Source of the DNA: Candidatus Poribacteria bacterium
GTDB taxonomy: Bacteria; Poribacteria; WGA-4E; WGA-3G
Reading direction: 5' to 3'
DNA: 64,000 nucleotides
Assembly: GCA_965205015.1 (NCBI GenBank)
Contig: OZ242029.1
Coordinates: 4,192,001-4,256,000 of the forward strand
This document shows, one piece after another, positions 1-64,000 of this stretch (positions within the stretch are counted from its first letter, which is position 1; each line of letters opens with the position of its first letter). The notes below the pieces were generated by a model. The model saw nothing but the letters and a program-made list of their open reading frames with translations, had not been told where the DNA came from and ran no database searches. Both the position numbers and the translations under genes were made by a program.

Positions 1-1
1 G

Positions 2-169
2 AAAAAACTCACACAGATTGTTGAACAACTTGAAGAAGGTAACGAACTACCGCTTGAGGATTCCCTGAAACTCTTTGAAGAAGGCATCGGCTTAATCGCA
101 TCGTGCAGGCAGATTCTCGAAAATGCTGAACAGCGGGTAGAAAACGTTCTCGAAACAGATGATACTTAA
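2..169 (+). CDS. xseB: Exodeoxyribonuclease VII small subunit (5' truncated by window edge)
   Basis: Manual translation KKLTQIVEQLEEGNELPLEDSLKLFEEGIGLIASCRQILENAEQRVENVLETDDT*; XseB-like pattern; upstream of dxs as in the common xseB-(ispA)-dxs-tlyA cluster. Confidence 0.9.
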   Translation, partial: KKLTQIVEQLEEGNELPLEDSLKLFEEGIGLIASCRQILENAEQRVENVLETDDT

Positions 170-187
170 ACAGACAGGATTCATAAC

Positions 188-2041
188 ATGTTCTTAGAGA
201 AGATTAACAGTCCCGCGGATTTGAAAAACCTTGAACTCGACGAGCTCAAAGTGCTCGCTGAAGAGATGCGCGCTTATCTATTATCGGTGCTCTCTGAACA
301 TCCCGGCCATTTTGCACCGAACTTCGGGACGATTGAACTCGCAATAGCGTTGCACAAAGTGTACGATACACCGCGCGACAAGGTTATCTGGGACATCGGG
401 CATCAGGCGTATCCGCATAAACTGCTCACCGGAAGACGGGAATCGTTCCCAACGCTCCGACAAAGTGGGGGTATCAGCGGGTTCCTCAGTAGAGCCGAAA
501 GTGAATATGATGTCTTTGGCGCGGGGCACTCCAGCACTTCTATCGCTGCGGCATTGGGTGTTGCCACCGCCAGAGACCTCATCAATGAGCATTACAAAGT
601 CGTTGCCGTCATCGGAGATGGTGGGTTAACAGGCGGAATGGCATTTGAGGCGTTGAACGCTGCGGGTGACTTTAGAAACGATATGACCGTCATTCTCAAC
701 GACAATAACATGTCTATTTCAGCGACTGTCGGGGCGTTCTCTAAACATTTTCACAAACTCACGAGTTCACCCCAGTACAACCTCCTCCGCTCTGGAGCGA
801 AGGGGTTGATGAACATGATTTCAGAAGATGCCAAGCAGATAGCACGGAAGATTGAGGCGTCATTGAAACCGGGCACACTGTTTGAAGAATTCGGGTTCCG
901 CTACTTCGGTCCGCTTGATGGTAACGATTTAGAGGCGTTGATACCTGTCTTGACAGGCATCCGCAGTCTCACAGGTCCTATTCTATTGCATATCGTAACC
1001 GAGAAAGGGCGCGGCTATACGCCAGCAGAGGAAGATCCAGTTGGATTCTATAGTGTCAGTGGTCCCTTCAACCTGAAAACAGGAAAGACAACCAAACCGA
1101 AACCTAAAACCCCGACGTATACGGAAGTGTTCAGCAAAACGTTGATTGAATTAGCGAAACGCGATGCAAGGATCGTGGGAGTGACGGCAGCGATGCTTGG
1201 CGGGACGGGGTTGGATAAGTTTGCGAACGCATTCCCGAGTCGATGCTTTGACATCGGCTTGGCGGAACAGTGTGCGGTTACGTTCGCGGGTGGGCTTGCG
1301 ACACAAGGCATGCGTCCCGTTGCCGCTATCTATTCCACCTTCCTCCAGCGGAGTTACGATCAGGTCTTACACGACGTGTGCATCCAAAACCTGCCGGTTG
1401 TTTTCGCATTGGATAGAGGCGGACTTGTGGGCGCAGATGGTCCAACACATCACGGCGTTTTCGATTTCGCATTCCTCCGCTCCATTCCAAACATGGTCGT
1501 CATGGCACCCAAAGATGAGAACGAACTCCAGGCTATGGTGAAGACAGCTGTCGTGTATCAAGAGGGTCCCATTGCGTTCCGTTACCCGCGCGGCACTGGG
1601 GTCGGTGTGAAAATGGCAGCGGAACCGCAGGCACTCCCGATTGGAAAAAGTGAGATCGTTAGAGAGGGTGAGGATGTACTCGTGATTGCCATTGGCAACC
1701 GCGTCTATCCTGCGCTTGAAGCAGCGCAAACGTTAGCCGATGCTGGCGTCTCAGCGGCGGTTATTAACGCACGGTTTGTCAAGCCTCTGGACACTGCGAC
1801 AATTCTACCACTTGCAGAACGGATCGGTAAGGTAATTACGATTGAAGATGGTGTGATAATGGGCGGTTTCGGGAGTGCTGTTTTGGAAGCACTCGCTGGA
1901 GCGGGTCTCAAAGATGTGCAGATCAGAAATCTCGGTATCCCCGATGAATTTATTGAACACGGTGATGTCCAGCACCTTTATGCCCTGTGTCAATGTGATG
2001 CCGATGCCGTTGTCCGAACCGCACAAGCGATGCTACAATAG
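188..2041 (+). CDS. dxs: 1-deoxy-D-xylulose-5-phosphate synthase
   Basis: GHQAYPHKLLTGR, GHSSTS, TPP motif GDG...NDN, DRGGLVGADGPTHHG; 617 aa. Confidence 0.97.
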   Translation: MFLEKINSPADLKNLELDELKVLAEEMRAYLLSVLSEHPGHFAPNFGTIELAIALHKVYDTPRDKVIWDIGHQAYPHKLLTGRRESFPTLRQSGGISGFLSRAESEYDVFGAGHSSTSIAAALGVATARDLINEHYKVVAVIGDGGLTGGMAFEALNAAGDFRNDMTVILNDNNMSISATVGAFSKHFHKLTSSPQYNLLRSGAKGLMNMISEDAKQIARKIEASLKPGTLFEEFGFRYFGPLDGNDLEALIPVLTGIRSLTGPILLHIVTEKGRGYTPAEEDPVGFYSVSGPFNLKTGKTTKPKPKTPTYTEVFSKTLIELAKRDARIVGVTAAMLGGTGLDKFANAFPSRCFDIGLAEQCAVTFAGGLATQGMRPVAAIYSTFLQRSYDQVLHDVCIQNLPVVFALDRGGLVGADGPTHHGVFDFAFLRSIPNMVVMAPKDENELQAMVKTAVVYQEGPIAFRYPRGTGVGVKMAAEPQALPIGKSEIVREGEDVLVIAIGNRVYPALEAAQTLADAGVSAAVINARFVKPLDTATILPLAERIGKVITIEDGVIMGGFGSAVLEALAGAGLKDVQIRNLGIPDEFIEHGDVQHLYALCQCDADAVVRTAQAMLQ

Positions 2042-2047
2042 AAAAAG

Positions 2048-2148
2048 TCTGAACTGTGATTTAAATGATTGAAGGATTACCTTGATTGTCGGAGTTTTCA
2101 TTCTTCCATCATGGTGAATCACATAAATCACATAAATCTTGGTCAAAA
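2048..2148. repeat. Intergenic imperfect palindrome built of TGTGATT/AATCACA units
   Basis: tgtgatttaaatgatt ... aatcacataaatcacataaatc; arms are reverse complements. Confidence 0.55.
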
Positions 2149-3009
2149 ATGCGGATAGACACCTTTCTGGTAGCGCGCGGCTTGGCAGAGAGTCGGGAAC
2201 AGGCGAAACGGCTCATTCTTGCGGGTGCAGTGACCGTCAACGGAAACGCCAGAATAAAGCCAGGACAACGGATTCCCGCTGATGCCAAAGTGGTCGTCCA
2301 GCAGCAACAAAAATATGTGAGCCGAGGCGGGTTCAAGTTAGAAAAGGCGTTACACACCTTTGACATAAACGTTCAAAATCGGGTTGCGCTTGATGTCGGT
2401 GCGTCAACAGGTGGGTTCACAGATTGTCTCCTCCAGCACGGTGCGAAATTCGTCTACGCCATCGATGTCGGTTACGGACAACTGGCGTGGAAACTTCGCA
2501 CGCATCCGCAGGTGCAACCGATTGAGAAAACGAACATCCGACACCTAACGCCAGCACACCTAAAAGCATCAGCGTTGAATGACCGGCAAGATTGTGCCTC
2601 CATTGCCGTGATTGATGTCTCCTTTATCTCTTTGAGAACGGTGCTGCCGAGTGTCATCAAGCTTATCACGCAGCAAGATAACAGTCAATTATCGATTGAC
2701 ATCATCGCACTGCTGAAACCGCAATTTGAAGCTGGCAAGGCATACGTAAAAAAAGGTGGGATCGTGTCTGATAAACAGGTCCATATCCAGACGATAGATA
2801 CCCTCAGTGCTTTCGTCACGGAGAAACTCGGAGCCACAATGAGAGGATTGACCTATTCACCGATCCACAAGGACATCGGAAATATTGAGTACTTGCTTTG
2901 GCTTACGGTCGATGGTAAGCGTCGGGATTTTCGTCAACATCAACAGACAGCTGCTGAGGTTGTAGAAGCGGCTCACGAATTTTTTAATTGTTCGCAAGGT
3001 GTTAATTGA
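2149..3009 (+). CDS. tlyA: TlyA family rRNA methyltransferase (S4 + FtsJ domains)
   Basis: MRIDTFLV S4 start, YVSRGGFKL, DVGASTGGFTDCLLQ, DVSFISL, KPQFEAG; start moved to ATG 2149 because the track's extension lies in a repeat. Confidence 0.93.
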   Translation: MRIDTFLVARGLAESREQAKRLILAGAVTVNGNARIKPGQRIPADAKVVVQQQQKYVSRGGFKLEKALHTFDINVQNRVALDVGASTGGFTDCLLQHGAKFVYAIDVGYGQLAWKLRTHPQVQPIEKTNIRHLTPAHLKASALNDRQDCASIAVIDVSFISLRTVLPSVIKLITQQDNSQLSIDIIALLKPQFEAGKAYVKKGGIVSDKQVHIQTIDTLSAFVTEKLGATMRGLTYSPIHKDIGNIEYLLWLTVDGKRRDFRQHQQTAAEVVEAAHEFFNCSQGVN

Positions 3010-3042
3010 AGTCATAACTTCATTGAAGGTTTTCTCTCATAT

Positions 3043-3113
3043 CCGCCTGCGTGTTTTTGCAAACGCTAAAATCCAATGCGAAGAAAGTATTTCTGCGTAT
3101 TGTTGCAGGCTAC
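3043..3113 (+). repeat. 71-bp dispersed repeat, copy 1 (inverted copy at 50799-50869)
   Basis: ccgcctgcgtgtttttgcaaacgc...tgttgcaggctac is the reverse complement of 50799-50869; terminal gcctgc/gcaggc arms. Confidence 0.9.
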
Positions 3114-3138
3114 TGTCTTAAGTTAATTTTCGTAACCG

Positions 3139-3246
3139 TAGCCCGTAATGTAATGGAGGGGTTTTTGCTTGGGTGTTTCTTCAGATTTAAGAAAGGAACT
3201 TTAAAGATGAAATCTGCGTTATTCCTCCGCAAGGTAAAATTAAAAA
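3139..3246 (+). repeat. Dispersed element copy 1 (copy 2 at 63147-63233)
   Basis: Shared ends tagcccgtaatgtaatggaggg and gcaaggtaaaattaaaaa with divergent middles. Confidence 0.8.
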
Positions 3247-6200
3247 TTTTCGTCGGGATATTCCTCATTGTCGGGCTATGTGGAACGCTTTTCTTTATCC
3301 GTTCGAGGACCTTTCTGGATTGGATAGAGGGACGGCTTGAGACTGAACTCAAAAATAGGATAGACAGTAGCTACACCGCAACCGTCGGCAACATAGAGGG
3401 AAATATCTTAGGGAGCGTCAGCGTTAGAAGCGTTGAGATTTCCAAGGAAAACAGACCGGTAATCTCCACTGGAAAAGTCTTACTCAAATACAATCTGTTA
3501 GGGCTGCTCACTCGGAGATTTGAGGTGAAGGCGCTACAGGTAGATAAAGCGGAGATTCACGCCCGTAGGAACGCCGATGGTGACCTTAATCTGACACATA
3601 TCTTTACGAAACAGGACGGACAAGACGCCGCACAGTTCGATTTTGCCATTGAATTGCTCCAGTTGACTGACGGAACCCTCGGTTACACCGACACGCAACG
3701 CAATCTTGATCTCCGGATTGATGGAATTACCATTGCGGTGAAAGGACCTCTCAACACATGGAAGCATAACGGAAGGTTTGAAATTGAAAGTGGCAGTTTC
3801 AGGTTCAACGGTGCTGAAACGGCAATTGACACGTTTGATGCCGATTTTCAGATCTCCGTCAGCGGCAGTACATTGGATAAACTTCGATTGGAATTTGGCA
3901 ACTCCAATTTGGAGGTTACTGGCGAATTGATCCACAAAGAAACCGCGCCTGCTTGGAACAGCAAAGTCGAATTAAACCTGAACTTTGCAGATATAGCGTC
4001 GTTTTTGGGCGAAAATATTGAACTTAAAGGGAATGTTGGCGCGACGCTGGTCGTGAATGGTACAGATTCCGCCTTAGCAGGAACGCTCTCTGTGGAAATA
4101 CCAACGTTCTCCGCTGTCCCTGCCCCGTCAGGTCTTGTGCCTGCCCACAGTCGCAACATAGCGTTGACAGCAGGACATGTTGACGCGGATTTCAACTCCG
4201 AACCCACCCCAATATTCACAGTAAAAAAACTCAGTTTCCAAGTCGCCGATGGTACCGTGGTCGGCGATGGGAGCGTCACGTCACAGAATGCGTTGGAAGG
4301 TCCTCTGCTAAAGAGCCTTCAACAATTGTCAACCCATCCGATGACTTACCGCGGAAAATGGGACGCGACAAACGTACAACTGGTCTCCCTGCTGTCAATG
4401 TTCACGCACCCCCCAGAAAACCTTACTGGCAGCACGGGACTTCTCTCAAGTCGTGGAGAACTCAGTGGCAATAGCACGAACATTTCAAGTCTCGAACTTG
4501 ACAGCAAAATAGTGCTGACAGGGACAACACTCGACGAAGTTAAACTTGACGATTCGACGCTCAATTGCACAATAGCATCGGGTGAATTGAAAATCGACGG
4601 GAACTTAGATGAAACTGAGATTAATATCACAGGTCCCTTTCCCGTTGAACGCCAAGACGTTTTGGATATCCACGCAACAGACCTCAATTTCGATGATTTG
4701 ATGAAAATTGTCGACAGTGCGGATATCGGCGGGACAGCAGAGGTGTCCGCGCAGTTGTCGGACGGCACACTGACCGGGTTTATGAAAATTCCGAATGCGA
4801 CTTTCAACGACATCCCGATCGGTGCTTTGTCGGGTGATTTCCGCTACCAAGACGGACGGGTATTCATCGAAAACGGATTGATGACGAAAAATACAATAGA
4901 ACAGCTGATAACTACTAAAACTCAATATGAGAGTCGCACCAAAATAACCGGTATTGTAGAGGTTAAAGGCGAATTCCCCGCAGATTTCCGCGTCATCGCC
5001 GACCCGGTTTACGTCCAACATTACCCGAAACTCTTGTTAGGTGCTGAATATCCTGTAGAGGGTGAGATCAGAGGCGAACTCACATTGAGTGGAACGCTCA
5101 TCCATCTGGATGGCAGTGCCGACTTCAGTGTTACCGAAAGCGTGGCATGGGGTATCCATTTGGATCCGCTGACGCTCCCTTTGGAGATTGAGGATTACAC
5201 CTTCAGACTGCCAGATTTCAAGATAACCACGCGCGGTCAGCAGATTACCTTTAATGTTACAGCCGCCCCTAACGGGGACTATGACCTTCTCCTTGAAAGT
5301 GATGCCCCTGTCCGTTTAGAAGAAATTGCGAAGGCGGCAAATCTCCCCGATTTCCCCTTTGAAGGACAATTCGACGTTCGGGTTGTTGGAACGCTCAAAA
5401 AACCGGCGCGTCCTGATATTCAGGTTAAACTCGATTTTTCAGACTTCACCTTCTTGCACAATGAACGCGGCACAAAATATCCGCTCGGCGATGTCTATCT
5501 GCTCGGAAAACTCGTAGAACGGGAAGAGACTACCGGTGAACCCGATATCTACGACTTCCAGGGACACGGTTTTGAGGGGACGAGTCAGATTCAGGGGTAC
5601 ATCAGCATGGCTGCAGGGAACCCTTACCAGTTCACGGCGGAGGGTGAGACTTTTGACATGACACGGATCCTACCCATATTACACCCAATGCTTGAGGCGG
5701 TTACGGGGACCGCTGATGGGACCGCATCAATAAGGGGGACATTGGCAGACCTCGCACCATCGACTGAGGACGAAGTTACTGAATCCCAGAAACAACAGGT
5801 CTATCCCTATGATGTTGATATTCTTGTGAGTCGTTGTCAGTTGTCGGTTAACAGTCGTCAGTTAAGAGGTGGGTCTGTTGAACCAGAGTCTTCTTTAACT
5901 AACCATCAACAACTGATAACTGAAAACTATTCTTTCACAAATACTGAACCGATTCGCCTGCATCTCAAAGACGACACATGGACAATCGATACCCTTTCCC
6001 TAAGGACATCCGAAGATAAAGTCCCGTTTCTTGAATTGACAGGGACCTTGGATGCTAAAACTGAGATGATGAATCTGCACGCTGCATCTGACGGGTTCGC
6101 GCTGCTACCTTTTGAAGAGACATTCGGACTTCCACCTGGCATGCTGCAAGCCGGTGCTGTTCGTTATGATTTGAAAGTGACGGGGACATCCCTCGAACCC

Positions 6201-9200
6201 ACTGTTCAGTTAGAATGGGAAATCCCGACGCTCATATTAGAAACAGATGCGGGTGATATTGACATTGCCGATGCGGGTGGGGTCATAACATATCAAAGGG
6301 AGACGCTGCGTTTTGAGAGCTGCGCTTTCAAACTCTTCGGGAACGATGTGAACTTGGAAGGGTATATTGATGTTCATCCCGAAACGGTTAACACCTCGGA
6401 GTTACACCTCCGCGTCGATACGATTACCTTAGATCTTGCCACTCTGCCGATGGTGGCTCTCGATACTCTTGGATCCGGTAACGGAGTAACCGGGATTTTA
6501 GAGGCATCAATAGAGATCGGCGGCACGCTCGCTGAGCCGCTTGCGCTCCTATACGCCGAAACAGTCGGACAGCGGCCGATTCGTGTTGTCTCTTATATTC
6601 CGTCTATCACGCTGGAGCGCCTTCGTGTAGATGTTCATTTCGATTCAGACTTCGTGCGTGTTCAAAGGGTGGAAGCGAACGGGCAGGTGGGAGAGGGTCC
6701 CTACCGTGTCCAAGGAAAAGCCGTGTTCTCACGCGGGAATAGCCGTCAGCCATCAGCCGTCAACCATCAGCAGTCAGCCGATAGCTATTTCGAGGTTGAT
6801 GTGTCAGCGTCACAAATAGGGATTGGGGACTATGGTTTCGCTTCAGGACGTGTTAAGCTCAGCGGGACGGGCTTAGACCCACAGCAGCTTACGGTAATTG
6901 GTGAAATAAAGGAACTGGAACTTGACGGCTACAATTTCCGTCTGACGAACAGCGCGCCGCTCCAATTCATATCGGATCCAGCAGGAACGACTGAGGAAGC
7001 GGAGCCGCTTGCTGTGCACATTCCGCTACAACTCGAATCACCGGCTATGACAGCGGCGATGGAGGTCAACATTGCAGGCACCATTACCTCCCCTGAAATC
7101 ACAGCAGACTGGCACGGCATACTCAATGACAAGGCGTGGACAGGCAAAATCCAGTATCGAGATGAACGGATAAACGTCACCGGAATAGAACTCAAAAACT
7201 CTGAAGGGACGTTAACTTTCGTAGGTGTTATTCCGTTTAATCTGACGTTTGAAGCGATGGATATATCTGAACGGTTTATGGCGCTACCTATTGATGTACG
7301 TCTTCGAGGTAGCGAACTGCCTCTCAATTTTTTTCCAAGGATTGAGGGGATGCCCTTTTCAGAGGCGGATGGCACCGTTGACATAGATTTGGGACTGCAA
7401 GGCACAAGTCGATCGCCGGAACTCGTGGGCACCGTGTTTCTTGAAGCACCGCAACTACATCTCAAGGACTTTCACGGAGAAGGAGAAGAAAATGGAAAAC
7501 GAAGTTTTCCATCCCTTCTTCCGCCGCTTCAGAATATGCAGCTGCACCTCAGTGCGCGGGAAGACTTGATTGATTTCACAGCATTTCGATTCGACATAGC
7601 GGACGGTACCTGTAGACTTGAACAAGGGCAGGTCGTATTAGACGGCTTAATGCCAAAATACTTGATATTACGAGGGTTGAGATTAGAACGATTTCCACTC
7701 GGTTCGACTCTCCGTCAGGTCTTGCCGCCAGACCTGTCAAAAGAGGTAGAGGGACATATAACAACGACCTTACGTTCATTAACAGTGCCATTCGATAATT
7801 TCTTAGGGCTTGGAGAAAGTACGCCATTTCCACAAGTCCGAGAGATCCCTTCACTCACGGACCTTGTGACTGTTTCAAATGCGGATTTATCAATTGATAG
7901 TGTCCGCTTCGCTTTCAAGGCAGTGGATCGGACTTATGACTTCCGAAACCCGCGAAAGACCCCGATCGTTCTGAGTGGTGGAACTTTGGCTTTAACGGAG
8001 ATTTTCACGCTTGAAAACCGAGACGAATTCTCAGTCAAGCAGACCTTTACCGACGAGGATACAAAACCTGATGGTTTACTTGGGAACGAACAAACACTGT
8101 CAGCCAAGACGACGCTCAGTATAGATGCTGAAAGTAAATGGTCAGTGGACGGGGTTTTTGATGGCGCACTTCGGATCAAGAATTTTGATGTCTCCGTGAT
8201 AACCGACAGGTGGCCTGCGCCGTATCGGGTTACCGGTGCCCTGTCTGGAAGTCTACAGATGAGCGGGACCAGCGAGAATCCGAAGATAACCGTGCGGCGG
8301 CACGAGCGCGAACCTGCCGAACTCTACCTACACGATATCCCGATTGACCTGCGCTGGAGGATCCGCTATCAGAACGGGAAGTGGGAAATAACAGAGAAAC
8401 GATACGTGGAAGTTACATTCGGTGAAAACCAGTTGACTTTCTCATGGACAATGCCTTACAAATTTGAGGTAATTCCGTTCCTGACGGCACTGCAACAGAC
8501 ACCAGAAAAGGTCTGGACGGAACTCCAAGAGACTGAGATGCATGGAACTTTGGATATAAAAATAAACGACCTGACCATGCTACCGTCTGTGGTCCCAGGG
8601 CTTAGCACTGCAACGGGGACGAGTGAAATCCATACCAAATTGACAGGGACGATTGAAACCCCGCAAGTCGATGGGAGTGTCCGTTTCGAGAATATAGGAC
8701 TTACGTTTTCTGAAGCGAATATTCGGGTTAAAGAGGTTGAAGGCGACATTCGGTTATCAGAAACAGAGGCAACTATTAGGCAATTTGAAGGCATCTTGAA
8801 CAACGGGAGATTTGTTACTACGGGCAACATTATCGCGCCGCCAGATAGACCCATCTGGGAGAAACCTCCGACGTTGAATGTGTCCACGGGTCTCACATCA
8901 ACGGTTTTTGAACAGATGGGACAGTATCGAGTGGACCTCGCTTCCATGTCAGTTGGTCTGCACGGTGAACTGCTACGCCCGCGTCTCACGGGGGAACTCG
9001 ATATCAACGGCGGCTACTACCAACAGAATTGGGAAAGCGTTCGGGATTGGCTTACAGGGGGTTCGGTCAAGGAGACAGAACTTGTATTGGATTCCCCGAT
9101 TCTACGCGATTTACATCTGGATGGGGTAGATATTAACATCTCTGATAATTTTCGTGTGCTTTCATCAATCACAGGACCTACAGATATTGAAATCGCCTGT

Positions 9201-9716
9201 TTAGGCAAACTCTTCGGGACAATCCGTCAGCCGGTATACAGTGGGAACGTATCGGTACTGAGCGGAAAAATTGGGTTCATTGCGCAGACTTTTGAATTCC
9301 TCGAAGGTTCTCGAATCAGCAATCAGAGCACTGTTGACTTCGATCCAGAACTCAATATCTTTCTCCGGACCCCGAACCGGATTCGCGGTGTGCTACCGAG
9401 AGATGGAAGCACAATAGATCTTCAAGTGTATGCCGCCTTTACTGGCACTCTCAGCAATCCGAATTTCGTCCTGAGCGCGCCCCCTGAAACGACAACGGAA
9501 GTCCTCTCACACGACGATATTATAGATTTCATCTTACAGAACGCTGCACTCTCAGGCGCGCTCGGTGCGTTTACGTTTAGTTTCCACCGTCCGCTTGATG
9601 AAGATGCACGGTATATCAGTGCAGAGTACCCACTTGGGAAAAATGTGTCCATTAAAATTGAAACCAACGAAAAAAGGGAACACGGGATTGACCTTGAATT
9701 CAAAGGGCGGTTCTAA
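3207..9716 (+). CDS. tamB: TamB/AsmA-like translocation and assembly module protein
   Basis: About 2170 aa, N-terminal membrane anchor, long beta-rich repetitive body, TamB-like C-terminus (DPELNI...TGTLSNP), directly upstream of an Omp85 gene; start at ATG 3207 inferred. Confidence 0.8.
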   Translation: MKSALFLRKVKLKIFVGIFLIVGLCGTLFFIRSRTFLDWIEGRLETELKNRIDSSYTATVGNIEGNILGSVSVRSVEISKENRPVISTGKVLLKYNLLGLLTRRFEVKALQVDKAEIHARRNADGDLNLTHIFTKQDGQDAAQFDFAIELLQLTDGTLGYTDTQRNLDLRIDGITIAVKGPLNTWKHNGRFEIESGSFRFNGAETAIDTFDADFQISVSGSTLDKLRLEFGNSNLEVTGELIHKETAPAWNSKVELNLNFADIASFLGENIELKGNVGATLVVNGTDSALAGTLSVEIPTFSAVPAPSGLVPAHSRNIALTAGHVDADFNSEPTPIFTVKKLSFQVADGTVVGDGSVTSQNALEGPLLKSLQQLSTHPMTYRGKWDATNVQLVSLLSMFTHPPENLTGSTGLLSSRGELSGNSTNISSLELDSKIVLTGTTLDEVKLDDSTLNCTIASGELKIDGNLDETEINITGPFPVERQDVLDIHATDLNFDDLMKIVDSADIGGTAEVSAQLSDGTLTGFMKIPNATFNDIPIGALSGDFRYQDGRVFIENGLMTKNTIEQLITTKTQYESRTKITGIVEVKGEFPADFRVIADPVYVQHYPKLLLGAEYPVEGEIRGELTLSGTLIHLDGSADFSVTESVAWGIHLDPLTLPLEIEDYTFRLPDFKITTRGQQITFNVTAAPNGDYDLLLESDAPVRLEEIAKAANLPDFPFEGQFDVRVVGTLKKPARPDIQVKLDFSDFTFLHNERGTKYPLGDVYLLGKLVEREETTGEPDIYDFQGHGFEGTSQIQGYISMAAGNPYQFTAEGETFDMTRILPILHPMLEAVTGTADGTASIRGTLADLAPSTEDEVTESQKQQVYPYDVDILVSRCQLSVNSRQLRGGSVEPESSLTNHQQLITENYSFTNTEPIRLHLKDDTWTIDTLSLRTSEDKVPFLELTGTLDAKTEMMNLHAASDGFALLPFEETFGLPPGMLQAGAVRYDLKVTGTSLEPTVQLEWEIPTLILETDAGDIDIADAGGVITYQRETLRFESCAFKLFGNDVNLEGYIDVHPETVNTSELHLRVDTITLDLATLPMVALDTLGSGNGVTGILEASIEIGGTLAEPLALLYAETVGQRPIRVVSYIPSITLERLRVDVHFDSDFVRVQRVEANGQVGEGPYRVQGKAVFSRGNSRQPSAVNHQQSADSYFEVDVSASQIGIGDYGFASGRVKLSGTGLDPQQLTVIGEIKELELDGYNFRLTNSAPLQFISDPAGTTEEAEPLAVHIPLQLESPAMTAAMEVNIAGTITSPEITADWHGILNDKAWTGKIQYRDERINVTGIELKNSEGTLTFVGVIPFNLTFEAMDISERFMALPIDVRLRGSELPLNFFPRIEGMPFSEADGTVDIDLGLQGTSRSPELVGTVFLEAPQLHLKDFHGEGEENGKRSFPSLLPPLQNMQLHLSAREDLIDFTAFRFDIADGTCRLEQGQVVLDGLMPKYLILRGLRLERFPLGSTLRQVLPPDLSKEVEGHITTTLRSLTVPFDNFLGLGESTPFPQVREIPSLTDLVTVSNADLSIDSVRFAFKAVDRTYDFRNPRKTPIVLSGGTLALTEIFTLENRDEFSVKQTFTDEDTKPDGLLGNEQTLSAKTTLSIDAESKWSVDGVFDGALRIKNFDVSVITDRWPAPYRVTGALSGSLQMSGTSENPKITVRRHEREPAELYLHDIPIDLRWRIRYQNGKWEITEKRYVEVTFGENQLTFSWTMPYKFEVIPFLTALQQTPEKVWTELQETEMHGTLDIKINDLTMLPSVVPGLSTATGTSEIHTKLTGTIETPQVDGSVRFENIGLTFSEANIRVKEVEGDIRLSETEATIRQFEGILNNGRFVTTGNIIAPPDRPIWEKPPTLNVSTGLTSTVFEQMGQYRVDLASMSVGLHGELLRPRLTGELDINGGYYQQNWESVRDWLTGGSVKETELVLDSPILRDLHLDGVDINISDNFRVLSSITGPTDIEIACLGKLFGTIRQPVYSGNVSVLSGKIGFIAQTFEFLEGSRISNQSTVDFDPELNIFLRTPNRIRGVLPRDGSTIDLQVYAAFTGTLSNPNFVLSAPPETTTEVLSHDDIIDFILQNAALSGALGAFTFSFHRPLDEDARYISAEYPLGKNVSIKIETNEKREHGIDLEFKGRF

Positions 9717-9732
9717 GGGAAAAAAGTTTGCG

Positions 9733-9811
9733 AGTGTATCTAAAGTTGTGAAGTGCCTAAGGTTGTTGACAACTTTACCGACCTTAGCACACTTTATGAA
9801 CTTTAGCACAC
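9733..9811. repeat. Palindromic repeat (AGTGT..CTAAAGT family), copy 1
   Basis: agtgtatctaaagt (9733-9746) and aactttagcacac (9799-9811) match 13010-13023 and 12947-12959 in reverse complement. Confidence 0.75.
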
Positions 9812-12800
9812 GCTATGCAGTTTGTCTTATTCTGTGGCTTCCTTTCTGCTTTTTCCTGCAATCTATAGAAGCGCAGGAAAAAACGACGGAATCTTCCAGA
9901 CTTCCAATCTTCCAACCCAACGATTCCTCTCAGAAACGGATTGCGAAGATAGAGTACTACATTGGCACAACCCCTGCAGAAGAAACCCCAGAATACCCGA
10001 GTATACTTAGAAACCAGACAGTCGTATCAGTTGACAACACACTGTCTCGTCATACGATTCAACAGAGTATAAAAGCACTCTATGCGACACAGCAGTATTC
10101 CCAAATTCAGGTATACTTGCAGGACACTTCCGATGGTATTGTTTTAACCTACCAGTTAACTCCTTTCGCGCGTATCGAACAAATTGTGCTCGCCGGCATC
10201 CCTGAAAACGAGGTCAAGGATGCCATTGAGAATGCGATGCGCTCAAAACCGGGAGGAAGGTATGTCCCTACGATCGTCAAAACCGATGTGCAGCGCATTA
10301 AAGACGTCTGTCAAGCGTATGGATATTTTGACGCTAAAGTCACAGTCTCCGATACGCTCACCGAAGCGGGGACGTTAACCTACCAGATAGCCGTGGGTGA
10401 TGCCTCACGTATCAAAATATTGCAAATTCAGGATAATGTTGCCCTCTCAATCAACAGCCTTAAAGCCGTGTGTAACTTTAGCCGGCTCTTTCCGATTTAC
10501 AACGAATCCGGTGTAGAGACCGATGTGGCATCCATGGTGGCACTTTACCGTAAAAACAATTATCCCACTGCGACGATCGTCCCAAACTTTAATCATGAAA
10601 CGGGGGTGCTGCAATTTAAGGTCACTGAAGGGAGAGAGGTTCGGTTTAACTTTGTTATGGATGTCGGAGAGGTCCCGCTATCGCTCCAAGACGCATTCAG
10701 AGAAGACATAGTTTCGCTGATAAACACAGCGTCCTCGTCTGTATGGGAACGCCGGATAAGATCCTATTTCAAAGCCAAAGGTTACCACGATACCACCGTA
10801 GCGGTGGAGACACCGGACACCTCGACTGTGCGATTGACGATTAATCCGGGGATGCGTTATGTCGTTAAGGATGTCATTTTCTCTGGGAATAGGGCATTTT
10901 CGGATGCACAACTGAAGCGAGAGATGACGATGAAACCGATAGGCGGCTTTCTACGAAACTTACAAGCAGACATCGCAAGAGTGTTATTTCAGCACGAACA
11001 GAGACCCTTTTTTTATGAAGTAGAACTTGAAACCGATAGGCGTCGGCTCGACATTTTATATGGAAAGGTGGGGTATCCGAAGGCAACGATTACGACAACG
11101 CTTGATAAACAAAACTCAAACAACCGGCGTATTGGCGAAGTTGTGATACATGTCGCAATAATTGAAGAACACAAGGAGATGATTCACCGATGCGCCGTCA
11201 GCGGGAACAACGCGTTAGATACCGCGACGCTTCTGACACGTTTGGTGAGTGAACTCCCGCTTCCGCAGCCGAATGCCTCGCTTACGCGGAAAGCCTACAG
11301 CGACGCAATCTTAAAAGCCTATTACGAACTCGGATACATTGATGCAGCGATTAGTAACGCGTATGTATCAGAAACGGAGGATCCAGTTTTTCGGGTATCG
11401 GGTAATTTCTCTGAACCTCTTGCAGATCGTAAACTCCCGCCAGAAATCCGATCAGAATTCGACAGACATAACCTTACACTTACAGGGGCTGACATAACTA
11501 CCCAGATCGGCAATCGTTGGAGTCTCCAGGACATTGAAGGGAATCCACGGTATACACTTATACAGGAAGCGGCACATCTTGAGGTTTATGAACACGGCGT
11601 GCTACACCTCACTGTGGATCAGGAGGGTGAACAGGTCGTGTTCGGTAAATTCTATTTTGTAGGGGACACGGATGTTGTGAAACGGGACGTGTTTGAACGG
11701 GAAGTTACGCACCTTGAAGGAACACTGTGGACCTCGGAGAAGTTAAGCAGAGTCTTGCAAAACCTCTACAATTTGGGGCTTTTTCGCAGCGTCCAATATG
11801 AGCGTTTCTCACAACCGACCCGTAGCATAGGGACCCCGCAATCATCGAAGGTTACAGATTCCCCTCACCTCCGTCTCAGGAAAACCAACGATGTTTTAAT
11901 AACAGTCGAAAAACAGAAACCAAGAACCTACAGTGTGAGCAGCGGTTACAGCTTCGCAGAGGGGGTCCGCGGAACAGTGGTGTTGACGGACAGCAATTTC
12001 CTCTTTGATCGGAACATCCGAGGACGGGTGCGCAGCAGATTGGGATGGCGAGACGAATTAGGCTATCTTTTTGACGCAACACTCACCGAACCGTGGTTGA
12101 TTGGACGGACGCGGGGGAGTCTACAGGTATTAGCCAAGAAGTTAGAAGTAGACGATAACGTCCGCGCCCTTCAGGGGAGTTTTATCCTCAGCAGAGACTT
12201 GTCGGAATCGCACCATCTCGATCTAAGATATAGTTACCGGGACTTGAACCAACCCGTTCCACCGGTGCAGGATTCTCCCACAGGTATCGGCTCCCATATA
12301 GAGCAGAATCCTTTCAGCACAACCGTGAGCAGTGTTCGATTTTCTTGGACCTACGACAACCGCGAGCGTTATTTGAATCCTACCGGTGGTATGTTGAACG
12401 ATCTCACGCTTGAATACGCGGGCGGCAACCTCTTGCGGGGTGAAACCAGTTTTATTAAGACAACAACGGATACCCGGTATTACCAAAAACTTATCGGTGG
12501 GCTTGTAGTAGCGACCGCCGTCCGATTCGGAATCACGACAGGATTGCGCTCAAACCGGCGCGCGGAACTGATCTCTTTTGAGCGGTTTTGGGCAGGTGGC
12601 GGGACAACCGTTCGCGGTTATGCGGAACGCTCTCTCGGTCCCAAGGATAGCACGGGCATCCATCGCGGCGATGTGCAATTCATCTTTAACACGGAACTCC
12701 GCTTCCCAATCTATCGGATCGTTCGCGGTGCCCTCTTTTTTGATACCGGCAATGTTTGGGATGCCTTAGCGGATATCGAGACGACGCAACCGCTACCCTC

Positions 12801-12936
12801 CTCTGTTGGTGCCGGGCTTTACTTGGACCTGGGTGCCCTCACGGCTGGCATCGATTATGCGATCCCACTCGTGTCCGTGCCAGGTGCTTTAGATCCGAAC
12901 AGAGCCGTTCACGTTCGTGTGGGGAGTACATTTTAA
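9796..12936 (+). CDS. Omp85 family outer membrane protein (BamA/TamA-like, POTRA domains + beta-barrel)
   Basis: Signal peptide, POTRA-like repeats (Y...GY..A), GG.TVRGY, NTELRFP, FFDTGNVW, C-terminal Phe. Confidence 0.88.
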   Translation: MNFSTRYAVCLILWLPFCFFLQSIEAQEKTTESSRLPIFQPNDSSQKRIAKIEYYIGTTPAEETPEYPSILRNQTVVSVDNTLSRHTIQQSIKALYATQQYSQIQVYLQDTSDGIVLTYQLTPFARIEQIVLAGIPENEVKDAIENAMRSKPGGRYVPTIVKTDVQRIKDVCQAYGYFDAKVTVSDTLTEAGTLTYQIAVGDASRIKILQIQDNVALSINSLKAVCNFSRLFPIYNESGVETDVASMVALYRKNNYPTATIVPNFNHETGVLQFKVTEGREVRFNFVMDVGEVPLSLQDAFREDIVSLINTASSSVWERRIRSYFKAKGYHDTTVAVETPDTSTVRLTINPGMRYVVKDVIFSGNRAFSDAQLKREMTMKPIGGFLRNLQADIARVLFQHEQRPFFYEVELETDRRRLDILYGKVGYPKATITTTLDKQNSNNRRIGEVVIHVAIIEEHKEMIHRCAVSGNNALDTATLLTRLVSELPLPQPNASLTRKAYSDAILKAYYELGYIDAAISNAYVSETEDPVFRVSGNFSEPLADRKLPPEIRSEFDRHNLTLTGADITTQIGNRWSLQDIEGNPRYTLIQEAAHLEVYEHGVLHLTVDQEGEQVVFGKFYFVGDTDVVKRDVFEREVTHLEGTLWTSEKLSRVLQNLYNLGLFRSVQYERFSQPTRSIGTPQSSKVTDSPHLRLRKTNDVLITVEKQKPRTYSVSSGYSFAEGVRGTVVLTDSNFLFDRNIRGRVRSRLGWRDELGYLFDATLTEPWLIGRTRGSLQVLAKKLEVDDNVRALQGSFILSRDLSESHHLDLRYSYRDLNQPVPPVQDSPTGIGSHIEQNPFSTTVSSVRFSWTYDNRERYLNPTGGMLNDLTLEYAGGNLLRGETSFIKTTTDTRYYQKLIGGLVVATAVRFGITTGLRSNRRAELISFERFWAGGGTTVRGYAERSLGPKDSTGIHRGDVQFIFNTELRFPIYRIVRGALFFDTGNVWDALADIETTQPLPSSVGAGLYLDLGALTAGIDYAIPLVSVPGALDPNRAVHVRVGSTF

Positions 12937-12943
12937 GAGTCTT

Positions 12944-13033
12944 GAAGTGTGCTAAAGTTTTGAAGTGCTTAAAGTTGTGCAGTGCTCACTGCTCTTTTCA
13001 ACCTTACAGACTTTAGATACACTTTACAACTTT
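12944..13033. repeat. Palindromic repeat (AGTGT..CTAAAGT family), copy 2, between convergent genes
   Basis: aagtgtgctaaagtt...actttagatacacttta. Confidence 0.75.
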
Positions 13034-13043
13034 CCTTTGATGG

Positions 13044-13976
13044 CTAATCTGCTGACTCGCCGTAGGGTCTGCCCAACGCAAGAGGGGCTTCGGCGCGCCC
13101 GACAAAGCCTGCCAGTACTGCCAAACAGAGCAGATATGGCAACATCAAAAATACCTGATACGGCACCTCCCACCCCAACGCTTGGAATCGCGCATCGAGT
13201 GCTGAACCGAGTCCAAAAAGCAGGGCAGCTCCACATGCCTTCACAGGATGCCATTTCCCAAAGATAACGATCGCCAAAGCAATGAACCCACGTCCGACTG
13301 TCATGCCGGGTGTAAAATAGGGGACATCGGCGAGGGAGAGATAGCCGCCAGCCATCCCTGCCAACGCGCCCGCGAAGAGTAGACACACTGTCCGCAAGCG
13401 GAGAACGTTCGCGCCAGCAGCAGCAATCGCCCTCGGATGTTCGCCACAGGCACGGGTCCTGAGTCCCTGTTGTGTGTGGTAGAGGAAGAAATAGACGCAC
13501 GGCACGAGGAGAAACGAAATGAAAACGAGGATGTTGTGCGAAAACAGGGCGCGTCCAAAGAAAGGAATTTCGGAGAGCAGTGGAATGTCGATCTGCCCGA
13601 ACGCTGGCACGCCCTGTGCGATCCCTGTTATGCCGAAGAGTCGTTGATAGACGACCTCTGTCAAACCCAACGCCAAGAGCGTCATCGCCGTGCCGATGAT
13701 AACTTGGTCACCCCGGAGTCTTATCGCACAGAGTGCAAACAGTGCGGCGGCGATCAGTCCACTAAGACCCGCCATTAACAGTCCGAACCACGGTGCGATC
13801 GCCACTAAGTCTGCCGTGTAGAAGGAACCGACCATCCCAAAGAACGCCCCGATAAGCATCATCCCTTCGATACCGATGTTCAGCACACCGGCGCGCTGGG
13901 AGATGACTTCGCCGAGTGCGGCGAGTAAAAGTGGGGTTGCCCCGCGTATTGTTGCTGAAAGAATTTCCTCAAACAT
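13044..13976 (-). CDS. Nucleoside/sugar ABC transporter permease (NupC/YufQ-like)
   Basis: QRAGVLNIGIEG, GLRTRACGEHP, GRGFIALAIVIFGKWHP, LPY. Confidence 0.9.
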   Translation of the reverse strand: MFEEILSATIRGATPLLLAALGEVISQRAGVLNIGIEGMMLIGAFFGMVGSFYTADLVAIAPWFGLLMAGLSGLIAAALFALCAIRLRGDQVIIGTAMTLLALGLTEVVYQRLFGITGIAQGVPAFGQIDIPLLSEIPFFGRALFSHNILVFISFLLVPCVYFFLYHTQQGLRTRACGEHPRAIAAAGANVLRLRTVCLLFAGALAGMAGGYLSLADVPYFTPGMTVGRGFIALAIVIFGKWHPVKACGAALLFGLGSALDARFQALGWEVPYQVFLMLPYLLCLAVLAGFVGRAEAPLALGRPYGESAD

Positions 13977-14068
13977 TTTTTAATTTATTGCTCCTGGACT
14001 GCTGCGTCCGATTACTTCGCAGTGAGAATGCAGGTTTTCTGTTATCCACACTTCAAACGGATTTGATC

Positions 14069-14156
14069 GTAGTCGTGCGATTTATCGCACGTTTCTTTCG
14101 TAGCATAATCTGTTAGATTGTGCATCTTCAGCACGCAGACGAACAGTCTACGCTAC
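14069..14156. repeat. Pair of GTAG-type REP-like hairpins in opposite orientation
   Basis: gtagtcgtgcgatttatcgcacg on +; gtagcgtagactgttcgtctgc on -. Confidence 0.6.
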
Positions 14157-14233
14157 AGAATGCCTCACAATAATCAAACCGTACGAATCAAAACGGGGCT
14201 GCCTACCTAAAATCTTATGCGTAGCAACTTGGG

Positions 14234-17200
14234 TTATTTCCGTATCAAGAGTTTCCGTGTTGCTGTAAAATCGCCAGTTGTTAAGGTATAGAAATAGACA
14301 CCACTTGCCACGCGCTCGCCTTGGACATTCCGACCGTCCCAATACGCTGCACGGCTTTTGCCATGATATATCCCCGCAGGCTGATGTCCGAGTGCCAACG
14401 TCCGCACCAAGGCACCATTTACAGCATAAATGTGCAATGTTACTTCTGTAGGTTGTGACAATTGATAGGGTATCCAGGTTTCCGGGTTAAACGGGTTCGG
14501 GTAGTTGTGAAGTAGAGCCGTGTTTTCTGGCACGAAGCGTGCCAAAAGTCGTTCGAGAGTATCGATCCCGCGTTTGAACGTCAGTGTTCCATCGTCCGCT
14601 GCGCGCAGGATGTTCAGCGCGTGTTCAACAGTGTCAAGTGTAAACCCGAGGGGCAGTGCGGGGGACGAAGGGGCAGCGGGTGCGTCGCCTTCGCCGAGGT
14701 GTTCAGCGACAAGGGCAAGGTCTTTGCCGTCCACAACGCCATCGCCGTTGACGTCGAGACGCGGGTTCTTCGGCTGCTGTTGCCCCAATGCCGCCGTTAC
14801 GAGTGTTGCGTCCGTTGCATCGGTGATACCGTCTTCATTGACATCCCACGCCGGTCGAGCAGCTTCGGCTGTTGGAAGCGTAAGCGTATATTCCGCATCA
14901 GCCGCAAACCCAAAAAAGCCACTCCATTCACCCCATCCCTCATAGACAGCCACCAATAAGATATTTTTTCCTTTTTTAAGAGTGACAGGGAATTGGTCTT
15001 GATAGTTATAAGCTGGCCGGTCCACAGGATTGTTATGAACCAGTTCCCCGTTGAGCCAGACTTTGACGGCATCATCGCTCCCGATATACATCCGTGTCTT
15101 CTGTGTCCGGGACGCATCTAAGGCGATGGAACCATAAGCAACATGGTTATCTATATCACCTTCCGCTAACCCGATCGCGTTCACCAGTTCGGTGATGTTA
15201 TCGTTCCCAGTCGGGGCGATGTTGCCGGGGGTCCACACCTTATCTCCTATAGCACCACCAATCCTTGCTCCGTTAGTGGCAACCTGCTTTTCTGTAACGG
15301 CATCCCCACTCGCTTTTGCGAGGTAATCTATTTCTGAAGTTGCCGCTGCACTTCCGTCTACCCCTGTCGGAACAATCACCCATACCCAGGGACCCTCTAT
15401 TTTCGGACCCGCTTGCGGATAGAAGTTCTCCACTGAGAAGACCCCCTCCTGATCCATCACTTGAAGCGCGACTTCGCCACCCTGTCTAAATATCGTTTTG
15501 GAGACGACGAATTCAACCGTGCTGCTGGTTCCATTCAAGTGCTTACAAACTATTAATTGAAAGTATAATTCTTCAGATTCTTCTTCGGGTGTCAGCAACT
15601 GTGCCTGATGGAGTCCATCGGGATCCGTAACCTCAAAGCGGAGGCGAATATCGTCCGATGGTACTGATTGTGGTGGGCTCATCTCAATCGTTGTGACTTC
15701 ATTAAATCCTGTCTCGTGGGTGTTGAAGTAACTATGGGCATCCAACCATTCCGCGGCACAGAAAGACCGGATCATCTCGTCCGCGGTATGTGAAGACAGC
15801 ACGCGTTTAGGATTCGTGCGGTAATCGTGTTGCAATCCAAAGGCGTGCCCGAGTTCATGCGCGATCACATCCACGTTAAAGCAATCGCCAGAGGCAGGGA
15901 CGAGTACCATTCCACCAGATGCTCCACGGGGACCGCCGCGACCGCACACGTCGCTACCATCGAGGATTTCGTTACTGATATCTATCGCAGTGATATAGAT
16001 ATTCGTTGATGTGTCAAACTGTTGACGAATTTCTTCCCACATGTCCCATGTGTCAGATAAATTATTATAATGTTGATCTGTGAACTGTCCGACAACATGA
16101 TGCACGACCGCCTTCCCGTTCACATCAGTTTCATACTTAAAAGTTTTTCTGCCAAACCCGTGTCGCTCCATGATCTCGGCGTAAGCGAGTTGTGCCTCTT
16201 TGATGAACGCGTCCATCTTTGCGTCAATATCGGGTTGAGCGGTGCGGTCGCTCGGGAGAAAATAGATCAACCGAACTATCCCGCGTTGTTGATAGGACTC
16301 CAGATAGGACTCAATATCCCAGATATGGACGGTGCCATCTTCACCGCCGCTGGCAAGGGTTGTGCCGTCGGGAGAGAAGGCAATTCCGTGAATCCATTTT
16401 CCCCCTGTGTGTCCTGTCAGCGTGCCTATCTTTTCACCATTTTTAGCAGACCAGAGGATTACCTCTTCCCAGCCCCCACTGGCGAGTATCTTCCCATCAG
16501 GAGAGAAATCAAGGGAGGCTACATTCGTCTGAAGTGTGCCGAGAAGTTCCCACTTGGAGACGGTTTCCCATAACTTGATTTCTCCCCACGAGGAACTCGC
16601 GAAGGTCCGATTATCGGGAGAAAATTTAGCATAATTGACATCTTCAGTATCTCCATCTAATATAATGCTAATTTGTTTTTCCTGAACATCCCAGATTTTC
16701 ACGGTAGTTTCTATGTGATCATCGGTGGCAAGATACCTGCCATCGCTTGAAAAGGCTGCCAACCAAACCCACTCATCATGTGGCAGTGTCGCAATCTCCT
16801 GCTGATTGATGATATCCAATAGTTGAACATGTCTACCGGAGACGGCAAGCATCTTGCTGTCAGGTGAAAAAGTTACATGGGGGACTGGGGAAGGCATTCG
16901 GAATGTAATGGGTTCGCGGGTTTCAATATTTTGCCAGTGTGAAATGTCCCATACTTTGATGGTAGCATCATCGCTGCCACTCACAAGCCATTTGCCGTCG
17001 GGTGAGAATGTTACCGAATTGACGACATCAGTATGGTCCTCGAGGATTTTCACGGTAGTGTTCTGCAGATTCCACACCTTCACGGTGTTCTGTCCACCCG
17101 CACTCGCAATGAGATTAGGATTCACAGGTGAAAAAGCAACCGAGCTCACAGAACCCCCATGATCAAGGATGGTCGGCTCCTGTGCGAAACAGGGTGCCCA

Positions 17201-17266
17201 AAAGTTCAATAGGACGATGAGTGTTAAAAATACATGTTTGCATTGTATCTGAAAATTTTTTTTCAT
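14234..17266 (-). CDS. Secreted multidomain protein: WD40 repeats, zinc metallopeptidase, PA14-like region, dockerin-like region, FlgD-Ig-like C-terminal domain
   Basis: Signal peptide; FSPDG...W repeats; HELGHAFGLQH metzincin motif; GSDDAVKVWLNG; DVNEDG/DVNGDG; NYPNPFNPETW. Confidence 0.85.
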   Translation of the reverse strand: MKKNFQIQCKHVFLTLIVLLNFWAPCFAQEPTILDHGGSVSSVAFSPVNPNLIASAGGQNTVKVWNLQNTTVKILEDHTDVVNSVTFSPDGKWLVSGSDDATIKVWDISHWQNIETREPITFRMPSPVPHVTFSPDSKMLAVSGRHVQLLDIINQQEIATLPHDEWVWLAAFSSDGRYLATDDHIETTVKIWDVQEKQISIILDGDTEDVNYAKFSPDNRTFASSSWGEIKLWETVSKWELLGTLQTNVASLDFSPDGKILASGGWEEVILWSAKNGEKIGTLTGHTGGKWIHGIAFSPDGTTLASGGEDGTVHIWDIESYLESYQQRGIVRLIYFLPSDRTAQPDIDAKMDAFIKEAQLAYAEIMERHGFGRKTFKYETDVNGKAVVHHVVGQFTDQHYNNLSDTWDMWEEIRQQFDTSTNIYITAIDISNEILDGSDVCGRGGPRGASGGMVLVPASGDCFNVDVIAHELGHAFGLQHDYRTNPKRVLSSHTADEMIRSFCAAEWLDAHSYFNTHETGFNEVTTIEMSPPQSVPSDDIRLRFEVTDPDGLHQAQLLTPEEESEELYFQLIVCKHLNGTSSTVEFVVSKTIFRQGGEVALQVMDQEGVFSVENFYPQAGPKIEGPWVWVIVPTGVDGSAAATSEIDYLAKASGDAVTEKQVATNGARIGGAIGDKVWTPGNIAPTGNDNITELVNAIGLAEGDIDNHVAYGSIALDASRTQKTRMYIGSDDAVKVWLNGELVHNNPVDRPAYNYQDQFPVTLKKGKNILLVAVYEGWGEWSGFFGFAADAEYTLTLPTAEAARPAWDVNEDGITDATDATLVTAALGQQQPKNPRLDVNGDGVVDGKDLALVAEHLGEGDAPAAPSSPALPLGFTLDTVEHALNILRAADDGTLTFKRGIDTLERLLARFVPENTALLHNYPNPFNPETWIPYQLSQPTEVTLHIYAVNGALVRTLALGHQPAGIYHGKSRAAYWDGRNVQGERVASGVYFYTLTTGDFTATRKLLIRK

Positions 17267-17348
17267 TCCTTATACCATTTCTAAGAGATTATATTTCATT
17301 AGTGGTGTTATGAAATAGGAGTATTCGGTGATTTTAGCAATAGCTGCG

Positions 17349-17698
17349 TCATGCGGAATCGCCATCGCCTGTGCCAATCTTTTCGCTACTTACATCCAAC
17401 GCAGTGAAATAGATATTTTTTGACAGGTCAAACTGTTCCTCAGCATTTCCACGCTTATCAGTTTCAAACAGGAAAGTTTCCTACCGAACCCGTGTGCCTC
17501 CATCTGTTTTGCGTAGAACCGTTGTGCATCCTTTATCAACGTATCCATTTTTGCGTCTATGTCTGGTTGGGGTTGATGGTCGCGTGGCAGGAAATAGATG
17601 AGGCGCACAATGGGTCGTTCTTGTTGTGCTTGTGAAAGACTTGGAAGTAAAAGATTGGACAGAACAGTTATTGTGACGAATAAGTGTTTGATTTGCAT
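17349..17698 (-). pseudogene. Degraded paralogue of the metallopeptidase module of 14234-17266
   Basis: VRLIYFLPRDHQPQPDIDAKMD...GFGRK, then a frameshift to TFLFETDKRGNA/EEQFDLSKNIYFTALDVS; internal deletion relative to the neighbouring gene. Confidence 0.8.
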
Positions 17699-17729
17699 GT
17701 AAGGAAGTCTATTCTATAGGGTTATTGAG

Positions 17730-17834
17730 TGTTGGGTTTCGCTAAAATTTTGGTGTATTCAAATGTATTGGGAATGTAGAGTTTTCTGTGCTGCAAGCGT
17801 TTGGTGGCTCATGTTCCGCTCAACCCAACCTACG
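17730..17834 (-). repeat. GTAG-type REP-like element
   Basis: Minus strand cgtaggttgggttgagcggaac ... agcgaaacccaac. Confidence 0.6.
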
Positions 17835-17869
17835 ATAGCCAAGGTTTCTGAAGCCTATGGGAGAACCTA

Positions 17870-18616
17870 TCAGGCGTTTCCGCGCAAGCGTTCGAGTTCG
17901 GCGCGGAGACGTGCGTTTTCCGACTCTGTCTCAGCGCGAGCAGTCGCTTCCTGACGGGCAAGCGACTCTGCAGCTTCAGCACGGGCAGTCGCCGCCTCAG
18001 CACGGGTTTCTGCTACCACTTCAGGCAGCTGAAGCCATTCATCCTTGATAGGATCATAAAACTGTAAATCCCCCTGCGCACACTGCACATCTAACCCCAA
18101 ACTCGACGCATGAATGCTACCAGACGCACCCGGCGAGACTGTCCGATACTGACCGGCTACTAACCGAAAACCCATCAAAGGTGAAGGTAGATACAGACCC
18201 TCTATATCCGCCAAGAAATACTCTGAAACCCCTAACCCGGCGTAAAGCTCCAACTTCTCCGTCAAGTCTCTTTGATATGTGCTTTTGCTCGACAACTCCA
18301 TCACGAAATCTGGGGGTTTCCCCTCTACCCAGACCTGATACGTCCGACGCGCTTTCCGGCCTATTCCGAAAGAGACAAGCACATCCGGAGATACGACGCG
18401 ACGTGGGTCCCCTTGAACATAATACATCAGGATATCCCCAGAGACATACACATCTGGGGTGTCACCAAAAAACGACTCAAGTTCCCGAAGGATCTTTATC
18501 AACACACGTCTATGATCGTCACTTGCTGCCATCGGTTTGCCGTCGGTTTCCGGATAGAGGCTGTGTTCTTCGGTCGGGACATAGCCGAGATGTCCTTCCT
18601 TTTCAAACATCGCCAT
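17870..18616 (-). CDS. Uma2 (DUF820) family PD-(D/E)XK endonuclease-like protein with coiled-coil tail
   Basis: YPETDGKPMA, VSPDV, PDFVMELSSKST, GVSEYFL, AEAATARAE tail. Confidence 0.9.
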   Translation of the reverse strand: MAMFEKEGHLGYVPTEEHSLYPETDGKPMAASDDHRRVLIKILRELESFFGDTPDVYVSGDILMYYVQGDPRRVVSPDVLVSFGIGRKARRTYQVWVEGKPPDFVMELSSKSTYQRDLTEKLELYAGLGVSEYFLADIEGLYLPSPLMGFRLVAGQYRTVSPGASGSIHASSLGLDVQCAQGDLQFYDPIKDEWLQLPEVVAETRAEAATARAEAAESLARQEATARAETESENARLRAELERLRGNA

Positions 18617-18809
18617 CCTTGTTCTCCTTATTATGGTAGATTTTACTAAGTTTTAGACAATTGTTAGGGGGACACACATTTCACCCCGCTGGGACTGCTC
18701 TTTGGTGCATCCAAGCTGCTTTTTTCATGAGTTGAGTTTATGTAATTTTATTGTAACTTGCAGCAAGCATTTTGTCAAGATTTTCCCAAAATTGAGGCAA
18801 TACCTCGGA

Positions 18810-19901
18810 TTACACATCCTTTACCGATGCTTCTTCTTTTTTCACCTCAGCGTGTGCAGATGCTCGCTTACGGAAAAGTTGGATAGAACTATAACCGATG
18901 ACGAACAACAGAATCGTCGCTTGCATGACCAACGTCACCTTGTCAGAGATACCAACCTCCCGCTGCATGCTATAGGAACCTGTCGTCAGCGCGCCAAATA
19001 ACAACGCAGCAGCAACCGTCACTAACGGATTCAACTTTGCCAACAAAGCGACGGCGATCGCTGTGTAGCCGTATCCGGGCGAAAAGTTGAGGAAAAGTCG
19101 ACGGGTCAGGGCTGTGAGTTCAATCGCCCCACCAAGCCCTGCGAGCGCGCCACTGATGAAAAAGACGCGGAGCGTGTTTTGCACAATTGAGATGCCAGCG
19201 GCTTCCGCTGCCGCCGCGCCTTCTCCGACTGCGCGGAGTTGAAACCCGAATTGTGTTCTGAAGAGAATAAACGTGAGAATAATTGCCAACACGACAGCGA
19301 TCACAATGCCGAGGTGGACCCGATGCGGTGGAAAAAGTCGAGGCAGAAATACCCACTGAACGATGCGATCGCTCTGCGGACCGCGTTGCGCTGCCTCCTG
19401 CAATGGACCGCCATCTATCATCAGACTCACCAGATGGAGGGCGACGTAGTTCAACATAATCGTGCTGATAACTTCGTTGACCCCGCGCACCACTTTGAGG
19501 ATCGCAGGGATGAGTCCCCATACGCCACCCGCGACTGTGGCAAGTCCGAGACACAACGGCACTGCAATCCACGGGGTTTGCGGAAAAATTGGCGCAAGTT
19601 TCGTCCCAAACCATGTCGCCGTTAGCGCGCCTATTAAAAATTGTCCCTCGGCACCGATGTTCCAAATCCCACACCGAAACGCCATTGCCACCGAAAGCCC
19701 TGCCATCAGAAATGGTGTGCTTTTGACTAAGGTTTCTCCGAACTTTCTGCCTGTCCCGAACGCGCCACTCACCGCGGCTTGGTAAGCCTCTAATGGGTTA
19801 TAGTGACAGAGCAGCATGATGATGGCATTTACAACAAACGCACTCACGAGAATTAGAACAGGCGTTGCGAGCCACTGAATATTGATTTTCTTTAATATCA
19901 T
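18810..19901 (-). CDS. Nucleoside/sugar ABC transporter permease (NupB/YufP-like)
   Basis: FRCGIWNIGAEGQ, NEVISTIMLNY, GFQLRAVG; start moved to ATG 19901 because the longer extension is repeat-derived. Confidence 0.88.
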   Translation of the reverse strand: MILKKINIQWLATPVLILVSAFVVNAIIMLLCHYNPLEAYQAAVSGAFGTGRKFGETLVKSTPFLMAGLSVAMAFRCGIWNIGAEGQFLIGALTATWFGTKLAPIFPQTPWIAVPLCLGLATVAGGVWGLIPAILKVVRGVNEVISTIMLNYVALHLVSLMIDGGPLQEAAQRGPQSDRIVQWVFLPRLFPPHRVHLGIVIAVVLAIILTFILFRTQFGFQLRAVGEGAAAAEAAGISIVQNTLRVFFISGALAGLGGAIELTALTRRLFLNFSPGYGYTAIAVALLAKLNPLVTVAAALLFGALTTGSYSMQREVGISDKVTLVMQATILLFVIGYSSIQLFRKRASAHAEVKKEEASVKDV

Positions 19902-19921
19902 AAAAATGGTCTTTAGTATTT

Positions 19922-20011
19922 GGTTGGAAGGATGGAAGGATGGAAGAATGGGTGCCCCTCTTCCAACCTTCCACTCTTCCATTCCAGTATCTTCTATCCT
20001 TCCATTTCCTC
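19922..20011. repeat. GGAAG/CTTCC purine-pyrimidine palindromic repeat
   Basis: ggaaggatggaaggatggaaga ... tcttccaaccttccactcttccattcc. Confidence 0.75.
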
Positions 20012-21676
20012 CTCTGATTGCCATTCCCCGGTCATTAGCAATCCGAGTACCTCGATATCGTTGCGTTGCGCCGTTGCTTCGATCAGTTTGCCTCTCGACA
20101 TGACATAGAGTCGATCGCTCAACAATAAAACCTCGTCTAACTCTGTTGAAATTAACAGGACAGATTTTTGTGCGTCGCGCTGTGCCAACAGGTTCTCATG
20201 GACATAGCGAGCTGCGTTGACATCTAAACCGCGTGTCGGATTCACAGCGATAAGGAGGTCGGGGTGCAGCGAGATTTCTCGGGCGAGGACGATTTTCTGT
20301 TGATTGCCGCCAGAAAGCGCGGACGCGGGAATATCAGGATTCGGGGGTCGGATATCATAATCCGTGATTAAACTTTCTGCTGTTTCACGTTTCCGCTTCT
20401 GGTTAAGGACATTCCAGTGAGCGAGATTTTGTAGGTGGGTCACGTTCAAAAGGAGGTTTTCCGTAACCGAAAACGCGGCGATAACCCCGGTTGTCTGCCT
20501 ATCTTCAGGGATATAGCCGACACCGTGTTGACGGACCGCCTTTATCCCTTTGTTGACGGAGCCTTTCAATCTTCGATTGAACAGCGAAGTCAACTTCGGA
20601 TCGGTGCCTAAGATGCTTACTGTACCAGAGTCACTGGGTCGTAACCCCATGATTGCCTCGGCGAGTTCACGCTGTCCATTGCCATCGACACCAGCGATAC
20701 CCACAATTTCACCGCGACAGGTCTCCATAGAGACATCTGACACTGCGATCTCGTTTCGACTGCCGAGGACTGTTAAGTTTGAGATGTGTAGGACATTCTC
20801 TGGAGGGACGTTTTCGAGGTGTGTGCCGGTTGAACGTTCAACGTCGGTGATGTCTTCTCCAATCATCTCCCTTGCGAGTTCCCGTGCGGTTAATTCACCC
20901 GTCGGCCCGAGATAAACTTTCTTGCCGCGTCTTAAAACGGTAATTCGATCACTGATACTCAGGACCTCTTTCATTTTGTGGCTAATGAAGATGATGGCGC
21001 GACCATCGGCTTGAAGTTTGCGCAGAATCGTGAAGAACCCTTCTACCTCCTGTGGGCTTAGAACGGCGGTGGGTTCATCGAGGATCAGGATACGGGCATC
21101 AACGGCGAGAGCTTTGAGGATCTCCACGCGTTGTTTTAAACCGACTGAGAGCGTCCGGACCAGCGCCGTTGGATCAACAGCGAGACCGAACCGCTCCGAG
21201 AGCTCTTCAGTGATACGGATAGCCTCCTCCTTCTTAAACCAAAAAGAGTGGAGGAGTGGAAGACAGGAAGATTGGAGGAAAGATTTCCAGCCATCCTTCC
21301 ACTTTTCCCCCCTTTCCTCCTTCCTACCTGTTCGCAATTGTCCAAGAGCCAAGGCGATATTCTCAGCGACCGTCAGGTTCTCAATCAGCATAAAGTGCTG
21401 ATGCACCATGCCGATACCGTTCGCAATCGCATCCCGTGGTGACTTTGCCCGTAACCTGCGCCGCCAGTTTTCGCGATCGGTAACATAGATGCGTCCCAAG
21501 GACGGTTGGTAAAGCCCATAGATGAGATTCATCAGCGTGGACTTTCCTGCGCCATTCTCTCCCAAAATCGCGTGGATTTCACCGGCTTGCAATTCAAAAT
21601 CGACATCGTCAACAGCGACAAGATCGCCGAAGGATTTCGTAACATTCCGAAGTTCAAGGATATTCTCTGTTGCCAT
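19994..21676 (-). CDS. ABC transporter ATP-binding protein with two NBDs (NupA/YufO-like)
   Basis: GENGAGKS, GMVHQHF, LDEPT, LSGGNQQK, PTRGLDV. Confidence 0.93.
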   Translation of the reverse strand: MATENILELRNVTKSFGDLVAVDDVDFELQAGEIHAILGENGAGKSTLMNLIYGLYQPSLGRIYVTDRENWRRRLRAKSPRDAIANGIGMVHQHFMLIENLTVAENIALALGQLRTGRKEERGEKWKDGWKSFLQSSCLPLLHSFWFKKEEAIRITEELSERFGLAVDPTALVRTLSVGLKQRVEILKALAVDARILILDEPTAVLSPQEVEGFFTILRKLQADGRAIIFISHKMKEVLSISDRITVLRRGKKVYLGPTGELTARELAREMIGEDITDVERSTGTHLENVPPENVLHISNLTVLGSRNEIAVSDVSMETCRGEIVGIAGVDGNGQRELAEAIMGLRPSDSGTVSILGTDPKLTSLFNRRLKGSVNKGIKAVRQHGVGYIPEDRQTTGVIAAFSVTENLLLNVTHLQNLAHWNVLNQKRKRETAESLITDYDIRPPNPDIPASALSGGNQQKIVLAREISLHPDLLIAVNPTRGLDVNAARYVHENLLAQRDAQKSVLLISTELDEVLLLSDRLYVMSRGKLIEATAQRNDIEVLGLLMTGEWQSEEEMEG

Positions 21677-22531
21677 TTATGGTAGATACCATCTTTCGGT
21701 TCTTGATGTTGTTAACTCGCCGTCGTAAGCGATAACCCGAAGTGAGACTTTCCAACGCTCACCTGCTGGTGTTGATACGGCACCCGTCCATGTCGGGTTA
21801 TAGAGTGCCATCCCATAATCGCGAATAAACCATGGACCGCGGACACCTTCATTGAGAATCCTCATACAGACCCCAAAGGCTCCATGGCCTGCCAATACGT
21901 TCTGATAGGCAACGAAGTCGGATTCGCCTTCGTGAACGACTTCAACACCCCCCTTACGTCCGTTGTCCCCCAACACAATACCGCCCATGACAGGGAGGAG
22001 TCTCGGTTCAACGCGGATACCGATGCTTCCGAACTTCGTCTGCGGATATGTCACAGCACCGTAAGCCGCAATTTTTTCGCTCGTCATATCGCAAACGGTG
22101 GCATCATCGAGTGCATAAAGATTGACAGTGCGGATTTCGTCAATCATCGGTTCTTCGTTCTCATCTCGCCAGATAACATTTTGAACGAACTGCACGCCAT
22201 CAGTATGGGGAGTAATGTCAATCGCTTTCTGTGTATCCATCCGTCCCAGTTTCTCAAAGACTTTATCTGTAAAGGAGCGACGGGGTGGCGATGCCCAGAA
22301 ACCCGCCTCTCTGTCGCCGACCTGCACGGGTCCTTGTCCAACAAAAATACCGTTGTGGAACGGATGGTCGAAGGCGAATTCCTGAACAACGGTGTGTCCT
22401 GCTGGTGTGTAGAACGGAAAAACAAAGGGACGATAAAAATTTGCACCGACACCGCCCAAACAGCGACCCGTATCACTTTGGACGACTAAATGTGTTTTTG
22501 CGTTAACTTTGACTTCAAAAGTGTTTTTCAT
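21677..22531 (-). CDS. DUF6807 / PmoA-like (PF14100-type) protein of unknown function
   Basis: RPFVFPFYTPAG, DHPFHNGIF, PWFIRDYG. Confidence 0.65.
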   Translation of the reverse strand: MKNTFEVKVNAKTHLVVQSDTGRCLGGVGANFYRPFVFPFYTPAGHTVVQEFAFDHPFHNGIFVGQGPVQVGDREAGFWASPPRRSFTDKVFEKLGRMDTQKAIDITPHTDGVQFVQNVIWRDENEEPMIDEIRTVNLYALDDATVCDMTSEKIAAYGAVTYPQTKFGSIGIRVEPRLLPVMGGIVLGDNGRKGGVEVVHEGESDFVAYQNVLAGHGAFGVCMRILNEGVRGPWFIRDYGMALYNPTWTGAVSTPAGERWKVSLRVIAYDGELTTSRTERWYLP

Positions 22532-24168
22532 GTTTTTTCCTTGACGTTAAAACTCGCTGTCATTGATGAAGGAACCTCTTGAACCACAGGAATGACGTAA
22601 CTCCGAATCGTTAGGTTTCTGTCTAACGTTTCTGTTTCTACGCGTGATTCCGCGCGTTCACGATGATCAAAGACCACGTAGTATCCTTCAGCCGCGCCTT
22701 CTAATGTGAGATACGCGGCGAGCTGCTGTTTACCGGCTTGATAGCGTGCCTGCCTTCTCCAAATCTTTGTTTCAATGATATATTTTGCGCTGTTGTGTGT
22801 GATGAGGATATCGATCCTACCGCGCCCTGTTTGGACTTCAAGATACATACTGCCGCCCACTGCTTGGACAAACTGGTCAAGATAGGTAAGCAGGAGATGC
22901 CGACCGACCGACTCCGGTGGGGTCTGGGGGACTTGCAGGATCTGGAAGCCTGCCCGTGCGATGAAGTCTCGGAAGTTGTCAAGCAACGGTTCCATGGCAA
23001 TGTGTCCTGTATCTGTGAGATACGTCCGGAACCCGGTAAGGTTGTCTTCGGGGAAGTATTCCGCCTCTAATCCGTTGACTGTCGGCTTGAATGCTCGCAG
23101 GATAGCATACAGATAGATCGGGTTGGCAATATCACAGAGACCGTCCGCCCCTTCGGAGATAACCCCATACGTCGCAAGTTCATCGATGGTTTCATCGTGT
23201 AGATTGAACGGGACCCCCTCATCGGATGCAGTGATTCTCATGAGGATTTTTTCAAAACGCGGATCCTTGCGGATATTCGTCGTCAGATGCGCAATGTTCG
23301 TGTTCCTGCTGTGAAGGAGCTGTGTATGTGCCGACCTCCAGTGCTCCATTGTAATCGTCTCAGTTTTCGGGATGTCCATCTCTTCCGTAAGAATTTGTGC
23401 GAACCGATTAACAAGTACAGGTTGCCCCGCAGTCTGTTTATGAATGGATGCCACAACTTCAGGCTCGAACGCTTGATCCACTTCCTCCGTATACTGCGCA
23501 AGCAGTTCCGCGACCTGTTCATGTGTAAAGTTTGGTAAATGAAATTCCTGTTGAATATTGAACGGAGAGATGGATCTGTCGTAGCCGAGTTGAATGATGT
23601 TTTTAACTCCCACGATGCCGACACTGTGGGGACATCGCGTCTTACCGGAGAGGTAAATATGGCGCAGCGAGCGCAGGAAACCCTTGACAGCCGACTGTGG
23701 AATAGCGTCAAACTCGTCAATAATAAGCACAACTTTCTGCTGAATTCCATAGTGTGAGTCAAGCAAGCGATCCAGTTGGGCAAAGAACCTTCGCATCGCT
23801 CTATGATCCGTTATCTCGGTCGTCTCCAAAAATTCTATGAGTGCTTCAGAAGGTGCTTGCCCACGCCGCTGAAAAATGGTTTCTATTTCTTCCCGAATAT
23901 CCTCGGAGAGCCCTCGGTAAAAATCAGCAGGAGTATCGTCTTCGTGTTCCTCAAAGTTCAGTTGAATTGGGAAGTAGGTTAAATCTTCGGCTGTGAGTTT
24001 CTCAAGTGCCAGTCGGAAAAAGGTCGTTTTGCCAGTTTGACGCGGTGCGAATAAAACGATGTATTTGCCCTGTTTGATGCGTTCGATGAAATCGGCTGTT
24101 CCTTCTGTGCGCGGGACAACGTAGTTATCCTCAAGATACAAACGCCCTTCGGTCCCAAAACGTCTCAT
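22528..24168 (-). CDS. AAA-like ATPase with C-terminal PD-(D/E)XK nuclease domain
   Basis: APRQTGKTT, IIDEFD, SPFNI, GRIDI...IIETK. Confidence 0.85.
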   Translation of the reverse strand: MRRFGTEGRLYLEDNYVVPRTEGTADFIERIKQGKYIVLFAPRQTGKTTFFRLALEKLTAEDLTYFPIQLNFEEHEDDTPADFYRGLSEDIREEIETIFQRRGQAPSEALIEFLETTEITDHRAMRRFFAQLDRLLDSHYGIQQKVVLIIDEFDAIPQSAVKGFLRSLRHIYLSGKTRCPHSVGIVGVKNIIQLGYDRSISPFNIQQEFHLPNFTHEQVAELLAQYTEEVDQAFEPEVVASIHKQTAGQPVLVNRFAQILTEEMDIPKTETITMEHWRSAHTQLLHSRNTNIAHLTTNIRKDPRFEKILMRITASDEGVPFNLHDETIDELATYGVISEGADGLCDIANPIYLYAILRAFKPTVNGLEAEYFPEDNLTGFRTYLTDTGHIAMEPLLDNFRDFIARAGFQILQVPQTPPESVGRHLLLTYLDQFVQAVGGSMYLEVQTGRGRIDILITHNSAKYIIETKIWRRQARYQAGKQQLAAYLTLEGAAEGYYVVFDHRERAESRVETETLDRNLTIRSYVIPVVQEVPSSMTASFNVKEKT

Positions 24169-24527
24169 GCTTCCTTTCTCCTAACAGTATTTCTCTTCAG
24201 GGTGCTAAGTTTCACTGCTATCTTGGCTTCGCGCCAAATATCCTAAAAAGTATACGTTATTTGGGCAGGCATGTCAACAGAATTGTGCAGAGTTCGTCAA
24301 TTCGTTTGTAGGAGGGCTCTCCGAATTTTGACCGTTTTCACTCCCCGCTTACCGGGGAATACAAGGGAGTAGACTGCGGCTCTCGATGTTCTGTGTAAAA
24401 AAATATTTGACAAGAATTTCAACCTTGTGGTATTATTTTTGCTAATCACGCAATATGCTGACAAGAAATGCCACCAGCGTGTTTGGTAGGTTCCAGAAGA
24501 AGTTGTGAAAAAAAGGAGATATATTTT

Positions 24528-27179
24528 ATGAAACCGAAACATCTATGGGTTCTGACGGTTTTCTTTGTAACGCTTACATCGGTACTGACTACCTTTGCCC
24601 AAGATTCATCGCAGTGGCATCTCCCCGAAGGTGCCAAAGTGCGATTTGGTAAAGGTAATATCAGCCAAATCGTATATTCACCTGATGGAACGCTTTTGGC
24701 ATTGGGGAGTAGCCTCGGTATTTGGATTTACGATGCGGAGACGGGCGAAGCACTTGACCTGCTCACGGGGCAGACGGGTGTTGTCTATAGGGTCTCTTTT
24801 AGTCCGGATGGCACTACGCTCGCAAGTGGGAGTAGGGACAGCACCATCCGTTTGTGGGATGTCAACACGGGCAGACCCCTGCACACGCTCACGGGGCATA
24901 CGCGTGCTGTCTTTAGCGTCTCTTTTAGTCCTGATGGTCAGACGTTGGCAAGCGGGAGTGTGGACAGCACCATCCGTTTGTGGGATGTCAACACGGGCAG
25001 ACCCCTGCACACGCTCATAGGACATACGGGTGGGGCCCATAGCGTCTCTTTTAGTCCTGATGGTCAGACGCTGGCAGGTGGAAGTAGGGATGGCACTGTC
25101 CGTTTGTGGAATGCCAAAACGGGCAGACCCCTGCACACGCTCACGGGGCATACGCGTGCTGTCTTTAGCGTCTCTTTTAGTCCTGATGGTCAGACGCTGG
25201 CAAGTCAGTGTTGGGACCTCACTGTCCGTTTGTGGGATGTCAACACGGGCAGACTTCTTCGCACGCTCACAGGGCATACGGATGATGTCCGGAGCGTCCG
25301 GTTTAGTCCTGATGGTCAGACGCTGGCAAGTCTGACGCTGGACACCATCCGTTTGTCGGATGTCAGCACGGGCAGACATCTGAACACGCTCACAGGACAT
25401 ACTGGGCAGTTGGTCTTAAGTGCCTCTTTTAGTCCTGATGGCAGCATGCTGGCAACTGGAAGTATGGACCGCACTGTCCGTTTGTGGGATGTCAGGAGTG
25501 GGGCACACCTTCGCACGCTCACAGGGCATACGGCAGGTGTTGCAAGCCTCACTTTTAGTCCTGATGGCACTATGCTGGTAAGTCAGGGTTGGGATCATGA
25601 CGGCACCTTCCGTTTGTGGGATGTCAGCACAGGCAGACATCTGAGCACGCTCACAGGCCATGGTACGGGTTGGCTTGCGGGTTCGGTCAAAAACGTCTCT
25701 TTTAGTTCTGATGGCAGCACGCTGGTAAGTCGGACTTGGGACAACAACGTTTACTTGTGGGATGCCAACACGGGCAGACACCTTCGCAGGCTCACAGAGA
25801 ATGAGGGGAGATGTTTCCTTGGCGTCTCCGTGAGTCCAGATGGCACCACGCTGGCAAATAGAGGTCAGGATGGCAATATCAGAAACATCAGTTTGTCGGA
25901 TGTCAATACCGGCAGACACCTTCGCACGCTCACAGGGCATACGAATAGAGTTGTACGGGTTTCTTTTAGTCCTGATGGCAGCACGCTGATAAGTTGGAGT
26001 TGGGACGCGACTATCCGTTTGTGGGATGTCAGGAGTGGGGAACACCTTCGCACGTTCACAGAAAAGGATATGCCGGATGCCTATAACCTATCCTTTAGTC
26101 CAGATGGCACCACGCTGGCAGGTGGAAGTAGGGATGGCACTGTCCGTTTGTGGAATGCCAAAACGGGTAGACCCCTTCACACGCTCACAGGGCATACGAG
26201 TAATGTCGAAAACGTCTCTTTTAGTCCTGATGGCAGCACGCTGGTAAGTGGGAGTTGGGACGCGACTATCCGTTTGTGGGATGTCAGGAGTGGGGAACAC
26301 CTTCGCACGTTCATAGGGCATACGGGTAATGTCTGGAGCGTCTCTTTTAGTCCAGATGGCACCACGCTAGCAGGTGGAAGTACGGATGGCACCGTCCGTT
26401 TGTGGGATGTCAACACGGGTAGTGCCCTTCGCACGCTCACGGGACATACGGAGCCTGTCAAAAGCGTATCCTTCAGTCCAGATGGCACCACGCTGGCAAG
26501 TGGAAGTAGGGATGGCACCGTGCTTCTTTGGGAACTCGTGCCGACTTCACCGGAACCCGAAAGCATCGCCGAGGATGTCAACGGCGACGGTGTCGTCGAC
26601 ATTATCGACCTGACTTTGGTTGCATCAAACTTCGGGAAAATAGGACAAAACGCAGCGGATATCAACGGAGATGGCACCGTCGATATCGTTGATCTCACAC
26701 GGGTTGCTGGCGCATTTGGGAACGCAGCTGCCGCACCTGAAGTATGGAGTCGCCATCTGGAGATCACCCTCACAAGAGAGCAAGTTCAACAGTGGCTAAC
26801 TCAAGCCCAGCAGATGAACCTGACAGATTTGACATTTCAACGTGGGATTCTCATCTTAGAACAACTGCTTACGGTATTGACACCCAAGGAAACGGCACTT
26901 TTGCCGAATTACCCGAATCCGTTCAACCCTGAGACGTGGATGCCCTATCAGTTGGCAGTACCCGCAGACGTTAGCGTATCTATCTATTCAGCGAATGGAC
27001 GCTTGATTCGGACGCTTGATTTGGGACAGCAGCCTGTAGGGGTCTATAAATCCCGGAGTCGTGCAGCGTATTGGGATGGCAGAAATGCGTTGGGTGAACC
27101 CGTGGCAAGTGGAGTCTACTTTTATACGCTTACCGCAGGCGACTTTACCGCGACACGGCGGATGCTCATTCTGAAATAG
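24528..27179 (+). CDS. Secreted WD40 beta-propeller protein with dockerin-like and FlgD-Ig-like C-terminal domains
   Basis: AGGAG RBS, signal peptide, about 14 near-identical TGH...SFSPDG..LASGS.D.T.RLWD repeats, DVNGDG, NYPNPFNPETW. Confidence 0.9.
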   Translation: MKPKHLWVLTVFFVTLTSVLTTFAQDSSQWHLPEGAKVRFGKGNISQIVYSPDGTLLALGSSLGIWIYDAETGEALDLLTGQTGVVYRVSFSPDGTTLASGSRDSTIRLWDVNTGRPLHTLTGHTRAVFSVSFSPDGQTLASGSVDSTIRLWDVNTGRPLHTLIGHTGGAHSVSFSPDGQTLAGGSRDGTVRLWNAKTGRPLHTLTGHTRAVFSVSFSPDGQTLASQCWDLTVRLWDVNTGRLLRTLTGHTDDVRSVRFSPDGQTLASLTLDTIRLSDVSTGRHLNTLTGHTGQLVLSASFSPDGSMLATGSMDRTVRLWDVRSGAHLRTLTGHTAGVASLTFSPDGTMLVSQGWDHDGTFRLWDVSTGRHLSTLTGHGTGWLAGSVKNVSFSSDGSTLVSRTWDNNVYLWDANTGRHLRRLTENEGRCFLGVSVSPDGTTLANRGQDGNIRNISLSDVNTGRHLRTLTGHTNRVVRVSFSPDGSTLISWSWDATIRLWDVRSGEHLRTFTEKDMPDAYNLSFSPDGTTLAGGSRDGTVRLWNAKTGRPLHTLTGHTSNVENVSFSPDGSTLVSGSWDATIRLWDVRSGEHLRTFIGHTGNVWSVSFSPDGTTLAGGSTDGTVRLWDVNTGSALRTLTGHTEPVKSVSFSPDGTTLASGSRDGTVLLWELVPTSPEPESIAEDVNGDGVVDIIDLTLVASNFGKIGQNAADINGDGTVDIVDLTRVAGAFGNAAAAPEVWSRHLEITLTREQVQQWLTQAQQMNLTDLTFQRGILILEQLLTVLTPKETALLPNYPNPFNPETWMPYQLAVPADVSVSIYSANGRLIRTLDLGQQPVGVYKSRSRAAYWDGRNALGEPVASGVYFYTLTAGDFTATRRMLILK

Positions 27180-27256
27180 AGGGTTGCGAATTGACAACCT
27201 ACATAACTGTCCTGGACCGACCACGAATGTTCCCTCCAGTTTCAAATTGAAGGTAA

Positions 27257-27535
27257 ACTTGGTTTATAGTAGACTGTTGGTTCGCGGGATCTTTCCTAAC
27301 ATCAGTAACCTTTGGGTGTTTAGGTGGAACTGCCGTTGCAGTAAATGCCCAATTTATGCCAGTGACCGCACCTACGCACCGATTGATGGGAAAATCCGCT
27401 ACCTACGTCAATGCTTACATAACCGCGTATAAGCGAGAGGTCAGGAACAAACGACTCATCTACACATCTACTGGATGTATAGCTGGATCGGCGGTTGCTG
27501 CTTTATTCACTTACCCTCGTCTTTACATCTACTAA
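27257..27535 (+). pseudogene. 5'-truncated membrane protein remnant
   Basis: Open frame WFAGSFLTSVTFGCLGGTAVAVNAQFMPVTAPTHRLMGKSATYVNAYITAYKREVRNKRLIYTSTGCIAGSAVAALF...; no RBS or start at its 5' end. Confidence 0.5.
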
Positions 27536-27714
27536 TTAGAGGGCTATAAACTCATCAAAATGAGATTGTTAGTAGCAGGGACTGTATCTCCGCATGCTAA
27601 CACAGATGGGTATTGCCGATGCGCCTGAAAAGATTGGCATATTTTCACAGAAAGTGGTATAATGTTCTCAGTCTGGTAACGTAATGCTATCACCACAAAC
27701 AGGAAGGTCAAATA

Positions 27715-27954
27715 ATGGAACATCAAGTTACCCTCAATATTCCTGATGCCATGTACCAACGCGCTCGCCAAATTGCAAAAACGCAAGGGGTTAAATTAGA
27801 AAATGTCCTCGTTGATGTGTTACGTGCGTATTGGGCTGCTGTCAAGGATCCTTTGACTGAGGCAGAGAAACTGGCAACTATTGCCCCAAGTATAGAATCA
27901 ACAGATTGGTGGGATGTTGAAGGCGATAAGGAGTGGGACACATGGACACCCTAA
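27715..27954 (+). CDS. Putative antitoxin (ribbon-helix-helix-like N-terminus)
   Basis: VTLNIPDAMYQRARQIA; acidic C-terminus; overlaps the toxin gene. Confidence 0.7.
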   Translation: MEHQVTLNIPDAMYQRARQIAKTQGVKLENVLVDVLRAYWAAVKDPLTEAEKLATIAPSIESTDWWDVEGDKEWDTWTP

Positions 27955-28277
27955 AGTCCGCAGATGTGATTATTGCCGATTTCCCAGGAGTTACAGGCAT
28001 TAAAAGGCGACCGGCAGTGGTTATCTCAACTGTGGATTACCATACCATCGCTGGAGACGTGATTCTTGGAGCAGTAACAACGAATTTAACCATTGCAACG
28101 ACACCTACAGATCACTTGATTGCTAATTGGACAGGAGCAGGTCTCCGTAGACCAAGTGCATTTAGGAGTTTCCTTGTAACACTCCCACAAAGCAAAGTTT
28201 TAGCAGTCATTGGGCACTTATCACCTGCAGATTGGCAAAAGGTGCAGGCATGCCTCCGCAAAGCAATAGCGGTGTGA
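27942..28277 (+). CDS. PemK/MazF family toxin
   Basis: DVIIADFP...KRRPAVVIS, GLRRPS, IGHLS. Confidence 0.85.
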   Translation: MDTLKSADVIIADFPGVTGIKRRPAVVISTVDYHTIAGDVILGAVTTNLTIATTPTDHLIANWTGAGLRRPSAFRSFLVTLPQSKVLAVIGHLSPADWQKVQACLRKAIAV

Positions 28278-28394
28278 GTGCTTTCAGATTCAATACTTCC
28301 TATTCGACAGAATTTTTACACCCCCCTTTACATTTTTCCCGTAAACATGCTATACTTTATCAAACATTCTTGTGAAGTAAGGAGAAATTTTGAA

Positions 28395-29441
28395 GTGATA
28401 CAGATATTTTACAAGTTACGCGATAACATTGCAATCCAGGCATTATACCTGTGCCTTTTCATCATTGGACTCATGCTAATTGGGAGCACGAATCTTGAAG
28501 CGAAAGGACATGAAAAATTTAAGGTTGCCATGCTACTTCCGGGTTCAATCAGCGATGCGGGGTGGAACGCCTTAGCGTATGAAGGACTGAAAGCGATTGA
28601 AAAACAGCTCGGCGCGGAGATCAGTCATGCTGAGACCCGAACCCCGACGGATCAGGAAGAACAATTCCGCGCGTATGCACTCGACGGTTATAACATGGTG
28701 TTCGGACACGGATACGAGTTCCAAGATCCCGCAAAGGCGGTCGCTCCGGATTTTCCTGAGACGATTTTCATTACGTCTTCCGGTGGCACGATCACCAATA
28801 ATATCTCAGCTGTTAACTTTCGTGTTGAACAGGCCGCCTATCTGTTAGGGATGATCGCAGGAAAGATGACACAAACCAATAAGCTCGGCGTCATGGGTGG
28901 ACAGAACATCCCATCTGTCAATAGCACGTTTATGGCGTTTGAAGGTGGGGCGAAAAGTGTGAATCCTGAAGTAGAGGTATCTTGGGTATACGTCGGAAAC
29001 TGGGAGGACATCGGTAAAGGCAAGGAACTCGCACTTGCACAGATTAATGAGGGTGTTGACTTCCTTTTCCCGAATGCAGACGCAGCAGGACTCGGGGCTT
29101 ATGAAGCTGCTGAAACTGCCCAAAAAGAGGGAAAAACTGTTTACGCGTTCGGTGCGAATCGTGACAAGAGCGATATTGCCCCGGAAGTCGTCATTGCAAA
29201 TGCTGTGATTACGCCCAATGCATTTGTGCAGATTGCTAAGATCATTAAGGAAGGCACGTTTAAGCCCCAGATCTATACCTTCAATATGCTCACGGATGAG
29301 GCGATCACGCTCACCTATAACCCCGCATTGAAGGATAAAGTGCCGGCAGACGTGCGAAAAGCTGTTGAAGAGGCGAAAGCCAAAATCCTCGCAGGCGAGT
29401 TGAAGGTGCCACAAATTGATTTCTCTGAAAAGGAAGATTAG
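28395..29441 (+). CDS. BMP family ABC substrate-binding protein (purine nucleoside-type)
   Basis: PGSISDAGWN, GHGYEF, AYLLGMIAG, F..GAK.VNP; GTG start after AGGAG. Confidence 0.88.
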   Translation: MIQIFYKLRDNIAIQALYLCLFIIGLMLIGSTNLEAKGHEKFKVAMLLPGSISDAGWNALAYEGLKAIEKQLGAEISHAETRTPTDQEEQFRAYALDGYNMVFGHGYEFQDPAKAVAPDFPETIFITSSGGTITNNISAVNFRVEQAAYLLGMIAGKMTQTNKLGVMGGQNIPSVNSTFMAFEGGAKSVNPEVEVSWVYVGNWEDIGKGKELALAQINEGVDFLFPNADAAGLGAYEAAETAQKEGKTVYAFGANRDKSDIAPEVVIANAVITPNAFVQIAKIIKEGTFKPQIYTFNMLTDEAITLTYNPALKDKVPADVRKAVEEAKAKILAGELKVPQIDFSEKED

Positions 29442-29446
29442 AGCGA

Positions 29447-29470
29447 TGGGCGGGGAGGCCCGCCCCTACG
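29447..29470 (-). repeat. GTAG-type REP-like hairpin
   Basis: gggcggggaggcccgcccctac. Confidence 0.6.
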
Positions 29471-29516
29471 AACGTCCATCATTTTAAGGTGGACAGCACA
29501 ATACGGAGACCAGTTA

Positions 29517-30566
29517 ATGAAACCGATGCCTTATAAATCAGGACCCAGCCTCATAATTTATACGTTGCAGCTGTGTTTGATTGCAATTGGATTTATACTT
29601 ATTGGGAATACAGAACTCTCTGCGAAAGGACATGAAAAATTCAAAGTGGCATTGCTTTTACCTGCCTCTATTACCGATGGCGGCTGGAACGCTTTTGCTT
29701 ATGATGGACTTAAAGCGATAGAAAAGGAGTTAGATGCCAAAATTAGCCACGTTGAGAGTCGAACGCCTACCGATCAGGAAGCACACTTTCGTGATTATGC
29801 CATGGATGGGTATCAACTGATTTTTGGGCACGGCTTTGATTATCAGGATTCTGCGAAACAAGTTGCCCCAGATTTTCCTGAAACGGTTTTTATCACATCG
29901 ACCGGTAGCACCGTCACTGATAACATATCCCCTATGGTTTGGGCTATTGAGGAACCTGTTTACTTATTGGGGATTATAGCCGGAACGATGACCCAAACAA
30001 ACAAAATCGGTATTGTCGGTGGACAAAACATCTCGGCTATCAATAGTATGTTTAGTGCGTTTGAAGAGGGCGCAAAGAGCGTTAACCCTGATGTCGTGGT
30101 CCGTCGAGCGTATGTCGGCAATTGGTCGGACATCGGTAAAGGCAAGGAACTCGCCCTGGCACACATTAATGAAGGCAGCGATTTTCTCTTTCCGGTTGCG
30201 GATGTCGCAGGACTCGGCGTTTTTCAAGCCGTAGAGGCAGCGCAAGCCGATGGAAAAGTCGTTTACGCTTTCGGTTCATATCGAGACCAGAGCGAGGTGT
30301 CCCCTACAACTATAGTCGCGAGTGCCATTGTTACACCCAAGGTCTTTGTCCACATCGCCAAGGTTGTGATGGAGAAAACCTTTGAACCTCGACTGTATAT
30401 TTTCACAATGGCAACAGATGAAGCGATTACTTTTGGATACAACCCCGCGTTGAAGGACATGGTGCCAGAGGCAACGCAAAAAGCAGTGAAAGCAGCGAAA
30501 GCCAAAATCATTGCTGGTGAATTGAAGGTGCCACAAACCTATTTGACTGCAGCAGACGAAGAATAG
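29517..30566 (+). CDS. BMP family ABC substrate-binding protein (tandem paralogue)
   Basis: Closely similar to the preceding gene (AKGHEKFKVA, RTPTDQE, DIGKGKELALA). Confidence 0.88.
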   Translation: MKPMPYKSGPSLIIYTLQLCLIAIGFILIGNTELSAKGHEKFKVALLLPASITDGGWNAFAYDGLKAIEKELDAKISHVESRTPTDQEAHFRDYAMDGYQLIFGHGFDYQDSAKQVAPDFPETVFITSTGSTVTDNISPMVWAIEEPVYLLGIIAGTMTQTNKIGIVGGQNISAINSMFSAFEEGAKSVNPDVVVRRAYVGNWSDIGKGKELALAHINEGSDFLFPVADVAGLGVFQAVEAAQADGKVVYAFGSYRDQSEVSPTTIVASAIVTPKVFVHIAKVVMEKTFEPRLYIFTMATDEAITFGYNPALKDMVPEATQKAVKAAKAKIIAGELKVPQTYLTAADEE

Positions 30567-30606
30567 ACACTGCAAAATATGTAATTTTGTGTTTGGAGTA
30601 TGCATC

Positions 30607-33342
30607 ATGGCACATAAAATAGAAATTGATGGTGTCGAAGTCACCTTTACTGAAGGTGAAACCGTCCTTGAAATTGCAGAACGCCATCAGAAAGAGATTC
30701 CAACGCTCTGCTATGATCCAAGGCTTGAGCCTTTCGGTGGGTGTCGCCTGTGTATCGTCGAATTAGAAGGTGCGCGAACTCCGGTGGCATCTTGTACAAC
30801 GAAAGCGACCCCCGGAATGGTGGTTCGCACAGCGACGGATACAATAGAAGCGTATCGCAAGACGCTGCTCGAGATGGTCATCGGTGAAAATCGTGAAGTC
30901 GATGTGTCCCCTCTGCGCGGTTATGCATCTGCCGAACTCACAGACCTCCGGGACAGGTACGAGATTCACGGAAACCCACGTATCACAGGGGCAACATCTG
31001 GCACGAGTAAAACCGATGAAAATCCGTTCATTCTCAGAGATTACGAACTCTGCATCTCCTGTTATCGGTGTGTCCGCGTCTGTGCCGAACAGGAAGGCGA
31101 CCACGCCATCAATGTCATGAATCGTGGTTTCCATACGCAGATTACGACCGAATTTGACGGGCTTCTCAAGGACTCCGCTTGCACCTTCTGTGGACAGTGT
31201 ATCCAGACCTGTCCGACTGGAGCACTCGGCGACAAGAAGGCACTACGGCATGCTGATGTTACGGCACAACGGCGTGTGCCTACGACTTTGCATGATATTG
31301 AAAAAACGCGCACAATTTGTCCCTACTGCGGGGTCGGGTGTTCCGTTGATGTGCTAACGAAAGACGAAAAAATCGTTGGTATCCACCCCGCAATGGACGG
31401 TCCCGCCAATCAGGGTGCCCTCTGTGTTAAAGGTCAGTTTGCTTACGACTTTGTCCAGCATCCCGACCGACTGACAACGCCACTCATCCGCGGTGACGAT
31501 GGAGAACTCCATGAAGCCACATGGGAAGCGGCTCTTAACAAAGCCGCTGAGGGATACCGGAAAGTCCATGCTGAACACGGTAGACATAGTATCTACGGTA
31601 TCGCTTCTGGGCGTGCACCGAGTGAAGCGGCGTATCTGATGCAGAAGTTTATCCGGGCTGGGTTCGGGACGAACTACATCGACAACTGTAGCCGTGCCTG
31701 ACACGCCCCGACCGTTGCCGGTCTGGCAGCGACAATCGGACGTGGCGCGATGTCGAATCCGCTCGTGGATATGCAGAAACCGGATGTAATCTTCTGCATC
31801 GGCACGAATATGACGGAGTGTCATCCTGTGGCGGCGACAGGGCTTAAGAAAGCAGTCGCCCGCGGTGCCAAACTCATCGTCGCGGATCCGAGGCGCATCG
31901 AGTTAGCCGAAATGTCGGATCTCTATCTACCGCTCCGTGTCGGTTCAGATACCGCACTACTCCTCGGTATGGCACACGTGATTGCCCGTGAAGGTTTAGT
32001 TGACGAAACGTTCATCAAAGACCGCACCACCGGATTTGATGACTTCTTTGAACATATCAGCCAATGGACGCCGGAATGGGCGGAAGAAATTACAGGGGTA
32101 CCAGCAAAGGATATTGAAAAAGCCGCGATGTGGTATGGCGCTGCCCACAGGGGGGCTATCTACTACACGTTAGGGATCACAGAGCATATCTGCGGTGTTG
32201 AGAACGTGCAGAGCCTCTGCAATCTTGCCCTGATGACGGGTAACGTCGGACGCGAGGGGACAGGGATCAACCCGATGCGGGGTCAGAACAACATTCAAGG
32301 CGCAGGAGACAGTGGCGCGTTGCCGAACAACTACCCCGGTTTCCAAGCCGTCACGGACCCAGAACACCAGGCGAAATTCAAAGCAGCTTATGGCAGAGCG
32401 GTTGACTTGGAGAAAGGCATTACTAAAGTCACCGCCTTAGAACTTTGCGGCGACAGTATCCACGCGATGCTGATAGACGGCGAAAATACACTGCTATCGG
32501 ATCCAGATCGGGAACACTGTGAGCACGCGCTCCGGGCATTGGAGCATCTCGTTGTTATTGACATCTTCCTCACCGAAACCGCGGAACTTGCCGATGTCGT
32601 GCTACCAGCGACGGCATGGGGTGAAACGGACGGGATCTGCACGAACACGGAACGTCGGGTCCAGCGACTGCGAGCGGCCGTCCCGCCATTCGGCGACGCG
32701 AAACCCGATTGGTGGATTATATCTCAAATTGCGCAACGTCTCGGTTTTAAAGGCTTTGATTACGACGCGCCGAAACCGATTTTCAACGAACTCTGCGAAC
32801 TTTCACCGATTTATGCAGGATTGGATTGGGAACGCATTGACAAAGGTGCCACGGACATCTTCAACAACCAGTGGCCCGTGCCACATAAAGAACATCCGGG
32901 TACACCGAGATTACACGAGGAAACGTTCACCAACGGACGCGGTATCTTTTCCAATGTGCACTACCGAGACCCCGCTGAGACGGTCACTGCGGATTTCCCA
33001 GTGTGGCTCACAACGGGGAGACGCTTGCAATCCTATCACACGCGCACACAGACCGGTAGAGCTGAGGGAATTGATTACCTGTTGTCGGAGGAATCGTTGG
33101 AAGTGAATCCGACTGACATCGAGAAATGGAACCTGACGGATGGGGAATGGTGTAAAATGAGCAGTGCCCGTGGAAGCATCACTATCAAAGTGAAAGCGAC
33201 GAACCGTTCTCCGCGTGGCACAGTCTTCGCGAGTTTCAGTTTCGCGGATGTCCCTGTCAACCTATTGACGGGTTCTGGTTACGACCCAATTACGCACACC
33301 GCTGAATTGAAAGTGTGCCCGGTCCGGTTAGAGCCGCTTTAA
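30607..33342 (+). CDS. fdhF: Formate dehydrogenase alpha subunit, selenocysteine-containing, with NuoG-like N-terminal Fe-S domains
   Basis: Two track ORFs in one frame joined by TGA 31699-31701 in DNCSRA-U-HAPTVAGL; CPYCGVGC, RGQNNIQG, TNTERRVQ; SECIS-like hairpin follows. Confidence 0.92.
31702..31745 (+). promoter_or_regulatory. Bacterial SECIS element
   Basis: gttgcc-ggtct-ggcagc apical stem-loop about 12 nt after UGA; closely resembles the E. coli fdhF SECIS (GUUGCAGGUCUGCAC). Confidence 0.85.
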
Positions 33343-33377
33343 TATTTTGGGCACACAAAACGCATAGGAGACTATCT

Positions 33378-33569
33378 ATGGAAACGCAAAAGTACGTTTA
33401 CTGGCAAGATGAAACAGTATTTATCGGATATTTGGAGGCGTACCCCGATTATTGGACGCAAGGTGAAACCATAGAAGCCTTAGAGGAAAACCTTCTTGAC
33501 ATTTACAAGGAGCTCACGAGCGGAACTATTCCCTGTATTAGAAAGGTTGCGGAGTTACAGATTGCATGA
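33378..33569 (+). CDS. hicB: HicB family antitoxin (short form)
   Basis: YPDYWTQGETIEALEENLLD; AGGAG RBS. Confidence 0.85.
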   Translation: METQKYVYWQDETVFIGYLEAYPDYWTQGETIEALEENLLDIYKELTSGTIPCIRKVAELQIA

Positions 33570-33742
33570 AAAGACGAGACTTGATTCGTGAGTTAAAAAA
33601 GATAGGATGTGCACTCATTCGTCATGGTGCCAAGCATGATTGGTATCAGAATCCGAACACTCGTGTTTCTCAACCAGTGCCGCGCCACAGGGAAATTAAA
33701 GATGTGTTAGCAAAACGCATTCTTAAAATGCTTAGGGATTAA
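33566..33742 (+). CDS. hicA: HicA family toxin (missing from the ORF track)
   Basis: MKRRDLIRELKKIGCALIRHGAKHDWYQNP...VPRHREI; ATGA overlap with hicB. Confidence 0.88.
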   Translation: MKRRDLIRELKKIGCALIRHGAKHDWYQNPNTRVSQPVPRHREIKDVLAKRILKMLRD

Positions 33743-33747
33743 AGGAG

Positions 33748-34065
33748 ATGTCTATGAGTTGGAAATCACGCTGGTTAGAAGAGCATCCCGATGCTGAGGC
33801 TTTAAAGCAACAGTTAACATCTGAAGGCTTCGATGCATATCAATGGACAGGCCGTCCCGGGGGTGCCTATCTCGATTATATTCACACGCAAGATGAAGTC
33901 GTCTGTGTGTTGTCCGGCACGGCTGATGTGAAAGTTGCCGATGAACAGGGAACCGTCGAACCCGGCGACAGGATGGATGTTCCCGCGAACACCTATCATT
34001 CAATCACTGTCACAGGCGGGGAGCCATTGGTGGTCCTGACGGGAATGCGGTCTTCTAACAATTAG
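33748..34065 (+). CDS. Cupin domain protein
   Basis: HTQDEVVCVLSG, PGDRMDVPANTYH. Confidence 0.85.
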   Translation: MSMSWKSRWLEEHPDAEALKQQLTSEGFDAYQWTGRPGGAYLDYIHTQDEVVCVLSGTADVKVADEQGTVEPGDRMDVPANTYHSITVTGGEPLVVLTGMRSSNN

Positions 34066-34220
34066 GGAACAGGGTAGGTACAAGCCTCGTATTCAAGGAA
34101 CAGGGTAGGTACAAGCCTCGTATTCAAGGAACAGGGTAGGTACAAGCCTCGTATTCAAGGAACAGGGTAGGTACAAGCCTCGTATTCAAGGAACAGGGTA
34201 GGTACAAGACCTACCCCTAC
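34066..34220. repeat. 31-bp tandem repeat (4 identical units plus a partial) ending in a GTAG-type REP
   Basis: ggaacagggtaggtacaagcctcgtattcaa x4, then ggaacagggtaggtacaagacctacccctac. Confidence 0.92.
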
Positions 34221-34286
34221 AGTACCATTACGGGGTACTTTTTCTTATTTTATACCCAACTTACATCAAAATATAAAGGAGCATTC

Positions 34287-35774
34287 ATGAATATTACTGT
34301 CAAAACGGGCGGGTTTGCTCAGGAGCAGACCGATGTTATTGCCCTCGGTATCTTGGAAAACCCAGATTTCTATAGCGCGCCTCTCCAAAACATAGAACAG
34401 GCACTCGGTGGACGCATTCGGGAAGTGATGAATCTTGGCGATTTCACAGGCAAGCATAACACGACGAGTTGGCTCTATACAAACGGAACCATCGCAGCAC
34501 CGCGCCTGCTTCTGGTGGGTTTGGGTGAATATCACGATCTCACTGTTGAGAAGGTGCGTGAGGCAGCTGGGACTGCTGCGAAAGCCATCCGCGACATGGG
34601 GTTAAGTACCGCCGCAATTCCGATTCCTATTGAAGCGACTCCCGAAATGATTCAAGCCGCTGCGGAGGCAAGCCTTCTCTCGCTCTATCAGTTCAACGAA
34701 CACAAAACGGACACCGACGATGACGATAAGAAAAAGAAACTTGAATCTATTACATTTTTGGTTGACAACGAGCAAATCAAGGCAACGATAGAAGATGCCG
34801 TGGTACGCGGGCAAACGATAGCCAACGGTACACTTCTCGCCCGCGACCTCAGTAACCAGCCCGCGAACTATCTCACACCGATACAACTCGCCGAAAAGGC
34901 ACAAGCGGTCGCAGAAGCAGCGGGACTCAATTGTGAGATATTTGATAAAGCGACCCTCGAAGAAAAAGGATTCCGGACCCTTCTCGCTGTCGCGCAAGGC
35001 AGCGTTGAAGAACCTCGGTTTATTATTCTCGAATATACACCAGACGGTGAAGGACAAGACACCGTCGTGCTTGCTGGAAAAGGGATCACCTTTGACACAG
35101 GTGGGATCTCGCTCAAAGCTGGAAGTGGCATGCACGAGATGAAGCACGATATGTCGGGTGCTGCTGCCGTGATCGGTGCCATGCAGGCGATCGGTCATCT
35201 GAAGCCAAACGTACGCGTCATCGGTGTGATTGCGGCGACTGAGAATATGCCGAGTGGGACGGCTGTGAAGCCGGGGGATGTCGTCACCTCCTACGGTGGC
35301 AAAACGATTGAGATCCTCAACACTGATGCTGAAGGACGGTTGGTGTTGGCAGATGCGCTTGGATGGGTGGCACAGTATAATCCGAAGGGGGTTGTCGATT
35401 TAGCCACGCTCACGGGGGCTGTGATAACCTGTTTAGGGCATATCGCGGCGGGTGCGATGGGAACGGATCCCGAGCTCATGGTGAAGGTGAAATCTGCCGC
35501 CGTAAAGACACACGAACGGGTCTGGGAATTGCCACTCTGGGACGATTACGATGAAGGCGTGAAAAGCAAGGTCGCCGACGTACAGAACATCGGTGACGGC
35601 GGTGCTGGGACGATTGCGGGCGGCGCGTTCCTGAAGAAATTCGCTGAAGGCTATCCGTGGGTTCACCTTGATATCGCTGGCATGGCGTGGGGAATGAAGG
35701 GTGGCTCCTATATCCCTGAAGGCGCGTCCGGTTACGGGGTGCGGTTGTTGGTGCAACTCGTTGAGGATTGGTAG
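34287..35774 (+). CDS. pepA: Leucyl aminopeptidase (M17)
   Basis: GKGITFDTGG, MKHDMSG, NTDAEGRL, WVHLDIAG. Confidence 0.96.
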   Translation: MNITVKTGGFAQEQTDVIALGILENPDFYSAPLQNIEQALGGRIREVMNLGDFTGKHNTTSWLYTNGTIAAPRLLLVGLGEYHDLTVEKVREAAGTAAKAIRDMGLSTAAIPIPIEATPEMIQAAAEASLLSLYQFNEHKTDTDDDDKKKKLESITFLVDNEQIKATIEDAVVRGQTIANGTLLARDLSNQPANYLTPIQLAEKAQAVAEAAGLNCEIFDKATLEEKGFRTLLAVAQGSVEEPRFIILEYTPDGEGQDTVVLAGKGITFDTGGISLKAGSGMHEMKHDMSGAAAVIGAMQAIGHLKPNVRVIGVIAATENMPSGTAVKPGDVVTSYGGKTIEILNTDAEGRLVLADALGWVAQYNPKGVVDLATLTGAVITCLGHIAAGAMGTDPELMVKVKSAAVKTHERVWELPLWDDYDEGVKSKVADVQNIGDGGAGTIAGGAFLKKFAEGYPWVHLDIAGMAWGMKGGSYIPEGASGYGVRLLVQLVEDW

Positions 35775-35778
35775 TTTA

Positions 35779-35892
35779 AGAGTCGTCAGTTATCGGTTAA
35801 AGAGGTTCTTGACTGAACTAAACTGCCTCTTTAACCGACGACCGAAAGGAAATCTGTATGGCAGATTTTCGTCCTGACAACTGATAACTGTT
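35779..35892. repeat. Palindromic repeat, GTCAGTT/AACTGA family
   Basis: gtcgtcagttatcggttaaagagg ... cctctttaaccgacga ... acaactgataactg. Confidence 0.85.
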
Positions 35893-35894
35893 AA

Positions 35895-37448
35895 TTATCC
35901 TTCCGAACGGATTTGGATTAACTTATTTACGGCGTGGATGTAAGCCCGTGCGCTCGCTTCGATGATGTCGGTGCTCGCACCGTGTCCGGTGATGATGTGT
36001 CCGTTGTCTTGGACCTTCAATGAGACCTCACCGATAGCGTCTTCCCCTTCGGTTACGGAACGAATCTGATAGTCGATGAGGTTTAGTTGAATGTCGACAA
36101 TTTGACTGATCGCTTTAAACGCCGCATCTACAGGTCCGTCGCCGGTTGAGGCTCTCTCAACGACACCCTCTTCCGTCCGAACACCAACGGTCGTTGTCGG
36201 TGAGATTCTCGTTCCACTGACAATTTGGATATAATCCAACTCAAAAACAGCAGGAATGGCGCGAATCTCATCGCTCATGATCGCCTCAAGATCGGCATCC
36301 TGCACGGCTTTCTTCTTATCAGCAACCCGCAAAAACCTTTCATAGACTTTTTCCAGCTGATCCGCGTCCACTTCATAGCCGAGTTCGCTGAGTCGGTGTC
36401 TGAGAGCATTACGTCCGGAACGTGGGCTGAGAATCAGTTGACTCTCTTTCCATCCGATCTCTTTCGGATCAATGATTTCAAAAGTCACACGCGATTTGAT
36501 GATACCGTCTTGATGGATGCCCGAACTGTGTGCGAATGCGTTCGCACCGACAATCGCTTTGTTCGGTTGAACGGCAATACCCATCGTCCGACTCACACGC
36601 CTGCTGATCGGAACGATTTCTTTGGCGTTAATATCGGTATAATATGCTTTAAAGTAATCTCGGCGGGTTCGGATCGCCATAACGACCTCTTCCAACGAAG
36701 TATTACCAGCCCGTTCTCCGAGTCCATTGATTGTGCACTCGACCTGCCGTGCGCCCTGCTCAACTGCTATAAGACTGTTCGCTACTGCTAAACCGAGGTC
36801 GTTATGGCAGTGTACACTAATAATGGCATCGTTAACATTTGGGACATTCTCCATGATGCCCTTAATTAAATCGCCAAACTCCGTTGGCACTGTCCATCCG
36901 ACGGTTTCCGGGATATTGATGACGGTCGCCCCCGCAGCGATCGTCGCTTCGACGACTTCATAAAGGAAGGCTAATTCCGTCCGTCCCGCGTCCATTGGTG
37001 AAAATTCGACATTCGCATCCGGGTGTCCTTCGCACAAACGTTTGGCATAGGCGACCGCGTCGGTTGCCATTTGCAATGTATCTTCAGGGGTTGTCCGTGT
37101 AATGCGTCCCATGTGAATTGGTGAAGTTCCGACAAAAGTGTGGATACGGGCGCGTGGTGCATCCTTAATAGCTGCCCATGCGGCAGTAATATCTTTCTCC
37201 ACAACGCGAGAGAGGGCACAGATTTCCGGTCCTTCAACTTCGTTGGCTATCCGTTTGACCGCATCGAAATCCCCCGGCGACGAAATTGGGAATCCGGCTT
37301 CAATGATATCAACATTTAATTTCGCGAGGTGCTTGGCAATCTCCAGTTTTTCCTCAATACCGAGTGCAGCACCGGGGGTCTGTTCAGCATCGCGAAGCGT
37401 TGTATCGAAAATATAGACTTTCTGCGGGTTGTTTTGAAAATCGTCCAA
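35895..37448 (-). CDS. leuA: 2-isopropylmalate synthase
   Basis: [25 protein letters not shown], regulatory domain GDGPVDA. Confidence 0.95.
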
Positions 37449-37467
37449 AGCTCTATTCCTCCAATTT

Positions 37468-37601
37468 AGAGTCGTCAGTTATCAGTTGCCAGTCGTCGGT
37501 TAAGAGTACCCGTGTAACAAGCGGTTCCTTAGGATTGGAAGCACGCCAAGAAGGGGGAATGTGTTGCAAAAACCTCTTAACTGAAAACCGAAAACTATTC
37601 C
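37468..37601. repeat. Palindromic repeat, GTCAGTT/AACTGA family
   Basis: gtcgtcagttatcagttg..cggttaagag ... ctcttaactgaaaaccgaaaactattc. Confidence 0.85.
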
Positions 37602-38627
37602 CTACATTTCACGACCAACGGCAATCGCTATTGATTTCAGTTCCTGCATGAGGGTCTCGAATTGATCAGGGAACAGCGACTGTGCACCATCTCCTGTCAT
37701 TGAATGATCTGGATCGTGATGGACTTCAAGTAACAGTCCATCTGCGCCTGCCGCCACAGATGCCTTTGTCATATCACAGACGAGACTCCGGATACCCGTG
37801 CCGTGGCTCGGATCCACAATAATAGGCAGATGGCTCAATTCGTGAATAACAGGTACTGCGTTCAAATCAAGGGTATTACGGGTATGCGTTTCAAAAGTCC
37901 GAATGCCCCGCTCGCAGAGAATGACATCGGGGTTTCCTTCTGCGAGAATATATTCAGCGGCGAGGAGCCATTCTTCAATTGTTGCCGACATTCCGCGTTT
38001 GAGGATGACAGGCTTATTTGCTCGTCCCACTTCGCGCAACAGATAGAAATTCGTCATGTTCCGCGTGCCGAGTTGAAACATATCTGTATATTCACCAACG
38101 AGTTCAACTTCGTGTGGTGTCATGACCTCAGTGACGATGCCGAGTCCTGTTTCGGCTTTCGCTGCTTCCAGCATCTTAAGAGCCTCTTTACCGTAGCCTT
38201 GGAAACTATAAGGTCCGGTTCTCGGTTTAAAAGCGCCGCCTCTGATGAAACTCGCACCGGCTTTTCGGACCTGTTGCGCAATGGTTACGATCTGTTCCGT
38301 GCTTTCTACTGCGCACGGACCGGCAATGACGGGTACCTGCCGTCCACCAATTTTCGTGTCGTTGACTGCAATAACCGTCGGTTCATCCCGAAACTCACGG
38401 CTTGCCAATTTGAACGGTGCCGTAATTGGCATCGTCCGATCGACCCCCGACATTGACTCTATCGGAATATCACCAAGCAATGTTTTATCTCCTATGACAC
38501 CGATGACAGTGTGTCTCTCACCGACTGAGACTTGTGCTTTCAAGCCTGCATCTTCGATCCGTTTTACAACAGCGTTGACATCTGCTTGTGTCGCATCGGT
38601 CTTGGTAACAATTACCATCCTTTTCAA
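37602..38627 (-). CDS. aroF: DAHP synthase type I-beta with N-terminal regulatory domain
   Basis: [36 protein letters not shown]; GGAGG RBS before TTG. Confidence 0.95.
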
Positions 38628-38644
38628 CTACCTCCGCCTTTTTA

Positions 38645-38730
38645 ATAGTTTTCAGTCTTCAGTCTTCAGTTTTCAGTTAAGAGGTTTTCGTTTAAAAGTT
38701 CCCTCTTTAACTGATAACTGACAACCGATG
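38645..38730. repeat. Palindromic repeat, GTCAGTT/AACTGA family
   Basis: ttttcagttaagagg ... cctctttaactgataactgacaaccg. Confidence 0.85.
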
Positions 38731-38807
38731 AGCGATAACCACTCTTCCGATGAATGACAACCAATACACCGAAAGATAATTCTGTCTGTCGCAAATGAAA
38801 CTCGGTT

Positions 38808-38848
38808 AAAAAAAATACCCAACATTGAAATCTTTTTCAACGCCGGGT
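38808..38848 (-). terminator. Intrinsic terminator (attenuator) upstream of aroF
   Basis: mRNA ACCCGGCGUUGAAA-AAGA-UUUCAAUGUUGGGU-A-U8: 14-bp stem with three G-U pairs. Confidence 0.85.
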
Positions 38849-38900
38849 GGTGATACTGGAATCGGTTAATCTTTGTAATATGGGCATTACCTGCGAACTT

Positions 38901-39083
38901 TCACCACCTGTCGTTGCTGTACAAATATAAGTACAGGTACAGATACAATCCAAAAAGGCCTGTGCTTGTAAGTCGCGTAAAAAGGGACCCTGCGTAGGAG
39001 GAAGCGTTCCCTAAAGAGATTGAAACAGCACGGACGTGAGGTATCTGTATTGTGGTAGTATTACGTAGAAGTGTTCGCATCAT
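38901..39083 (-). CDS. Putative attenuator leader peptide, 60 aa, with (Leu-Tyr)5
   Basis: AGGA RBS then ATGATG; ends GLFGLYLYLYLYLYSNDRW*; synonymous codon variation across the LY pairs. Confidence 0.75.
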   Translation of the reverse strand: MMRTLLRNTTTIQIPHVRAVSISLGNASSYAGSLFTRLTSTGLFGLYLYLYLYLYSNDRW

Positions 39084-39273
39084 CAATTTCCTAAAAATTA
39101 GGGCACTCAAAAAATCGACCCTAATGCGCTGAAAGCAAATGCCGCTATCAAAGCGGACCTCTTTGTAACCTAAGACGTTATTTCTGGAAAAGTGTTTATG
39201 CTTTTTGATATAGGCACGCGTTTTGTCATCCAAAATCCCATGCCCTATTATAATACCTGACCAATTTTATTAT

Positions 39274-39302
39274 ATAATAACACATTTTTTTTCGCAAGTC
39301 AA
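39274..39302 (-). promoter_or_regulatory. Sigma70-like promoter for leader-aroF-leuA
   Basis: TTGACT-17 nt-TATTAT with TG extension. Confidence 0.6.
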
Positions 39303-39404
39303 ATTTCTTTTTTCTCCAACCCTAGGTAAAGTGTCAATTTCTCAGCCGATCAAATAGCGTTGACTCCTAAATTAAGGTGTGTTAATATAGGAAAAGAGGA
39401 CAGT

Positions 39405-40070
39405 ATGGAGAAAACTATGCCGAAACCAGAACACTTTACACCGATTACCGTTGGGATTATGGGCGGCTCCGCCTCTGGAAAGACGACGTTCGCGAGTGCC
39501 TTAGCGGAACAACTCACGGATTTATTGCCTGTTGTGCTGAATCAGGACTCCTATTTTCGCGATTGGTCGGAATACTCGGAATCGGAACGGGAACGCGTCA
39601 TCACGGCGAATCACCCGGATGCCGTCCTATGGGATGCCCTCATCGCGGACATTAAGAAACTCCGCAATGGCGATACGATCAACACACCCACCCCCGGCAC
39701 GCGTGCCGCGCAACGCGGCGACGCAAAAGCGAGCGTGCAACCGAGCAAAGTCGTTATTGTGGAGGGACATCTCATCTTCTGGAGTGAAGATTTACGAGAC
39801 TTGATGGACATGAAACTGTTCCTTGATGTAGATGCACATGAACGCGTCCTGCGCCGGATGCTCCGTGATGTTGCACAACGCGGGGGTGATTTGGAGTGGT
39901 GTATTAATTGGTATCGGCGCGATGTCCTCCCTAACTTTCCAGTCTATACCGAACCCTGTAAGCAGTATGCTGACCTGATTATCCCGTTCCAAGATGACAA
40001 TCCAGTCGCATTGCACACGCTGGTCGCTGGTATCCGTGCCCGGATCGCAGAACACAGCGGAACATCTTAA
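39405..40070 (+). CDS. Uridine kinase family protein
   Basis: GGSASGKTT, QDSYF, NHPDA, VEG, RRMLRDVAQRG. Confidence 0.85.
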   Translation: MEKTMPKPEHFTPITVGIMGGSASGKTTFASALAEQLTDLLPVVLNQDSYFRDWSEYSESERERVITANHPDAVLWDALIADIKKLRNGDTINTPTPGTRAAQRGDAKASVQPSKVVIVEGHLIFWSEDLRDLMDMKLFLDVDAHERVLRRMLRDVAQRGGDLEWCINWYRRDVLPNFPVYTEPCKQYADLIIPFQDDNPVALHTLVAGIRARIAEHSGTS

Positions 40071-40228
40071 TGCCGACACTCGCGTAAAATACGCGCCTCC
40101 CCCATTCCTCTAACCCTTAAAGTCATTTTGACATATAGGTAATGCCACAGTGGCAAGGGGTGTGCCAATTTGGCGAGCCCGTTTCCTGCCTGCATTTCTG
40201 GAAATTTTGATGTATAGAGGTGGTCGCA

Positions 40229-40295
40229 TAGGGTAGGCACAAAACCTATCCCTATAGCCTCCATATCTACATATGCACAAGACCTATCCCTACAG
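40229..40295 (-). repeat. Two degenerate copies of the GGGTAGGCACAAGACCTACCCCTAC REP
   Basis: gggtaggcacaaaacctatccctat and gcacaagacctatccctac. Confidence 0.75.
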
Positions 40296-40325
40296 GGTTG
40301 GTGCTTACCGAGATTGGATTAGCTT

Positions 40326-40341
40326 TGGCACGGAAATTGCT
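40326..40341 (+). promoter_or_regulatory. Sigma54 (-24/-12) promoter 1
   Basis: TGGCACGGAAATTGCT matches TGGCAC-N5-TTGC. Confidence 0.8.
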
Positions 40342-40390
40342 CAGTATGCAAACAGTGAGGCAGATACCTTCGGATCGCCTCAAAAAAGAT

Positions 40391-40406
40391 TGGCATAGAA
40401 ATTGCT
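40391..40406 (+). promoter_or_regulatory. Sigma54 (-24/-12) promoter 2
   Basis: TGGCATAGAAATTGCT. Confidence 0.75.
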
Positions 40407-40445
40407 TCTAACATCTACAGAAACAAAATTCAAAAGGAGAAAAAA

Positions 40446-40898
40446 ATGACTTACTTAACAACGCGCAGACCGATGAGAAACCTGTTCAGCCTCCACAACG
40501 AGATGGGACGCATTTTTGGAGACCTCTTCGCTCCCCACGAAAACGGAACGGATACGGAAGAAACCTCTTGGATGCCCACGGTAGACATCTCTGAAACCGG
40601 AAACGGGTACGAAATCCGAGCCGAACTTCCCGGTGTCTCCGAAGACGATGTCAATGTCTCCCTAACCGACAACGTCCTCACCGTCAAAGGTGAGAAACGG
40701 CAGGAAGCGGAAACGGAAGGCAAGAATTACCATCGTGTGGAAAGACGATACGGCAGCTTCCAACGGAGTTTCACACTACCGAGGCACATTGAAACCGATG
40801 CCATCAAGGCAGAATTCAAGGACGGTGTCTTGACACTCGGAATTCCGAAAGCGGAAGCGGCGAAACCGACTGAAGTCCCGATCAAAGTAAACGCTTAA
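40446..40898 (+). CDS. Hsp20/alpha-crystallin small heat shock protein
   Basis: P.VDISET, AELPGV, ERRYGSFQRSFTLP, AEFKDGVLT. Confidence 0.95.
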   Translation: MTYLTTRRPMRNLFSLHNEMGRIFGDLFAPHENGTDTEETSWMPTVDISETGNGYEIRAELPGVSEDDVNVSLTDNVLTVKGEKRQEAETEGKNYHRVERRYGSFQRSFTLPRHIETDAIKAEFKDGVLTLGIPKAEAAKPTEVPIKVNA

Positions 40899-40999
40899 AC
40901 CAACAGCTTGGGTATGCCTCGTAACTTGGACGGTTCACGAGGCTACCCTTAGCGTACATGAAACACACGAATTACGAAGTACACGAAAGGAGAATGAAA

Positions 41000-41431
41000 A
41001 TGACTTATTTGACGTTACGCAGACCAACAAGAAATCTCTTCAGCTTCTACAGCCCGTTTTTCACACCTCAACGCACAAGGAACGATGCGGACGGATACAG
41101 TTGGACACCCTCAGTTGATATTTCGGAAACAGACGAGAGTTTTGAAGTCCGCGCTGAACTCCCTGGGGTCGCAAAGGACGATATTCATGTCTCTGTCAAA
41201 GATAACCTCTTGACGCTCCGCGGGGAGAAACGGCAGGAGAAGGTGGATGACCCCCAAAATTATCGCAGCGTTGAAAGGCGGTACGGCAGTTTCCAACGGA
41301 GATTTACACTTCCATCGGAAGTAGAAACAGGCGACATCAAAGCCGAATTTAGCGATGGTGTGTTGACGCTCGCTATCCCGAAGCCGGAAGCCGTAAAACC
41401 GACCGAGATCCCTATCACAACTGTATCGTAA
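41000..41431 (+). CDS. Hsp20/alpha-crystallin small heat shock protein (paralogue)
   Basis: Same motifs; start MTYLT after AGGAG, by analogy with the first copy. Confidence 0.93.
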   Translation: MTYLTLRRPTRNLFSFYSPFFTPQRTRNDADGYSWTPSVDISETDESFEVRAELPGVAKDDIHVSVKDNLLTLRGEKRQEKVDDPQNYRSVERRYGSFQRRFTLPSEVETGDIKAEFSDGVLTLAIPKPEAVKPTEIPITTVS

Positions 41432-41454
41432 TACATTTACCATAGCAGAAAATA

Positions 41455-41492
41455 AGAAAGGCTGGCGCGTGGATGTGCCAGCCTTCTTTTTT
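41455..41492. terminator. Intrinsic terminator between convergent hsp20 and aquaporin genes
   Basis: agaaaggctggcgc-gtggat-gtgccagccttct-tttt. Confidence 0.8.
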
Positions 41493-41508
41493 GTCTGTGA
41501 TACGCGGG

Positions 41509-42177
41509 CTACGCCTCCGCTTTGTCTTTTAAGACACCGATATAGAGGCGCGCGGCGAGGATGGCACCGACGAGCGGTCCCACAAAATAGAGCCAGATGT
41601 CCGCATAGTTCCCGCTGACAATGGCGGGTCCCAAGGTCCGTGCGGGGTTCAGTGAAGCCCGGGTCAAGGGTCCCCCCATGACGATACAAAACATCAGCCC
41701 CAACCCGATAGCGAGTCCTGCGAAGTTCCCTGCTTTCCCGCTTACAGCAGTATTGAAAATGGTATTGACGAGGAAGAAGGTGAGTACGATTTCGACGATA
41801 AGTCCTTGTGTTGCAGTAACCGTGAAGGCGCCGCCATTCGCCGCTGTGGTTAGAATCGTCACACCCAGATCGCCAGGATCGGGTAGCACGATATTAAGCA
41901 AAGCTGCCCCCAAAATTCCGCCAAGAAACTGCACAATCCAATAGCCGATCGCTGCGGTGAATTCGATTTCGCCTGCTATCCAGAACGCCAGTGTCACAGC
42001 CGGATTGATGTGTGTGCCGGAGATATGTCCATACGCATAAATAAACGCGATAACGACGAAACCGTGAGCGCATGCTGCCCCAATTAAACCGCCTGCACCT
42101 ATCGCGACTGCGCCTGCACCGATAAAGATCAGCGCGAAGGTACCAACAAATTCGACAATTAAGCTTTTCGTATTCAT
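41509..42177 (-). CDS. MIP family channel (aquaporin)
   Basis: Two NPA motifs (HINPAVT, SLNPART); hydrophobic helices. Confidence 0.95.
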   Translation of the reverse strand: MNTKSLIVEFVGTFALIFIGAGAVAIGAGGLIGAACAHGFVVIAFIYAYGHISGTHINPAVTLAFWIAGEIEFTAAIGYWIVQFLGGILGAALLNIVLPDPGDLGVTILTTAANGGAFTVTATQGLIVEIVLTFFLVNTIFNTAVSGKAGNFAGLAIGLGLMFCIVMGGPLTRASLNPARTLGPAIVSGNYADIWLYFVGPLVGAILAARLYIGVLKDKAEA

Positions 42178-42497
42178 GAAACTCCGCTATGAGTGTCCTC
42201 CTCTAAAATGGCAACATCTGTTGAATTGATACCTTCTCGTTTCGGTTATTCCAGTCGTCCAGTGTTGGAAATAACTTATGTACCGAATCCATTGAAACTC
42301 GATTGTTTCCTAATATGTGCGACGACAAATTTATTATACCTCAATTTTACGTCAAATTTTGGACAATATTATAGCATTTATGTGGCTTTGCCAAAAGCTT
42401 CAGGGGTATCGCGCAGTTAAAATTTCTGGACATTCCACCAATGCTATGCTATGCTAAAAACCACAGAATTTCATAGATATTACACAATAGAGGAGAA

Positions 42498-44063
42498 ATG
42501 ATGGAAACCACCAACGAAGACTACACCTCGCGTGTACCGCATTATACGTTTCCAGACACACTCGAAGAGCAGGAAGCAGCATTAGAGACGAATCCACTGA
42601 TGCAACGGCTCAACGCTTATCGGAAGACGTATGAAGGCGATCCGCACCGTCCGATCTATCACTATATCAACCCCGAAGCGATGCTCAACGATCCGAACGG
42701 TCTCTGTTTCTGGCAGGGACGCTGGCATCTCTTCTATCAGGCATATCCACCTGAGGATACACGGCAGCACTGGGGACATGCCATCAGCGATGACCTCATC
42801 CACTGGCGCGACTTACCCTATGCGATTTATCCGAATCCTGAAAGATGCTGTTTCTCAGGTGCGACGCTTGTGGAGGAAGACCGCGTGATTGCGATGTATC
42901 ACGGAACGGTTGTCGGCAATATGGTAGCGGTGTCAAGCGACCCGTTGCTGCTCAATTGGGAGAAGGTCTCTGGTAAAGCGGTGATCCCATCGCAACACGC
43001 CGACGGCACAACCCCGGTCTATCGCGTTTTCGATCCGTGCATTTGGAAAAAAGATAGCATGTATTACTCACTCTCGGGCGGTACGCTTCCACACGGACCG
43101 GGCGGTAAACGGGTGCGCGCGAATTTCCTGCTCCGCTCAGCAGACCTCGCAAACTGGGTCTACCTACACCCCTTCCTTGAAGATGATATGTACACCTTAG
43201 TCGGCGATGACGGCGCGTGTCCTTATTTTTGGCCCATCGGCGACCGGCACATGCTCCTTTTCTTCAGCCACATGAGCGGCGGTCAGTATCTGCTGGGTGA
43301 TTATGATACCGAACGCGACAAGTTCATCGTCACAGCAGGCGCGAAAAACAATTTCGGTGCGGCATCGCCTGCGGGTGTTCATGCCCCGTCTGCGACGCCT
43401 GATGGTAACGGGGGGCTTATCGTTATCTATAACATGAACCCGGCGAAGCCTACCAAAGGTTGGAATCAGATTATGACGCTGCCGCGCCGCCTGACGCTCC
43501 TTTCCAGAGATGAAGTCGGAGTTGAGCCCGCTGGCGACATTGAATCGTTGCGGTATGCACACCAGCATTTCAATGCGATGACACTCCCCGCAAACGAGGA
43601 GGTCGTGCTGGAGGGCATAAACGGCAACGCCATGGAGCTTGAACTCGAAATCGATCCGAAATCGGCACCGATGGTTGAATTGAACGTCCTCCGATCACCG
43701 CAGAAAGAGGAGTTCACCCGTATCGCCTTCTTCAGAGAACGCGGTATGCGTAACCCGGATATTCCCGATCGCGTTCGCGATAGTTTGCTCACGATTGATT
43801 CATCGTATTCATCGCTTGCCTCGGATGTGCTTTCACGCGCACCGGAAACGGGTGCCGTCTCCATCGCACAAGACGAGACTCTGAAATTACGGGTGTTCGT
43901 TGACAAGAGTGTTGTGGAGGTCTTCGCGAATGGGAAGCAGTGTGTAGCGATGCGCGTTTATCCCGATAAGGAAGAGAGTGTCGGTGTATCACTTCGCTCA
44001 CAGGGACAGTCCTGTGAACTCAAATCCTTAGATGCTTGGCAGATGCAGAACATCTATGAATGA
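42498..44063 (+). CDS. Glycoside hydrolase family 32-like protein
   Basis: NDPNG, WHLFYQ, HWGHA.S.DL.HW, FSG, LRVFVDKSVVEVF. Confidence 0.85.
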   Translation: MMETTNEDYTSRVPHYTFPDTLEEQEAALETNPLMQRLNAYRKTYEGDPHRPIYHYINPEAMLNDPNGLCFWQGRWHLFYQAYPPEDTRQHWGHAISDDLIHWRDLPYAIYPNPERCCFSGATLVEEDRVIAMYHGTVVGNMVAVSSDPLLLNWEKVSGKAVIPSQHADGTTPVYRVFDPCIWKKDSMYYSLSGGTLPHGPGGKRVRANFLLRSADLANWVYLHPFLEDDMYTLVGDDGACPYFWPIGDRHMLLFFSHMSGGQYLLGDYDTERDKFIVTAGAKNNFGAASPAGVHAPSATPDGNGGLIVIYNMNPAKPTKGWNQIMTLPRRLTLLSRDEVGVEPAGDIESLRYAHQHFNAMTLPANEEVVLEGINGNAMELELEIDPKSAPMVELNVLRSPQKEEFTRIAFFRERGMRNPDIPDRVRDSLLTIDSSYSSLASDVLSRAPETGAVSIAQDETLKLRVFVDKSVVEVFANGKQCVAMRVYPDKEESVGVSLRSQGQSCELKSLDAWQMQNIYE

Positions 44064-44075
44064 GGGTGATTTGAC

Positions 44076-45698
44076 ATGGCAGATAGATGGGAACGGTTGA
44101 AAGGTAACACCTATCCGGATACAGAGGCGGAACAACTCGCTGCCCTTGAAACGGACGAGACGGTGCGCGACTACAAGAAACGGAGAGAAGCGTGGGCATC
44201 AGATCCCTACCGTCCCATTTATCACATGTCCTCTCTCTACGGCATGGGGGATGCGAACGGGCTTTGCGAGTGGCAGGGTAGGTATCATCTGTTTTATCAA
44301 TTCGGTCCCCCAGATGCTAATCGGGTACACTGGGGACACTGTTATAGCGAAGATCTGGTGCACTGGCAGGATCTCCCACCCGCGTTGTATCCAGATACCG
44401 AACTCCACTGCTTTAGTGGTCAGTGCCTCGTGGAAGATGAACGGGTTGTTGCCATCTATCACGGCAAGATGTCGGGGAATAGCATCGCCACTGCCAGCGA
44501 TCCACTCCTACTTAACTGGGAAAAGCATCCGAATAACCCAGTCATTCCAAATGTTGAAACGAACGCATACGAGCAACCCTACAACGTCTTCGATCCATGC
44601 ATCTGGAAAGAGGAGGACGGATATTATTCGATCTCAGGAACATCGACGAACGGTTGGATTCGTGAACGGCGCAGATCCGCGTCCCACCTCTTTTATTCAA
44701 AGGATTTAACGCATTGGGAATATCTCCATCCGTTGTTGATTGATGATGTCTTCTGTGACTTGGGTGAAGACGGGGCGGTGCCGAATTTCCTGCCCATCGG
44801 CAACGGTAAACACATCCTACTTCTTTTCAGTCATAAACGTTCGGCGCGCTACTACATCGGTGAATACGACTACGGAACACATAAATTTACGCCTGAATAC
44901 CACGGTAGGATCAACCACGGCACCTTCGGTGGCGGGATGGTCTCCTGCCCCTCTGCGACAATAGACACCCGCGGTCGCCTCATCGCCATTTTAAATTGCT
45001 CCGACGGAAGACAGAGCGAAGAAGCGGCGTCGGGATTGTGTATGACGCTCCCGTGGCATCTCACGCTGAAAGCGGACAACGCGTTGGCGATGGAGCCGGT
45101 GGAAGAGGTGAAAAGTTTACGCGCGACACACACTCGCCTCACCGATATTGCACTGTCGGCAAATGCGGAACGTATCCTGGACACTGTAGCCGGCAAAGCG
45201 ATTGAGATAGACATGACCGTTGACATCGGAACGGCAAGGGAATTTGGTTTGTATGTGTTCCGATCCCCAGACGGTAGTGAACGGACAAAAATCTCTATCT
45301 ACAACCACAGACACGGCAAGACCAACGATAGTCTACAGATCGACACCTCTTATTCCTCCCTACGGACAGACCTTGTCGGTAAACCACCTGAAATCGCGCC
45401 GTTCCGTCTGAGCAGCGACGGGAAAGTCCGACTCCGCATCTTCCTTGATCGGAGTCTCATTGAAGTCTTTGCTGACAACGGGGAATGTCTCCCAGAATGG
45501 GCGTTTCCTCGAAAAGGCATCGACAAACTCTTTCCACTGTTCTCGCGGCAGTGCGTCGTTGCCCGCGTCTATCCATCGCAAGAAGAGAGCAACGGACTCT
45601 CGCTTTTTGCCATCGGTGGGGAAGCGAAGGTCGTTTCGATGGACGTGTGGCAGATGCGTTCCATCTGGCAGGAGTTGAAGTATCGGGAAGGGGAGTAG
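44076..45698 (+). CDS. Glycoside hydrolase family 32-like protein (paralogue)
   Basis: GDANG, YHLFYQ, HWGH..S.DL.HW, LRIFLDRSLIEVF. Confidence 0.82.
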   Translation: MADRWERLKGNTYPDTEAEQLAALETDETVRDYKKRREAWASDPYRPIYHMSSLYGMGDANGLCEWQGRYHLFYQFGPPDANRVHWGHCYSEDLVHWQDLPPALYPDTELHCFSGQCLVEDERVVAIYHGKMSGNSIATASDPLLLNWEKHPNNPVIPNVETNAYEQPYNVFDPCIWKEEDGYYSISGTSTNGWIRERRRSASHLFYSKDLTHWEYLHPLLIDDVFCDLGEDGAVPNFLPIGNGKHILLLFSHKRSARYYIGEYDYGTHKFTPEYHGRINHGTFGGGMVSCPSATIDTRGRLIAILNCSDGRQSEEAASGLCMTLPWHLTLKADNALAMEPVEEVKSLRATHTRLTDIALSANAERILDTVAGKAIEIDMTVDIGTAREFGLYVFRSPDGSERTKISIYNHRHGKTNDSLQIDTSYSSLRTDLVGKPPEIAPFRLSSDGKVRLRIFLDRSLIEVFADNGECLPEWAFPRKGIDKLFPLFSRQCVVARVYPSQEESNGLSLFAIGGEAKVVSMDVWQMRSIWQELKYREGE

Positions 45699-45848
45699 TG
45701 CGTGTTGGCCAGGAATAGCCCGGTAAAAACGCAGAAACGTTTGACGCTGCTTGGTAAATTCTGATAAACTTTACAGTAAAGCTGCGGGAATCACTGCGCG
45801 CCCGCTTCGTTGACGGTCTCAGTATATTGCAAAGAAGGAGGAAAAACT

Positions 45849-46154
45849 GTGTCAGTTACAACAAAAAAATGGATAATGAATACCGTCGAGAAATTATCCG
45901 CTTCGGAAATTGAGGAATTGAAGCGTTACTTGGAATACCTCGTCTGGAAATCAGAAATTCCAACAAAAAGTTCCGGGAATCCTCAAGATTCGCCAAAACC
46001 TGAACCAACAGGTCAACCTTCACAAGTCTTAGCAGCCATTAACAGATCAGATCAAGTGTCAATAGAAGATGCCGAAGCCTTGCTTCAATCCATTAAAGAT
46101 GGAGAAATCCCAATGCGTTTTGATTCTGTTTTCGTCGAGTCAAAAGGTGAATAG
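45849..46154 (+). CDS. Hypothetical protein, probable antitoxin
   Basis: EKLSASEIEELKRYLEYLVWK; lies upstream of a PIN toxin remnant. Confidence 0.55.
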   Translation: MSVTTKKWIMNTVEKLSASEIEELKRYLEYLVWKSEIPTKSSGNPQDSPKPEPTGQPSQVLAAINRSDQVSIEDAEALLQSIKDGEIPMRFDSVFVESKGE

Positions 46155-46157
46155 CCG

Positions 46158-46264
46158 ATGAACTATCTTTTGCTATGGCACTTGATGCGATTTTGGTCAC
46201 TGCTGACTCAGATTTTCAGAGGATTGCTGAATTCGGATTACAACTGGAAGATTGGACAAATTGA
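46158..46264 (+). pseudogene. Internally deleted VapC/PIN toxin
   Basis: N-terminus MNYLL joined out of frame to AMALDAILVTADSDFQRIAEFGLQLEDWTN*, a typical PIN C-terminus. Confidence 0.75.
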
Positions 46265-46389
46265 TCTGGGCAGATATGGACCCTTTGAGAATTTACTTCA
46301 ATTAGACAGGGGACGCGGAATAGGTGTAGCCAAAGGATCACAATGGATGTTGGTTAAAATTTCAGCCAGGTTTTGCAAGGAAACAACTT

Positions 46390-47289
46390 ATGGCATTTTA
46401 TTTTACTGTTATTTTCATCGTCTATATCTTATTTCTGTCAACCCAATTGACTGCAACAGGGCAAAGCGTGAAAATTCCTGAACCTATATCTCCAACAGTT
46501 CCTGTTCGCAAGACTTTTAACTTAGACTCGTTTTACACACAGTGGATTGATGTAGAGGGATTGCCTGTTGTCGCATCAGCGAAGGTGAACCCATATGCCG
46601 TGAAGGAAGCGGCATGGCTGATCCGTCAGATGATCGGACATCGCCAAGATGTATTACAGGCACTCGCAGAAAACAACGTACGTTTTGCCGTAATGGCATA
46701 TAACGAACTGACCACCCAGATTCCGGAACACAGCGACTTGGAGCCAACTATCTATTGGGACCGGCGAGCACGCGGTTTGGGTTCCACGCCAGCGAGACCT
46801 GCTGTCAGTTGTGGCGAGGAAAATCTGCTTAATTACCAAGGCGATCCGTATTCGACTGAAAATATTCTGGTTCACGAATTCGCGCATGCCATCCACCAGA
46901 TGGGATTGAATACAGTGGATCCCAGTTTTGACGATCGCCTTAAGGTGGCATTTGAAGCGGCAGTCGAGAAGGAACTTTGGAAGGACACTTACGCCATTAC
47001 AAACAAAGCGGAGTACTGGGCTGAAGGCACACAATCTTGGTTCGATACCAATCGGGCAAATGACGACCAACACAACCATGTTGATACCCGCGATAAGCTG
47101 AAGAAATACGACCCCGCACTTGCCACACTACTCACCGAGGTTTTTGGGGATACGGACTGGCGATACACACAGGCGGTAACCCGCACCCATTTCTCACATC
47201 TCCAAGGGTTCAATCCTGAAAAGTCTCCAAAGTTTGAATGGTCCCCTGAATTGATTGAATACGATCTCAGGAGAAATATAGATGAATGA
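46390..47289 (+). CDS. Secreted HEXXH zinc metallopeptidase-like protein
   Basis: Signal peptide; ENILVHEFAHAIH...EYWAEGTQSWF (gluzincin-like). Confidence 0.75.
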   Translation: MAFYFTVIFIVYILFLSTQLTATGQSVKIPEPISPTVPVRKTFNLDSFYTQWIDVEGLPVVASAKVNPYAVKEAAWLIRQMIGHRQDVLQALAENNVRFAVMAYNELTTQIPEHSDLEPTIYWDRRARGLGSTPARPAVSCGEENLLNYQGDPYSTENILVHEFAHAIHQMGLNTVDPSFDDRLKVAFEAAVEKELWKDTYAITNKAEYWAEGTQSWFDTNRANDDQHNHVDTRDKLKKYDPALATLLTEVFGDTDWRYTQAVTRTHFSHLQGFNPEKSPKFEWSPELIEYDLRRNIDE

Positions 47290-47911
47290 AGTTGTCCAAA
47301 AGGTTACGGCATTTATCGTCCGTGAACGGGGTGGTGTCAAGGAGTTACTCGTGTTTAAACATCCGACTGCGGGGGTTCAAATTCCGGCAGGCACTGTCGA
47401 AAAAGATGAAGATATTGAAACCGCTGTAAAGAGGGAAACTTATGAGGAAACAGGCTTACAGTTTGTAGAAATTGAAAACTATCTGGGTTGTTTTGAGAAT
47501 GAATTGGAAAAGAACCAAAGAATCATAGCGGAAACAACCCGAGTCTATATCGAACCCAACTTAACTGCAATTCCCTACAAGCGAAGACTGCCCAAGGGGC
47601 TTACCGTTGATTACCTCTCCACACACGCGGATTTCACACGCATTTCGTACATTGAATATGAATATGACCAATTCCACAAGCCCATACGTATTGACGCTAA
47701 CATTACAGGGTGGGTGCCGAATGAAAACTTAAGGGCGCAGAAGAAAAGACATTTTTTCCTTCTGTCTACGCAAGAGGAAACAGCAGATGTGTGGGAATTG
47801 AAGAGTGATCAAGGACACATTTTCAACCCGTATTGGACACCGCTTTCACCGAAACCTCAAATTATACCACCACAAAATAAGTGGCTTGATTTCGTCTACG
47901 AGAAAATCTGA
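47282..47911 (+). CDS. NUDIX hydrolase
   Basis: PAGTVEKDEDIETAVKRETYEETGL Nudix box. Confidence 0.9.
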   Translation: MNEVVQKVTAFIVRERGGVKELLVFKHPTAGVQIPAGTVEKDEDIETAVKRETYEETGLQFVEIENYLGCFENELEKNQRIIAETTRVYIEPNLTAIPYKRRLPKGLTVDYLSTHADFTRISYIEYEYDQFHKPIRIDANITGWVPNENLRAQKKRHFFLLSTQEETADVWELKSDQGHIFNPYWTPLSPKPQIIPPQNKWLDFVYEKI

Positions 47912-48008
47912 ACTGTGGTAAAATAGGAATTAAAATAAGCTGCTATACTCATTTTGTAACTTTACTCTTCTGATTGAAAGTTTTCAACCCGAAGGAGGTA
48001 GGATAATT

Positions 48009-49160
48009 GTGGAACGTATCAGACTAACTTCATTAGGACAAATCACGGAAGCCGATATCTCCTTTGGGGATCTAACAGTGTTTGTGGGGGAACAAGCGAG
48101 TGGAAAGAGCATTCTGCTCCAACTTGTGAAGTTAATTTTAGACGCGGGCGATATTACGCGAACTCTCAAAAAACACGGTTTTGACTGGCAGAAAACAATT
48201 GATAATTTTTTGTCCCTTTATTTTGGTGAGGGGATGCAGACGATTTGGAACAAGGATGAGACGAAGGTCATCGTTGATAAAGTGGATTTTACACCCCGAA
48301 AGGCGTTGGCAAAGCGAAAGAAAGATGAGAACCTCTTTTTGATACCAGCGCATCGAGTTATAACGCTGAAAGATGGATGGCCACGTGCGTTTACAGACTA
48401 TGCTATAAGCGATCCGTATGTAGTTAAGGAATTCAGCGAGGAATTGCGCTTATTGATGGAAAAAGGTTTAGGTTCAGGGGGAAGGGCTATATTTCCACAG
48501 GAAGGTCGCATGAATAAAACGCTCCGAGACGCGATCGGAAAAAGCATCTTTGGAGACGCTGAAATTAGATTGGATAGGTCCGGATTACGTAAACGCATCG
48601 TCTTAGATATTGCAGGCACTCAACTCCCATTCATGACTTGGTCAACTGGACAGAGAGAATTCGCGCCTCTCCTATTGGGACTGTATTGGTTAATGCCTTC
48701 TGGGAAAGTACAAAAAAAAGATAACATCAACTGGGTTATTATTGAAGAACCAGAAATGGGCTTACACCCCCAAGCGATCTCAGCATTACTTCTTGTTTTT
48801 TTGGAGCTTCTAAGGCGAGGCTACAAAGTTATCGTTTCTACGCATTCATCCCAAATTTTAGAACTTATTTGGGCAATTCAACTTATTGCTAAATCGAAAA
48901 CCGCGCCAGCACGGTTAAAACAATTGTTGGATTTGAAAGCGAGTGCCTATTCCAGGGACCTCACGGAGACAATTTTGGATGAAAAAACATTTAAAACTTA
49001 TTATTTCTCTCGACAAAAGAATATTGTGAACGTCAAAGACATTTCAACGTTAGATGCTGAGGACCCCGATGAAGCAGTATCGGATTGGGGAGGGCTTACA
49101 CTATTTAGCACTAAAACGGCTGATGTTGTCACGGAAGCTATGTGGGAGAGTGATCTTTGA
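48009..49160 (+). CDS. Soluble ABC-type ATPase (AAA_15/AAA_21-like)
   Basis: GEQASGKS, WSTGQ, IIEEPEMGLHP, STHSS; no adjacent permease. Confidence 0.85.
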   Translation: MERIRLTSLGQITEADISFGDLTVFVGEQASGKSILLQLVKLILDAGDITRTLKKHGFDWQKTIDNFLSLYFGEGMQTIWNKDETKVIVDKVDFTPRKALAKRKKDENLFLIPAHRVITLKDGWPRAFTDYAISDPYVVKEFSEELRLLMEKGLGSGGRAIFPQEGRMNKTLRDAIGKSIFGDAEIRLDRSGLRKRIVLDIAGTQLPFMTWSTGQREFAPLLLGLYWLMPSGKVQKKDNINWVIIEEPEMGLHPQAISALLLVFLELLRRGYKVIVSTHSSQILELIWAIQLIAKSKTAPARLKQLLDLKASAYSRDLTETILDEKTFKTYYFSRQKNIVNVKDISTLDAEDPDEAVSDWGGLTLFSTKTADVVTEAMWESDL

Positions 49161-49618
49161 ATTTTACCGAGGCCATTCAGAATGTTCCAGAGCTTGCCAG
49201 ATGTCTGGAAAATGGGTTACAAGCATTGGAGCGGCGAGATAGAAATAAAATCAACGTGAATGTATCTCGTGATCTAAAAGGTAGCGTTTATATAGACAAA
49301 TGTCTTGAAAGGCATTATCCGAATGCCCCTCGCTGGGATTACGTGTTTGGCTATAAAGACCGGATTTATTATGTTGAAGTTCATCCTGCGGACAATACGC
49401 GTAAGGTAAGGGAAGTCACTGCGAAATTAAGGTGGTTAAAGCAGTGGCGTGAAAGGTCAGCACAACGCTTTGAAGATTGGGAGGGGCAGAGTACTTACCA
49501 TTGGATTTCCACTGGAAGAACTCTATCAAGCATAAAAAGAGGTAAATACCTTCAGATATTGGCGCAAAATGGGATCCGTGGACCAGATTCCGTGTTGAAC
49601 GCGGATGCTGTTTTGTGA
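49157..49618 (+). CDS. Hypothetical protein, possible PD-(D/E)XK-like fold
   Basis: RWDYVFG...YYVEVHPA; overlaps the ATPase stop codon. Confidence 0.6.
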   Translation: MNFTEAIQNVPELARCLENGLQALERRDRNKINVNVSRDLKGSVYIDKCLERHYPNAPRWDYVFGYKDRIYYVEVHPADNTRKVREVTAKLRWLKQWRERSAQRFEDWEGQSTYHWISTGRTLSSIKRGKYLQILAQNGIRGPDSVLNADAVL

Positions 49619-49647
49619 ACATACCGCTACCGAAAAAGGAGAAAAAG

Positions 49648-50751
49648 ATGACAACGTATCGAGCAGGTGTAATTGGTTTAGGACGTATGGGGAGCACCTT
49701 TGATGACGAAATCACACAGGGTGGATCGATCTTTCTGCCCTATTGCCACGGTCCAACCTACCACGCTGCCCCGAATGTAGAACTGGCGGCGGGTGCCGAT
49801 CTGCACGCCGAACAGGCAGCGATCTTCGGTGAACGGTGGGGACTCGGTTCTGACCATATCTACAGTGATTATCGCGAAATGCTGGAGAAGGAAAATCTCG
49901 ACATCGTCAGTGTCTGCACGACGGCACGGATACGGTCGACTATTGTGCAAGATGTGGCACGCTCCAGTGTTAGGGCAATCTGGGCGGAAAAACCGATTGC
50001 GCTCAGCCTCGCCGAGGCGGATGCGATGGTGGACACTTGTCGAGATGAAGGCGTCGCACTGGCGATCAATTGTGCGCGACGCTGGAATCCGTTCTTTAGT
50101 GAAGCCCGCAAACTTATTGACGAAGGTGAAATCGGTGATGTGCTTCAGGTAACAGTCTATGCACAGTGCGGGCTATCACACAACGGCAGCCATGCTATTG
50201 ACATCTTGCGTTACATGGCAGGCGGAAATGTGGAATGGGTTTTCGGAGAGATGGAGTCCGATGAAGTCGCCGCCGGTGAAAGTGACCCGCAGGGAAACGG
50301 CTACCTCGTTTTTGATAATGGGGTGCGTGCGTATCTGAGAAGCACGTCGTGTGGTGCGGCACCATGGGAGGTCGATGTCATCGGCACAACCGGACGTATC
50401 CGTTCTGTTAACAATGCCGAAACTTTCGAGTTGATTCGTGTGATTCCCGGTGGACGGCGCGGACGCGGGGTGCCTGCACAATGTCCATTCCCGATTCCCG
50501 TGCGGATGCAAGGGATGGGACTCACAATCGTTGAGGATCTCATTAGCGCCATTGAGAATGGGACTTCCCCGAAGTGTTCGGGAGAAGATGGACGTGCTGC
50601 GTTAGAGGTAGCGGTCGCACTTCGGGAGTCGCATCGCCGTGGTGGTGTAAAAGTGGAGCTACCGGTTGAAGACCGGAGCCTCCGGATTCTTTCCTCGGAG
50701 ATTCAGAACGACGATACGCCCGCCCGAATTCGGAGATTACAAGCGCGTTGA
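49648..50751 (+). CDS. Gfo/Idh/MocA family oxidoreductase
   Basis: GVIGLGRMG, DIVSVCT, AEKPIA, HAID. Confidence 0.92.
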   Translation: MTTYRAGVIGLGRMGSTFDDEITQGGSIFLPYCHGPTYHAAPNVELAAGADLHAEQAAIFGERWGLGSDHIYSDYREMLEKENLDIVSVCTTARIRSTIVQDVARSSVRAIWAEKPIALSLAEADAMVDTCRDEGVALAINCARRWNPFFSEARKLIDEGEIGDVLQVTVYAQCGLSHNGSHAIDILRYMAGGNVEWVFGEMESDEVAAGESDPQGNGYLVFDNGVRAYLRSTSCGAAPWEVDVIGTTGRIRSVNNAETFELIRVIPGGRRGRGVPAQCPFPIPVRMQGMGLTIVEDLISAIENGTSPKCSGEDGRAALEVAVALRESHRRGGVKVELPVEDRSLRILSSEIQNDDTPARIRRLQAR

Positions 50752-50798
50752 TGGCAGGTGTCGATTTGTTTGTTAGGTATACATAAAAAATCAGATCC

Positions 50799-50869
50799 GT
50801 AGCCTGCAACAATACGCAGAAATACTTTCTTCGCATTGGATTTTAGCGTTTGCAAAAACACGCAGGCGG
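50799..50869 (-). repeat. 71-bp dispersed repeat, copy 2
   Basis: Reverse complement of 3043-3113. Confidence 0.9.
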
Positions 50870-50933
50870 GTCCTGAGGAAGGCACATTGAAATCTAAACT
50901 CGCGTCGTTCTCCCGCAAGGTATAATTAAAAAT

Positions 50934-51746
50934 ATGAAGTCAGCAGATTATGCGTTTTTTAAAGAAAATGGCTATGTCTCGCTCGGTAAGATTCTGAGCG
51001 ATGCAGAGGTTGCGCGTTTCGTTCATACTTTTGACCGGGACCGCACTGAGGTTGAAGATCACTGGTATCGTATCGGACATTACCAGACTGTGAATTGCGA
51101 TGCCCTTTTGACTTCACCTGAATTCGACACTGTGATTCGGCATCCGATCGTCATGGATTGCTTACATACACTGATGGGCAATGCCCCGTGCTTTTCAGAA
51201 GTCTGCATCCGGCACATGGCACCCTACGAGGGTGAACTGAATCGCGGCTGGCATCGAGATGGTCCCAGGCACTGGCTTGAACATCCATTGCGCATCGGGT
51301 TCATACAGTTGATGTTGTATCTGACCGATGTTGATGAAACAACACACTGTTTCTCCTTATCACCGGAATCAGTGGAAGCTGAAATTCTCGAAACGGATGC
51401 CCAGTTGGAGCGCGGTGGAGTTGTCGATCTGTACGGTCCCGCTGGGACAGCCATACTCTTCAACATCGGTGTTTTACATACCGCTACGACCCGTCCCACG
51501 CAGGAAGAACGCAAGACGGTGCAAGTCTATTACGGGCATCCGAACCGTCGGTACTTGAGCGAGGATTCGATCATACCTGTTGAATTGTGGCGAGACCATC
51601 CCGACCCTGAAGTGCGTGCCTTTTATGGTGTGCTCAACGACAAGACGCGCGACTACCTCGAACACACGGCTTCAACGGGTGAACTGCCGTTTGAGGACAC
51701 TTTGGCACTCCTTCGCGAACTGGATGTCAAGCACCGCAAGCGATAG
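50934..51746 (+). CDS. Phytanoyl-CoA dioxygenase (PhyH) family Fe/2OG oxygenase
   Basis: F.ENGY, WHRD, YLTDV, GPAGTAILF...LH. Confidence 0.85.
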   Translation: MKSADYAFFKENGYVSLGKILSDAEVARFVHTFDRDRTEVEDHWYRIGHYQTVNCDALLTSPEFDTVIRHPIVMDCLHTLMGNAPCFSEVCIRHMAPYEGELNRGWHRDGPRHWLEHPLRIGFIQLMLYLTDVDETTHCFSLSPESVEAEILETDAQLERGGVVDLYGPAGTAILFNIGVLHTATTRPTQEERKTVQVYYGHPNRRYLSEDSIIPVELWRDHPDPEVRAFYGVLNDKTRDYLEHTASTGELPFEDTLALLRELDVKHRKR

Positions 51747-51788
51747 GAATGACAGATCGCTTTAGTTGCGGTTGAGGACTATTATCGC

Positions 51789-52934
51789 CTAAAACTCTGA
51801 GTCTCGTAAGACCTCCGCCTGCACTGGATTTACATAACACTGATAATGCCGTTCGACATCTGCCTCCGGCGTAATACCTGCGTGGACGTAGACCCCAAAT
51901 TGCAGACGGAAACGGTCATTTTCCAGTTCATCGGGTGGATGGTGGAGGATGCTCATCTGTTCTGGCACAGCGATTTCCCCGAAAAAGCCCGGATGTTCAG
52001 CGTTTTCTGGGTGATCAAACAGCGCGATACCCGACATTCCATCTCCCACTGTGCCCCCTAAATCGCACCATCGCGCCCGTTGATGATGGACCTCTGTTCT
52101 GCCAATCTGTCCTTCAGAATTTTCAACGTGCCCTTCCTCCGGGATACCCATTGACGGATTCAAACGCGCGACACAGAGGAATTGCCGATCACCGATGTCC
52201 AACGGCGGTGTCGTTTCGTGAATAATTTCCAGAAACCGCCGCGTATTGCTCCCATACCATACCCGAGCCGTCCGAGTTTCTGTCATGATAACTTCACCAT
52301 CTCCCTTGACATGGATCAGGTCTTCCACAAATTCAGCGTAGACGTTCCCTTCAGTGATTCGGACAAAGCGTTGGTGCAACATCTTTCCGCAGGGTCCATA
52401 AGGTGGTTCATCCCAATCAGACCAAATGTTCGCAGATCCACCTTCACCATGCCCTCCGTAGGCGAGGTAAAGCCCGGTGTGATGCGGATGGTCTTCGCCA
52501 CCAGCCCCGCGGACCACAGTCCCATGATTCCCGTTGAGGGGCCAAAAGTAAGGCTTCCAGACACCGAGAAAGTTGTAGCGTGCAAATAACGCGTCATTGG
52601 CAGAAATGAGCAAATGCGCGGGTTTCTGTGCGATTTGATAACGGGGTTTTGGGGGTGGTCCATCGATCTGTCGGATCGCGTAATATGCCGATGTCCCTGC
52701 CGGAAGTTCGCTTGTCTGCCAGGCAAGTTCACGTAGCGTCGGCTCGAATTGACAAGGGACATTTTCATCGGAGACATGACCGTCTGCATCAGTCATGGAT
52801 ATCGCAAGCCCTGAAACCCCTTCTTGCCAATCGGGAAAGTAACGTTTCGGCTTGAAACGCATCCGAACGAGGTCATTGTCCCGCTTGACGGAACCCGCCT
52901 CAATTTTGATGATTACACTTCGATTTTGTGTCAA
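51789..52934 (-). CDS. DUF6807 / PmoA-like protein whose start is interrupted by the IS
   Basis: KPYFWPL, DHPHHTGL, ENSEG, ARWCD, FDHPEN. Confidence 0.7.
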   Translation of the reverse strand: MTQNRSVIIKIEAGSVKRDNDLVRMRFKPKRYFPDWQEGVSGLAISMTDADGHVSDENVPCQFEPTLRELAWQTSELPAGTSAYYAIRQIDGPPPKPRYQIAQKPAHLLISANDALFARYNFLGVWKPYFWPLNGNHGTVVRGAGGEDHPHHTGLYLAYGGHGEGGSANIWSDWDEPPYGPCGKMLHQRFVRITEGNVYAEFVEDLIHVKGDGEVIMTETRTARVWYGSNTRRFLEIIHETTPPLDIGDRQFLCVARLNPSMGIPEEGHVENSEGQIGRTEVHHQRARWCDLGGTVGDGMSGIALFDHPENAEHPGFFGEIAVPEQMSILHHPPDELENDRFRLQFGVYVHAGITPEADVERHYQCYVNPVQAEVLRDSEF

Positions 52935-53018
52935 GGGAATAGTCGGTTTGGAATCCCAATCCTTTAGGTTTGGGAGGAAAAACCGCCTTCTTGGAAAGGA
53001 CCAAAGCGTTGTTTTTTC

Positions 53019-53048
53019 TTGACCCTTGGTCCGAAATTGTGGTATAAT
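53019..53048 (+). promoter_or_regulatory. Sigma70-like promoter of tnpB
   Basis: TTGACC-18 nt-TATAAT with TG extension. Confidence 0.65.
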
Positions 53049-53144
53049 TGTAGTATCTCGTAGGCAGACATGTTTAGCATTACCGCTTGGTAATGTGTCT
53101 GCCTTCCACTAAACAGGGGATAAAGGCGAGATACGAGAGATACC

Positions 53145-54440
53145 ATGAAATTAACCTTTGAATATCCTGTATATCCGACACGGACACAGGAACAAATATT
53201 GTTAGCGTGGCTTGACCACTTGTGTGAACTTCAGAATTCTGCTCGCCACGATCGACTCGTCGCGTATGAGACAGAAGGTGCTTTTGTGTCGCTCTCCGAC
53301 CAGCAGACACTTCTTACGCAAGTTCGTGAGAAATATGACGACTTCCGAGAAGTGCCACAAGATTTTCAGAATCACGCGCTACGGAGAAACGACAAAGCCT
53401 TTACTGCCTTCCGCAAACGTTGTAAAGACGGTGCGAAGAAAAAGGGATACCCTCGCTATAAAAAGCGTGTTCGCTCTCTGACGTGGAGTCTCCGAAAATA
53501 CACCAAAGTGGTTCAGCGAAAGACCAAGAACACTGAAAGACAAACAATACGCGTGCGTGAGAATCCGATTGTAGAAACCAATTTTAGGTATAATCGTTTG
53601 AAAGTGCCAAAACTGGGTGAAGTCAAGATACGCATGCACCGCCCCTTGCAAGGGGATCCAAAAGAAGTTACGCTCGTCAAAAAAGCAAGTGGCTGGTATG
53701 CTCATATTACCTGTGAACTCCCCGATACCCCGAAAGTTGAACCGACAGACGCAATTGCCGTTGATGTGGGAACAATACACTACCTGACGACTTCCAAAGG
53801 CGAAAAAGAAGATAACCCGCGTTGGTATCGCCAAGCAGAAGGTTTGCTACGAAAACACTCTAAAGACCTTTCTCGAAAGAAAAAAGGGAGCCAGCGTTGG
53901 CAGAAACACCAACACAAACTCGGTTTACACCATGAGCGAACCGCGAACAAACGCAAAGACTTTATCGGTAAACTCGTCTATAAACTCTACCACCATAAAA
54001 AAAACAATGTTTTAGTGGCAGAGGATTTAGGCGTATCAAACATGGTTCAGAATAAACACCTCAGCAAGAGCATCAGCGATGCATCTTGGGCTAAATTCTT
54101 TAAGTGGTGTGCGGACATAGCCGAAAGAGACGGTCTGTACTTCCACCAAGTTGATCCCAAGAACACTTCGCAAACTTGCTCTGCTTGTGGTAAGAAGTCG
54201 CCAAAGAAACTTTCGTTGGCGATACGCACCTTTGATTGTAGTTTTTGTGGCACGGTTTTAGACCGAGACCACAACGCTGCGATAAACATACTTTTACGGG
54301 CGGCTTGCGCCCTTCGTGGAGAGCGTTGGGTTACCGACCTCACTGAAGCGAGAAACACCAACGAAGCACGAGACACGGGCTTAGAGACTGCTGAACAACT
54401 CTTGTTGTTTAATGGCCTCTTAACAAGCCCAAGTCTTTAG
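53145..54440 (+). CDS. tnpB: RNA-guided endonuclease TnpB
   Basis: RuvC residues D (AVDVG), E (AEDL), D (DRDHNAA); CxxC/CxxC zinc ribbon; N-terminal YP...Q. Confidence 0.95.
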   Translation: MKLTFEYPVYPTRTQEQILLAWLDHLCELQNSARHDRLVAYETEGAFVSLSDQQTLLTQVREKYDDFREVPQDFQNHALRRNDKAFTAFRKRCKDGAKKKGYPRYKKRVRSLTWSLRKYTKVVQRKTKNTERQTIRVRENPIVETNFRYNRLKVPKLGEVKIRMHRPLQGDPKEVTLVKKASGWYAHITCELPDTPKVEPTDAIAVDVGTIHYLTTSKGEKEDNPRWYRQAEGLLRKHSKDLSRKKKGSQRWQKHQHKLGLHHERTANKRKDFIGKLVYKLYHHKKNNVLVAEDLGVSNMVQNKHLSKSISDASWAKFFKWCADIAERDGLYFHQVDPKNTSQTCSACGKKSPKKLSLAIRTFDCSFCGTVLDRDHNAAINILLRAACALRGERWVTDLTEARNTNEARDTGLETAEQLLLFNGLLTSPSL

Positions 54441-54472
54441 GCTTGGGTACATTGACTAGTTAACTCCTGTTC
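54290..54472 (+). ncRNA. Predicted TnpB omega/reRNA overlapping the tnpB 3' end; guide from flank 54457-54472
   Basis: Established TnpB architecture plus the right-end hairpin; 5' boundary is approximate. Confidence 0.55.
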
Positions 54473-54574
54473 GCTTCACAGCGAAATCGTTCAATCTTCC
54501 AGCGCAAATCGCATACCTCTTGCATAACGGGTACATCTGATTGACGCAAGTCGTTTGAAAGTTGTTCCACATTT

Positions 54575-55795
54575 CTACCAACTCTGAATGAAATCCTCCA
54601 CCTCAAAATTCGCTGGCATATCCGTCAATTGATAGCGCATCACACGCGATGTTCTGTCGGGCACAGACCGGGCGATTTCTGCCTCGATTTTCTCGTAGAG
54701 CGTTGAGAACCGTTTCCAGATACTTTCGGCATCTTCGGTGGAAAAACGATCCGCGAAATCCTCGTAGAGATGGAAATTGAGTCGGTGTGCAGAGATTGCG
54801 CCGATGCGTTCTTCAATCGAAAGTTTATTGATCTCGGGATCTTTGAGTTTACGGACTTTATCCGCTAATTTTGAGAGAAATACGACCGCGACCATGCGTT
54901 CTTCTTCACCCGGGTGCAGCTTCGCCACTCCATCTCGAAAACCATCAGCGTCCTTGTTAAAGATGGCGTGAAAGGTTGCCTCAATCACATCGCTCTGCTG
55001 TTGCTGAAGTTGGAAGAAATGTTCAAATTGGGTGCGAGCCTTAGCCGGAAGGTGCTGTGTAAATTCCATATTCCAATAGAAGTGGTCAACGATAGGATAC
55101 GAATCCCCACCGAAGGCGCGATAGCCAAGGTGAACCGTCCGCCGCAATTTCGTGCTATAGTTGCTGCCCCAATGCAAACCCATGTGACTATAGACGACCC
55201 CATCGCCTGCTGAGAGTTCGATTGGAATCCCGTCCGGCATCGGCTCCTGTGGGCGTGTCACGAGGTGTTGGTGTTCCTCTGGTGTGTTTGGACGGCAGTA
55301 GCTTCTCGGCACGAGCCAGAAGACGCTATCGTCGTAAAGCGGGATGTTCCACTGAACATATCCTGGTCCGTTTTTAACATAATCCCTCTGCATGCCCTTG
55401 AGGGGTGCCTGCCCCGTTGGATCAATATCACGATGCCAACTCGCCGGACCGTGATCTCGCACAGGATTACACATCAGTGCCATGAGTGTGATCGCTGCGT
55501 CGGGTGCTCTCATGAGTTGCTGACTCACACCGAGAGTGTTCGCATGCAGACAAAATTCGACGGTATTCGCGGTTGATGGATCAACGACCTCATCGAAAAA
55601 CACTCTCGGTTGCGCGCTCGTCGTCCAAACGCCTCCCGGTTTTTCGTTCGGTTTCCGTTCCTGTTCCCAGACCACTTTTTGCTTCTCAACGAGGGTTTCA
55701 AAACTCGTTCTCAACGCTTCCAGCTGATCAGGTGGAACAACCTGTCGCAGTACAACATAGCCATCATCAATGAGTTGTTGCGGATCTACTTTCAT
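54575..55795 (-). CDS. PhyH family dioxygenase-like protein
   Basis: DDGYVVLR, WHRD, QWNIPLYDD, LSAGDGVVY...LHWG. Confidence 0.8.
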   Translation of the reverse strand: MKVDPQQLIDDGYVVLRQVVPPDQLEALRTSFETLVEKQKVVWEQERKPNEKPGGVWTTSAQPRVFFDEVVDPSTANTVEFCLHANTLGVSQQLMRAPDAAITLMALMCNPVRDHGPASWHRDIDPTGQAPLKGMQRDYVKNGPGYVQWNIPLYDDSVFWLVPRSYCRPNTPEEHQHLVTRPQEPMPDGIPIELSAGDGVVYSHMGLHWGSNYSTKLRRTVHLGYRAFGGDSYPIVDHFYWNMEFTQHLPAKARTQFEHFFQLQQQQSDVIEATFHAIFNKDADGFRDGVAKLHPGEEERMVAVVFLSKLADKVRKLKDPEINKLSIEERIGAISAHRLNFHLYEDFADRFSTEDAESIWKRFSTLYEKIEAEIARSVPDRTSRVMRYQLTDMPANFEVEDFIQSW

Positions 55796-55930
55796 CGTCA
55801 GTCCTCGTTTCTAACAGATAGCGTTTAGTGGAATCCCGAAGGTTCGGTACCTTCGGAAGTTTCTGCGTCCCCCGGACTTTCGTCAAGAAATAAAAAAAGA
55901 ACCTGTTATGTTGTCTGAATCTGACAATCA

Positions 55931-56734
55931 TTAACGATAAGGTTGCGCGGTTTTAATCCGCCCCCAAGTGAGACTCAACTTCCCGGTGGGCTGGACCGCT
56001 AACCCCTGTGACTCAAAGTTCTGCTTGATTTCTTCCGGTGTTAGTACTTTCTTGTAGATGCGCACTTCGTCCACCGCGCCTATCAAGTATCCATCGGTAT
56101 TGCCATCTTGCGCGATGTTCCAGTTCGTTTCACCGCCGCCTAAATTGCCGGACATTGCCTCATCCTCTTTGACGAGGACGCTATCGACATACACCTGTGC
56201 CTTATCGGCTTCGCGTGTCGCCACTACATGGTGCCATTTGCCATCGGCGTAATCCTCATCGGTTACCCACGCTTTTCTGATGTTGTTTGCTTCCTCGGTA
56301 TAGTATCGAAGTTGTCCGGTGTTTTGATTAAAGCCCAACCGAAAGAAATGATCGAAGAAATTCGTTTTGTTTGTGAGAATATATTGCCAACCGACGCGAC
56401 TGTTCGGGGTTTTCAGAAACCATGCTTCATACGACGCTGGTTTCTCCCCGATATTGAAAAGGATCGGCAGCTCCACACAATCCGGTTTTCCGCCAAAATT
56501 GAGTGCCTCACCGAGATGCCCTTCGATGGACTCCGGCTCACCGACGATTGTTCCATCTTTGCCGCCAACGAGATCTTTAACAGTATCGCCAGCGATGTCG
56601 TTTTTGTCAAGCGTGTAATAACTCACTAAGCCGTCCGTAACTACCTGAGCTTTCACTCCAATAATTAAGATGAAAGTACAGAGGAGGGCAAAACCGGTTT
56701 GAAATGCCCACCAATTTAAATGTTTCGGTTTCAT
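55931..56734 (-). CDS. Secreted LamG-like jellyroll protein with conserved C-terminal motif
   Basis: Signal peptide, GLVSYY, WHHVVAT, GAVDEVRIY, LAVQPTGKLSLTWGRIK. Confidence 0.85.
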   Translation of the reverse strand: MKPKHLNWWAFQTGFALLCTFILIIGVKAQVVTDGLVSYYTLDKNDIAGDTVKDLVGGKDGTIVGEPESIEGHLGEALNFGGKPDCVELPILFNIGEKPASYEAWFLKTPNSRVGWQYILTNKTNFFDHFFRLGFNQNTGQLRYYTEEANNIRKAWVTDEDYADGKWHHVVATREADKAQVYVDSVLVKEDEAMSGNLGGGETNWNIAQDGNTDGYLIGAVDEVRIYKKVLTPEEIKQNFESQGLAVQPTGKLSLTWGRIKTAQPYR

Positions 56735-57126
56735 GGCTGCCTCCATTTTTCCAGTTTAGTGATACGATGTGAAAAACTAACGGATACCCTCTAAATCGCG
56801 TCTATCACATTTCGATTGTGGCTATGATGGCAAATTTGACGAGGATTGTCAATAAAAAAATCAAACTCATTTTTTTGTTGACTTGTCTGTCTAAAACCTG
56901 TATCCTCATAAAAACAACTCATTCATATCATTAAATACAGGGGATGAAAGTGTCCCAAGAGTAAATACTTCTGATTAATGGTGTTCGGCTTTGGACAGCC
57001 ATTCCCGAATCAGGACATTATCCTTGGGTAGAGAAGCCCGATGAAGTGAAGGCATCACTCAGGCGGTTTGTAGTAGATTTTATAATTAACGAGACAGTAT
57101 GAGCAATCAAGATTTAGGAGAAAAAA

Positions 57127-57627
57127 ATGAAACTTAATAAAATCGGAACACAATGGCCTGTGAAATTCAAATCAAGTCTTCTTATTCTACCTCTGGGTAT
57201 ACTCTTATCTCTGCCGTTTGTCGGTTGCGGAACGGTTATCAATAAATTTATATCAGAGAGTGCGTACGAAGCCCCTCAGTTCCCAAAGTCCGAACTCGCC
57301 ACTATCCAAATTGACACGGAGGGCGGGTGGCTCCAACGGTATAAGTTAATCGCGTTCCGAATTGATGGCAAATTAGCCGCACGCAAGCAGATTGATGTAC
57401 ACGAGGAGCCCGCTATTGACGAAATTTTGGTCCTACCAGGAAAGCGTGATATGTCGGTAACGACGATACACCGTCATTTTTTTGATAACGACACGGGGAC
57501 CACCACCCAAATCGTGTCCAAATTCTCTGCTGATGTAAAAGCAGGTGGCACCTATTTGTTGAAGGACGACAACAAATTGGTTGATGCGAGTACAGGTGAG
57601 GTTGTCAGCCAATGGAAACTTTTTTAA
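57127..57627 (+). CDS. Putative lipoprotein
   Basis: Hydrophobic signal ending FVG-C; AGGAG RBS. Confidence 0.65.
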   Translation: MKLNKIGTQWPVKFKSSLLILPLGILLSLPFVGCGTVINKFISESAYEAPQFPKSELATIQIDTEGGWLQRYKLIAFRIDGKLAARKQIDVHEEPAIDEILVLPGKRDMSVTTIHRHFFDNDTGTTTQIVSKFSADVKAGGTYLLKDDNKLVDASTGEVVSQWKLF

Positions 57628-57717
57628 TTCAAAAAATGCTGCCGATTTATGTTGGGCAAGTTGTGCCTTTTCGATATTAACTGGGCTGCAAGTCCACCGA
57701 AATTCTGAGGAGACGTT

Positions 57718-58590
57718 ATGCTAATTCGTGGTGACGACAGTGCGATCAATCTTCCGTCTACACTAACGGAAGAGGAGAAGTGGCACTACGATCTGTTTGG
57801 CTATTTAGTGCTTCGGCAGGTGGTATCGCCAGCAGAGGTTGAACGGATGCTTGAGATAGCAAACAAGTGGTTCGCTGATCCCGAAACTGCCCCCGAACCG
57901 GTGAATGTCACGCAAGACGAACATAGCGGTGTGCTGAACAACGTTCAATACGGCGACCGGATTTTCGAGCGGTTATCCCTCAATGAGAAGGTGATGCGAA
58001 TTGTGATGGGCTTGATGTGGAACCGTCCGAGGCTCTTCAATTGTGCTCTCGTCTTACAAAAGCAACGTCCCATCTCCGAAGGTGAAAAGGAGAGACTGCA
58101 TCGCGATACCAGCGGTTTTGAATTTCCCGATGGATTCCATAATCCGCATAACGATTATCAAGCCGGTAACGGACAGATTTATAGCAATTTCGTCAACACC
58201 GCTATAACACTCGTCGATGTACCGAAGGACAACGGTTTCATGTGCATCCCCGGTACACATAAATCACGAATTACGTTTCCGACAACACTTGACATTGACA
58301 ACGAATGGGCACCCGCAATTACGTTTGAGCTGAAGGCAGGAGATTGTCTCATCTTTTCACCGCGTTTGATGCACGGAGCGAAATTTTGGAAAGTCGATTC
58401 TCCGCGTCGGGTTGTCTTCAATCGGTATCAATTCAGCTTCTATTTCAATGAGAACTACAGTCTCCCAATAGAAACACACCGACACCGCATCTCTGATGAC
58501 GAATACGAATTGGAATCGATCCAACGAAATGAAAAAAGATTTGCCAAACGGATCCTCAAGAAATTAGAGACCGGAGAAGAATTATGCTAA
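57718..58590 (+). CDS. PhyH family Fe/2OG dioxygenase
   Basis: GYLVLRQVV, LHRD, IPGTHKS, AGDCLIF...MHG. Confidence 0.88.
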   Translation: MLIRGDDSAINLPSTLTEEEKWHYDLFGYLVLRQVVSPAEVERMLEIANKWFADPETAPEPVNVTQDEHSGVLNNVQYGDRIFERLSLNEKVMRIVMGLMWNRPRLFNCALVLQKQRPISEGEKERLHRDTSGFEFPDGFHNPHNDYQAGNGQIYSNFVNTAITLVDVPKDNGFMCIPGTHKSRITFPTTLDIDNEWAPAITFELKAGDCLIFSPRLMHGAKFWKVDSPRRVVFNRYQFSFYFNENYSLPIETHRHRISDDEYELESIQRNEKRFAKRILKKLETGEELC

Positions 58591-59402
58591 CACCGGAAGA
58601 AAAATGGCACCTCGATCTGCTCGGCTATTTTGTGGTGCGTAACGCCGTGCCAAAAGCGGATGTCGAACTGATGAAAGCACAGATGTTTGAGTGGTCCGAA
58701 TGGGATGCATCAGACTTCAAGCCACCCATGCGAATCAATGCCCCAGTGGGGAAACCGTGGTGGGTCTATAACATGCACTACGGACATGAAGCGTTCCAAC
58801 GGCTGATTTTAAATCCAGAAATCCTGCGCGTGGCGACTGCCTTGACGTGGAACCATCCGAGAGTCTTTGATGTCGTAGCAAATATTTGTTATCCTGACGC
58901 TGATGGTTTGGAACTACATGGTGGACATAAAGGGTGGTTTAGAGGTCCACATCACCAATACCAAGTCGCGAACGATGAGATCTTCGCGAGTTTCTTTAAC
59001 CTCTCCGTTTCGCTCGTGGATGTTCCACCCGGTAACGGATTTGCTTGCATTCCAGGAAGCCACAAATCCAACTTCCAGTATCCAGAATACATCACAATGG
59101 ACGACGCACCGCCGATAGTTCACAACGTTCCAGTGAACGCTGGTGATTTCATTGTGTTTCTGCCGAACACGCGACACGCTGGACGACGGTGGAACCACAA
59201 GGTGTATCCTCGGATGACGGTGTTCTTACGCTGGGTCTACGCGAAACAATTTCACCACGCCGATTCGTCTTGGTGGCTCCCATTTGATGCACATAGGGAC
59301 GAAATCCCGACCGCGCTGCATGAGCTCGAAAGCCGAGATCACGGACAACGGAAGGCGTTGAATGAACTCATAGATCCATTTAAAGTGGATGTCCCCGAAT
59401 AA
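58584..59402 (+). CDS. PhyH family Fe/2OG enzyme with HxG motif
   Basis: GYFVVRNAV, LHGG, IPGSHKSN, AGDFIVF...RHA. Confidence 0.85.
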   Translation: MLTPEEKWHLDLLGYFVVRNAVPKADVELMKAQMFEWSEWDASDFKPPMRINAPVGKPWWVYNMHYGHEAFQRLILNPEILRVATALTWNHPRVFDVVANICYPDADGLELHGGHKGWFRGPHHQYQVANDEIFASFFNLSVSLVDVPPGNGFACIPGSHKSNFQYPEYITMDDAPPIVHNVPVNAGDFIVFLPNTRHAGRRWNHKVYPRMTVFLRWVYAKQFHHADSSWWLPFDAHRDEIPTALHELESRDHGQRKALNELIDPFKVDVPE

Positions 59403-59477
59403 AACGTTGACGCGAAGCCAGAAGATTGGTAAGATATACAAAGAAACGATTTTTATATTACAGAACTGGAGAAATAG

Positions 59478-61127
59478 ATGGCAGCCCCGACGAATCGAGA
59501 AGTGATTGCCCAGTGGCGCGATGAACCCGCTCCGTTGCTTGTATTGCTACACGCTTTCCACGACCGGGACGGGTTTATATCGGAGGCAGTCCTTCGCGAC
59601 ATCGCAGTCGGACTTCGGATCCCGCTCGCTGAACTCTTCGGCACTTTAACGTTCTATCACCATTTTGCGCGTGAGGTTTCCCCAGGACAGAGGGCGCCGC
59701 GCGTCTGTACGGGACCCGTCTGTCGATTGCAAGGTGGATTGGAAATTCTTGAGGCACTCAAAGACGAAGGCGCGACCCCAATGCCGTGTGCAGGAAGATG
59801 CGACGATTGCGTGCCAGTGCTGAAAGGACATCAGGTGCTCGTCGGGAAACAGGTAGAAACGCTCTCTGTGGAACCCACCCCTTTACCGCCACCCTATCCA
59901 GGCGATGGTGAAGAATGCATCTTCGCCGAGATCCGCGAACCCGAACGCAAGACATTGGAAGGCTATCGACGTACTGGTGGCTATGAAGCGTTAACTCGGG
60001 CATTGACAACACTGACACAAACAGATGTAATTGAAACGCTTAAAGAGAGCCAACTCGCGGGTAGAGGGGGCGCGGGGTTCCCGACAGGTATGAAATGGGA
60101 ATCGGTGTTGAATGCACCCGGCGAACCGAAAACGATCGTCTGTAACGCCGATGAAGGCGAACCGGGCTGCTTCAAGGACCGGGTTATCCTTGATTACGAC
60201 CCACACGCCGTGATTGAAGGGATGACGCTCGCTGCCTATGCGACAGGTGCGACGCGCGGCTTTATCTACCTCCGCTATGAATACCCAGAAACCTTGAAAA
60301 TACTCGAACATGCCCTCTTGGAAGCAGAAGCGGCAGGACTGCTTGGCGATGCTATCTTCAGAGAAAAACATGGGGGTGAAGACTTCAACTTCCACATCTA
60401 CATTCGACGGGGTGCCGGTGCTTATGTCTGCGGGGAGGAAGGATCGCTATTGAACAGTCTGGAAGGGAAGCATCCATTTCCAAGGAATCGTCCGCCTTAT
60501 CCTGTAACACACGGGTTTGAAAACTTGCCCACTGCTGTCAATAACGTGGAGACACTCACCGCCGCTGTCCAAATTTTGCGACACGGCGCAGTGTGGTATA
60601 AAAATCTCAGCTGCGATGAAAACTTGGCAGGCACAAAGATTATTAGCCTTTCCGGTGACATCCAGAGACCGGGGAACTACGAGGTGCCCTTCGGACTTCC
60701 GTTAAAGACGCTTCTCTATGAATGGGCAGGCGGCGCGCCAGAGGAGCGCGAAATTCAGGCGATTACGACTGCTGGACTTTCTGGTGGGTTTATCGCTGCA
60801 GCCGATTTCGATATTACAATTGATGAACCGAGTTTTCAAAAGGTAGGTGCAATGCTTGGCGCAGCGGGAATCATGGTGTTTGATGACACGCGAGATATGC
60901 TCGGTGTCGCACGCAATGCTATGGAATTTTTTGCCGAGGAATCTTGTGGGAAATGTTTCCCATGCCGTATCGGGACACAGCGATTGACGGAACTTTTGTC
61001 TGAGCCGTTGCAACCAGATTCAGAGGCACTGATTTCGGAGATTGGAGCAGTCATGAGGGCAACGAGCGCATGTGGACTCGGCACCGCTGCACCAAATATT
61101 ACAGATAGTCTAATGCGGTATTTCTAA
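59478..61127 (+). CDS. Fused NuoE-NuoF-like NAD(H)-binding flavoprotein (diaphorase subunit)
   Basis: N-terminal TFY...VCTGPVC..CAGRC; GRGGAGFPTG, NADEGEPG, GAGAYVCGEE, ESCGKCFPCR. Confidence 0.9.
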   Translation: MAAPTNREVIAQWRDEPAPLLVLLHAFHDRDGFISEAVLRDIAVGLRIPLAELFGTLTFYHHFAREVSPGQRAPRVCTGPVCRLQGGLEILEALKDEGATPMPCAGRCDDCVPVLKGHQVLVGKQVETLSVEPTPLPPPYPGDGEECIFAEIREPERKTLEGYRRTGGYEALTRALTTLTQTDVIETLKESQLAGRGGAGFPTGMKWESVLNAPGEPKTIVCNADEGEPGCFKDRVILDYDPHAVIEGMTLAAYATGATRGFIYLRYEYPETLKILEHALLEAEAAGLLGDAIFREKHGGEDFNFHIYIRRGAGAYVCGEEGSLLNSLEGKHPFPRNRPPYPVTHGFENLPTAVNNVETLTAAVQILRHGAVWYKNLSCDENLAGTKIISLSGDIQRPGNYEVPFGLPLKTLLYEWAGGAPEEREIQAITTAGLSGGFIAAADFDITIDEPSFQKVGAMLGAAGIMVFDDTRDMLGVARNAMEFFAEESCGKCFPCRIGTQRLTELLSEPLQPDSEALISEIGAVMRATSACGLGTAAPNITDSLMRYF

Positions 61128-61130
61128 TAG

Positions 61131-62342
61131 TTGACTGACAGCCATTTAAAGATGTGGAGTCGCGGTTTTATTCTTCTTTGCGCCATTGTGTTCGTTGTCG
61201 GTTTGGTAACAGGACCGGTCCAGATGCTATTTCCGGTCTACGCGGAGACGATTTTAGAAGAGACCGCACTGTTTGCGGCGTTGTTGCGTGCACTCCCTAT
61301 CGGGTTAGGTGGACTCTCGGCACTGATAGGTGGAACGCTCAGTGATCGGTTCGGACGGAAACCGGCTATACTCATCGGGATGACAGGTGCAGTCGTCGTA
61401 GGCGCGCTTTTCACCACAGAAACGCCGTTGTTTATCTGGGGCATCCTCTGTTATGAAGGCATCGCATCGGGGTTCAAAACTGCGGGTGGTCAAACCTATC
61501 TCATTAGCGTTGTGCCATCAAACCGATTGGGATTGGCGACAGGACTGTACTTTATCAATATGACTGTCGGGAGTGCTGTCGGGAGTGCTATTGCTGGAGA
61601 AGTCATAGATCGTATTGATTATGGTGTTTTCGGGATCGGTGCCGTGGTTTTAGCAGGTGTTCTGTTCATAGGTGCGTGTTTCTTTCTACCTCGATTGGCA
61701 CGACAGCCGTCTTCTAATAACCAGCGGAAGCAAGGTGGGATATGGAAATCGACCCTTAATATCGGAGCATATATAGATCTGAGTCGGCGGCGAAACATGC
61801 AAATGCTGATCGGTTTACGGGTTTTCCCGACCTATTATTGGGGCTCTGTGAACCTGCTGATGCCGATCTTGATTGCCCGTATCGCTGGCGTTAAAGCGAC
61901 AGGTTATTACGGGGCGGTGAGTCTGTTATTTGCTTTTGGGTGTCAATTAGTTGTTGGTAGAATATGCGATGCGATTGGGCATCGCACACCTGCCCTCGTG
62001 GCGAATGTGCTTGTTACGCTCCTCGCTTTTGGCGTAGCGTTCTTCCATGATTCTTTAATCGCGCTGGAGGTTTTCGGGATACTCGGTGCAGGCGCGGCGT
62101 GGGGACTCTCGACGACGATTCCTCGGTTTATCAACGAATTCACCGAGGCTCATGAGAAAGGACACGGGGTAGGTCTCACCCATTTGGCATGGAGCACAGG
62201 ATTTCTTCTTGGCTACGTCGCAAGCGGTTTTTTGATTAACTTCTCTGTTCAGGTTCCATTTATTGTGGCAGGAATTTCCCTGATTTTTTCAACAGGTATT
62301 GCTTACAAACTTCAAGATACAAATACTAAGATCACAAACTAA
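61131..62342 (+). CDS. MFS transporter
   Basis: GTLSDRFGRK motif A; about 12 hydrophobic segments. Confidence 0.9.
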   Translation: MTDSHLKMWSRGFILLCAIVFVVGLVTGPVQMLFPVYAETILEETALFAALLRALPIGLGGLSALIGGTLSDRFGRKPAILIGMTGAVVVGALFTTETPLFIWGILCYEGIASGFKTAGGQTYLISVVPSNRLGLATGLYFINMTVGSAVGSAIAGEVIDRIDYGVFGIGAVVLAGVLFIGACFFLPRLARQPSSNNQRKQGGIWKSTLNIGAYIDLSRRRNMQMLIGLRVFPTYYWGSVNLLMPILIARIAGVKATGYYGAVSLLFAFGCQLVVGRICDAIGHRTPALVANVLVTLLAFGVAFFHDSLIALEVFGILGAGAAWGLSTTIPRFINEFTEAHEKGHGVGLTHLAWSTGFLLGYVASGFLINFSVQVPFIVAGISLIFSTGIAYKLQDTNTKITN

Positions 62343-62374
62343 ATGAAGATTAAGAATGTAATTCGGTAATGTGT

Positions 62375-62458
62375 GGGTAGGCACAAGACTTACCCGAATG
62401 TATGGATAGGCACAAGACTTACCCGAATGTATGGGTAGGCACAAGACCTACCCCTACA
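62375..62458. repeat. 29-bp tandem repeat x3 ending in a GTAG-type REP
   Basis: gggtaggcacaagacttacccgaatgtat units; last unit ends acctacccctac. Confidence 0.88.
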
Positions 62459-62543
62459 GTGATTTTTCGGGATGGAATTACCGGAATATTTATTTAAACT
62501 TCATACAGTTTGTGTTACTTTCAAACGAAGGAAGGAATGCATA

Positions 62544-63071
62544 ATGGTAATTGCAGAACTCGATTTAGAAAATGGGGAACATCGTGAACTCACAAATTCC
62601 GAATGGCGTTATGGCGATGGACTCGTTCCCGGTGAACCCAACGGTGGCTTAGTCAATCAGTTAAAAGAAACACCCGCTCGGCTGGCGGATTATGACGATT
62701 CAGGATGGCCGGTCTGTGAGGATATTCAAGAGTGGGTTTCGGAAGGACTCTGTTTCGGTTGGTACCGCATCACTGTGACACTTCCAGAGGAAGTTGACGG
62801 CGTCTCAATCGCTGGATCACAGGTGTGGTTCCACACGTGTATTGACGACTACGGTGAAGTCTGGATCGATGGCGAAATTGACTTGGCTTTTGGAGAGTCA
62901 GGACGTGGTGCTGCCTCGGGTTTCAATACGCCGCAACGCGTTGTCGTTACAGAAAGCGCGGAACCGGGTGCGAAACATGTCATTGCATGCTTAGCGATCA
63001 ACGGTCCCCTTGCCAGACCAGGGGGTGGTATCTTTATGCGTTTCGCCAAGTTAGAATTTGAATCCTCTTAA
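62544..63071 (+). CDS. Galactose-binding-like domain protein (resembles the GH2 N-terminal domain)
   Basis: DYDDSGW, GWYRITVTLP, IDDYGEVWIDG. Confidence 0.65.
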   Translation: MVIAELDLENGEHRELTNSEWRYGDGLVPGEPNGGLVNQLKETPARLADYDDSGWPVCEDIQEWVSEGLCFGWYRITVTLPEEVDGVSIAGSQVWFHTCIDDYGEVWIDGEIDLAFGESGRGAASGFNTPQRVVVTESAEPGAKHVIACLAINGPLARPGGGIFMRFAKLEFESS

Positions 63072-63146
63072 TTATAGCCTCTGGACTACTCTCCATTACA
63101 TTACGATCAGGTTTCTGATGAACGTATTTGGTTTAATCAGAAACAT

Positions 63147-63233
63147 TAGCCCGTAATGTAATGGAGGGTGGACTTAAGGAACGCACTTAATGGACTAAAC
63201 GAATATTGTTTCTCGGCAAGGTAAAATTAAAAA
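63147..63233 (+). repeat. Dispersed element copy 2, preceded by an inverted arm at about 63091-63105
   Basis: Ends shared with 3139-3246; upstream ctccattacattacg is the reverse complement of cgtaatgtaatggag. Confidence 0.8.
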
Positions 63234-63243
63234 AGGAAAAAAT

Positions 63244-63930
63244 TTGCGTAAAAAAGCAGTCGTCTTACTCAGTGGCGGCTTGGATTCAGCAACAACGCTT
63301 GCTATCGCGCGCGATGAAGGTTACGATACATACTGCATAAGTTTTCGGTATGGTCAGCGACACGCAGTGGAACTACAGTGTGCCAAAAACATTACGAAGG
63401 CGTTAGGTATTAGGGAACACGCCGTCATTGACATTGACTCTCGGACCTTTGGCGCGTCAGCATTGACAGCAGATATAGAAGTTCCAAAGGATAGATCGGA
63501 TACAGAAATGGGAAGTGGCATCCCGATAACCTACGTTCCCGCCCGAAACACAATTTTTCTCTCCTATGCCCTCGCGTATGCGGAGGTTCTCGCCGCTGAC
63601 ACCATTTTTATCGGAGCTAACGCTATCGATTACAGCGGCTATCCAGACTGCCGTCCGGAATATATAGATGCCTATCAAACGATGGCAAACCTCGCGACAC
63701 AAGCCGGCGTTGAAGGTAAAACGAAACTGAGAATTCGCGCCCCACTTATCGACAAAACGAAGGCAGAGATTATCCAAATCGGCACAGCACTCGGTGTCGA
63801 TTACAGTCTCACCTTAAGTTGCTACGATCCAGATACCGAAGGCAACGCATGCGGTGGATGTGATAGCTGCCTGCTCCGAAAGCGAGGCTTTAAAGAAGCA
63901 GGTATCCCCGATCCAACGCACTACGTCTAA
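63244..63930 (+). CDS. queC: 7-cyano-7-deazaguanine synthase
   Basis: LSGGLDS, YGQRH, TYVPARN, YPDCR, SCY...CGGCDSC. Confidence 0.97.
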
Positions 63931-63952
63931 AGGTGAAGCACTCAAAAAAACG

Positions 63953-64000
63953 ATGACAAAAGCAATTTTTTTTGATTTTTATAATACACTCTGCACGTGG
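63953..64000 (+). CDS. HAD-family hydrolase (3' truncated by window edge)
   Basis: MTKAIFFDFYNTLC resembles HAD motif I. Confidence 0.6.
   Translation, partial: MTKAIFFDFYNTLCTW

What the first reader, a model, noticed from the sequence alone, without database searches (positions are those of the whole stretch)
5828..5932. Intergenic palindromic repeat inserted in-frame inside TamB (RPE-like)
Seen: about 105 bp (gtcgttgtcagttgtcggtt...gtcgtcagttaagagg...tctttaact...aactgataactgaaaactattc) of the same family as the intergenic copies at 35779, 37468 and 38645 lies in the tamB frame. It is read as SRCQLSVNSRQLRGGSVEPESSLTNHQQLITENYS with no stop. Known: Rickettsia palindromic elements insert in-frame and create new peptide segments. 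Inference: an analogous process operates in this lineage.
Basis: partly seen in the sequence, partly recalled or inferred. Interest (0 to 1): 0.8.

Follow-up and report, generated by a model that had tools for sequence, protein, structure and literature searches.

The report
Hairpin repeat translated inside TamB
A roughly 100-base hairpin repeat that normally sits between genes in sponge-symbiont (Poribacteria) genomes lies in frame inside the envelope protein TamB, where it replaces a short beta-hairpin turn with a longer floppy loop, much as Rickettsia palindromic elements do in a different group of bacteria.

Summary
Window 5832-5933 (34 codons of tamB, no stop) is a full-length copy of a heptamer-armed palindromic repeat.

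The segment is derived and variable. Of 121 TamB orthologues, 91 carry a conserved 16-17-aa turn at this site and 30 carry 20-46 aa. Of 20 distant homologues, 19 have the short form and one has an unrelated longer loop. On the gene tree the filled or empty state needs 23 changes, and at least 16 when weak branches are collapsed.

The element replaces the native turn rather than adding to it, and no target duplication is visible. A second, reduced heptamer tract lies at 6738-6788.

The same core sits in frame in at least 10 gene sites across Poribacteria, always in one orientation and one frame. A good AlphaFold model places it at a strand-loop-strand turn with a low-confidence tip.

How the element moves is unknown, and no link to RAYT transposases was found (0 of 14 loci). 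Translation is inferred, not shown. Earlier notes of this scan report the same family on other Poribacteria DNA. I found no paper describing it.

The parts
3207..9716 (+). tamB (TamB/AsmA-like envelope protein). The ORF is open from GTG 3051, but the orthologue consensus begins at the ATG at 3207.
   Evidence: consensus start; source names of hits: Candidatus Poribacteria TamB domain protein.
5832..5933 (+). Site 1: an in-frame copy of the heptamer-armed palindromic repeat, 34 codons. It replaces the native 15 codons that follow the retained Ser codon.
   Evidence: (nhmmer 5833-5928, E=1.2e-23).
5830..5864 (+). Left arm: five 7-nt units of the TCAGTTA type.
   Evidence: Read.
5862..5899 (+). 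Core: TTAAGAGG, a loop holding GTTGAACC, then CTTCTTTAAC. The two TTAA are 33 nt apart.
   Evidence: d=33; the same core occurs in 22 of 120 genomes.
5897..5931 (+). Right arm: five 7-nt units of the AACTGAT type. Only two keep CTGA. The units whose TGA would be in frame do not have it.
   Evidence: Read. Paper PMC4679880 section 9 explains why forward TAACTGA repeats give stops.
6738..6788 (+). Site 2: a reduced in-frame heptamer tract (CAGCCNT units with AATAGC...GCTATT ends) and no hairpin. It sits where 67 of 121 orthologues carry an element.
   Evidence: 5 matches against 0.13 expected; z=0.20; other contigs pile up on 6737-6778.
35777..35905 (.). Intergenic copy, compound with a second small hairpin. 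It fills the spacer between the convergent M17 aminopeptidase and LeuA-like genes.
   Evidence: z=-5.11.
37469..37602 (.). Intergenic copy with a long loop, between the LeuA-like gene start and the DAHP synthase gene stop.
   Evidence: z=0.03.
38643..38745 (.). Intergenic copy directly upstream of the ribosome-binding site and start of the DAHP synthase gene (minus strand).
   Evidence: z=-4.48.
2086..3009 (+). tlyA-like gene (S4 + FtsJ methyltransferase) upstream of tamB. It has no element here, but its orthologues in L002 and L031 carry an in-frame copy.
9565..12936 (+). Omp85/POTRA (TamA-like) gene downstream of tamB. Its orthologue in L005 carries an in-frame heptamer arm.

Best explanation
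Window 5832-5933 is a copy of a non-coding, hairpin-forming repeat family of Poribacteria. The family has arms made of tandem 7-nt units (TCAGTTA / TAACTGA type), ends AATAGT...ACTATT, and a core TTAAGAGG-loop-CCTCTTTAA.

The family is mostly intergenic. This copy entered tamB secondarily, at the tip of a beta-hairpin, and replaced the native 16-residue turn with 35 residues. It persists because it is harmless there. Its length is a multiple of three, the one stop-free frame of the core is the one in use (CAG|TTA|AGA|GG), and the right-arm units that would give an in-frame TGA have changed.

In the predicted protein, the arm-encoded residues continue the two flanking strands and the core-encoded residues form a flexible tip.

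This TamB turn is a hot spot. It has been filled many times in different Poribacteria lineages, by different versions of the element.

Shown: family membership, the derived and variable state, in-frame status, recurrence, and the uniform orientation and frame of coding copies. Inferred: translation, tolerance by selection, and the loop structure. Unknown: the enzyme or process that moves or copies the element.
For: Family membership:
- The profile built from intergenic copies of other genomes hits 5833-5928 at E=1.2e-23.
- The heptamer pattern gives 11 matches against 0.20 expected, all in the four named loci.

Real DNA, not an artefact:
- Contigs of two studies span 5400-6900 in one piece, with 0 and 12 differences and no indel.
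- Many other contigs match only 5833-5872 and 6737-6778. These are other copies of the repeat.

Derived state:
- 91 of 121 orthologues have the 16-17-aa turn and 30 of 121 have 20-46 aa. All deep branches are empty.
- 19 of 20 distant homologues are short at this site, and the twentieth has an unrelated longer loop.
- At the DNA level, empty sites are 93 nt in 5 loci and filled sites are 150-168 nt in the window and 3 loci.

Recurrence:
- The tree needs 23 changes, and at least 16 after collapsing branches under 95 support.
- Different allele types and one different left boundary occur at the same turn.
- The flanks of the filled L005 are closest to the empty L008 and L007 (0.877 and 0.850). 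They are further from the filled window copy (0.767), matching the far flanks.

Dispersal into genes:
- The core pattern was found 31 times in 22 of 120 Poribacteria-phylum genomes, against 1 control match.
- Of 31 copies examined, 16 lie in long open frames at 10 distinct gene sites: three tamB sites, tlyA and six other genes. All 16 are read in the same orientation.
- 13 of 13 coding copies have 33 nt between the two TTAA. The frame was scored for the 9 that lie on the + strand, and all 9 use frame 0.

Mostly intergenic: 19 of 20 sites sampled by position order in G003 are outside long ORFs.

Structure: in the AlphaFold2 model of aa 781-1300 (mean pLDDT 84.6), strands run up to aa 934 and from aa 959. 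Residues 940-956 are below pLDDT 50. Site 2 is also a low-confidence loop between strands.
Against: - Translation is not shown. No RNA run was listed and no proteomics is available.
- The element does not behave as a simple transposon here. It replaces 45-48 nt of target and no target-site duplication is visible. No known insertion mechanism explains this.
- The hairpin in the coding copy is only moderate (DNA z=-1.45).
- The tree is built from tamB itself, so recombination inside the gene could inflate the count of changes.
- Several filled alleles in distant lineages share boundaries and near-identical peptides. That could also come from allele exchange.
- Foldseek found no significant PDB match for the model, so its fold class was not confirmed by structure comparison.
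- The 120-genome sample and the loci used for the coding-copy counts were chosen with a pattern taken from this very copy.
Confidence: 0.8

Rival explanations
1. One or a few old insertions, after which the filled and empty alleles (and the allele types) spread among Poribacteria lineages by short-patch homologous recombination. The patchy distribution would then not reflect repeated insertion.
For: Nearly identical allele types are scattered over the tree. The window and L005 share the same unusual left junction although they sit in different clades. Many strains live together in one sponge sample: contigs of relatives appear in the same runs, one of them 57 nt shorter across the site.
Against: The 150-nt flanks on each side follow the gene tree. 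Filled-filled pairs are no more alike near the site than far from it (mean near-minus-far -0.070, against -0.060 for the 24 pairs listed empty-first, EF, and -0.088 for the 11 pairs listed filled-first, FE). The lineages differ by 20-30% in DNA, which is a lot for homologous exchange. The same core also sits at two other tamB sites and in other genes, so new insertions do happen.
Confidence: 0.2
2. The segment grew in place by slippage of a 7-nt microsatellite inside tamB and only resembles the intergenic repeats because both use the same unit.
For: The arms are tandem heptamers. The 90%-identical orthologue P0003 lacks exactly 7 residues, which is three units. Site 2 in the window is a direct heptamer tract without a hairpin.
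Against: The non-repetitive 33-nt core and both arms match the intergenic profile over its full length. The same core occurs in 22 of 120 genomes in unrelated contexts.
Confidence: 0.05
3. The hairpin is kept inside tamB for a function at the RNA or DNA level, such as mRNA processing, pausing or regulation of the tamB-tamA operon. The peptide would be a by-product.
For: As RNA it folds better than 199 of 200 shuffles. Intergenic copies often abut ribosome-binding sites, as was proposed for TAACTGA repeats (PMC4679880, abstract).
Against: It is absent from 91 of 121 orthologues. The right arm has decayed, and the DNA fold z is -1.45. There is no Rfam match in the window.
Confidence: 0.05

Closest known systems
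Rickettsia palindromic elements (RPE), as summarised in the MITE review PMC10969869 (passages read). The original papers (Ogata et al. 2000, 2002) are recalled, not seen.
   Same: A dispersed palindromic repeat of about 100-150 bp. Many copies lie in frame inside unrelated housekeeping genes and add a conserved peptide. The insertions appear compatible with the protein fold. No transposase is known.
   Different: A different phylum, with no shared sequence shown. The arms are tandem 7-nt units of variable number, and the element is shorter. Most copies are intergenic. At this site the element replaces a native turn, and the same turn was filled many times.
TAACTGA heptamer direct repeats of marine Beggiatoaceae, Cyanobacteria and some Bacteroidetes (MacGregor 2015, PMC4679880; abstract and sections 9 and 15 read).
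   Same: The same 7-nt unit. Mostly intergenic and often just upstream of start codons. The forward orientation gives stops, while the reverse orientation is translatable as an LSVISYQ-like peptide. A few copies lie in ORFs.
   Different: There they are direct repeats (169 sets, and one indirect repeat) without a core. ORF copies sit mostly at protein ends. Here two inverted arms flank a conserved core to form a hairpin, and copies sit inside conserved proteins.
REP/REPIN elements mobilised by RAYT transposases (PMC3116915 and PMC3733652, search listing and start of abstract only).
   Same: Short hairpin-forming, mainly extragenic repeats made of two inverted arms.
   Different: No heptamer arrays were found within 1 kb of any of 14 Y1-transposase genes in four Poribacteria chromosomes. 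The number of Y1 genes does not follow the abundance of the repeat.
Cyanobacterial STRR heptamer repeats and the small dispersed repeats of Elhai et al. 2008. These are recalled; only the title appeared in reference lists and the paper was not read.
   Same: Tandem heptamers containing CAGT, and very small elements nested in heptamer tracts.
   Different: Not compared here at the sequence level.

Membership tests
Poribacteria heptamer-armed palindromic repeat (the intergenic family in this window and in other genomes) | Full-length nucleotide match to a profile of intergenic copies | tested here: met
   nhmmer E=1.2e-23 over profile positions 3-98 of 99. The tamB copy was not in the profile.
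Poribacteria heptamer-armed palindromic repeat (the intergenic family in this window and in other genomes) | Two inverted arms of 7-nt units around a TTAAGAGG...CCTCTTTAA core that can fold back | tested here: met
   The fold is weaker than in two intergenic copies.
Rickettsia palindromic elements (RPE) | A dispersed palindromic repeat with copies in frame inside unrelated protein genes | tested here: met
   16 of 31 copies of the core lie in long open frames, at 10 gene sites. 13 of 13 coding copies have the same 33-nt core spacing, and the 9 scored for frame all use frame 0.
Rickettsia palindromic elements (RPE) | Sequence relationship to RPE families, or occurrence in Rickettsia | not tested
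   No RPE sequence was at hand. The host here is Poribacteria, so this is an analogue, not a member.
Rickettsia palindromic elements (RPE) | The inserted peptide is made and sits where the fold tolerates it | tested here: inconclusive
   The model puts it at a hairpin tip with low confidence at the tip. No RNA or protein data were available.
TAACTGA direct repeats (MacGregor 2015) | Tandem copies of the TAACTGA/TCAGTTA unit | tested here: met
   and the arms read.
TAACTGA direct repeats (MacGregor 2015) | Direct arrangement without a partner arm or core | tested here: not met
   Inverted arms plus a core in all four window copies. The paper reports one indirect repeat among 170 sets.
REP/REPIN with RAYT | Repeats flank, or are linked to, a Y1 (RAYT) transposase gene | tested here: not met
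   0 of 14 Y1_Tnp loci (plus or minus 1 kb) in G001-G004 carry heptamer arrays.
MITE | Terminal inverted repeats | tested here: met
   The ends AATAGT...ACTATT recur in the copies printed.
MITE | Target-site duplication at the insertion | tested here: not met
   Comparing filled with empty sites shows replacement of 45-48 nt and no duplication.
MITE | A parent insertion sequence with the same ends | not tested
   No search was made for an autonomous element.
TamB/AsmA-like protein (the host gene) | C-terminal TamB (DUF490) domain, N-terminal AsmA/DUF748 region, and an Omp85 partner gene next to it | tested here: met
   Pfam results. Foldseek against the PDB gave no significant match for the middle fragment.

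The most novel reading that the evidence does not exclude
The heptamer-armed palindrome acts as a mobile beta-hairpin cassette. Some process aimed at particular turns (not classical transposition, since native codons are replaced and nothing is duplicated) repeatedly swaps native hairpin tips of envelope and housekeeping proteins for element-encoded strand-loop-strand units. These are always read in one orientation and frame. The process would give Poribacteria a phylum-wide source of rapid, strain-level variation in proteins such as TamB, and that variation may itself be selected.
Probability: 0.15. Interest if true: 0.85.

Novelty: new variant of a known kind. Interest (0 to 1): 0.6.

Why it matters
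In-frame colonisation of genes by palindromic repeats has essentially one textbook case, Rickettsia. [quoted passage not shown]

Poribacteria offer a second, independent and richer case. There are hundreds of genomes and clean filled and empty alleles at the same codon. At least 16 state changes occur at one turn of one protein. The DNA hairpin maps onto a predicted strand-loop-strand unit in the protein.

This makes three questions testable. Which positions in a protein tolerate new sequence? How do selfish repeats create coding sequence? How do such elements move without a transposase?

It also matters in practice. These tracts explain much of the length variation and the low-confidence loops in Poribacteria proteins, and they can mislead gene calling and alignment.

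Tried and rejected
- Whole genome of the window: none is held. Genome-wide counts therefore come from other Poribacteria genomes.
- Rfam: no match at gathering scores anywhere in the window.
- RNA evidence: no RNA holder was listed among the sequencing runs, so expression and colinearity of the mRNA could not be examined.
- First structure job: with 41 close sequences the model was poor (mean pLDDT 56.7). It was replaced by the 61-sequence job.
- Foldseek against the PDB: no match at E<=0.001. The beta-groove fold of TamB was therefore not confirmed by structure search, and I did not run the wider aligner.
- RAYT link: rejected.
- Nested TTAA insertion: I considered that the 29-nt core is a separate tiny element inserted at a TTAA between two abutting arms, which would explain the constant 33 nt between the two TTAA. 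Arms joined by a single TTAA were found only once in four chromosomes. The idea is neither supported nor excluded.
- Strict heptamer pattern as a census: it is not enriched over its control in G001 (17 against 36) or G002 (46 against 40), but it is in G003 (99 against 22) and G004 (57 against 11). It undercounts degenerate coding copies.
- A first version of my element-finding script was too strict and found only 5 copies. It was replaced.
- Literature: searches for Poribacteria with palindromic and repeat (31 papers, 15 listed; none of the listed titles concerns this element, and I read no texts), Poribacteria with heptamer (0 papers) and TAACTGA found no description of this family in Poribacteria. 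bioRxiv supplements and subscription journals were not searchable.
Full report
**What is there**

The window comes from a Candidatus Poribacteria-like genome. The closest TamB hits carry that name, and all eight related loci are Poribacteria MAGs.

The gene order is dxs (188-2041), a tlyA-like methyltransferase (2086-3009), tamB (ORF 3051-9716) and an Omp85/POTRA gene (9565-12936). The orthologue consensus suggests that tamB really starts at the ATG at 3207.

Its anatomy, read, is:
- five 7-nt units of the TCAGTTA type (5830-5864);
- the core TTAAGAGG (5862-5869);
- a 20-nt loop holding GTTGAACC;
- CTTCTTTAAC (5890-5899);
- five units of the AACTGAT type (5897-5931).

**Is it the intergenic family, and is this more than chance?**

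Yes.

I built a profile from 8 copies that are intergenic in other Poribacteria genomes and searched the window with it. The tamB segment is the best hit (5833-5928, E=1.2e-23, nearly the full profile). The three intergenic copies follow (1.3e-16, 1.2e-10, 2.1e-05). Every hit up to E=10 lies in these four places.

The DNA is real. Contigs from two different studies cover 5400-6900 in one piece, with 0 and 12 differences and no indel. Many other contigs match only 5833-5872 or 6737-6778 and then run on into unlike sequence. These are other copies of the repeat in the same communities.

Hairpin potential is moderate for the coding copy (RNA z=-3.38; DNA z=-1.45). It is strong for two of the three intergenic copies (z=-5.11 and -4.48). 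The third has a long loop and z=0.03.

**Is it an insertion?**

I aligned the window's protein with the 120 best homologues.
- At this site, 89 have a 16-residue segment and 2 have a 17-residue one, with a conserved TSQLRY-type start.
- The other 30 have 20-46 residues.
- All early-branching orthologues are short.
- Of 20 more distant homologues (18-46% identity), 19 have an even tighter turn, and one has an unrelated longer loop.

So the long form is derived.

At the DNA level the empty site is 93 nt between two conserved motifs in L002, L003, L006, L007 and L008. The filled site is 150-168 nt in the window, L001, L004 and L005.

The filled allele does not contain the native 16 codons plus an element. 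The element takes their place, for a net gain of 57 nt, and no duplicated target is visible. In the window and in L005 the first native codon (Ser) is kept. In L005 and L024 the last two native residues seem to be kept as well. In P0015 the first nine native residues are kept. The junctions therefore differ between lineages.

**Recurrence**

I built a FastTree tree from 732 well-filled columns, with both variable sites masked.
- The filled or empty state at site 1 needs 23 changes. Counting allele types, it needs 27.
- After collapsing every branch with support below 95 and resolving in favour of few changes, at least 16 remain.
- Strongly supported sister pairs differ in state, for example P0030/P0085, P0047/P0089 and P0008/P0012, or in allele type, for example P0007/P0067.

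With the DNA at hand I compared flanks. The 150-nt flanks on either side of the filled L005 are most like the empty L008 (0.877) and L007 (0.850). They are less like the filled window copy (0.767). The far flanks give the same order (0.865, 0.838, 0.758). Filled-filled pairs show no excess similarity near the site.

This favours repeated acquisition over transfer of a larger tract. It does not exclude very short-patch exchange. The tree is also a gene tree, which could inflate the count.

**A second site and more**

Window 6738-6788 is a second in-frame heptamer tract, with CAGCCNT units (5 pattern matches against 0.13 expected). It has AATAGC...GCTATT ends and no hairpin (z=0.20).

At that position 54 of 121 orthologues have a 7-9-residue native turn and 67 have longer segments. 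Many of the longer ones carry the same core peptide as site 1. This site needs 15 changes on the tree, or at least 10 collapsed.

The strict scan found 0-3 heptamer clusters per tamB orthologue, at several further sites. It also found in-frame copies in the neighbouring tlyA-like and Omp85 genes of other genomes.

**The family at large**

The core pattern of the tamB copy was searched with one mismatch allowed. It occurs 31 times in 22 of 120 genomes sampled from the phylum, against one control match.

Of the 31 distinct copies I examined, 16 lie in long open frames. These are five at tamB site 1, two at site 2, one at a third tamB site, one in a tlyA-like gene and seven in six other genes. 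The other 15 are intergenic or sit at gene ends. In three of these (L026, L035, L037) the longest open frame ends at the TAA inside the core; only in L035 is that frame long (501 aa).

All 16 coding copies are read in the same orientation. The peptides begin QL(R/K/T) at the left TTAA and run into SLTDN-like residues at the right one. In a second scan, all 13 coding copies have 33 nt between the two TTAA, and the 9 of them scored for frame all use frame 0.

The reverse orientation would also have one open frame through the core. This is my reading of the sequence. Ten of ten gene sites in one orientation is therefore unlikely by chance. The counts have two weaknesses: they rest on loci picked with a pattern from this copy, and several of the sites are orthologous.

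The family is mainly intergenic. I took 20 sites in position order from one chromosome using the strict arm pattern. Nineteen are outside long ORFs, often right before a ribosome-binding site, and one is inside a 991-residue ORF. The strict pattern favours undecayed copies, so the coding share is a lower bound.

Abundance differs between genomes. The strict pattern gives 17, 46, 99 and 57 matches in four chromosomes, against controls of 36, 40, 22 and 11.

**How the coding copy stays open**

Tandem TAACTGA units give a stop in every third unit (PMC4679880 section 9). In the window's right arm only two units keep CTGA, and they are the two whose TGA is out of frame. The units that would place TGA in frame read differently. 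In L005 the whole right arm reads CCGA instead of CTGA.

Since the ORF is open, this follows by necessity. It does show what had to change, or be selected, for a coding copy to survive.

**Protein level**

With 20 distant homologues added, the model of residues 781-1300 reached mean pLDDT 84.6 and pTM 0.78.
- A strand runs through residue 934 and so includes the first arm-encoded residues (blocks at pLDDT 96 and 72).
- Residues 940-956 are below pLDDT 50.
- A strand resumes at residue 959 (block at 95).
- Site 2 is likewise a low-confidence loop between two strands.
- The other two internal low-confidence stretches (about residues 907-913 and 1141-1143) lie next to positions where orthologues have indels.

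I could not inspect coordinates, so I have not shown that the two arm-encoded strands pair with each other. Foldseek found no significant PDB match.

**Mechanism**

What moves the element is unknown. Y1 (RAYT-type) transposase genes are present in all four chromosomes (2, 4, 2 and 6 copies). None of the 14 has heptamer arrays within 1 kb, and their number does not follow repeat abundance.

Replacement of native codons without a target duplication does not fit cut-and-paste transposition. It fits better with copying from another copy by template switching or repair, using a few matching bases at the junctions. That is inference only.

Arm length changes in steps that keep the frame: P0003 lacks exactly three units. 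This points to slippage after insertion.

**Comparison with what is known**

It works like the Rickettsia palindromic elements (passages of PMC10969869). It is not a member of that family.

Its arms are the TAACTGA heptamer described by MacGregor for Beggiatoaceae, Cyanobacteria and Bacteroidetes. Those are direct repeats without a core, and they lie mostly outside or at the ends of genes.

I found no paper that describes this family in Poribacteria. Earlier notes of this scan report the same family, including in-frame copies in transketolase, tlyA and lpxK, on other Poribacteria DNA. I tested the points that I reuse: interchangeable versions at one site, tlyA copies, and no RAYT link.

**Verdict**

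It is a new variant of a known kind. What this window adds is a very clean case of a hot-spot turn in a large envelope protein: it was filled many times, by replacement, and is always read the same way.

Noticed in passing
window 3043-3113 and 50799-50869: A 71-nt stretch just upstream of the likely tamB start is repeated perfectly, in inverted orientation, 47.7 kb away. Next to each copy lies a weaker repeat (3184-3246, 50870-50932, and also 63171-63233). This may be another mobile or promoter-carrying element.
   Followed up: partly
window 34066-34208, 62368-62453, 40231-40295: A perfect 31-nt x 4.6 tandem array and a 29-nt x 3 array share a GGGTAGG...CCTACCC hairpin motif, which also occurs twice near 40.2 kb. 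This is a second, unrelated repeat family.
   Followed up: no
window 9723-9811 and 12933-13033: Short tandem repeats of 17-19 nt and a 24-nt inverted pair flank the Omp85/TamA-like gene on both sides.
   Followed up: no
window 24656-26629: About 14 tandem 126-nt units, with a spacing typical of a WD40-repeat protein gene. No protein-family search was run on it.
   Followed up: no
window 35852-35875; L020, L025, L027, L032: The intergenic copy at 35.8 kb has an orthologous copy in four other genomes, with a conserved small second hairpin beside it. The loop of the main element differs between genomes, so cores can be exchanged at a fixed site.
   Followed up: partly
L035, also L026 and L037 (loci): The longest open frame across the element ends at the TAA inside the core (CAGTTAAG). 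In L035 that frame is 501 aa, so there the repeat may supply the stop codon and the last residues of a gene. In L026 and L037 the frames are only 119 and 83 aa.
   Followed up: no
window 3051-3206: The long ORF call for tamB starts 52 codons before the start supported by the orthologue consensus, so the first 156 nt are probably non-coding.
   Followed up: partly

Follow-up and report, generated by a model that had tools for sequence, protein, structure and literature searches.

The genes aroF and leuA of a Candidatus Poribacteria genome are preceded by a leader open reading frame (ORF) that seems to monitor two unrelated amino acids, Leu and Tyr, through their codons, ahead of an operon joining the committed first enzymes of both pathways. 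The region is very probably a genuine ribosome-mediated leader-peptide transcription attenuator. Judged by codon conservation, it would sense Tyr and probably also Leu.

The thrL, ilvGMEDA, and ilvBN leaders of Escherichia coli are multivalent leader-peptide attenuators. The leader described here resembles them in its interleaved codons, in that a shortage of any cognate amino acid would lead to read-through, and in the competition between a terminator and an antiterminator. To our knowledge, known multivalent attenuators cover the amino acids of one connected pathway. The amino acids of the E. coli leaders are so connected (Thr to Ile; Ile, Leu, and Val), whereas Leu and Tyr share no pathway. 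Unlike those systems, the operon itself joins the first enzymes of the two pathways, and the leader has 46-85 codons rather than roughly 20-30.

The locus was originally predicted from the letters of a 64-kb window, the whole stretch of DNA analysed, from Candidatus Poribacteria, uncultivated sponge symbionts. In this study, the window was compared with 15 related Poribacteria loci (L001-L015) taken from genome contigs. Coordinates are those of the window, and all features lie on the minus strand.

Results

aroF and leuA are adjacent in Poribacteria

aroF (37602..38627) encodes a type I-beta DAHP synthase with an N-terminal ferredoxin-like regulatory domain; its product matches PF00793 (254 bits), PF18152 (72.6 bits), and NF006421 (480 bits; cut-off, 335). 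leuA (35895..37448) encodes a 2-isopropylmalate synthase with a LeuA allosteric domain, and scores 751 bits with NF002086 (cut-off, 532) and 697.6 with TIGR00973 (cut-off, 598.7). Both gene calls of the original prediction were thus confirmed by profile scores above the cut-offs. A citramalate synthase identity for leuA was rejected, the model scoring 218.9 against a cut-off of 450. aroF is the sole PF00793 match in three complete Poribacteria chromosomes, which hold no PF01474 match, and leuA is the sole match above the TIGR00973 cut-off in each of three complete Poribacteria genomes.

The order promoter, leader ORF, terminator, aroF, and leuA is kept in all 15 related loci, with an aroF-leuA gap as short as 21 nt (L011). 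leuA is next to aroF in none of 65 loci from other phyla.

The leader ORF is conserved in a single frame

The leader ORF (38901..39083) comprises 60 codons and a TGA stop codon (38903-38901). It starts with ATG at 39083; a second in-frame ATG at 39080, from which 59 codons remain, is the start that aligns in the relatives. A Shine-Dalgarno sequence, AGGA, lies at 39089..39092, and AGGAAC or GAGGAAC is found 6-9 nt 5' of the start in the relatives. The 60-aa product reads MMRTLLRNTTT...LFGLYLYLYLYLYSNDRW, so the ORF and ribosome-binding site given originally agree with the sequence letter for letter.

All 16 sequences (the window and the 15 related loci) keep the frame open, with 11 different lengths between 46 and 85 aa. 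Both termini are conserved in this single frame across the 11 lengths, with the N-terminal motif M-R/Q-T-L-E-x-N-T. In L011, extra in-frame copies of a 12-residue unit have lengthened the leader by 24 residues. One open frame despite 11 lengths, together with the conserved termini, argues that the leader is translated. Classical attenuator leaders have about 14-32 aa. Promoter and first gene are thus separated by a translated ORF that has its own ribosome-binding site, though one longer than classical leaders.

Relatives of the leader peptide form 125 protein clusters, annotated publicly as hypothetical protein; of 120 clusters listed (125 related in all), 119 end ...YLYLY.Y...RW. The peptide has no Pfam domain and no family match. 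No leader paralogues were found: there is one leader per genome, always at the aroF-leuA locus.

Both Leu and Tyr codons are conserved near the end of the leader

The control codons are five Leu-Tyr pairs at 38919..38948. Read from 38948 to 38919, they are TTG TAT, CTG TAC, CTG TAC, TTA TAT, and TTG TAC, the mixed codons originally reported. (LY)x5 is the sole dipeptide repeat of at least four units in all six frames of the window. Near the 3' end of the ORF there is thus a cluster of five Tyr and five Leu codons, with genes for DAHP synthase and LeuA downstream. All 16 leaders contain an LY dipeptide close to their end, with just one or two pairs in four distant loci, and the last 15 leader codons include 4-6 Tyr interleaved with 2-5 Leu.

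Tyr is kept at positions -6, -8, -10, and -12 in 116, 119, 117, and 118 of 119 leader clusters, and Leu at -7, -9, -11, and -13 in 92, 111, 113, and 106; the clusters are related, so these counts are not independent. Leu codons turn over synonymously, with CTG, TTG, CTC, and CTT at -13 and TTA and CTT at -9. The alignment of upstream regions from relatives, proposed as a check with the original prediction, therefore showed conserved LY codons with synonymous Leu changes, along with the covarying stems described below.

An attenuator that senses Tyr alone, as an aromatic signal, is possible but unlikely. The Leu codons would then be spacers kept for RNA pairing or hydrophobicity, and leuA would ride along. 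Such a role in pairing is conceivable because YUG-UAC gives UGUAC palindromes. A hairpin inside the LY run (38917..38936; CUGUAC, 8 nt, GUACAG), which RNAalifold predicts independently and in which 88.5% of cells are paired, takes in the CUG at -11; it may also serve as a pause hairpin for RNA polymerase. At the aligned positions, conservation is stricter for Tyr (97-100%) than for Leu (77-95%). Position -7 can hold L, V, F, W, M, or P, while 11 of 12 close sequences share a third-base G, which suggests an RNA constraint there. Since Leu is common elsewhere in the leaders (15.7%, against 1.4% for Tyr), it is less surprising in the run than Tyr is. Tyr-rich leaders before DAHP synthase recur in other phyla, and the ferredoxin-domain DAHP synthase of Thermotoga is inhibited by Tyr.

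Four observations argue against a Tyr-only attenuator. Leu is kept by synonymous codons at -13 and -9, where no conserved pairing needs Leu. Leaders before the same DAHP synthase type without leuA (L056, L071, L069, and L047) are rich in Tyr or Phe and have no Leu alternation. leuA, the sole leuA, is fixed behind aroF throughout the phylum. Finally, the same mixed design occurs a second time in the same genomes. In G001 and G002, the genes hisI (PF01502) and trpE (TIGR00564) lie behind a leader that contains ...NHWHWWH... or ...NHWHRW... and has a terminator after it. Like the Leu/Tyr leader, this one precedes a mixed-pathway operon of Poribacteria and mixes both cognate codons, and the 5' side of its terminator can pair with the end of the ORF. 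It differs in being shorter (33 codons), in its amino acids, and in having no sequence similarity. This His/Trp leader makes the dual Leu/Tyr reading more than a coincidence. In G001 and G002, no leader ORF with a terminator was seen by eye directly before leuC, trpE itself, tyrA, or pheA; ilvB in Poribacteria is preceded by a T-box (Rfam match), with no leader ORF and terminator.

The proposed match of two control codons to aroF and leuA is supported by the conservation of both codon types and the phylum-wide adjacency of the genes.

The end of the leader ORF can pair with the terminator

An intrinsic terminator (38808..38848) lies between the leader ORF and aroF. A consensus scan recovered the 14-pair stem (38848-38817) and U-tract of the original prediction, with an AAGA loop and A plus U8 (38815-38808) after the stem. 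The hairpin has a free energy of -17.4 kcal/mol and is predicted independently by RNAalifold. Across the 16 sequences, 94.2% of cells in the helix are paired, compared with 28-49% when the helix is slid, and three pairs are changed on both sides. The region has 3 terminator-like sites, against 0.9 ± 1.0 in shuffles.

The antiterminator is formed by segment 2 (38901..38916; CAACGACAGGUGGUGA), which takes in the stop codon and the greater part of the six codons before it, and segment 3 (38838..38853; UCACCACCCGGCGUUG), which overlaps 11 of 14 nt of the terminator 5' arm. Originally, this pairing was given as 8 nt, GGTGGTGA (38908-38901) with TCACCACC (38853-38846). That part is present and covaries, but the real length is 16 nt (38916-38901 with 38853-38838), with a duplex energy of -19.6 kcal/mol. 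In this helix, 91.1% of cells are paired, compared with 29-66% when slid. Six pairs, in 10 cells, are changed on both sides, which none of 500 shuffles matched. A synonymous Asp codon (GAC or GAT) changes in step with G or A in segment 3 (CG in 3, UA in 9). L015 has a different terminator and a matching copy of that terminator's 3' arm inside the ORF. The stop codon is inside segment 2 in 14 of 16 sequences. Because the last six leader codons and the stop form the antiterminator strand, the position of the ribosome would decide the fold.

Equilibrium folding cannot show such a switch; with its 3' arm present, the terminator has the lowest energy wherever the ribosome is modelled. The switch thus has to be a kinetic one, like that of classical attenuators, and it was modelled with folds of the nascent RNA lacking the terminator 3' arm. 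In these folds, the 2:3 pairing forms (-21.6 kcal/mol) with the A site on the second or third Tyr codon, just six of its pairs are left (-8.2 kcal/mol) with the A site on the last Tyr, and none with the ribosome at the stop codon. In this folding, a check proposed with the original prediction, the nascent RNA thus forms the antiterminator or not according to the modelled ribosome position. Covariation and modelled folds together point to an antiterminator that excludes the terminator and would itself be covered once a ribosome reaches the ORF end.

The protector (1:2) helix of the original prediction fared less well. Segment 1 (ACCUGU, 38933..38938) and its partner (ACAGGU, 38911-38906) are both present, and 90.4% of cells are paired, but there are no two-sided changes and the pairing is no better than in shuffles; in an alternative register, 75.6% of cells are paired. 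The 1:2 duplex (-10.1 kcal/mol vs -19.6 for 2:3) is outcompeted by 2:3 even in the absence of a ribosome, so that a lack of translation may lead to read-through rather than super-attenuation. Neither the changes in the alignment nor these energies support super-attenuation as in the classical model.

Long-range pairing of the N-terminal codons with segment 2 was also considered. A duplex of 6-7 pairs can be drawn in most sequences, mostly no better than in shuffles, and the candidate was rejected: in 11 of 16 sequences, 30-110 of 200 shuffles equalled the real pairing, and in the remaining five 11 or fewer did so. The ORF interior often contains windows that outdo the N-terminal codons.

The conserved ends of the leader peptide

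The length of the leader and its conserved N-terminus are not accounted for by the attenuator model. A TnaC-like arrest peptide or sensor, or a peptide acting in trans, is highly improbable as the function of the leader. In the arrest version, the N-terminus and the final Arg-Trp-UGA would let a free amino acid trigger a ribosome pause on the stop codon, and the resulting cover on segment 2 would enforce termination. The N-terminal motif MRTLERNTI is kept across the leader family with synonymous changes, Arg and Trp are the final residues in 119 of 119 leader clusters, and the leader far exceeds the classical length. However, AGG-UGG-UGA makes up the antiterminator core, and in L012-L015 it changes in concert with segment 3, so that RNA pairing already explains the constancy of Arg-Trp-UGA. 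Moreover, the L013 and L015 leaders end elsewhere, and the missing family match also speaks against an arrest peptide.

Promoter, 5' untranslated region, and transcription of aroF-leuA

A promoter with 10/12 matches lies at 39274..39302 (TTGACT, 17 nt, TATTAT, with TG before the -10 box), overlapped by another 10/12 match, TTGCGA-17-TATAAT, at 39297-39269. The promoter block AAAGAAATTTGACTTG...TGTGTTATTATATAA recurs in L001-L011, and TATCATATA in L009 and L011. L013 has a variant of the block, L012 and L014 have other promoter-like boxes, and no such box was found by script in L015.

Two further elements were seen in the 5' untranslated region (UTR). A motif, TAAAC..TTTTT..AATAACGTCTTA (39171..39198), was recognized by eye in 14 of 15 aligned sequences, including the distant L012-L014; it is largely absent in L007, whose 5' UTR is ~60 nt. 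This motif is outside the classical attenuator model. A small hairpin, CCGC...GCGG (39142..39156), was computed in the window and compared by eye in the relatives. Its arms change together (GTGC/GCAC in L003, CGTGC/GCACG in L006), and it is absent in L005 and L007-L011.

The leader, aroF, and leuA are presumably co-transcribed. Two sponge RNA runs were searched as contigs from relatives (6-10% of sampled words), which cannot show 3' ends or transcript levels. Metatranscriptome contigs cover aroF and leuA, one of 495 nt bridging the terminator (38778-38927). One contig joins the end of aroF to the start of leuA, although contigs are no proof of one continuous transcript. Libraries of this kind can contain DNA, which makes this support weak; 38946-39400 has almost no cover in the two contig-level runs, which proves nothing. 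Some independent transcription of aroF or leuA may occur, given a 9/12 promoter-like match inside the terminator (38840-38812) and repeat elements that fill the spacers before aroF, in many loci, and before leuA.

It is extremely improbable that the leader is an ordinary small-protein gene with its own terminator, that aroF-leuA is transcribed from a separate downstream promoter, and that the alternative pairing is incidental: the peptide is conserved over its whole length and annotated as a hypothetical protein, and the promoter-like match and repeats noted above could serve such an arrangement, but compensatory changes keep the helix between the ORF end and the terminator arm, the ~45 nt from the U-tract to the aroF ribosome-binding site hold no promoter boxes in L003, L005, or L007, and each genome carries a single leader, invariably at this locus.

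Discussion

An open leader, two covarying helices, and phylum-wide adjacency of aroF and leuA support the attenuator interpretation originally proposed. In the mechanism that we favor, a strong promoter would drive a translated leader of 46-85 codons. With ample charged tRNA-Tyr and tRNA-Leu, the ribosome would reach the stop codon and cover segment 2; the terminator would form, and transcription would stop at the U-tract near 38808. When tRNA-Tyr or tRNA-Leu is poorly charged, the ribosome would stall in the LY run, leaving segment 2 free to pair with newly made segment 3. The terminator would be blocked, and RNA polymerase would read on into aroF and leuA. The leader would thus act as an OR gate for two unrelated pathways. 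Specificity would be imposed afterwards, with each enzyme feedback-inhibited via the regulatory domain that it carries.

An Rfam search of 37000-41000 returned no leader, T-box, or riboswitch family at E values up to 10, and only three chance-level miRNA rows. Related control of each gene is known separately. Enterobacterial leu operon leaders carry runs of Leu codons. As in those leaders, leuA would be set by ribosome stalling at Leu codons; there, however, consecutive Leu codons stand directly before leuA, whereas here Leu alternates with Tyr and leuA is the second gene. Four Leu codons occur in the Corynebacterium glutamicum leuA leader (PMC4046766), and leuA leaders are reported from Actinobacteria (PMC1262725).

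E. coli aroF-tyrA is regulated mainly by the TyrR repressor. As proposed for the operon described here, its DAHP synthase gene would respond to tRNA-Tyr charging, control by Tyr-tRNA having been reported (Camakaris et al., 1980, as cited in the accessible part of PMC2659441); no Tyr-run leader of this kind was found in that part of PMC2659441.

Leaders before DAHP synthase genes were already known. In C. glutamicum, an aroR leader with aromatic codons and an attenuator lies upstream of aroF (Neshat et al., 2014, as cited in the available excerpts of PMC11802643 and PMC4046766). It shares with the Leu/Tyr leader an aromatic-codon leader peptide and an attenuator before a DAHP synthase gene. According to the excerpt of PMC11802643, aroR has only Phe-Tyr-Phe and responds to limitation of Phe, not Tyr. 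It differs from the Leu/Tyr leader in having no Leu codons, no leuA in the operon, and a host of another phylum. The literature was searched by titles and the starts of abstracts; the Leu/Tyr aroF-leuA arrangement was not found, and none of the matches listed contained 'Poribacteria' in one search or 'tyrosine codons' in another. Surveys such as those of Vitreschak and Lopatovskaya, Neshat et al. (2014), or supplementary attenuator tables (e.g., PMC2965389) might list similar leaders.

According to PMC2965389 (2010), leader-peptide systems were then known to its authors only from Proteobacteria and Actinobacteria, to which that paper adds Firmicutes. The present locus extends leader-peptide attenuation to an uncultivated phylum of sponge symbionts. 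It is quite doubtful, but conceivable, that the leader adds a nascent-chain sensor or arrest, or a trans-acting peptide signal, on top of the two-amino-acid OR gate, and that mixed-codon leaders are a design rule in Poribacteria. If so, one switch would combine the tRNA charging of two unrelated pathways with a peptide-borne signal.

The Leu/Tyr and His/Trp leaders together suggest that small mixed operons are put together in Poribacteria and given leaders of matching codon content. Being short and self-contained, the Leu/Tyr element could be studied in E. coli or in a cell-free system, with no need to grow the symbiont. Such leaders would offer a clean natural test of the way in which leader codons follow operon content in evolution, and of how OR-gate attenuation is combined with feedback at the enzyme level.

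Results

On the minus strand of the window, a strong promoter (TTGACT-17-TATTAT with TG; 39302-39274) was recognized by consensus scan upstream of a leader ORF. Read directly from the sequence, the ORF is preceded by AGGA (39092-39089), starts with ATG ATG (39083 and 39080), and stops at TGA (38903-38901); its product is MMRTLLRNTTTIQIPHVRAVSISLGNASSYAGSLFTRLTSTGLFGLYLYLYLYLYSNDRW. The Leu-Tyr (LY) run, TTG TAT CTG TAC CTG TAC TTA TAT TTG TAC (38948-38919), is the sole dipeptide repeat with at least four units in any frame of the whole window. An Rfam search of the leader region returned no match. A profile search with the leader retrieved 125 related protein clusters, all unnamed or hypothetical and, where labelled, from Poribacteria; the C-terminal end was ...YLYLY.Y...RW in 119 of the 120 leader clusters listed. 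Leader DNA is present as one copy per genome.

An open frame lies upstream in all 15 related Poribacteria loci (L001-L015), ending at or just past the sequence that pairs with the terminator arm. Leaders of 46, 48, 49, 53, 57, 58, 60, 61, 64, 65, and 85 residues were found, which is an unusual length, and the N-terminus is conserved. In L011, additional copies of a 12-residue unit, AQLASKNLLLKS, repeated in frame, make the leader 24 residues longer. Both the N-terminal motif (M-R/Q-T-L-E-x-N-T) and the C-terminus remain in frame with each other at every length, which is strong evidence that the leader is translated. The 5' untranslated region carries a conserved motif, TAAAC..TTTTT..AATAACGTCTTA (39198-39171, minus strand), which was found even in the distant loci L012-L014 and is absent from L007; it may bind a protein or provide a second layer of control. 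A small hairpin with both arms covarying lies 3' of this motif (39142-39156).

Every pairing segment quoted in the original prediction was found at its given coordinates, and helices were evaluated in an alignment of 16 sequences (the window and the 15 loci). The terminator (3:4), a 14-pair stem (38848-38817, minus strand; consensus scan) followed by A and U8, lay where it had been predicted and is kept across the 16 sequences: 94.2% of cells were paired versus 28-49% when slid, three pairs had two-sided changes, and RNAalifold recovered it independently. In L015 the terminator differs, and the leader ORF contains a copy of that terminator's 3' arm. The antiterminator (2:3) also covaries but is longer than first described, pairing CAACGACAGGUGGUGA (38916-38901) with UCACCACCCGGCGUUG (38853-38838) on the minus strand; 14 pairs form, interrupted by two single mismatches. 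Of the 14 nt in the terminator 5' arm, the antiterminator covers 11. Paired cells amounted to 91.1% versus 29-66% when slid, 0 of 500 shuffles scored as high, and two-sided changes were seen in six pairs (10 cells). In one of these covariations, the synonymous third base of an Asp codon (GAC/GAT) changes with G/A in segment 3 (three sequences with CG, nine with UA), probably as a single evolutionary event. The pairing in L012 and L014 is GGGGGU with ACCCCC. The proposed protector (1:2) is an allowed pairing, with 90.4% of cells paired versus 25-59% when slid, but it remains unproven: it had no two-sided changes and did not exceed shuffles. Its energy was -10.1 kcal/mol, compared with -19.6 kcal/mol for the 2:3 duplex and -17.4 kcal/mol for the terminator hairpin. 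Instead of 1:2, RNAalifold picked a small conserved hairpin in the LY run, CUGUAC-N8-GUACAG (38936-38917, minus strand), for which a role as pause hairpin is suggested.

Wherever the ribosome was modelled, RNA that included the complete terminator folded most stably into the terminator; hence, any switch must be kinetic in this model, as in classical attenuators. Nascent RNA was therefore folded without the terminator 3' arm, with the ribosome placed at set codons. With the A site on the second or third Tyr codon, the full 2:3 helix formed (-21.6 kcal/mol). Moving the A site to the last Tyr codon left only six of its pairs (-8.2 kcal/mol), and a ribosome at the stop codon left none. The 2:3 helix formed as well with no ribosome.

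The LY codons are conserved upstream of aroF with synonymous Leu changes, and the terminator and antiterminator stems covary; the original prediction had proposed an alignment of these regions as a test. The element is very probably a genuine leader-peptide attenuator. Counted from the C-terminus across the leader clusters, Tyr is kept at -6 (116/119), -8 (119/119), -10 (117/119), and -12 (118/119). Leu is kept at -7 (92/119), -9 (111/119), -11 (113/119), and -13 (106/119), and its substitutes are mostly Phe or Val. In the rest of the leaders, Leu is common (15.7%) versus the rare Tyr (1.4%). Four distant loci have just one or two LY pairs each; at least one LY is located near the end in 16/16 leaders. 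Position -7 tolerates several residues (L, F, W, P, V), yet its codon ends in G, a base that pairs in the small hairpin of the LY run, in 11/12 sequences; this codon appears to be constrained mainly as RNA. The main rival explanation is that the leader senses Tyr only, which we consider unlikely. At -13 (CTG, TTG, CTC, CTT) and -9 (TTA, CTT), it is codon-family identity rather than the letters that is conserved. In other phyla, leaders before the same enzyme type without leuA are rich in Tyr or Phe and have no Leu alternation, which favours real Leu sensing in the Poribacteria leader. In two Acidobacteriota loci (L056 and L071), a leader ...CYSYRYYYYYRG and a terminator lie ~120-40 nt upstream of the start of the DAHP synthase gene; Phe-rich leaders and terminators precede the same synthase type in a Desulfuromonas locus and a Clostridia locus (L069 and L047). 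We read the leader as sensing Tyr and, with some reservation, probably also Leu.

The product of aroF (38627-37602, minus strand) is a DAHP synthase of type I-beta carrying a ferredoxin-like domain at its N-terminus. It shares 92-96% identity with its counterparts in L001-L011 (Candidatus Poribacteria MAGs) and 76-88% with those in L012-L015. leuA (37448-35895, minus strand) encodes a true 2-isopropylmalate synthase, above the NF002086 and TIGR00973 cut-offs and far below that for citramalate synthase. leuA lies 3' of aroF on the same strand in 15/15 Poribacteria loci (gaps of 21-281 nt), and no leuA match was found in the fetched aroF flanks (up to 4 kb) of 65 loci of other phyla. Copy number was checked in three complete Poribacteria chromosomes (G001-G003), reached via L002, L005, and L013. 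Each had one PF00793 match and exactly one over-cut-off leuA match, plus a weak paralogue (220-231 bits), and no type II DAHP synthase was present in the three; the operon therefore contains the sole entry enzymes for the aromatic pathway and for the leucine branch. No KDO-8-phosphate synthase of the PF00793 family was among the matches listed.

The aroF-leuA spacer is variable and full of heptamer and palindromic repeats, and is just 21 nt in L011; across the Poribacteria loci, no promoter, leader, or U-tract terminator is conserved in it. Repeats of the CAGTTAT/ACTGAAG type with long inverted arms occupy the spacers before aroF and leuA (38640-38800 and 37449-37601, minus strand), and these elements differ from genome to genome. 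In L003, L005, and L007, the U-tract is ~45 nt from the aroF ribosome-binding site, with no promoter boxes. In the window, a promoter-like sequence (9 of 12 matches) falls within the terminator. RNA data were contigs of two sponge metatranscriptome runs, which come from relatives (6-10% of sampled words present). Both aroF and leuA are covered; the terminator (38778-38927) is spanned by a contig of 495 nt, and one contig runs from the aroF end straight into the leuA start without the spacer, as in relatives with short spacers. These contigs are compatible with read-through and co-transcription.

Two of the complete Poribacteria genomes also carry a 33-codon His/Trp leader with a U-tract terminator upstream of hisI-trpE (L091:3760-3861, minus strand; L092:513-614, plus strand), reading ...NHWHWWH... 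in G002 and ...NHWHRW... in G001. hisI matches PF01502 and trpE exceeds the TIGR00564 cut-off. By eye, the ORF end can pair with the terminator 5' side. Upstream of this leader region, a cobalamin riboswitch (RF00174, 90.7 bits; L092:121-353, minus strand) is encoded in the opposite orientation. A T-box (RF00230; scores of 109.7 and 103.6 bits, cut-off 93) and a terminator precede ilvB (L089:1168-1420; L090:1108-1403); the T-box specifier, judged from position, looks like GUC (Val). No leader was seen directly before leuC, tyrA, or pheA in these genomes. In both L095 (~850-1090, plus strand) and L096, the reading frame of a small gene 5' of pheA is interrupted at the same position by TGA (..YIYP*PQD..), possibly a site of selenocysteine insertion or read-through.

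Discussion

Feedback inhibition through the DAHP synthase ferredoxin-like domain and the LeuA allosteric domain is known from other organisms, and both domains are present here. In Corynebacterium glutamicum, the aroR leader (Phe-Tyr-Phe) precedes aroF and is reported to respond to Phe, not Tyr, and leuA and trp leaders are described as well, according to passages of PMC11802643 and PMC4046766. For Escherichia coli aroF, tRNA-Tyr-dependent control is listed in a table of PMC2659441 with reference to Camakaris et al. (1980). According to an excerpt of PMC2965389, leader-peptide systems had been recognized in Proteobacteria and Actinobacteria by 2010; the excerpt adds Firmicutes. No Leu/Tyr leader, aroF-leuA operon, or Poribacteria attenuator was found among the papers listed in searches of the openly accessible literature, supplementary tables excepted.

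The His/Trp leader before hisI-trpE favours real Leu sensing before aroF-leuA: two mixed operons, each with a leader that mixes exactly its two cognate codons, are difficult to ascribe to chance. Given the ilvB T-box, tRNA-charge sensing appears to be in general use in these Poribacteria genomes, and leuA, the Leu-specific step, would need a sensor of its own.

In the proposed mechanism, a ribosome at the leader stop codon would mask segment 2 and permit termination. When charged tRNA-Tyr or tRNA-Leu is scarce, the ribosome would stall in the LY run, leaving segment 2 exposed to pair with segment 3 and allowing read-through into aroF-leuA. Untranslated leader RNA would probably also read through, in contrast to the E. 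coli trp model. The leader would act as an OR gate for Tyr and Leu shortage, and pathway specificity may come from feedback inhibition of the two enzymes through their regulatory domains.
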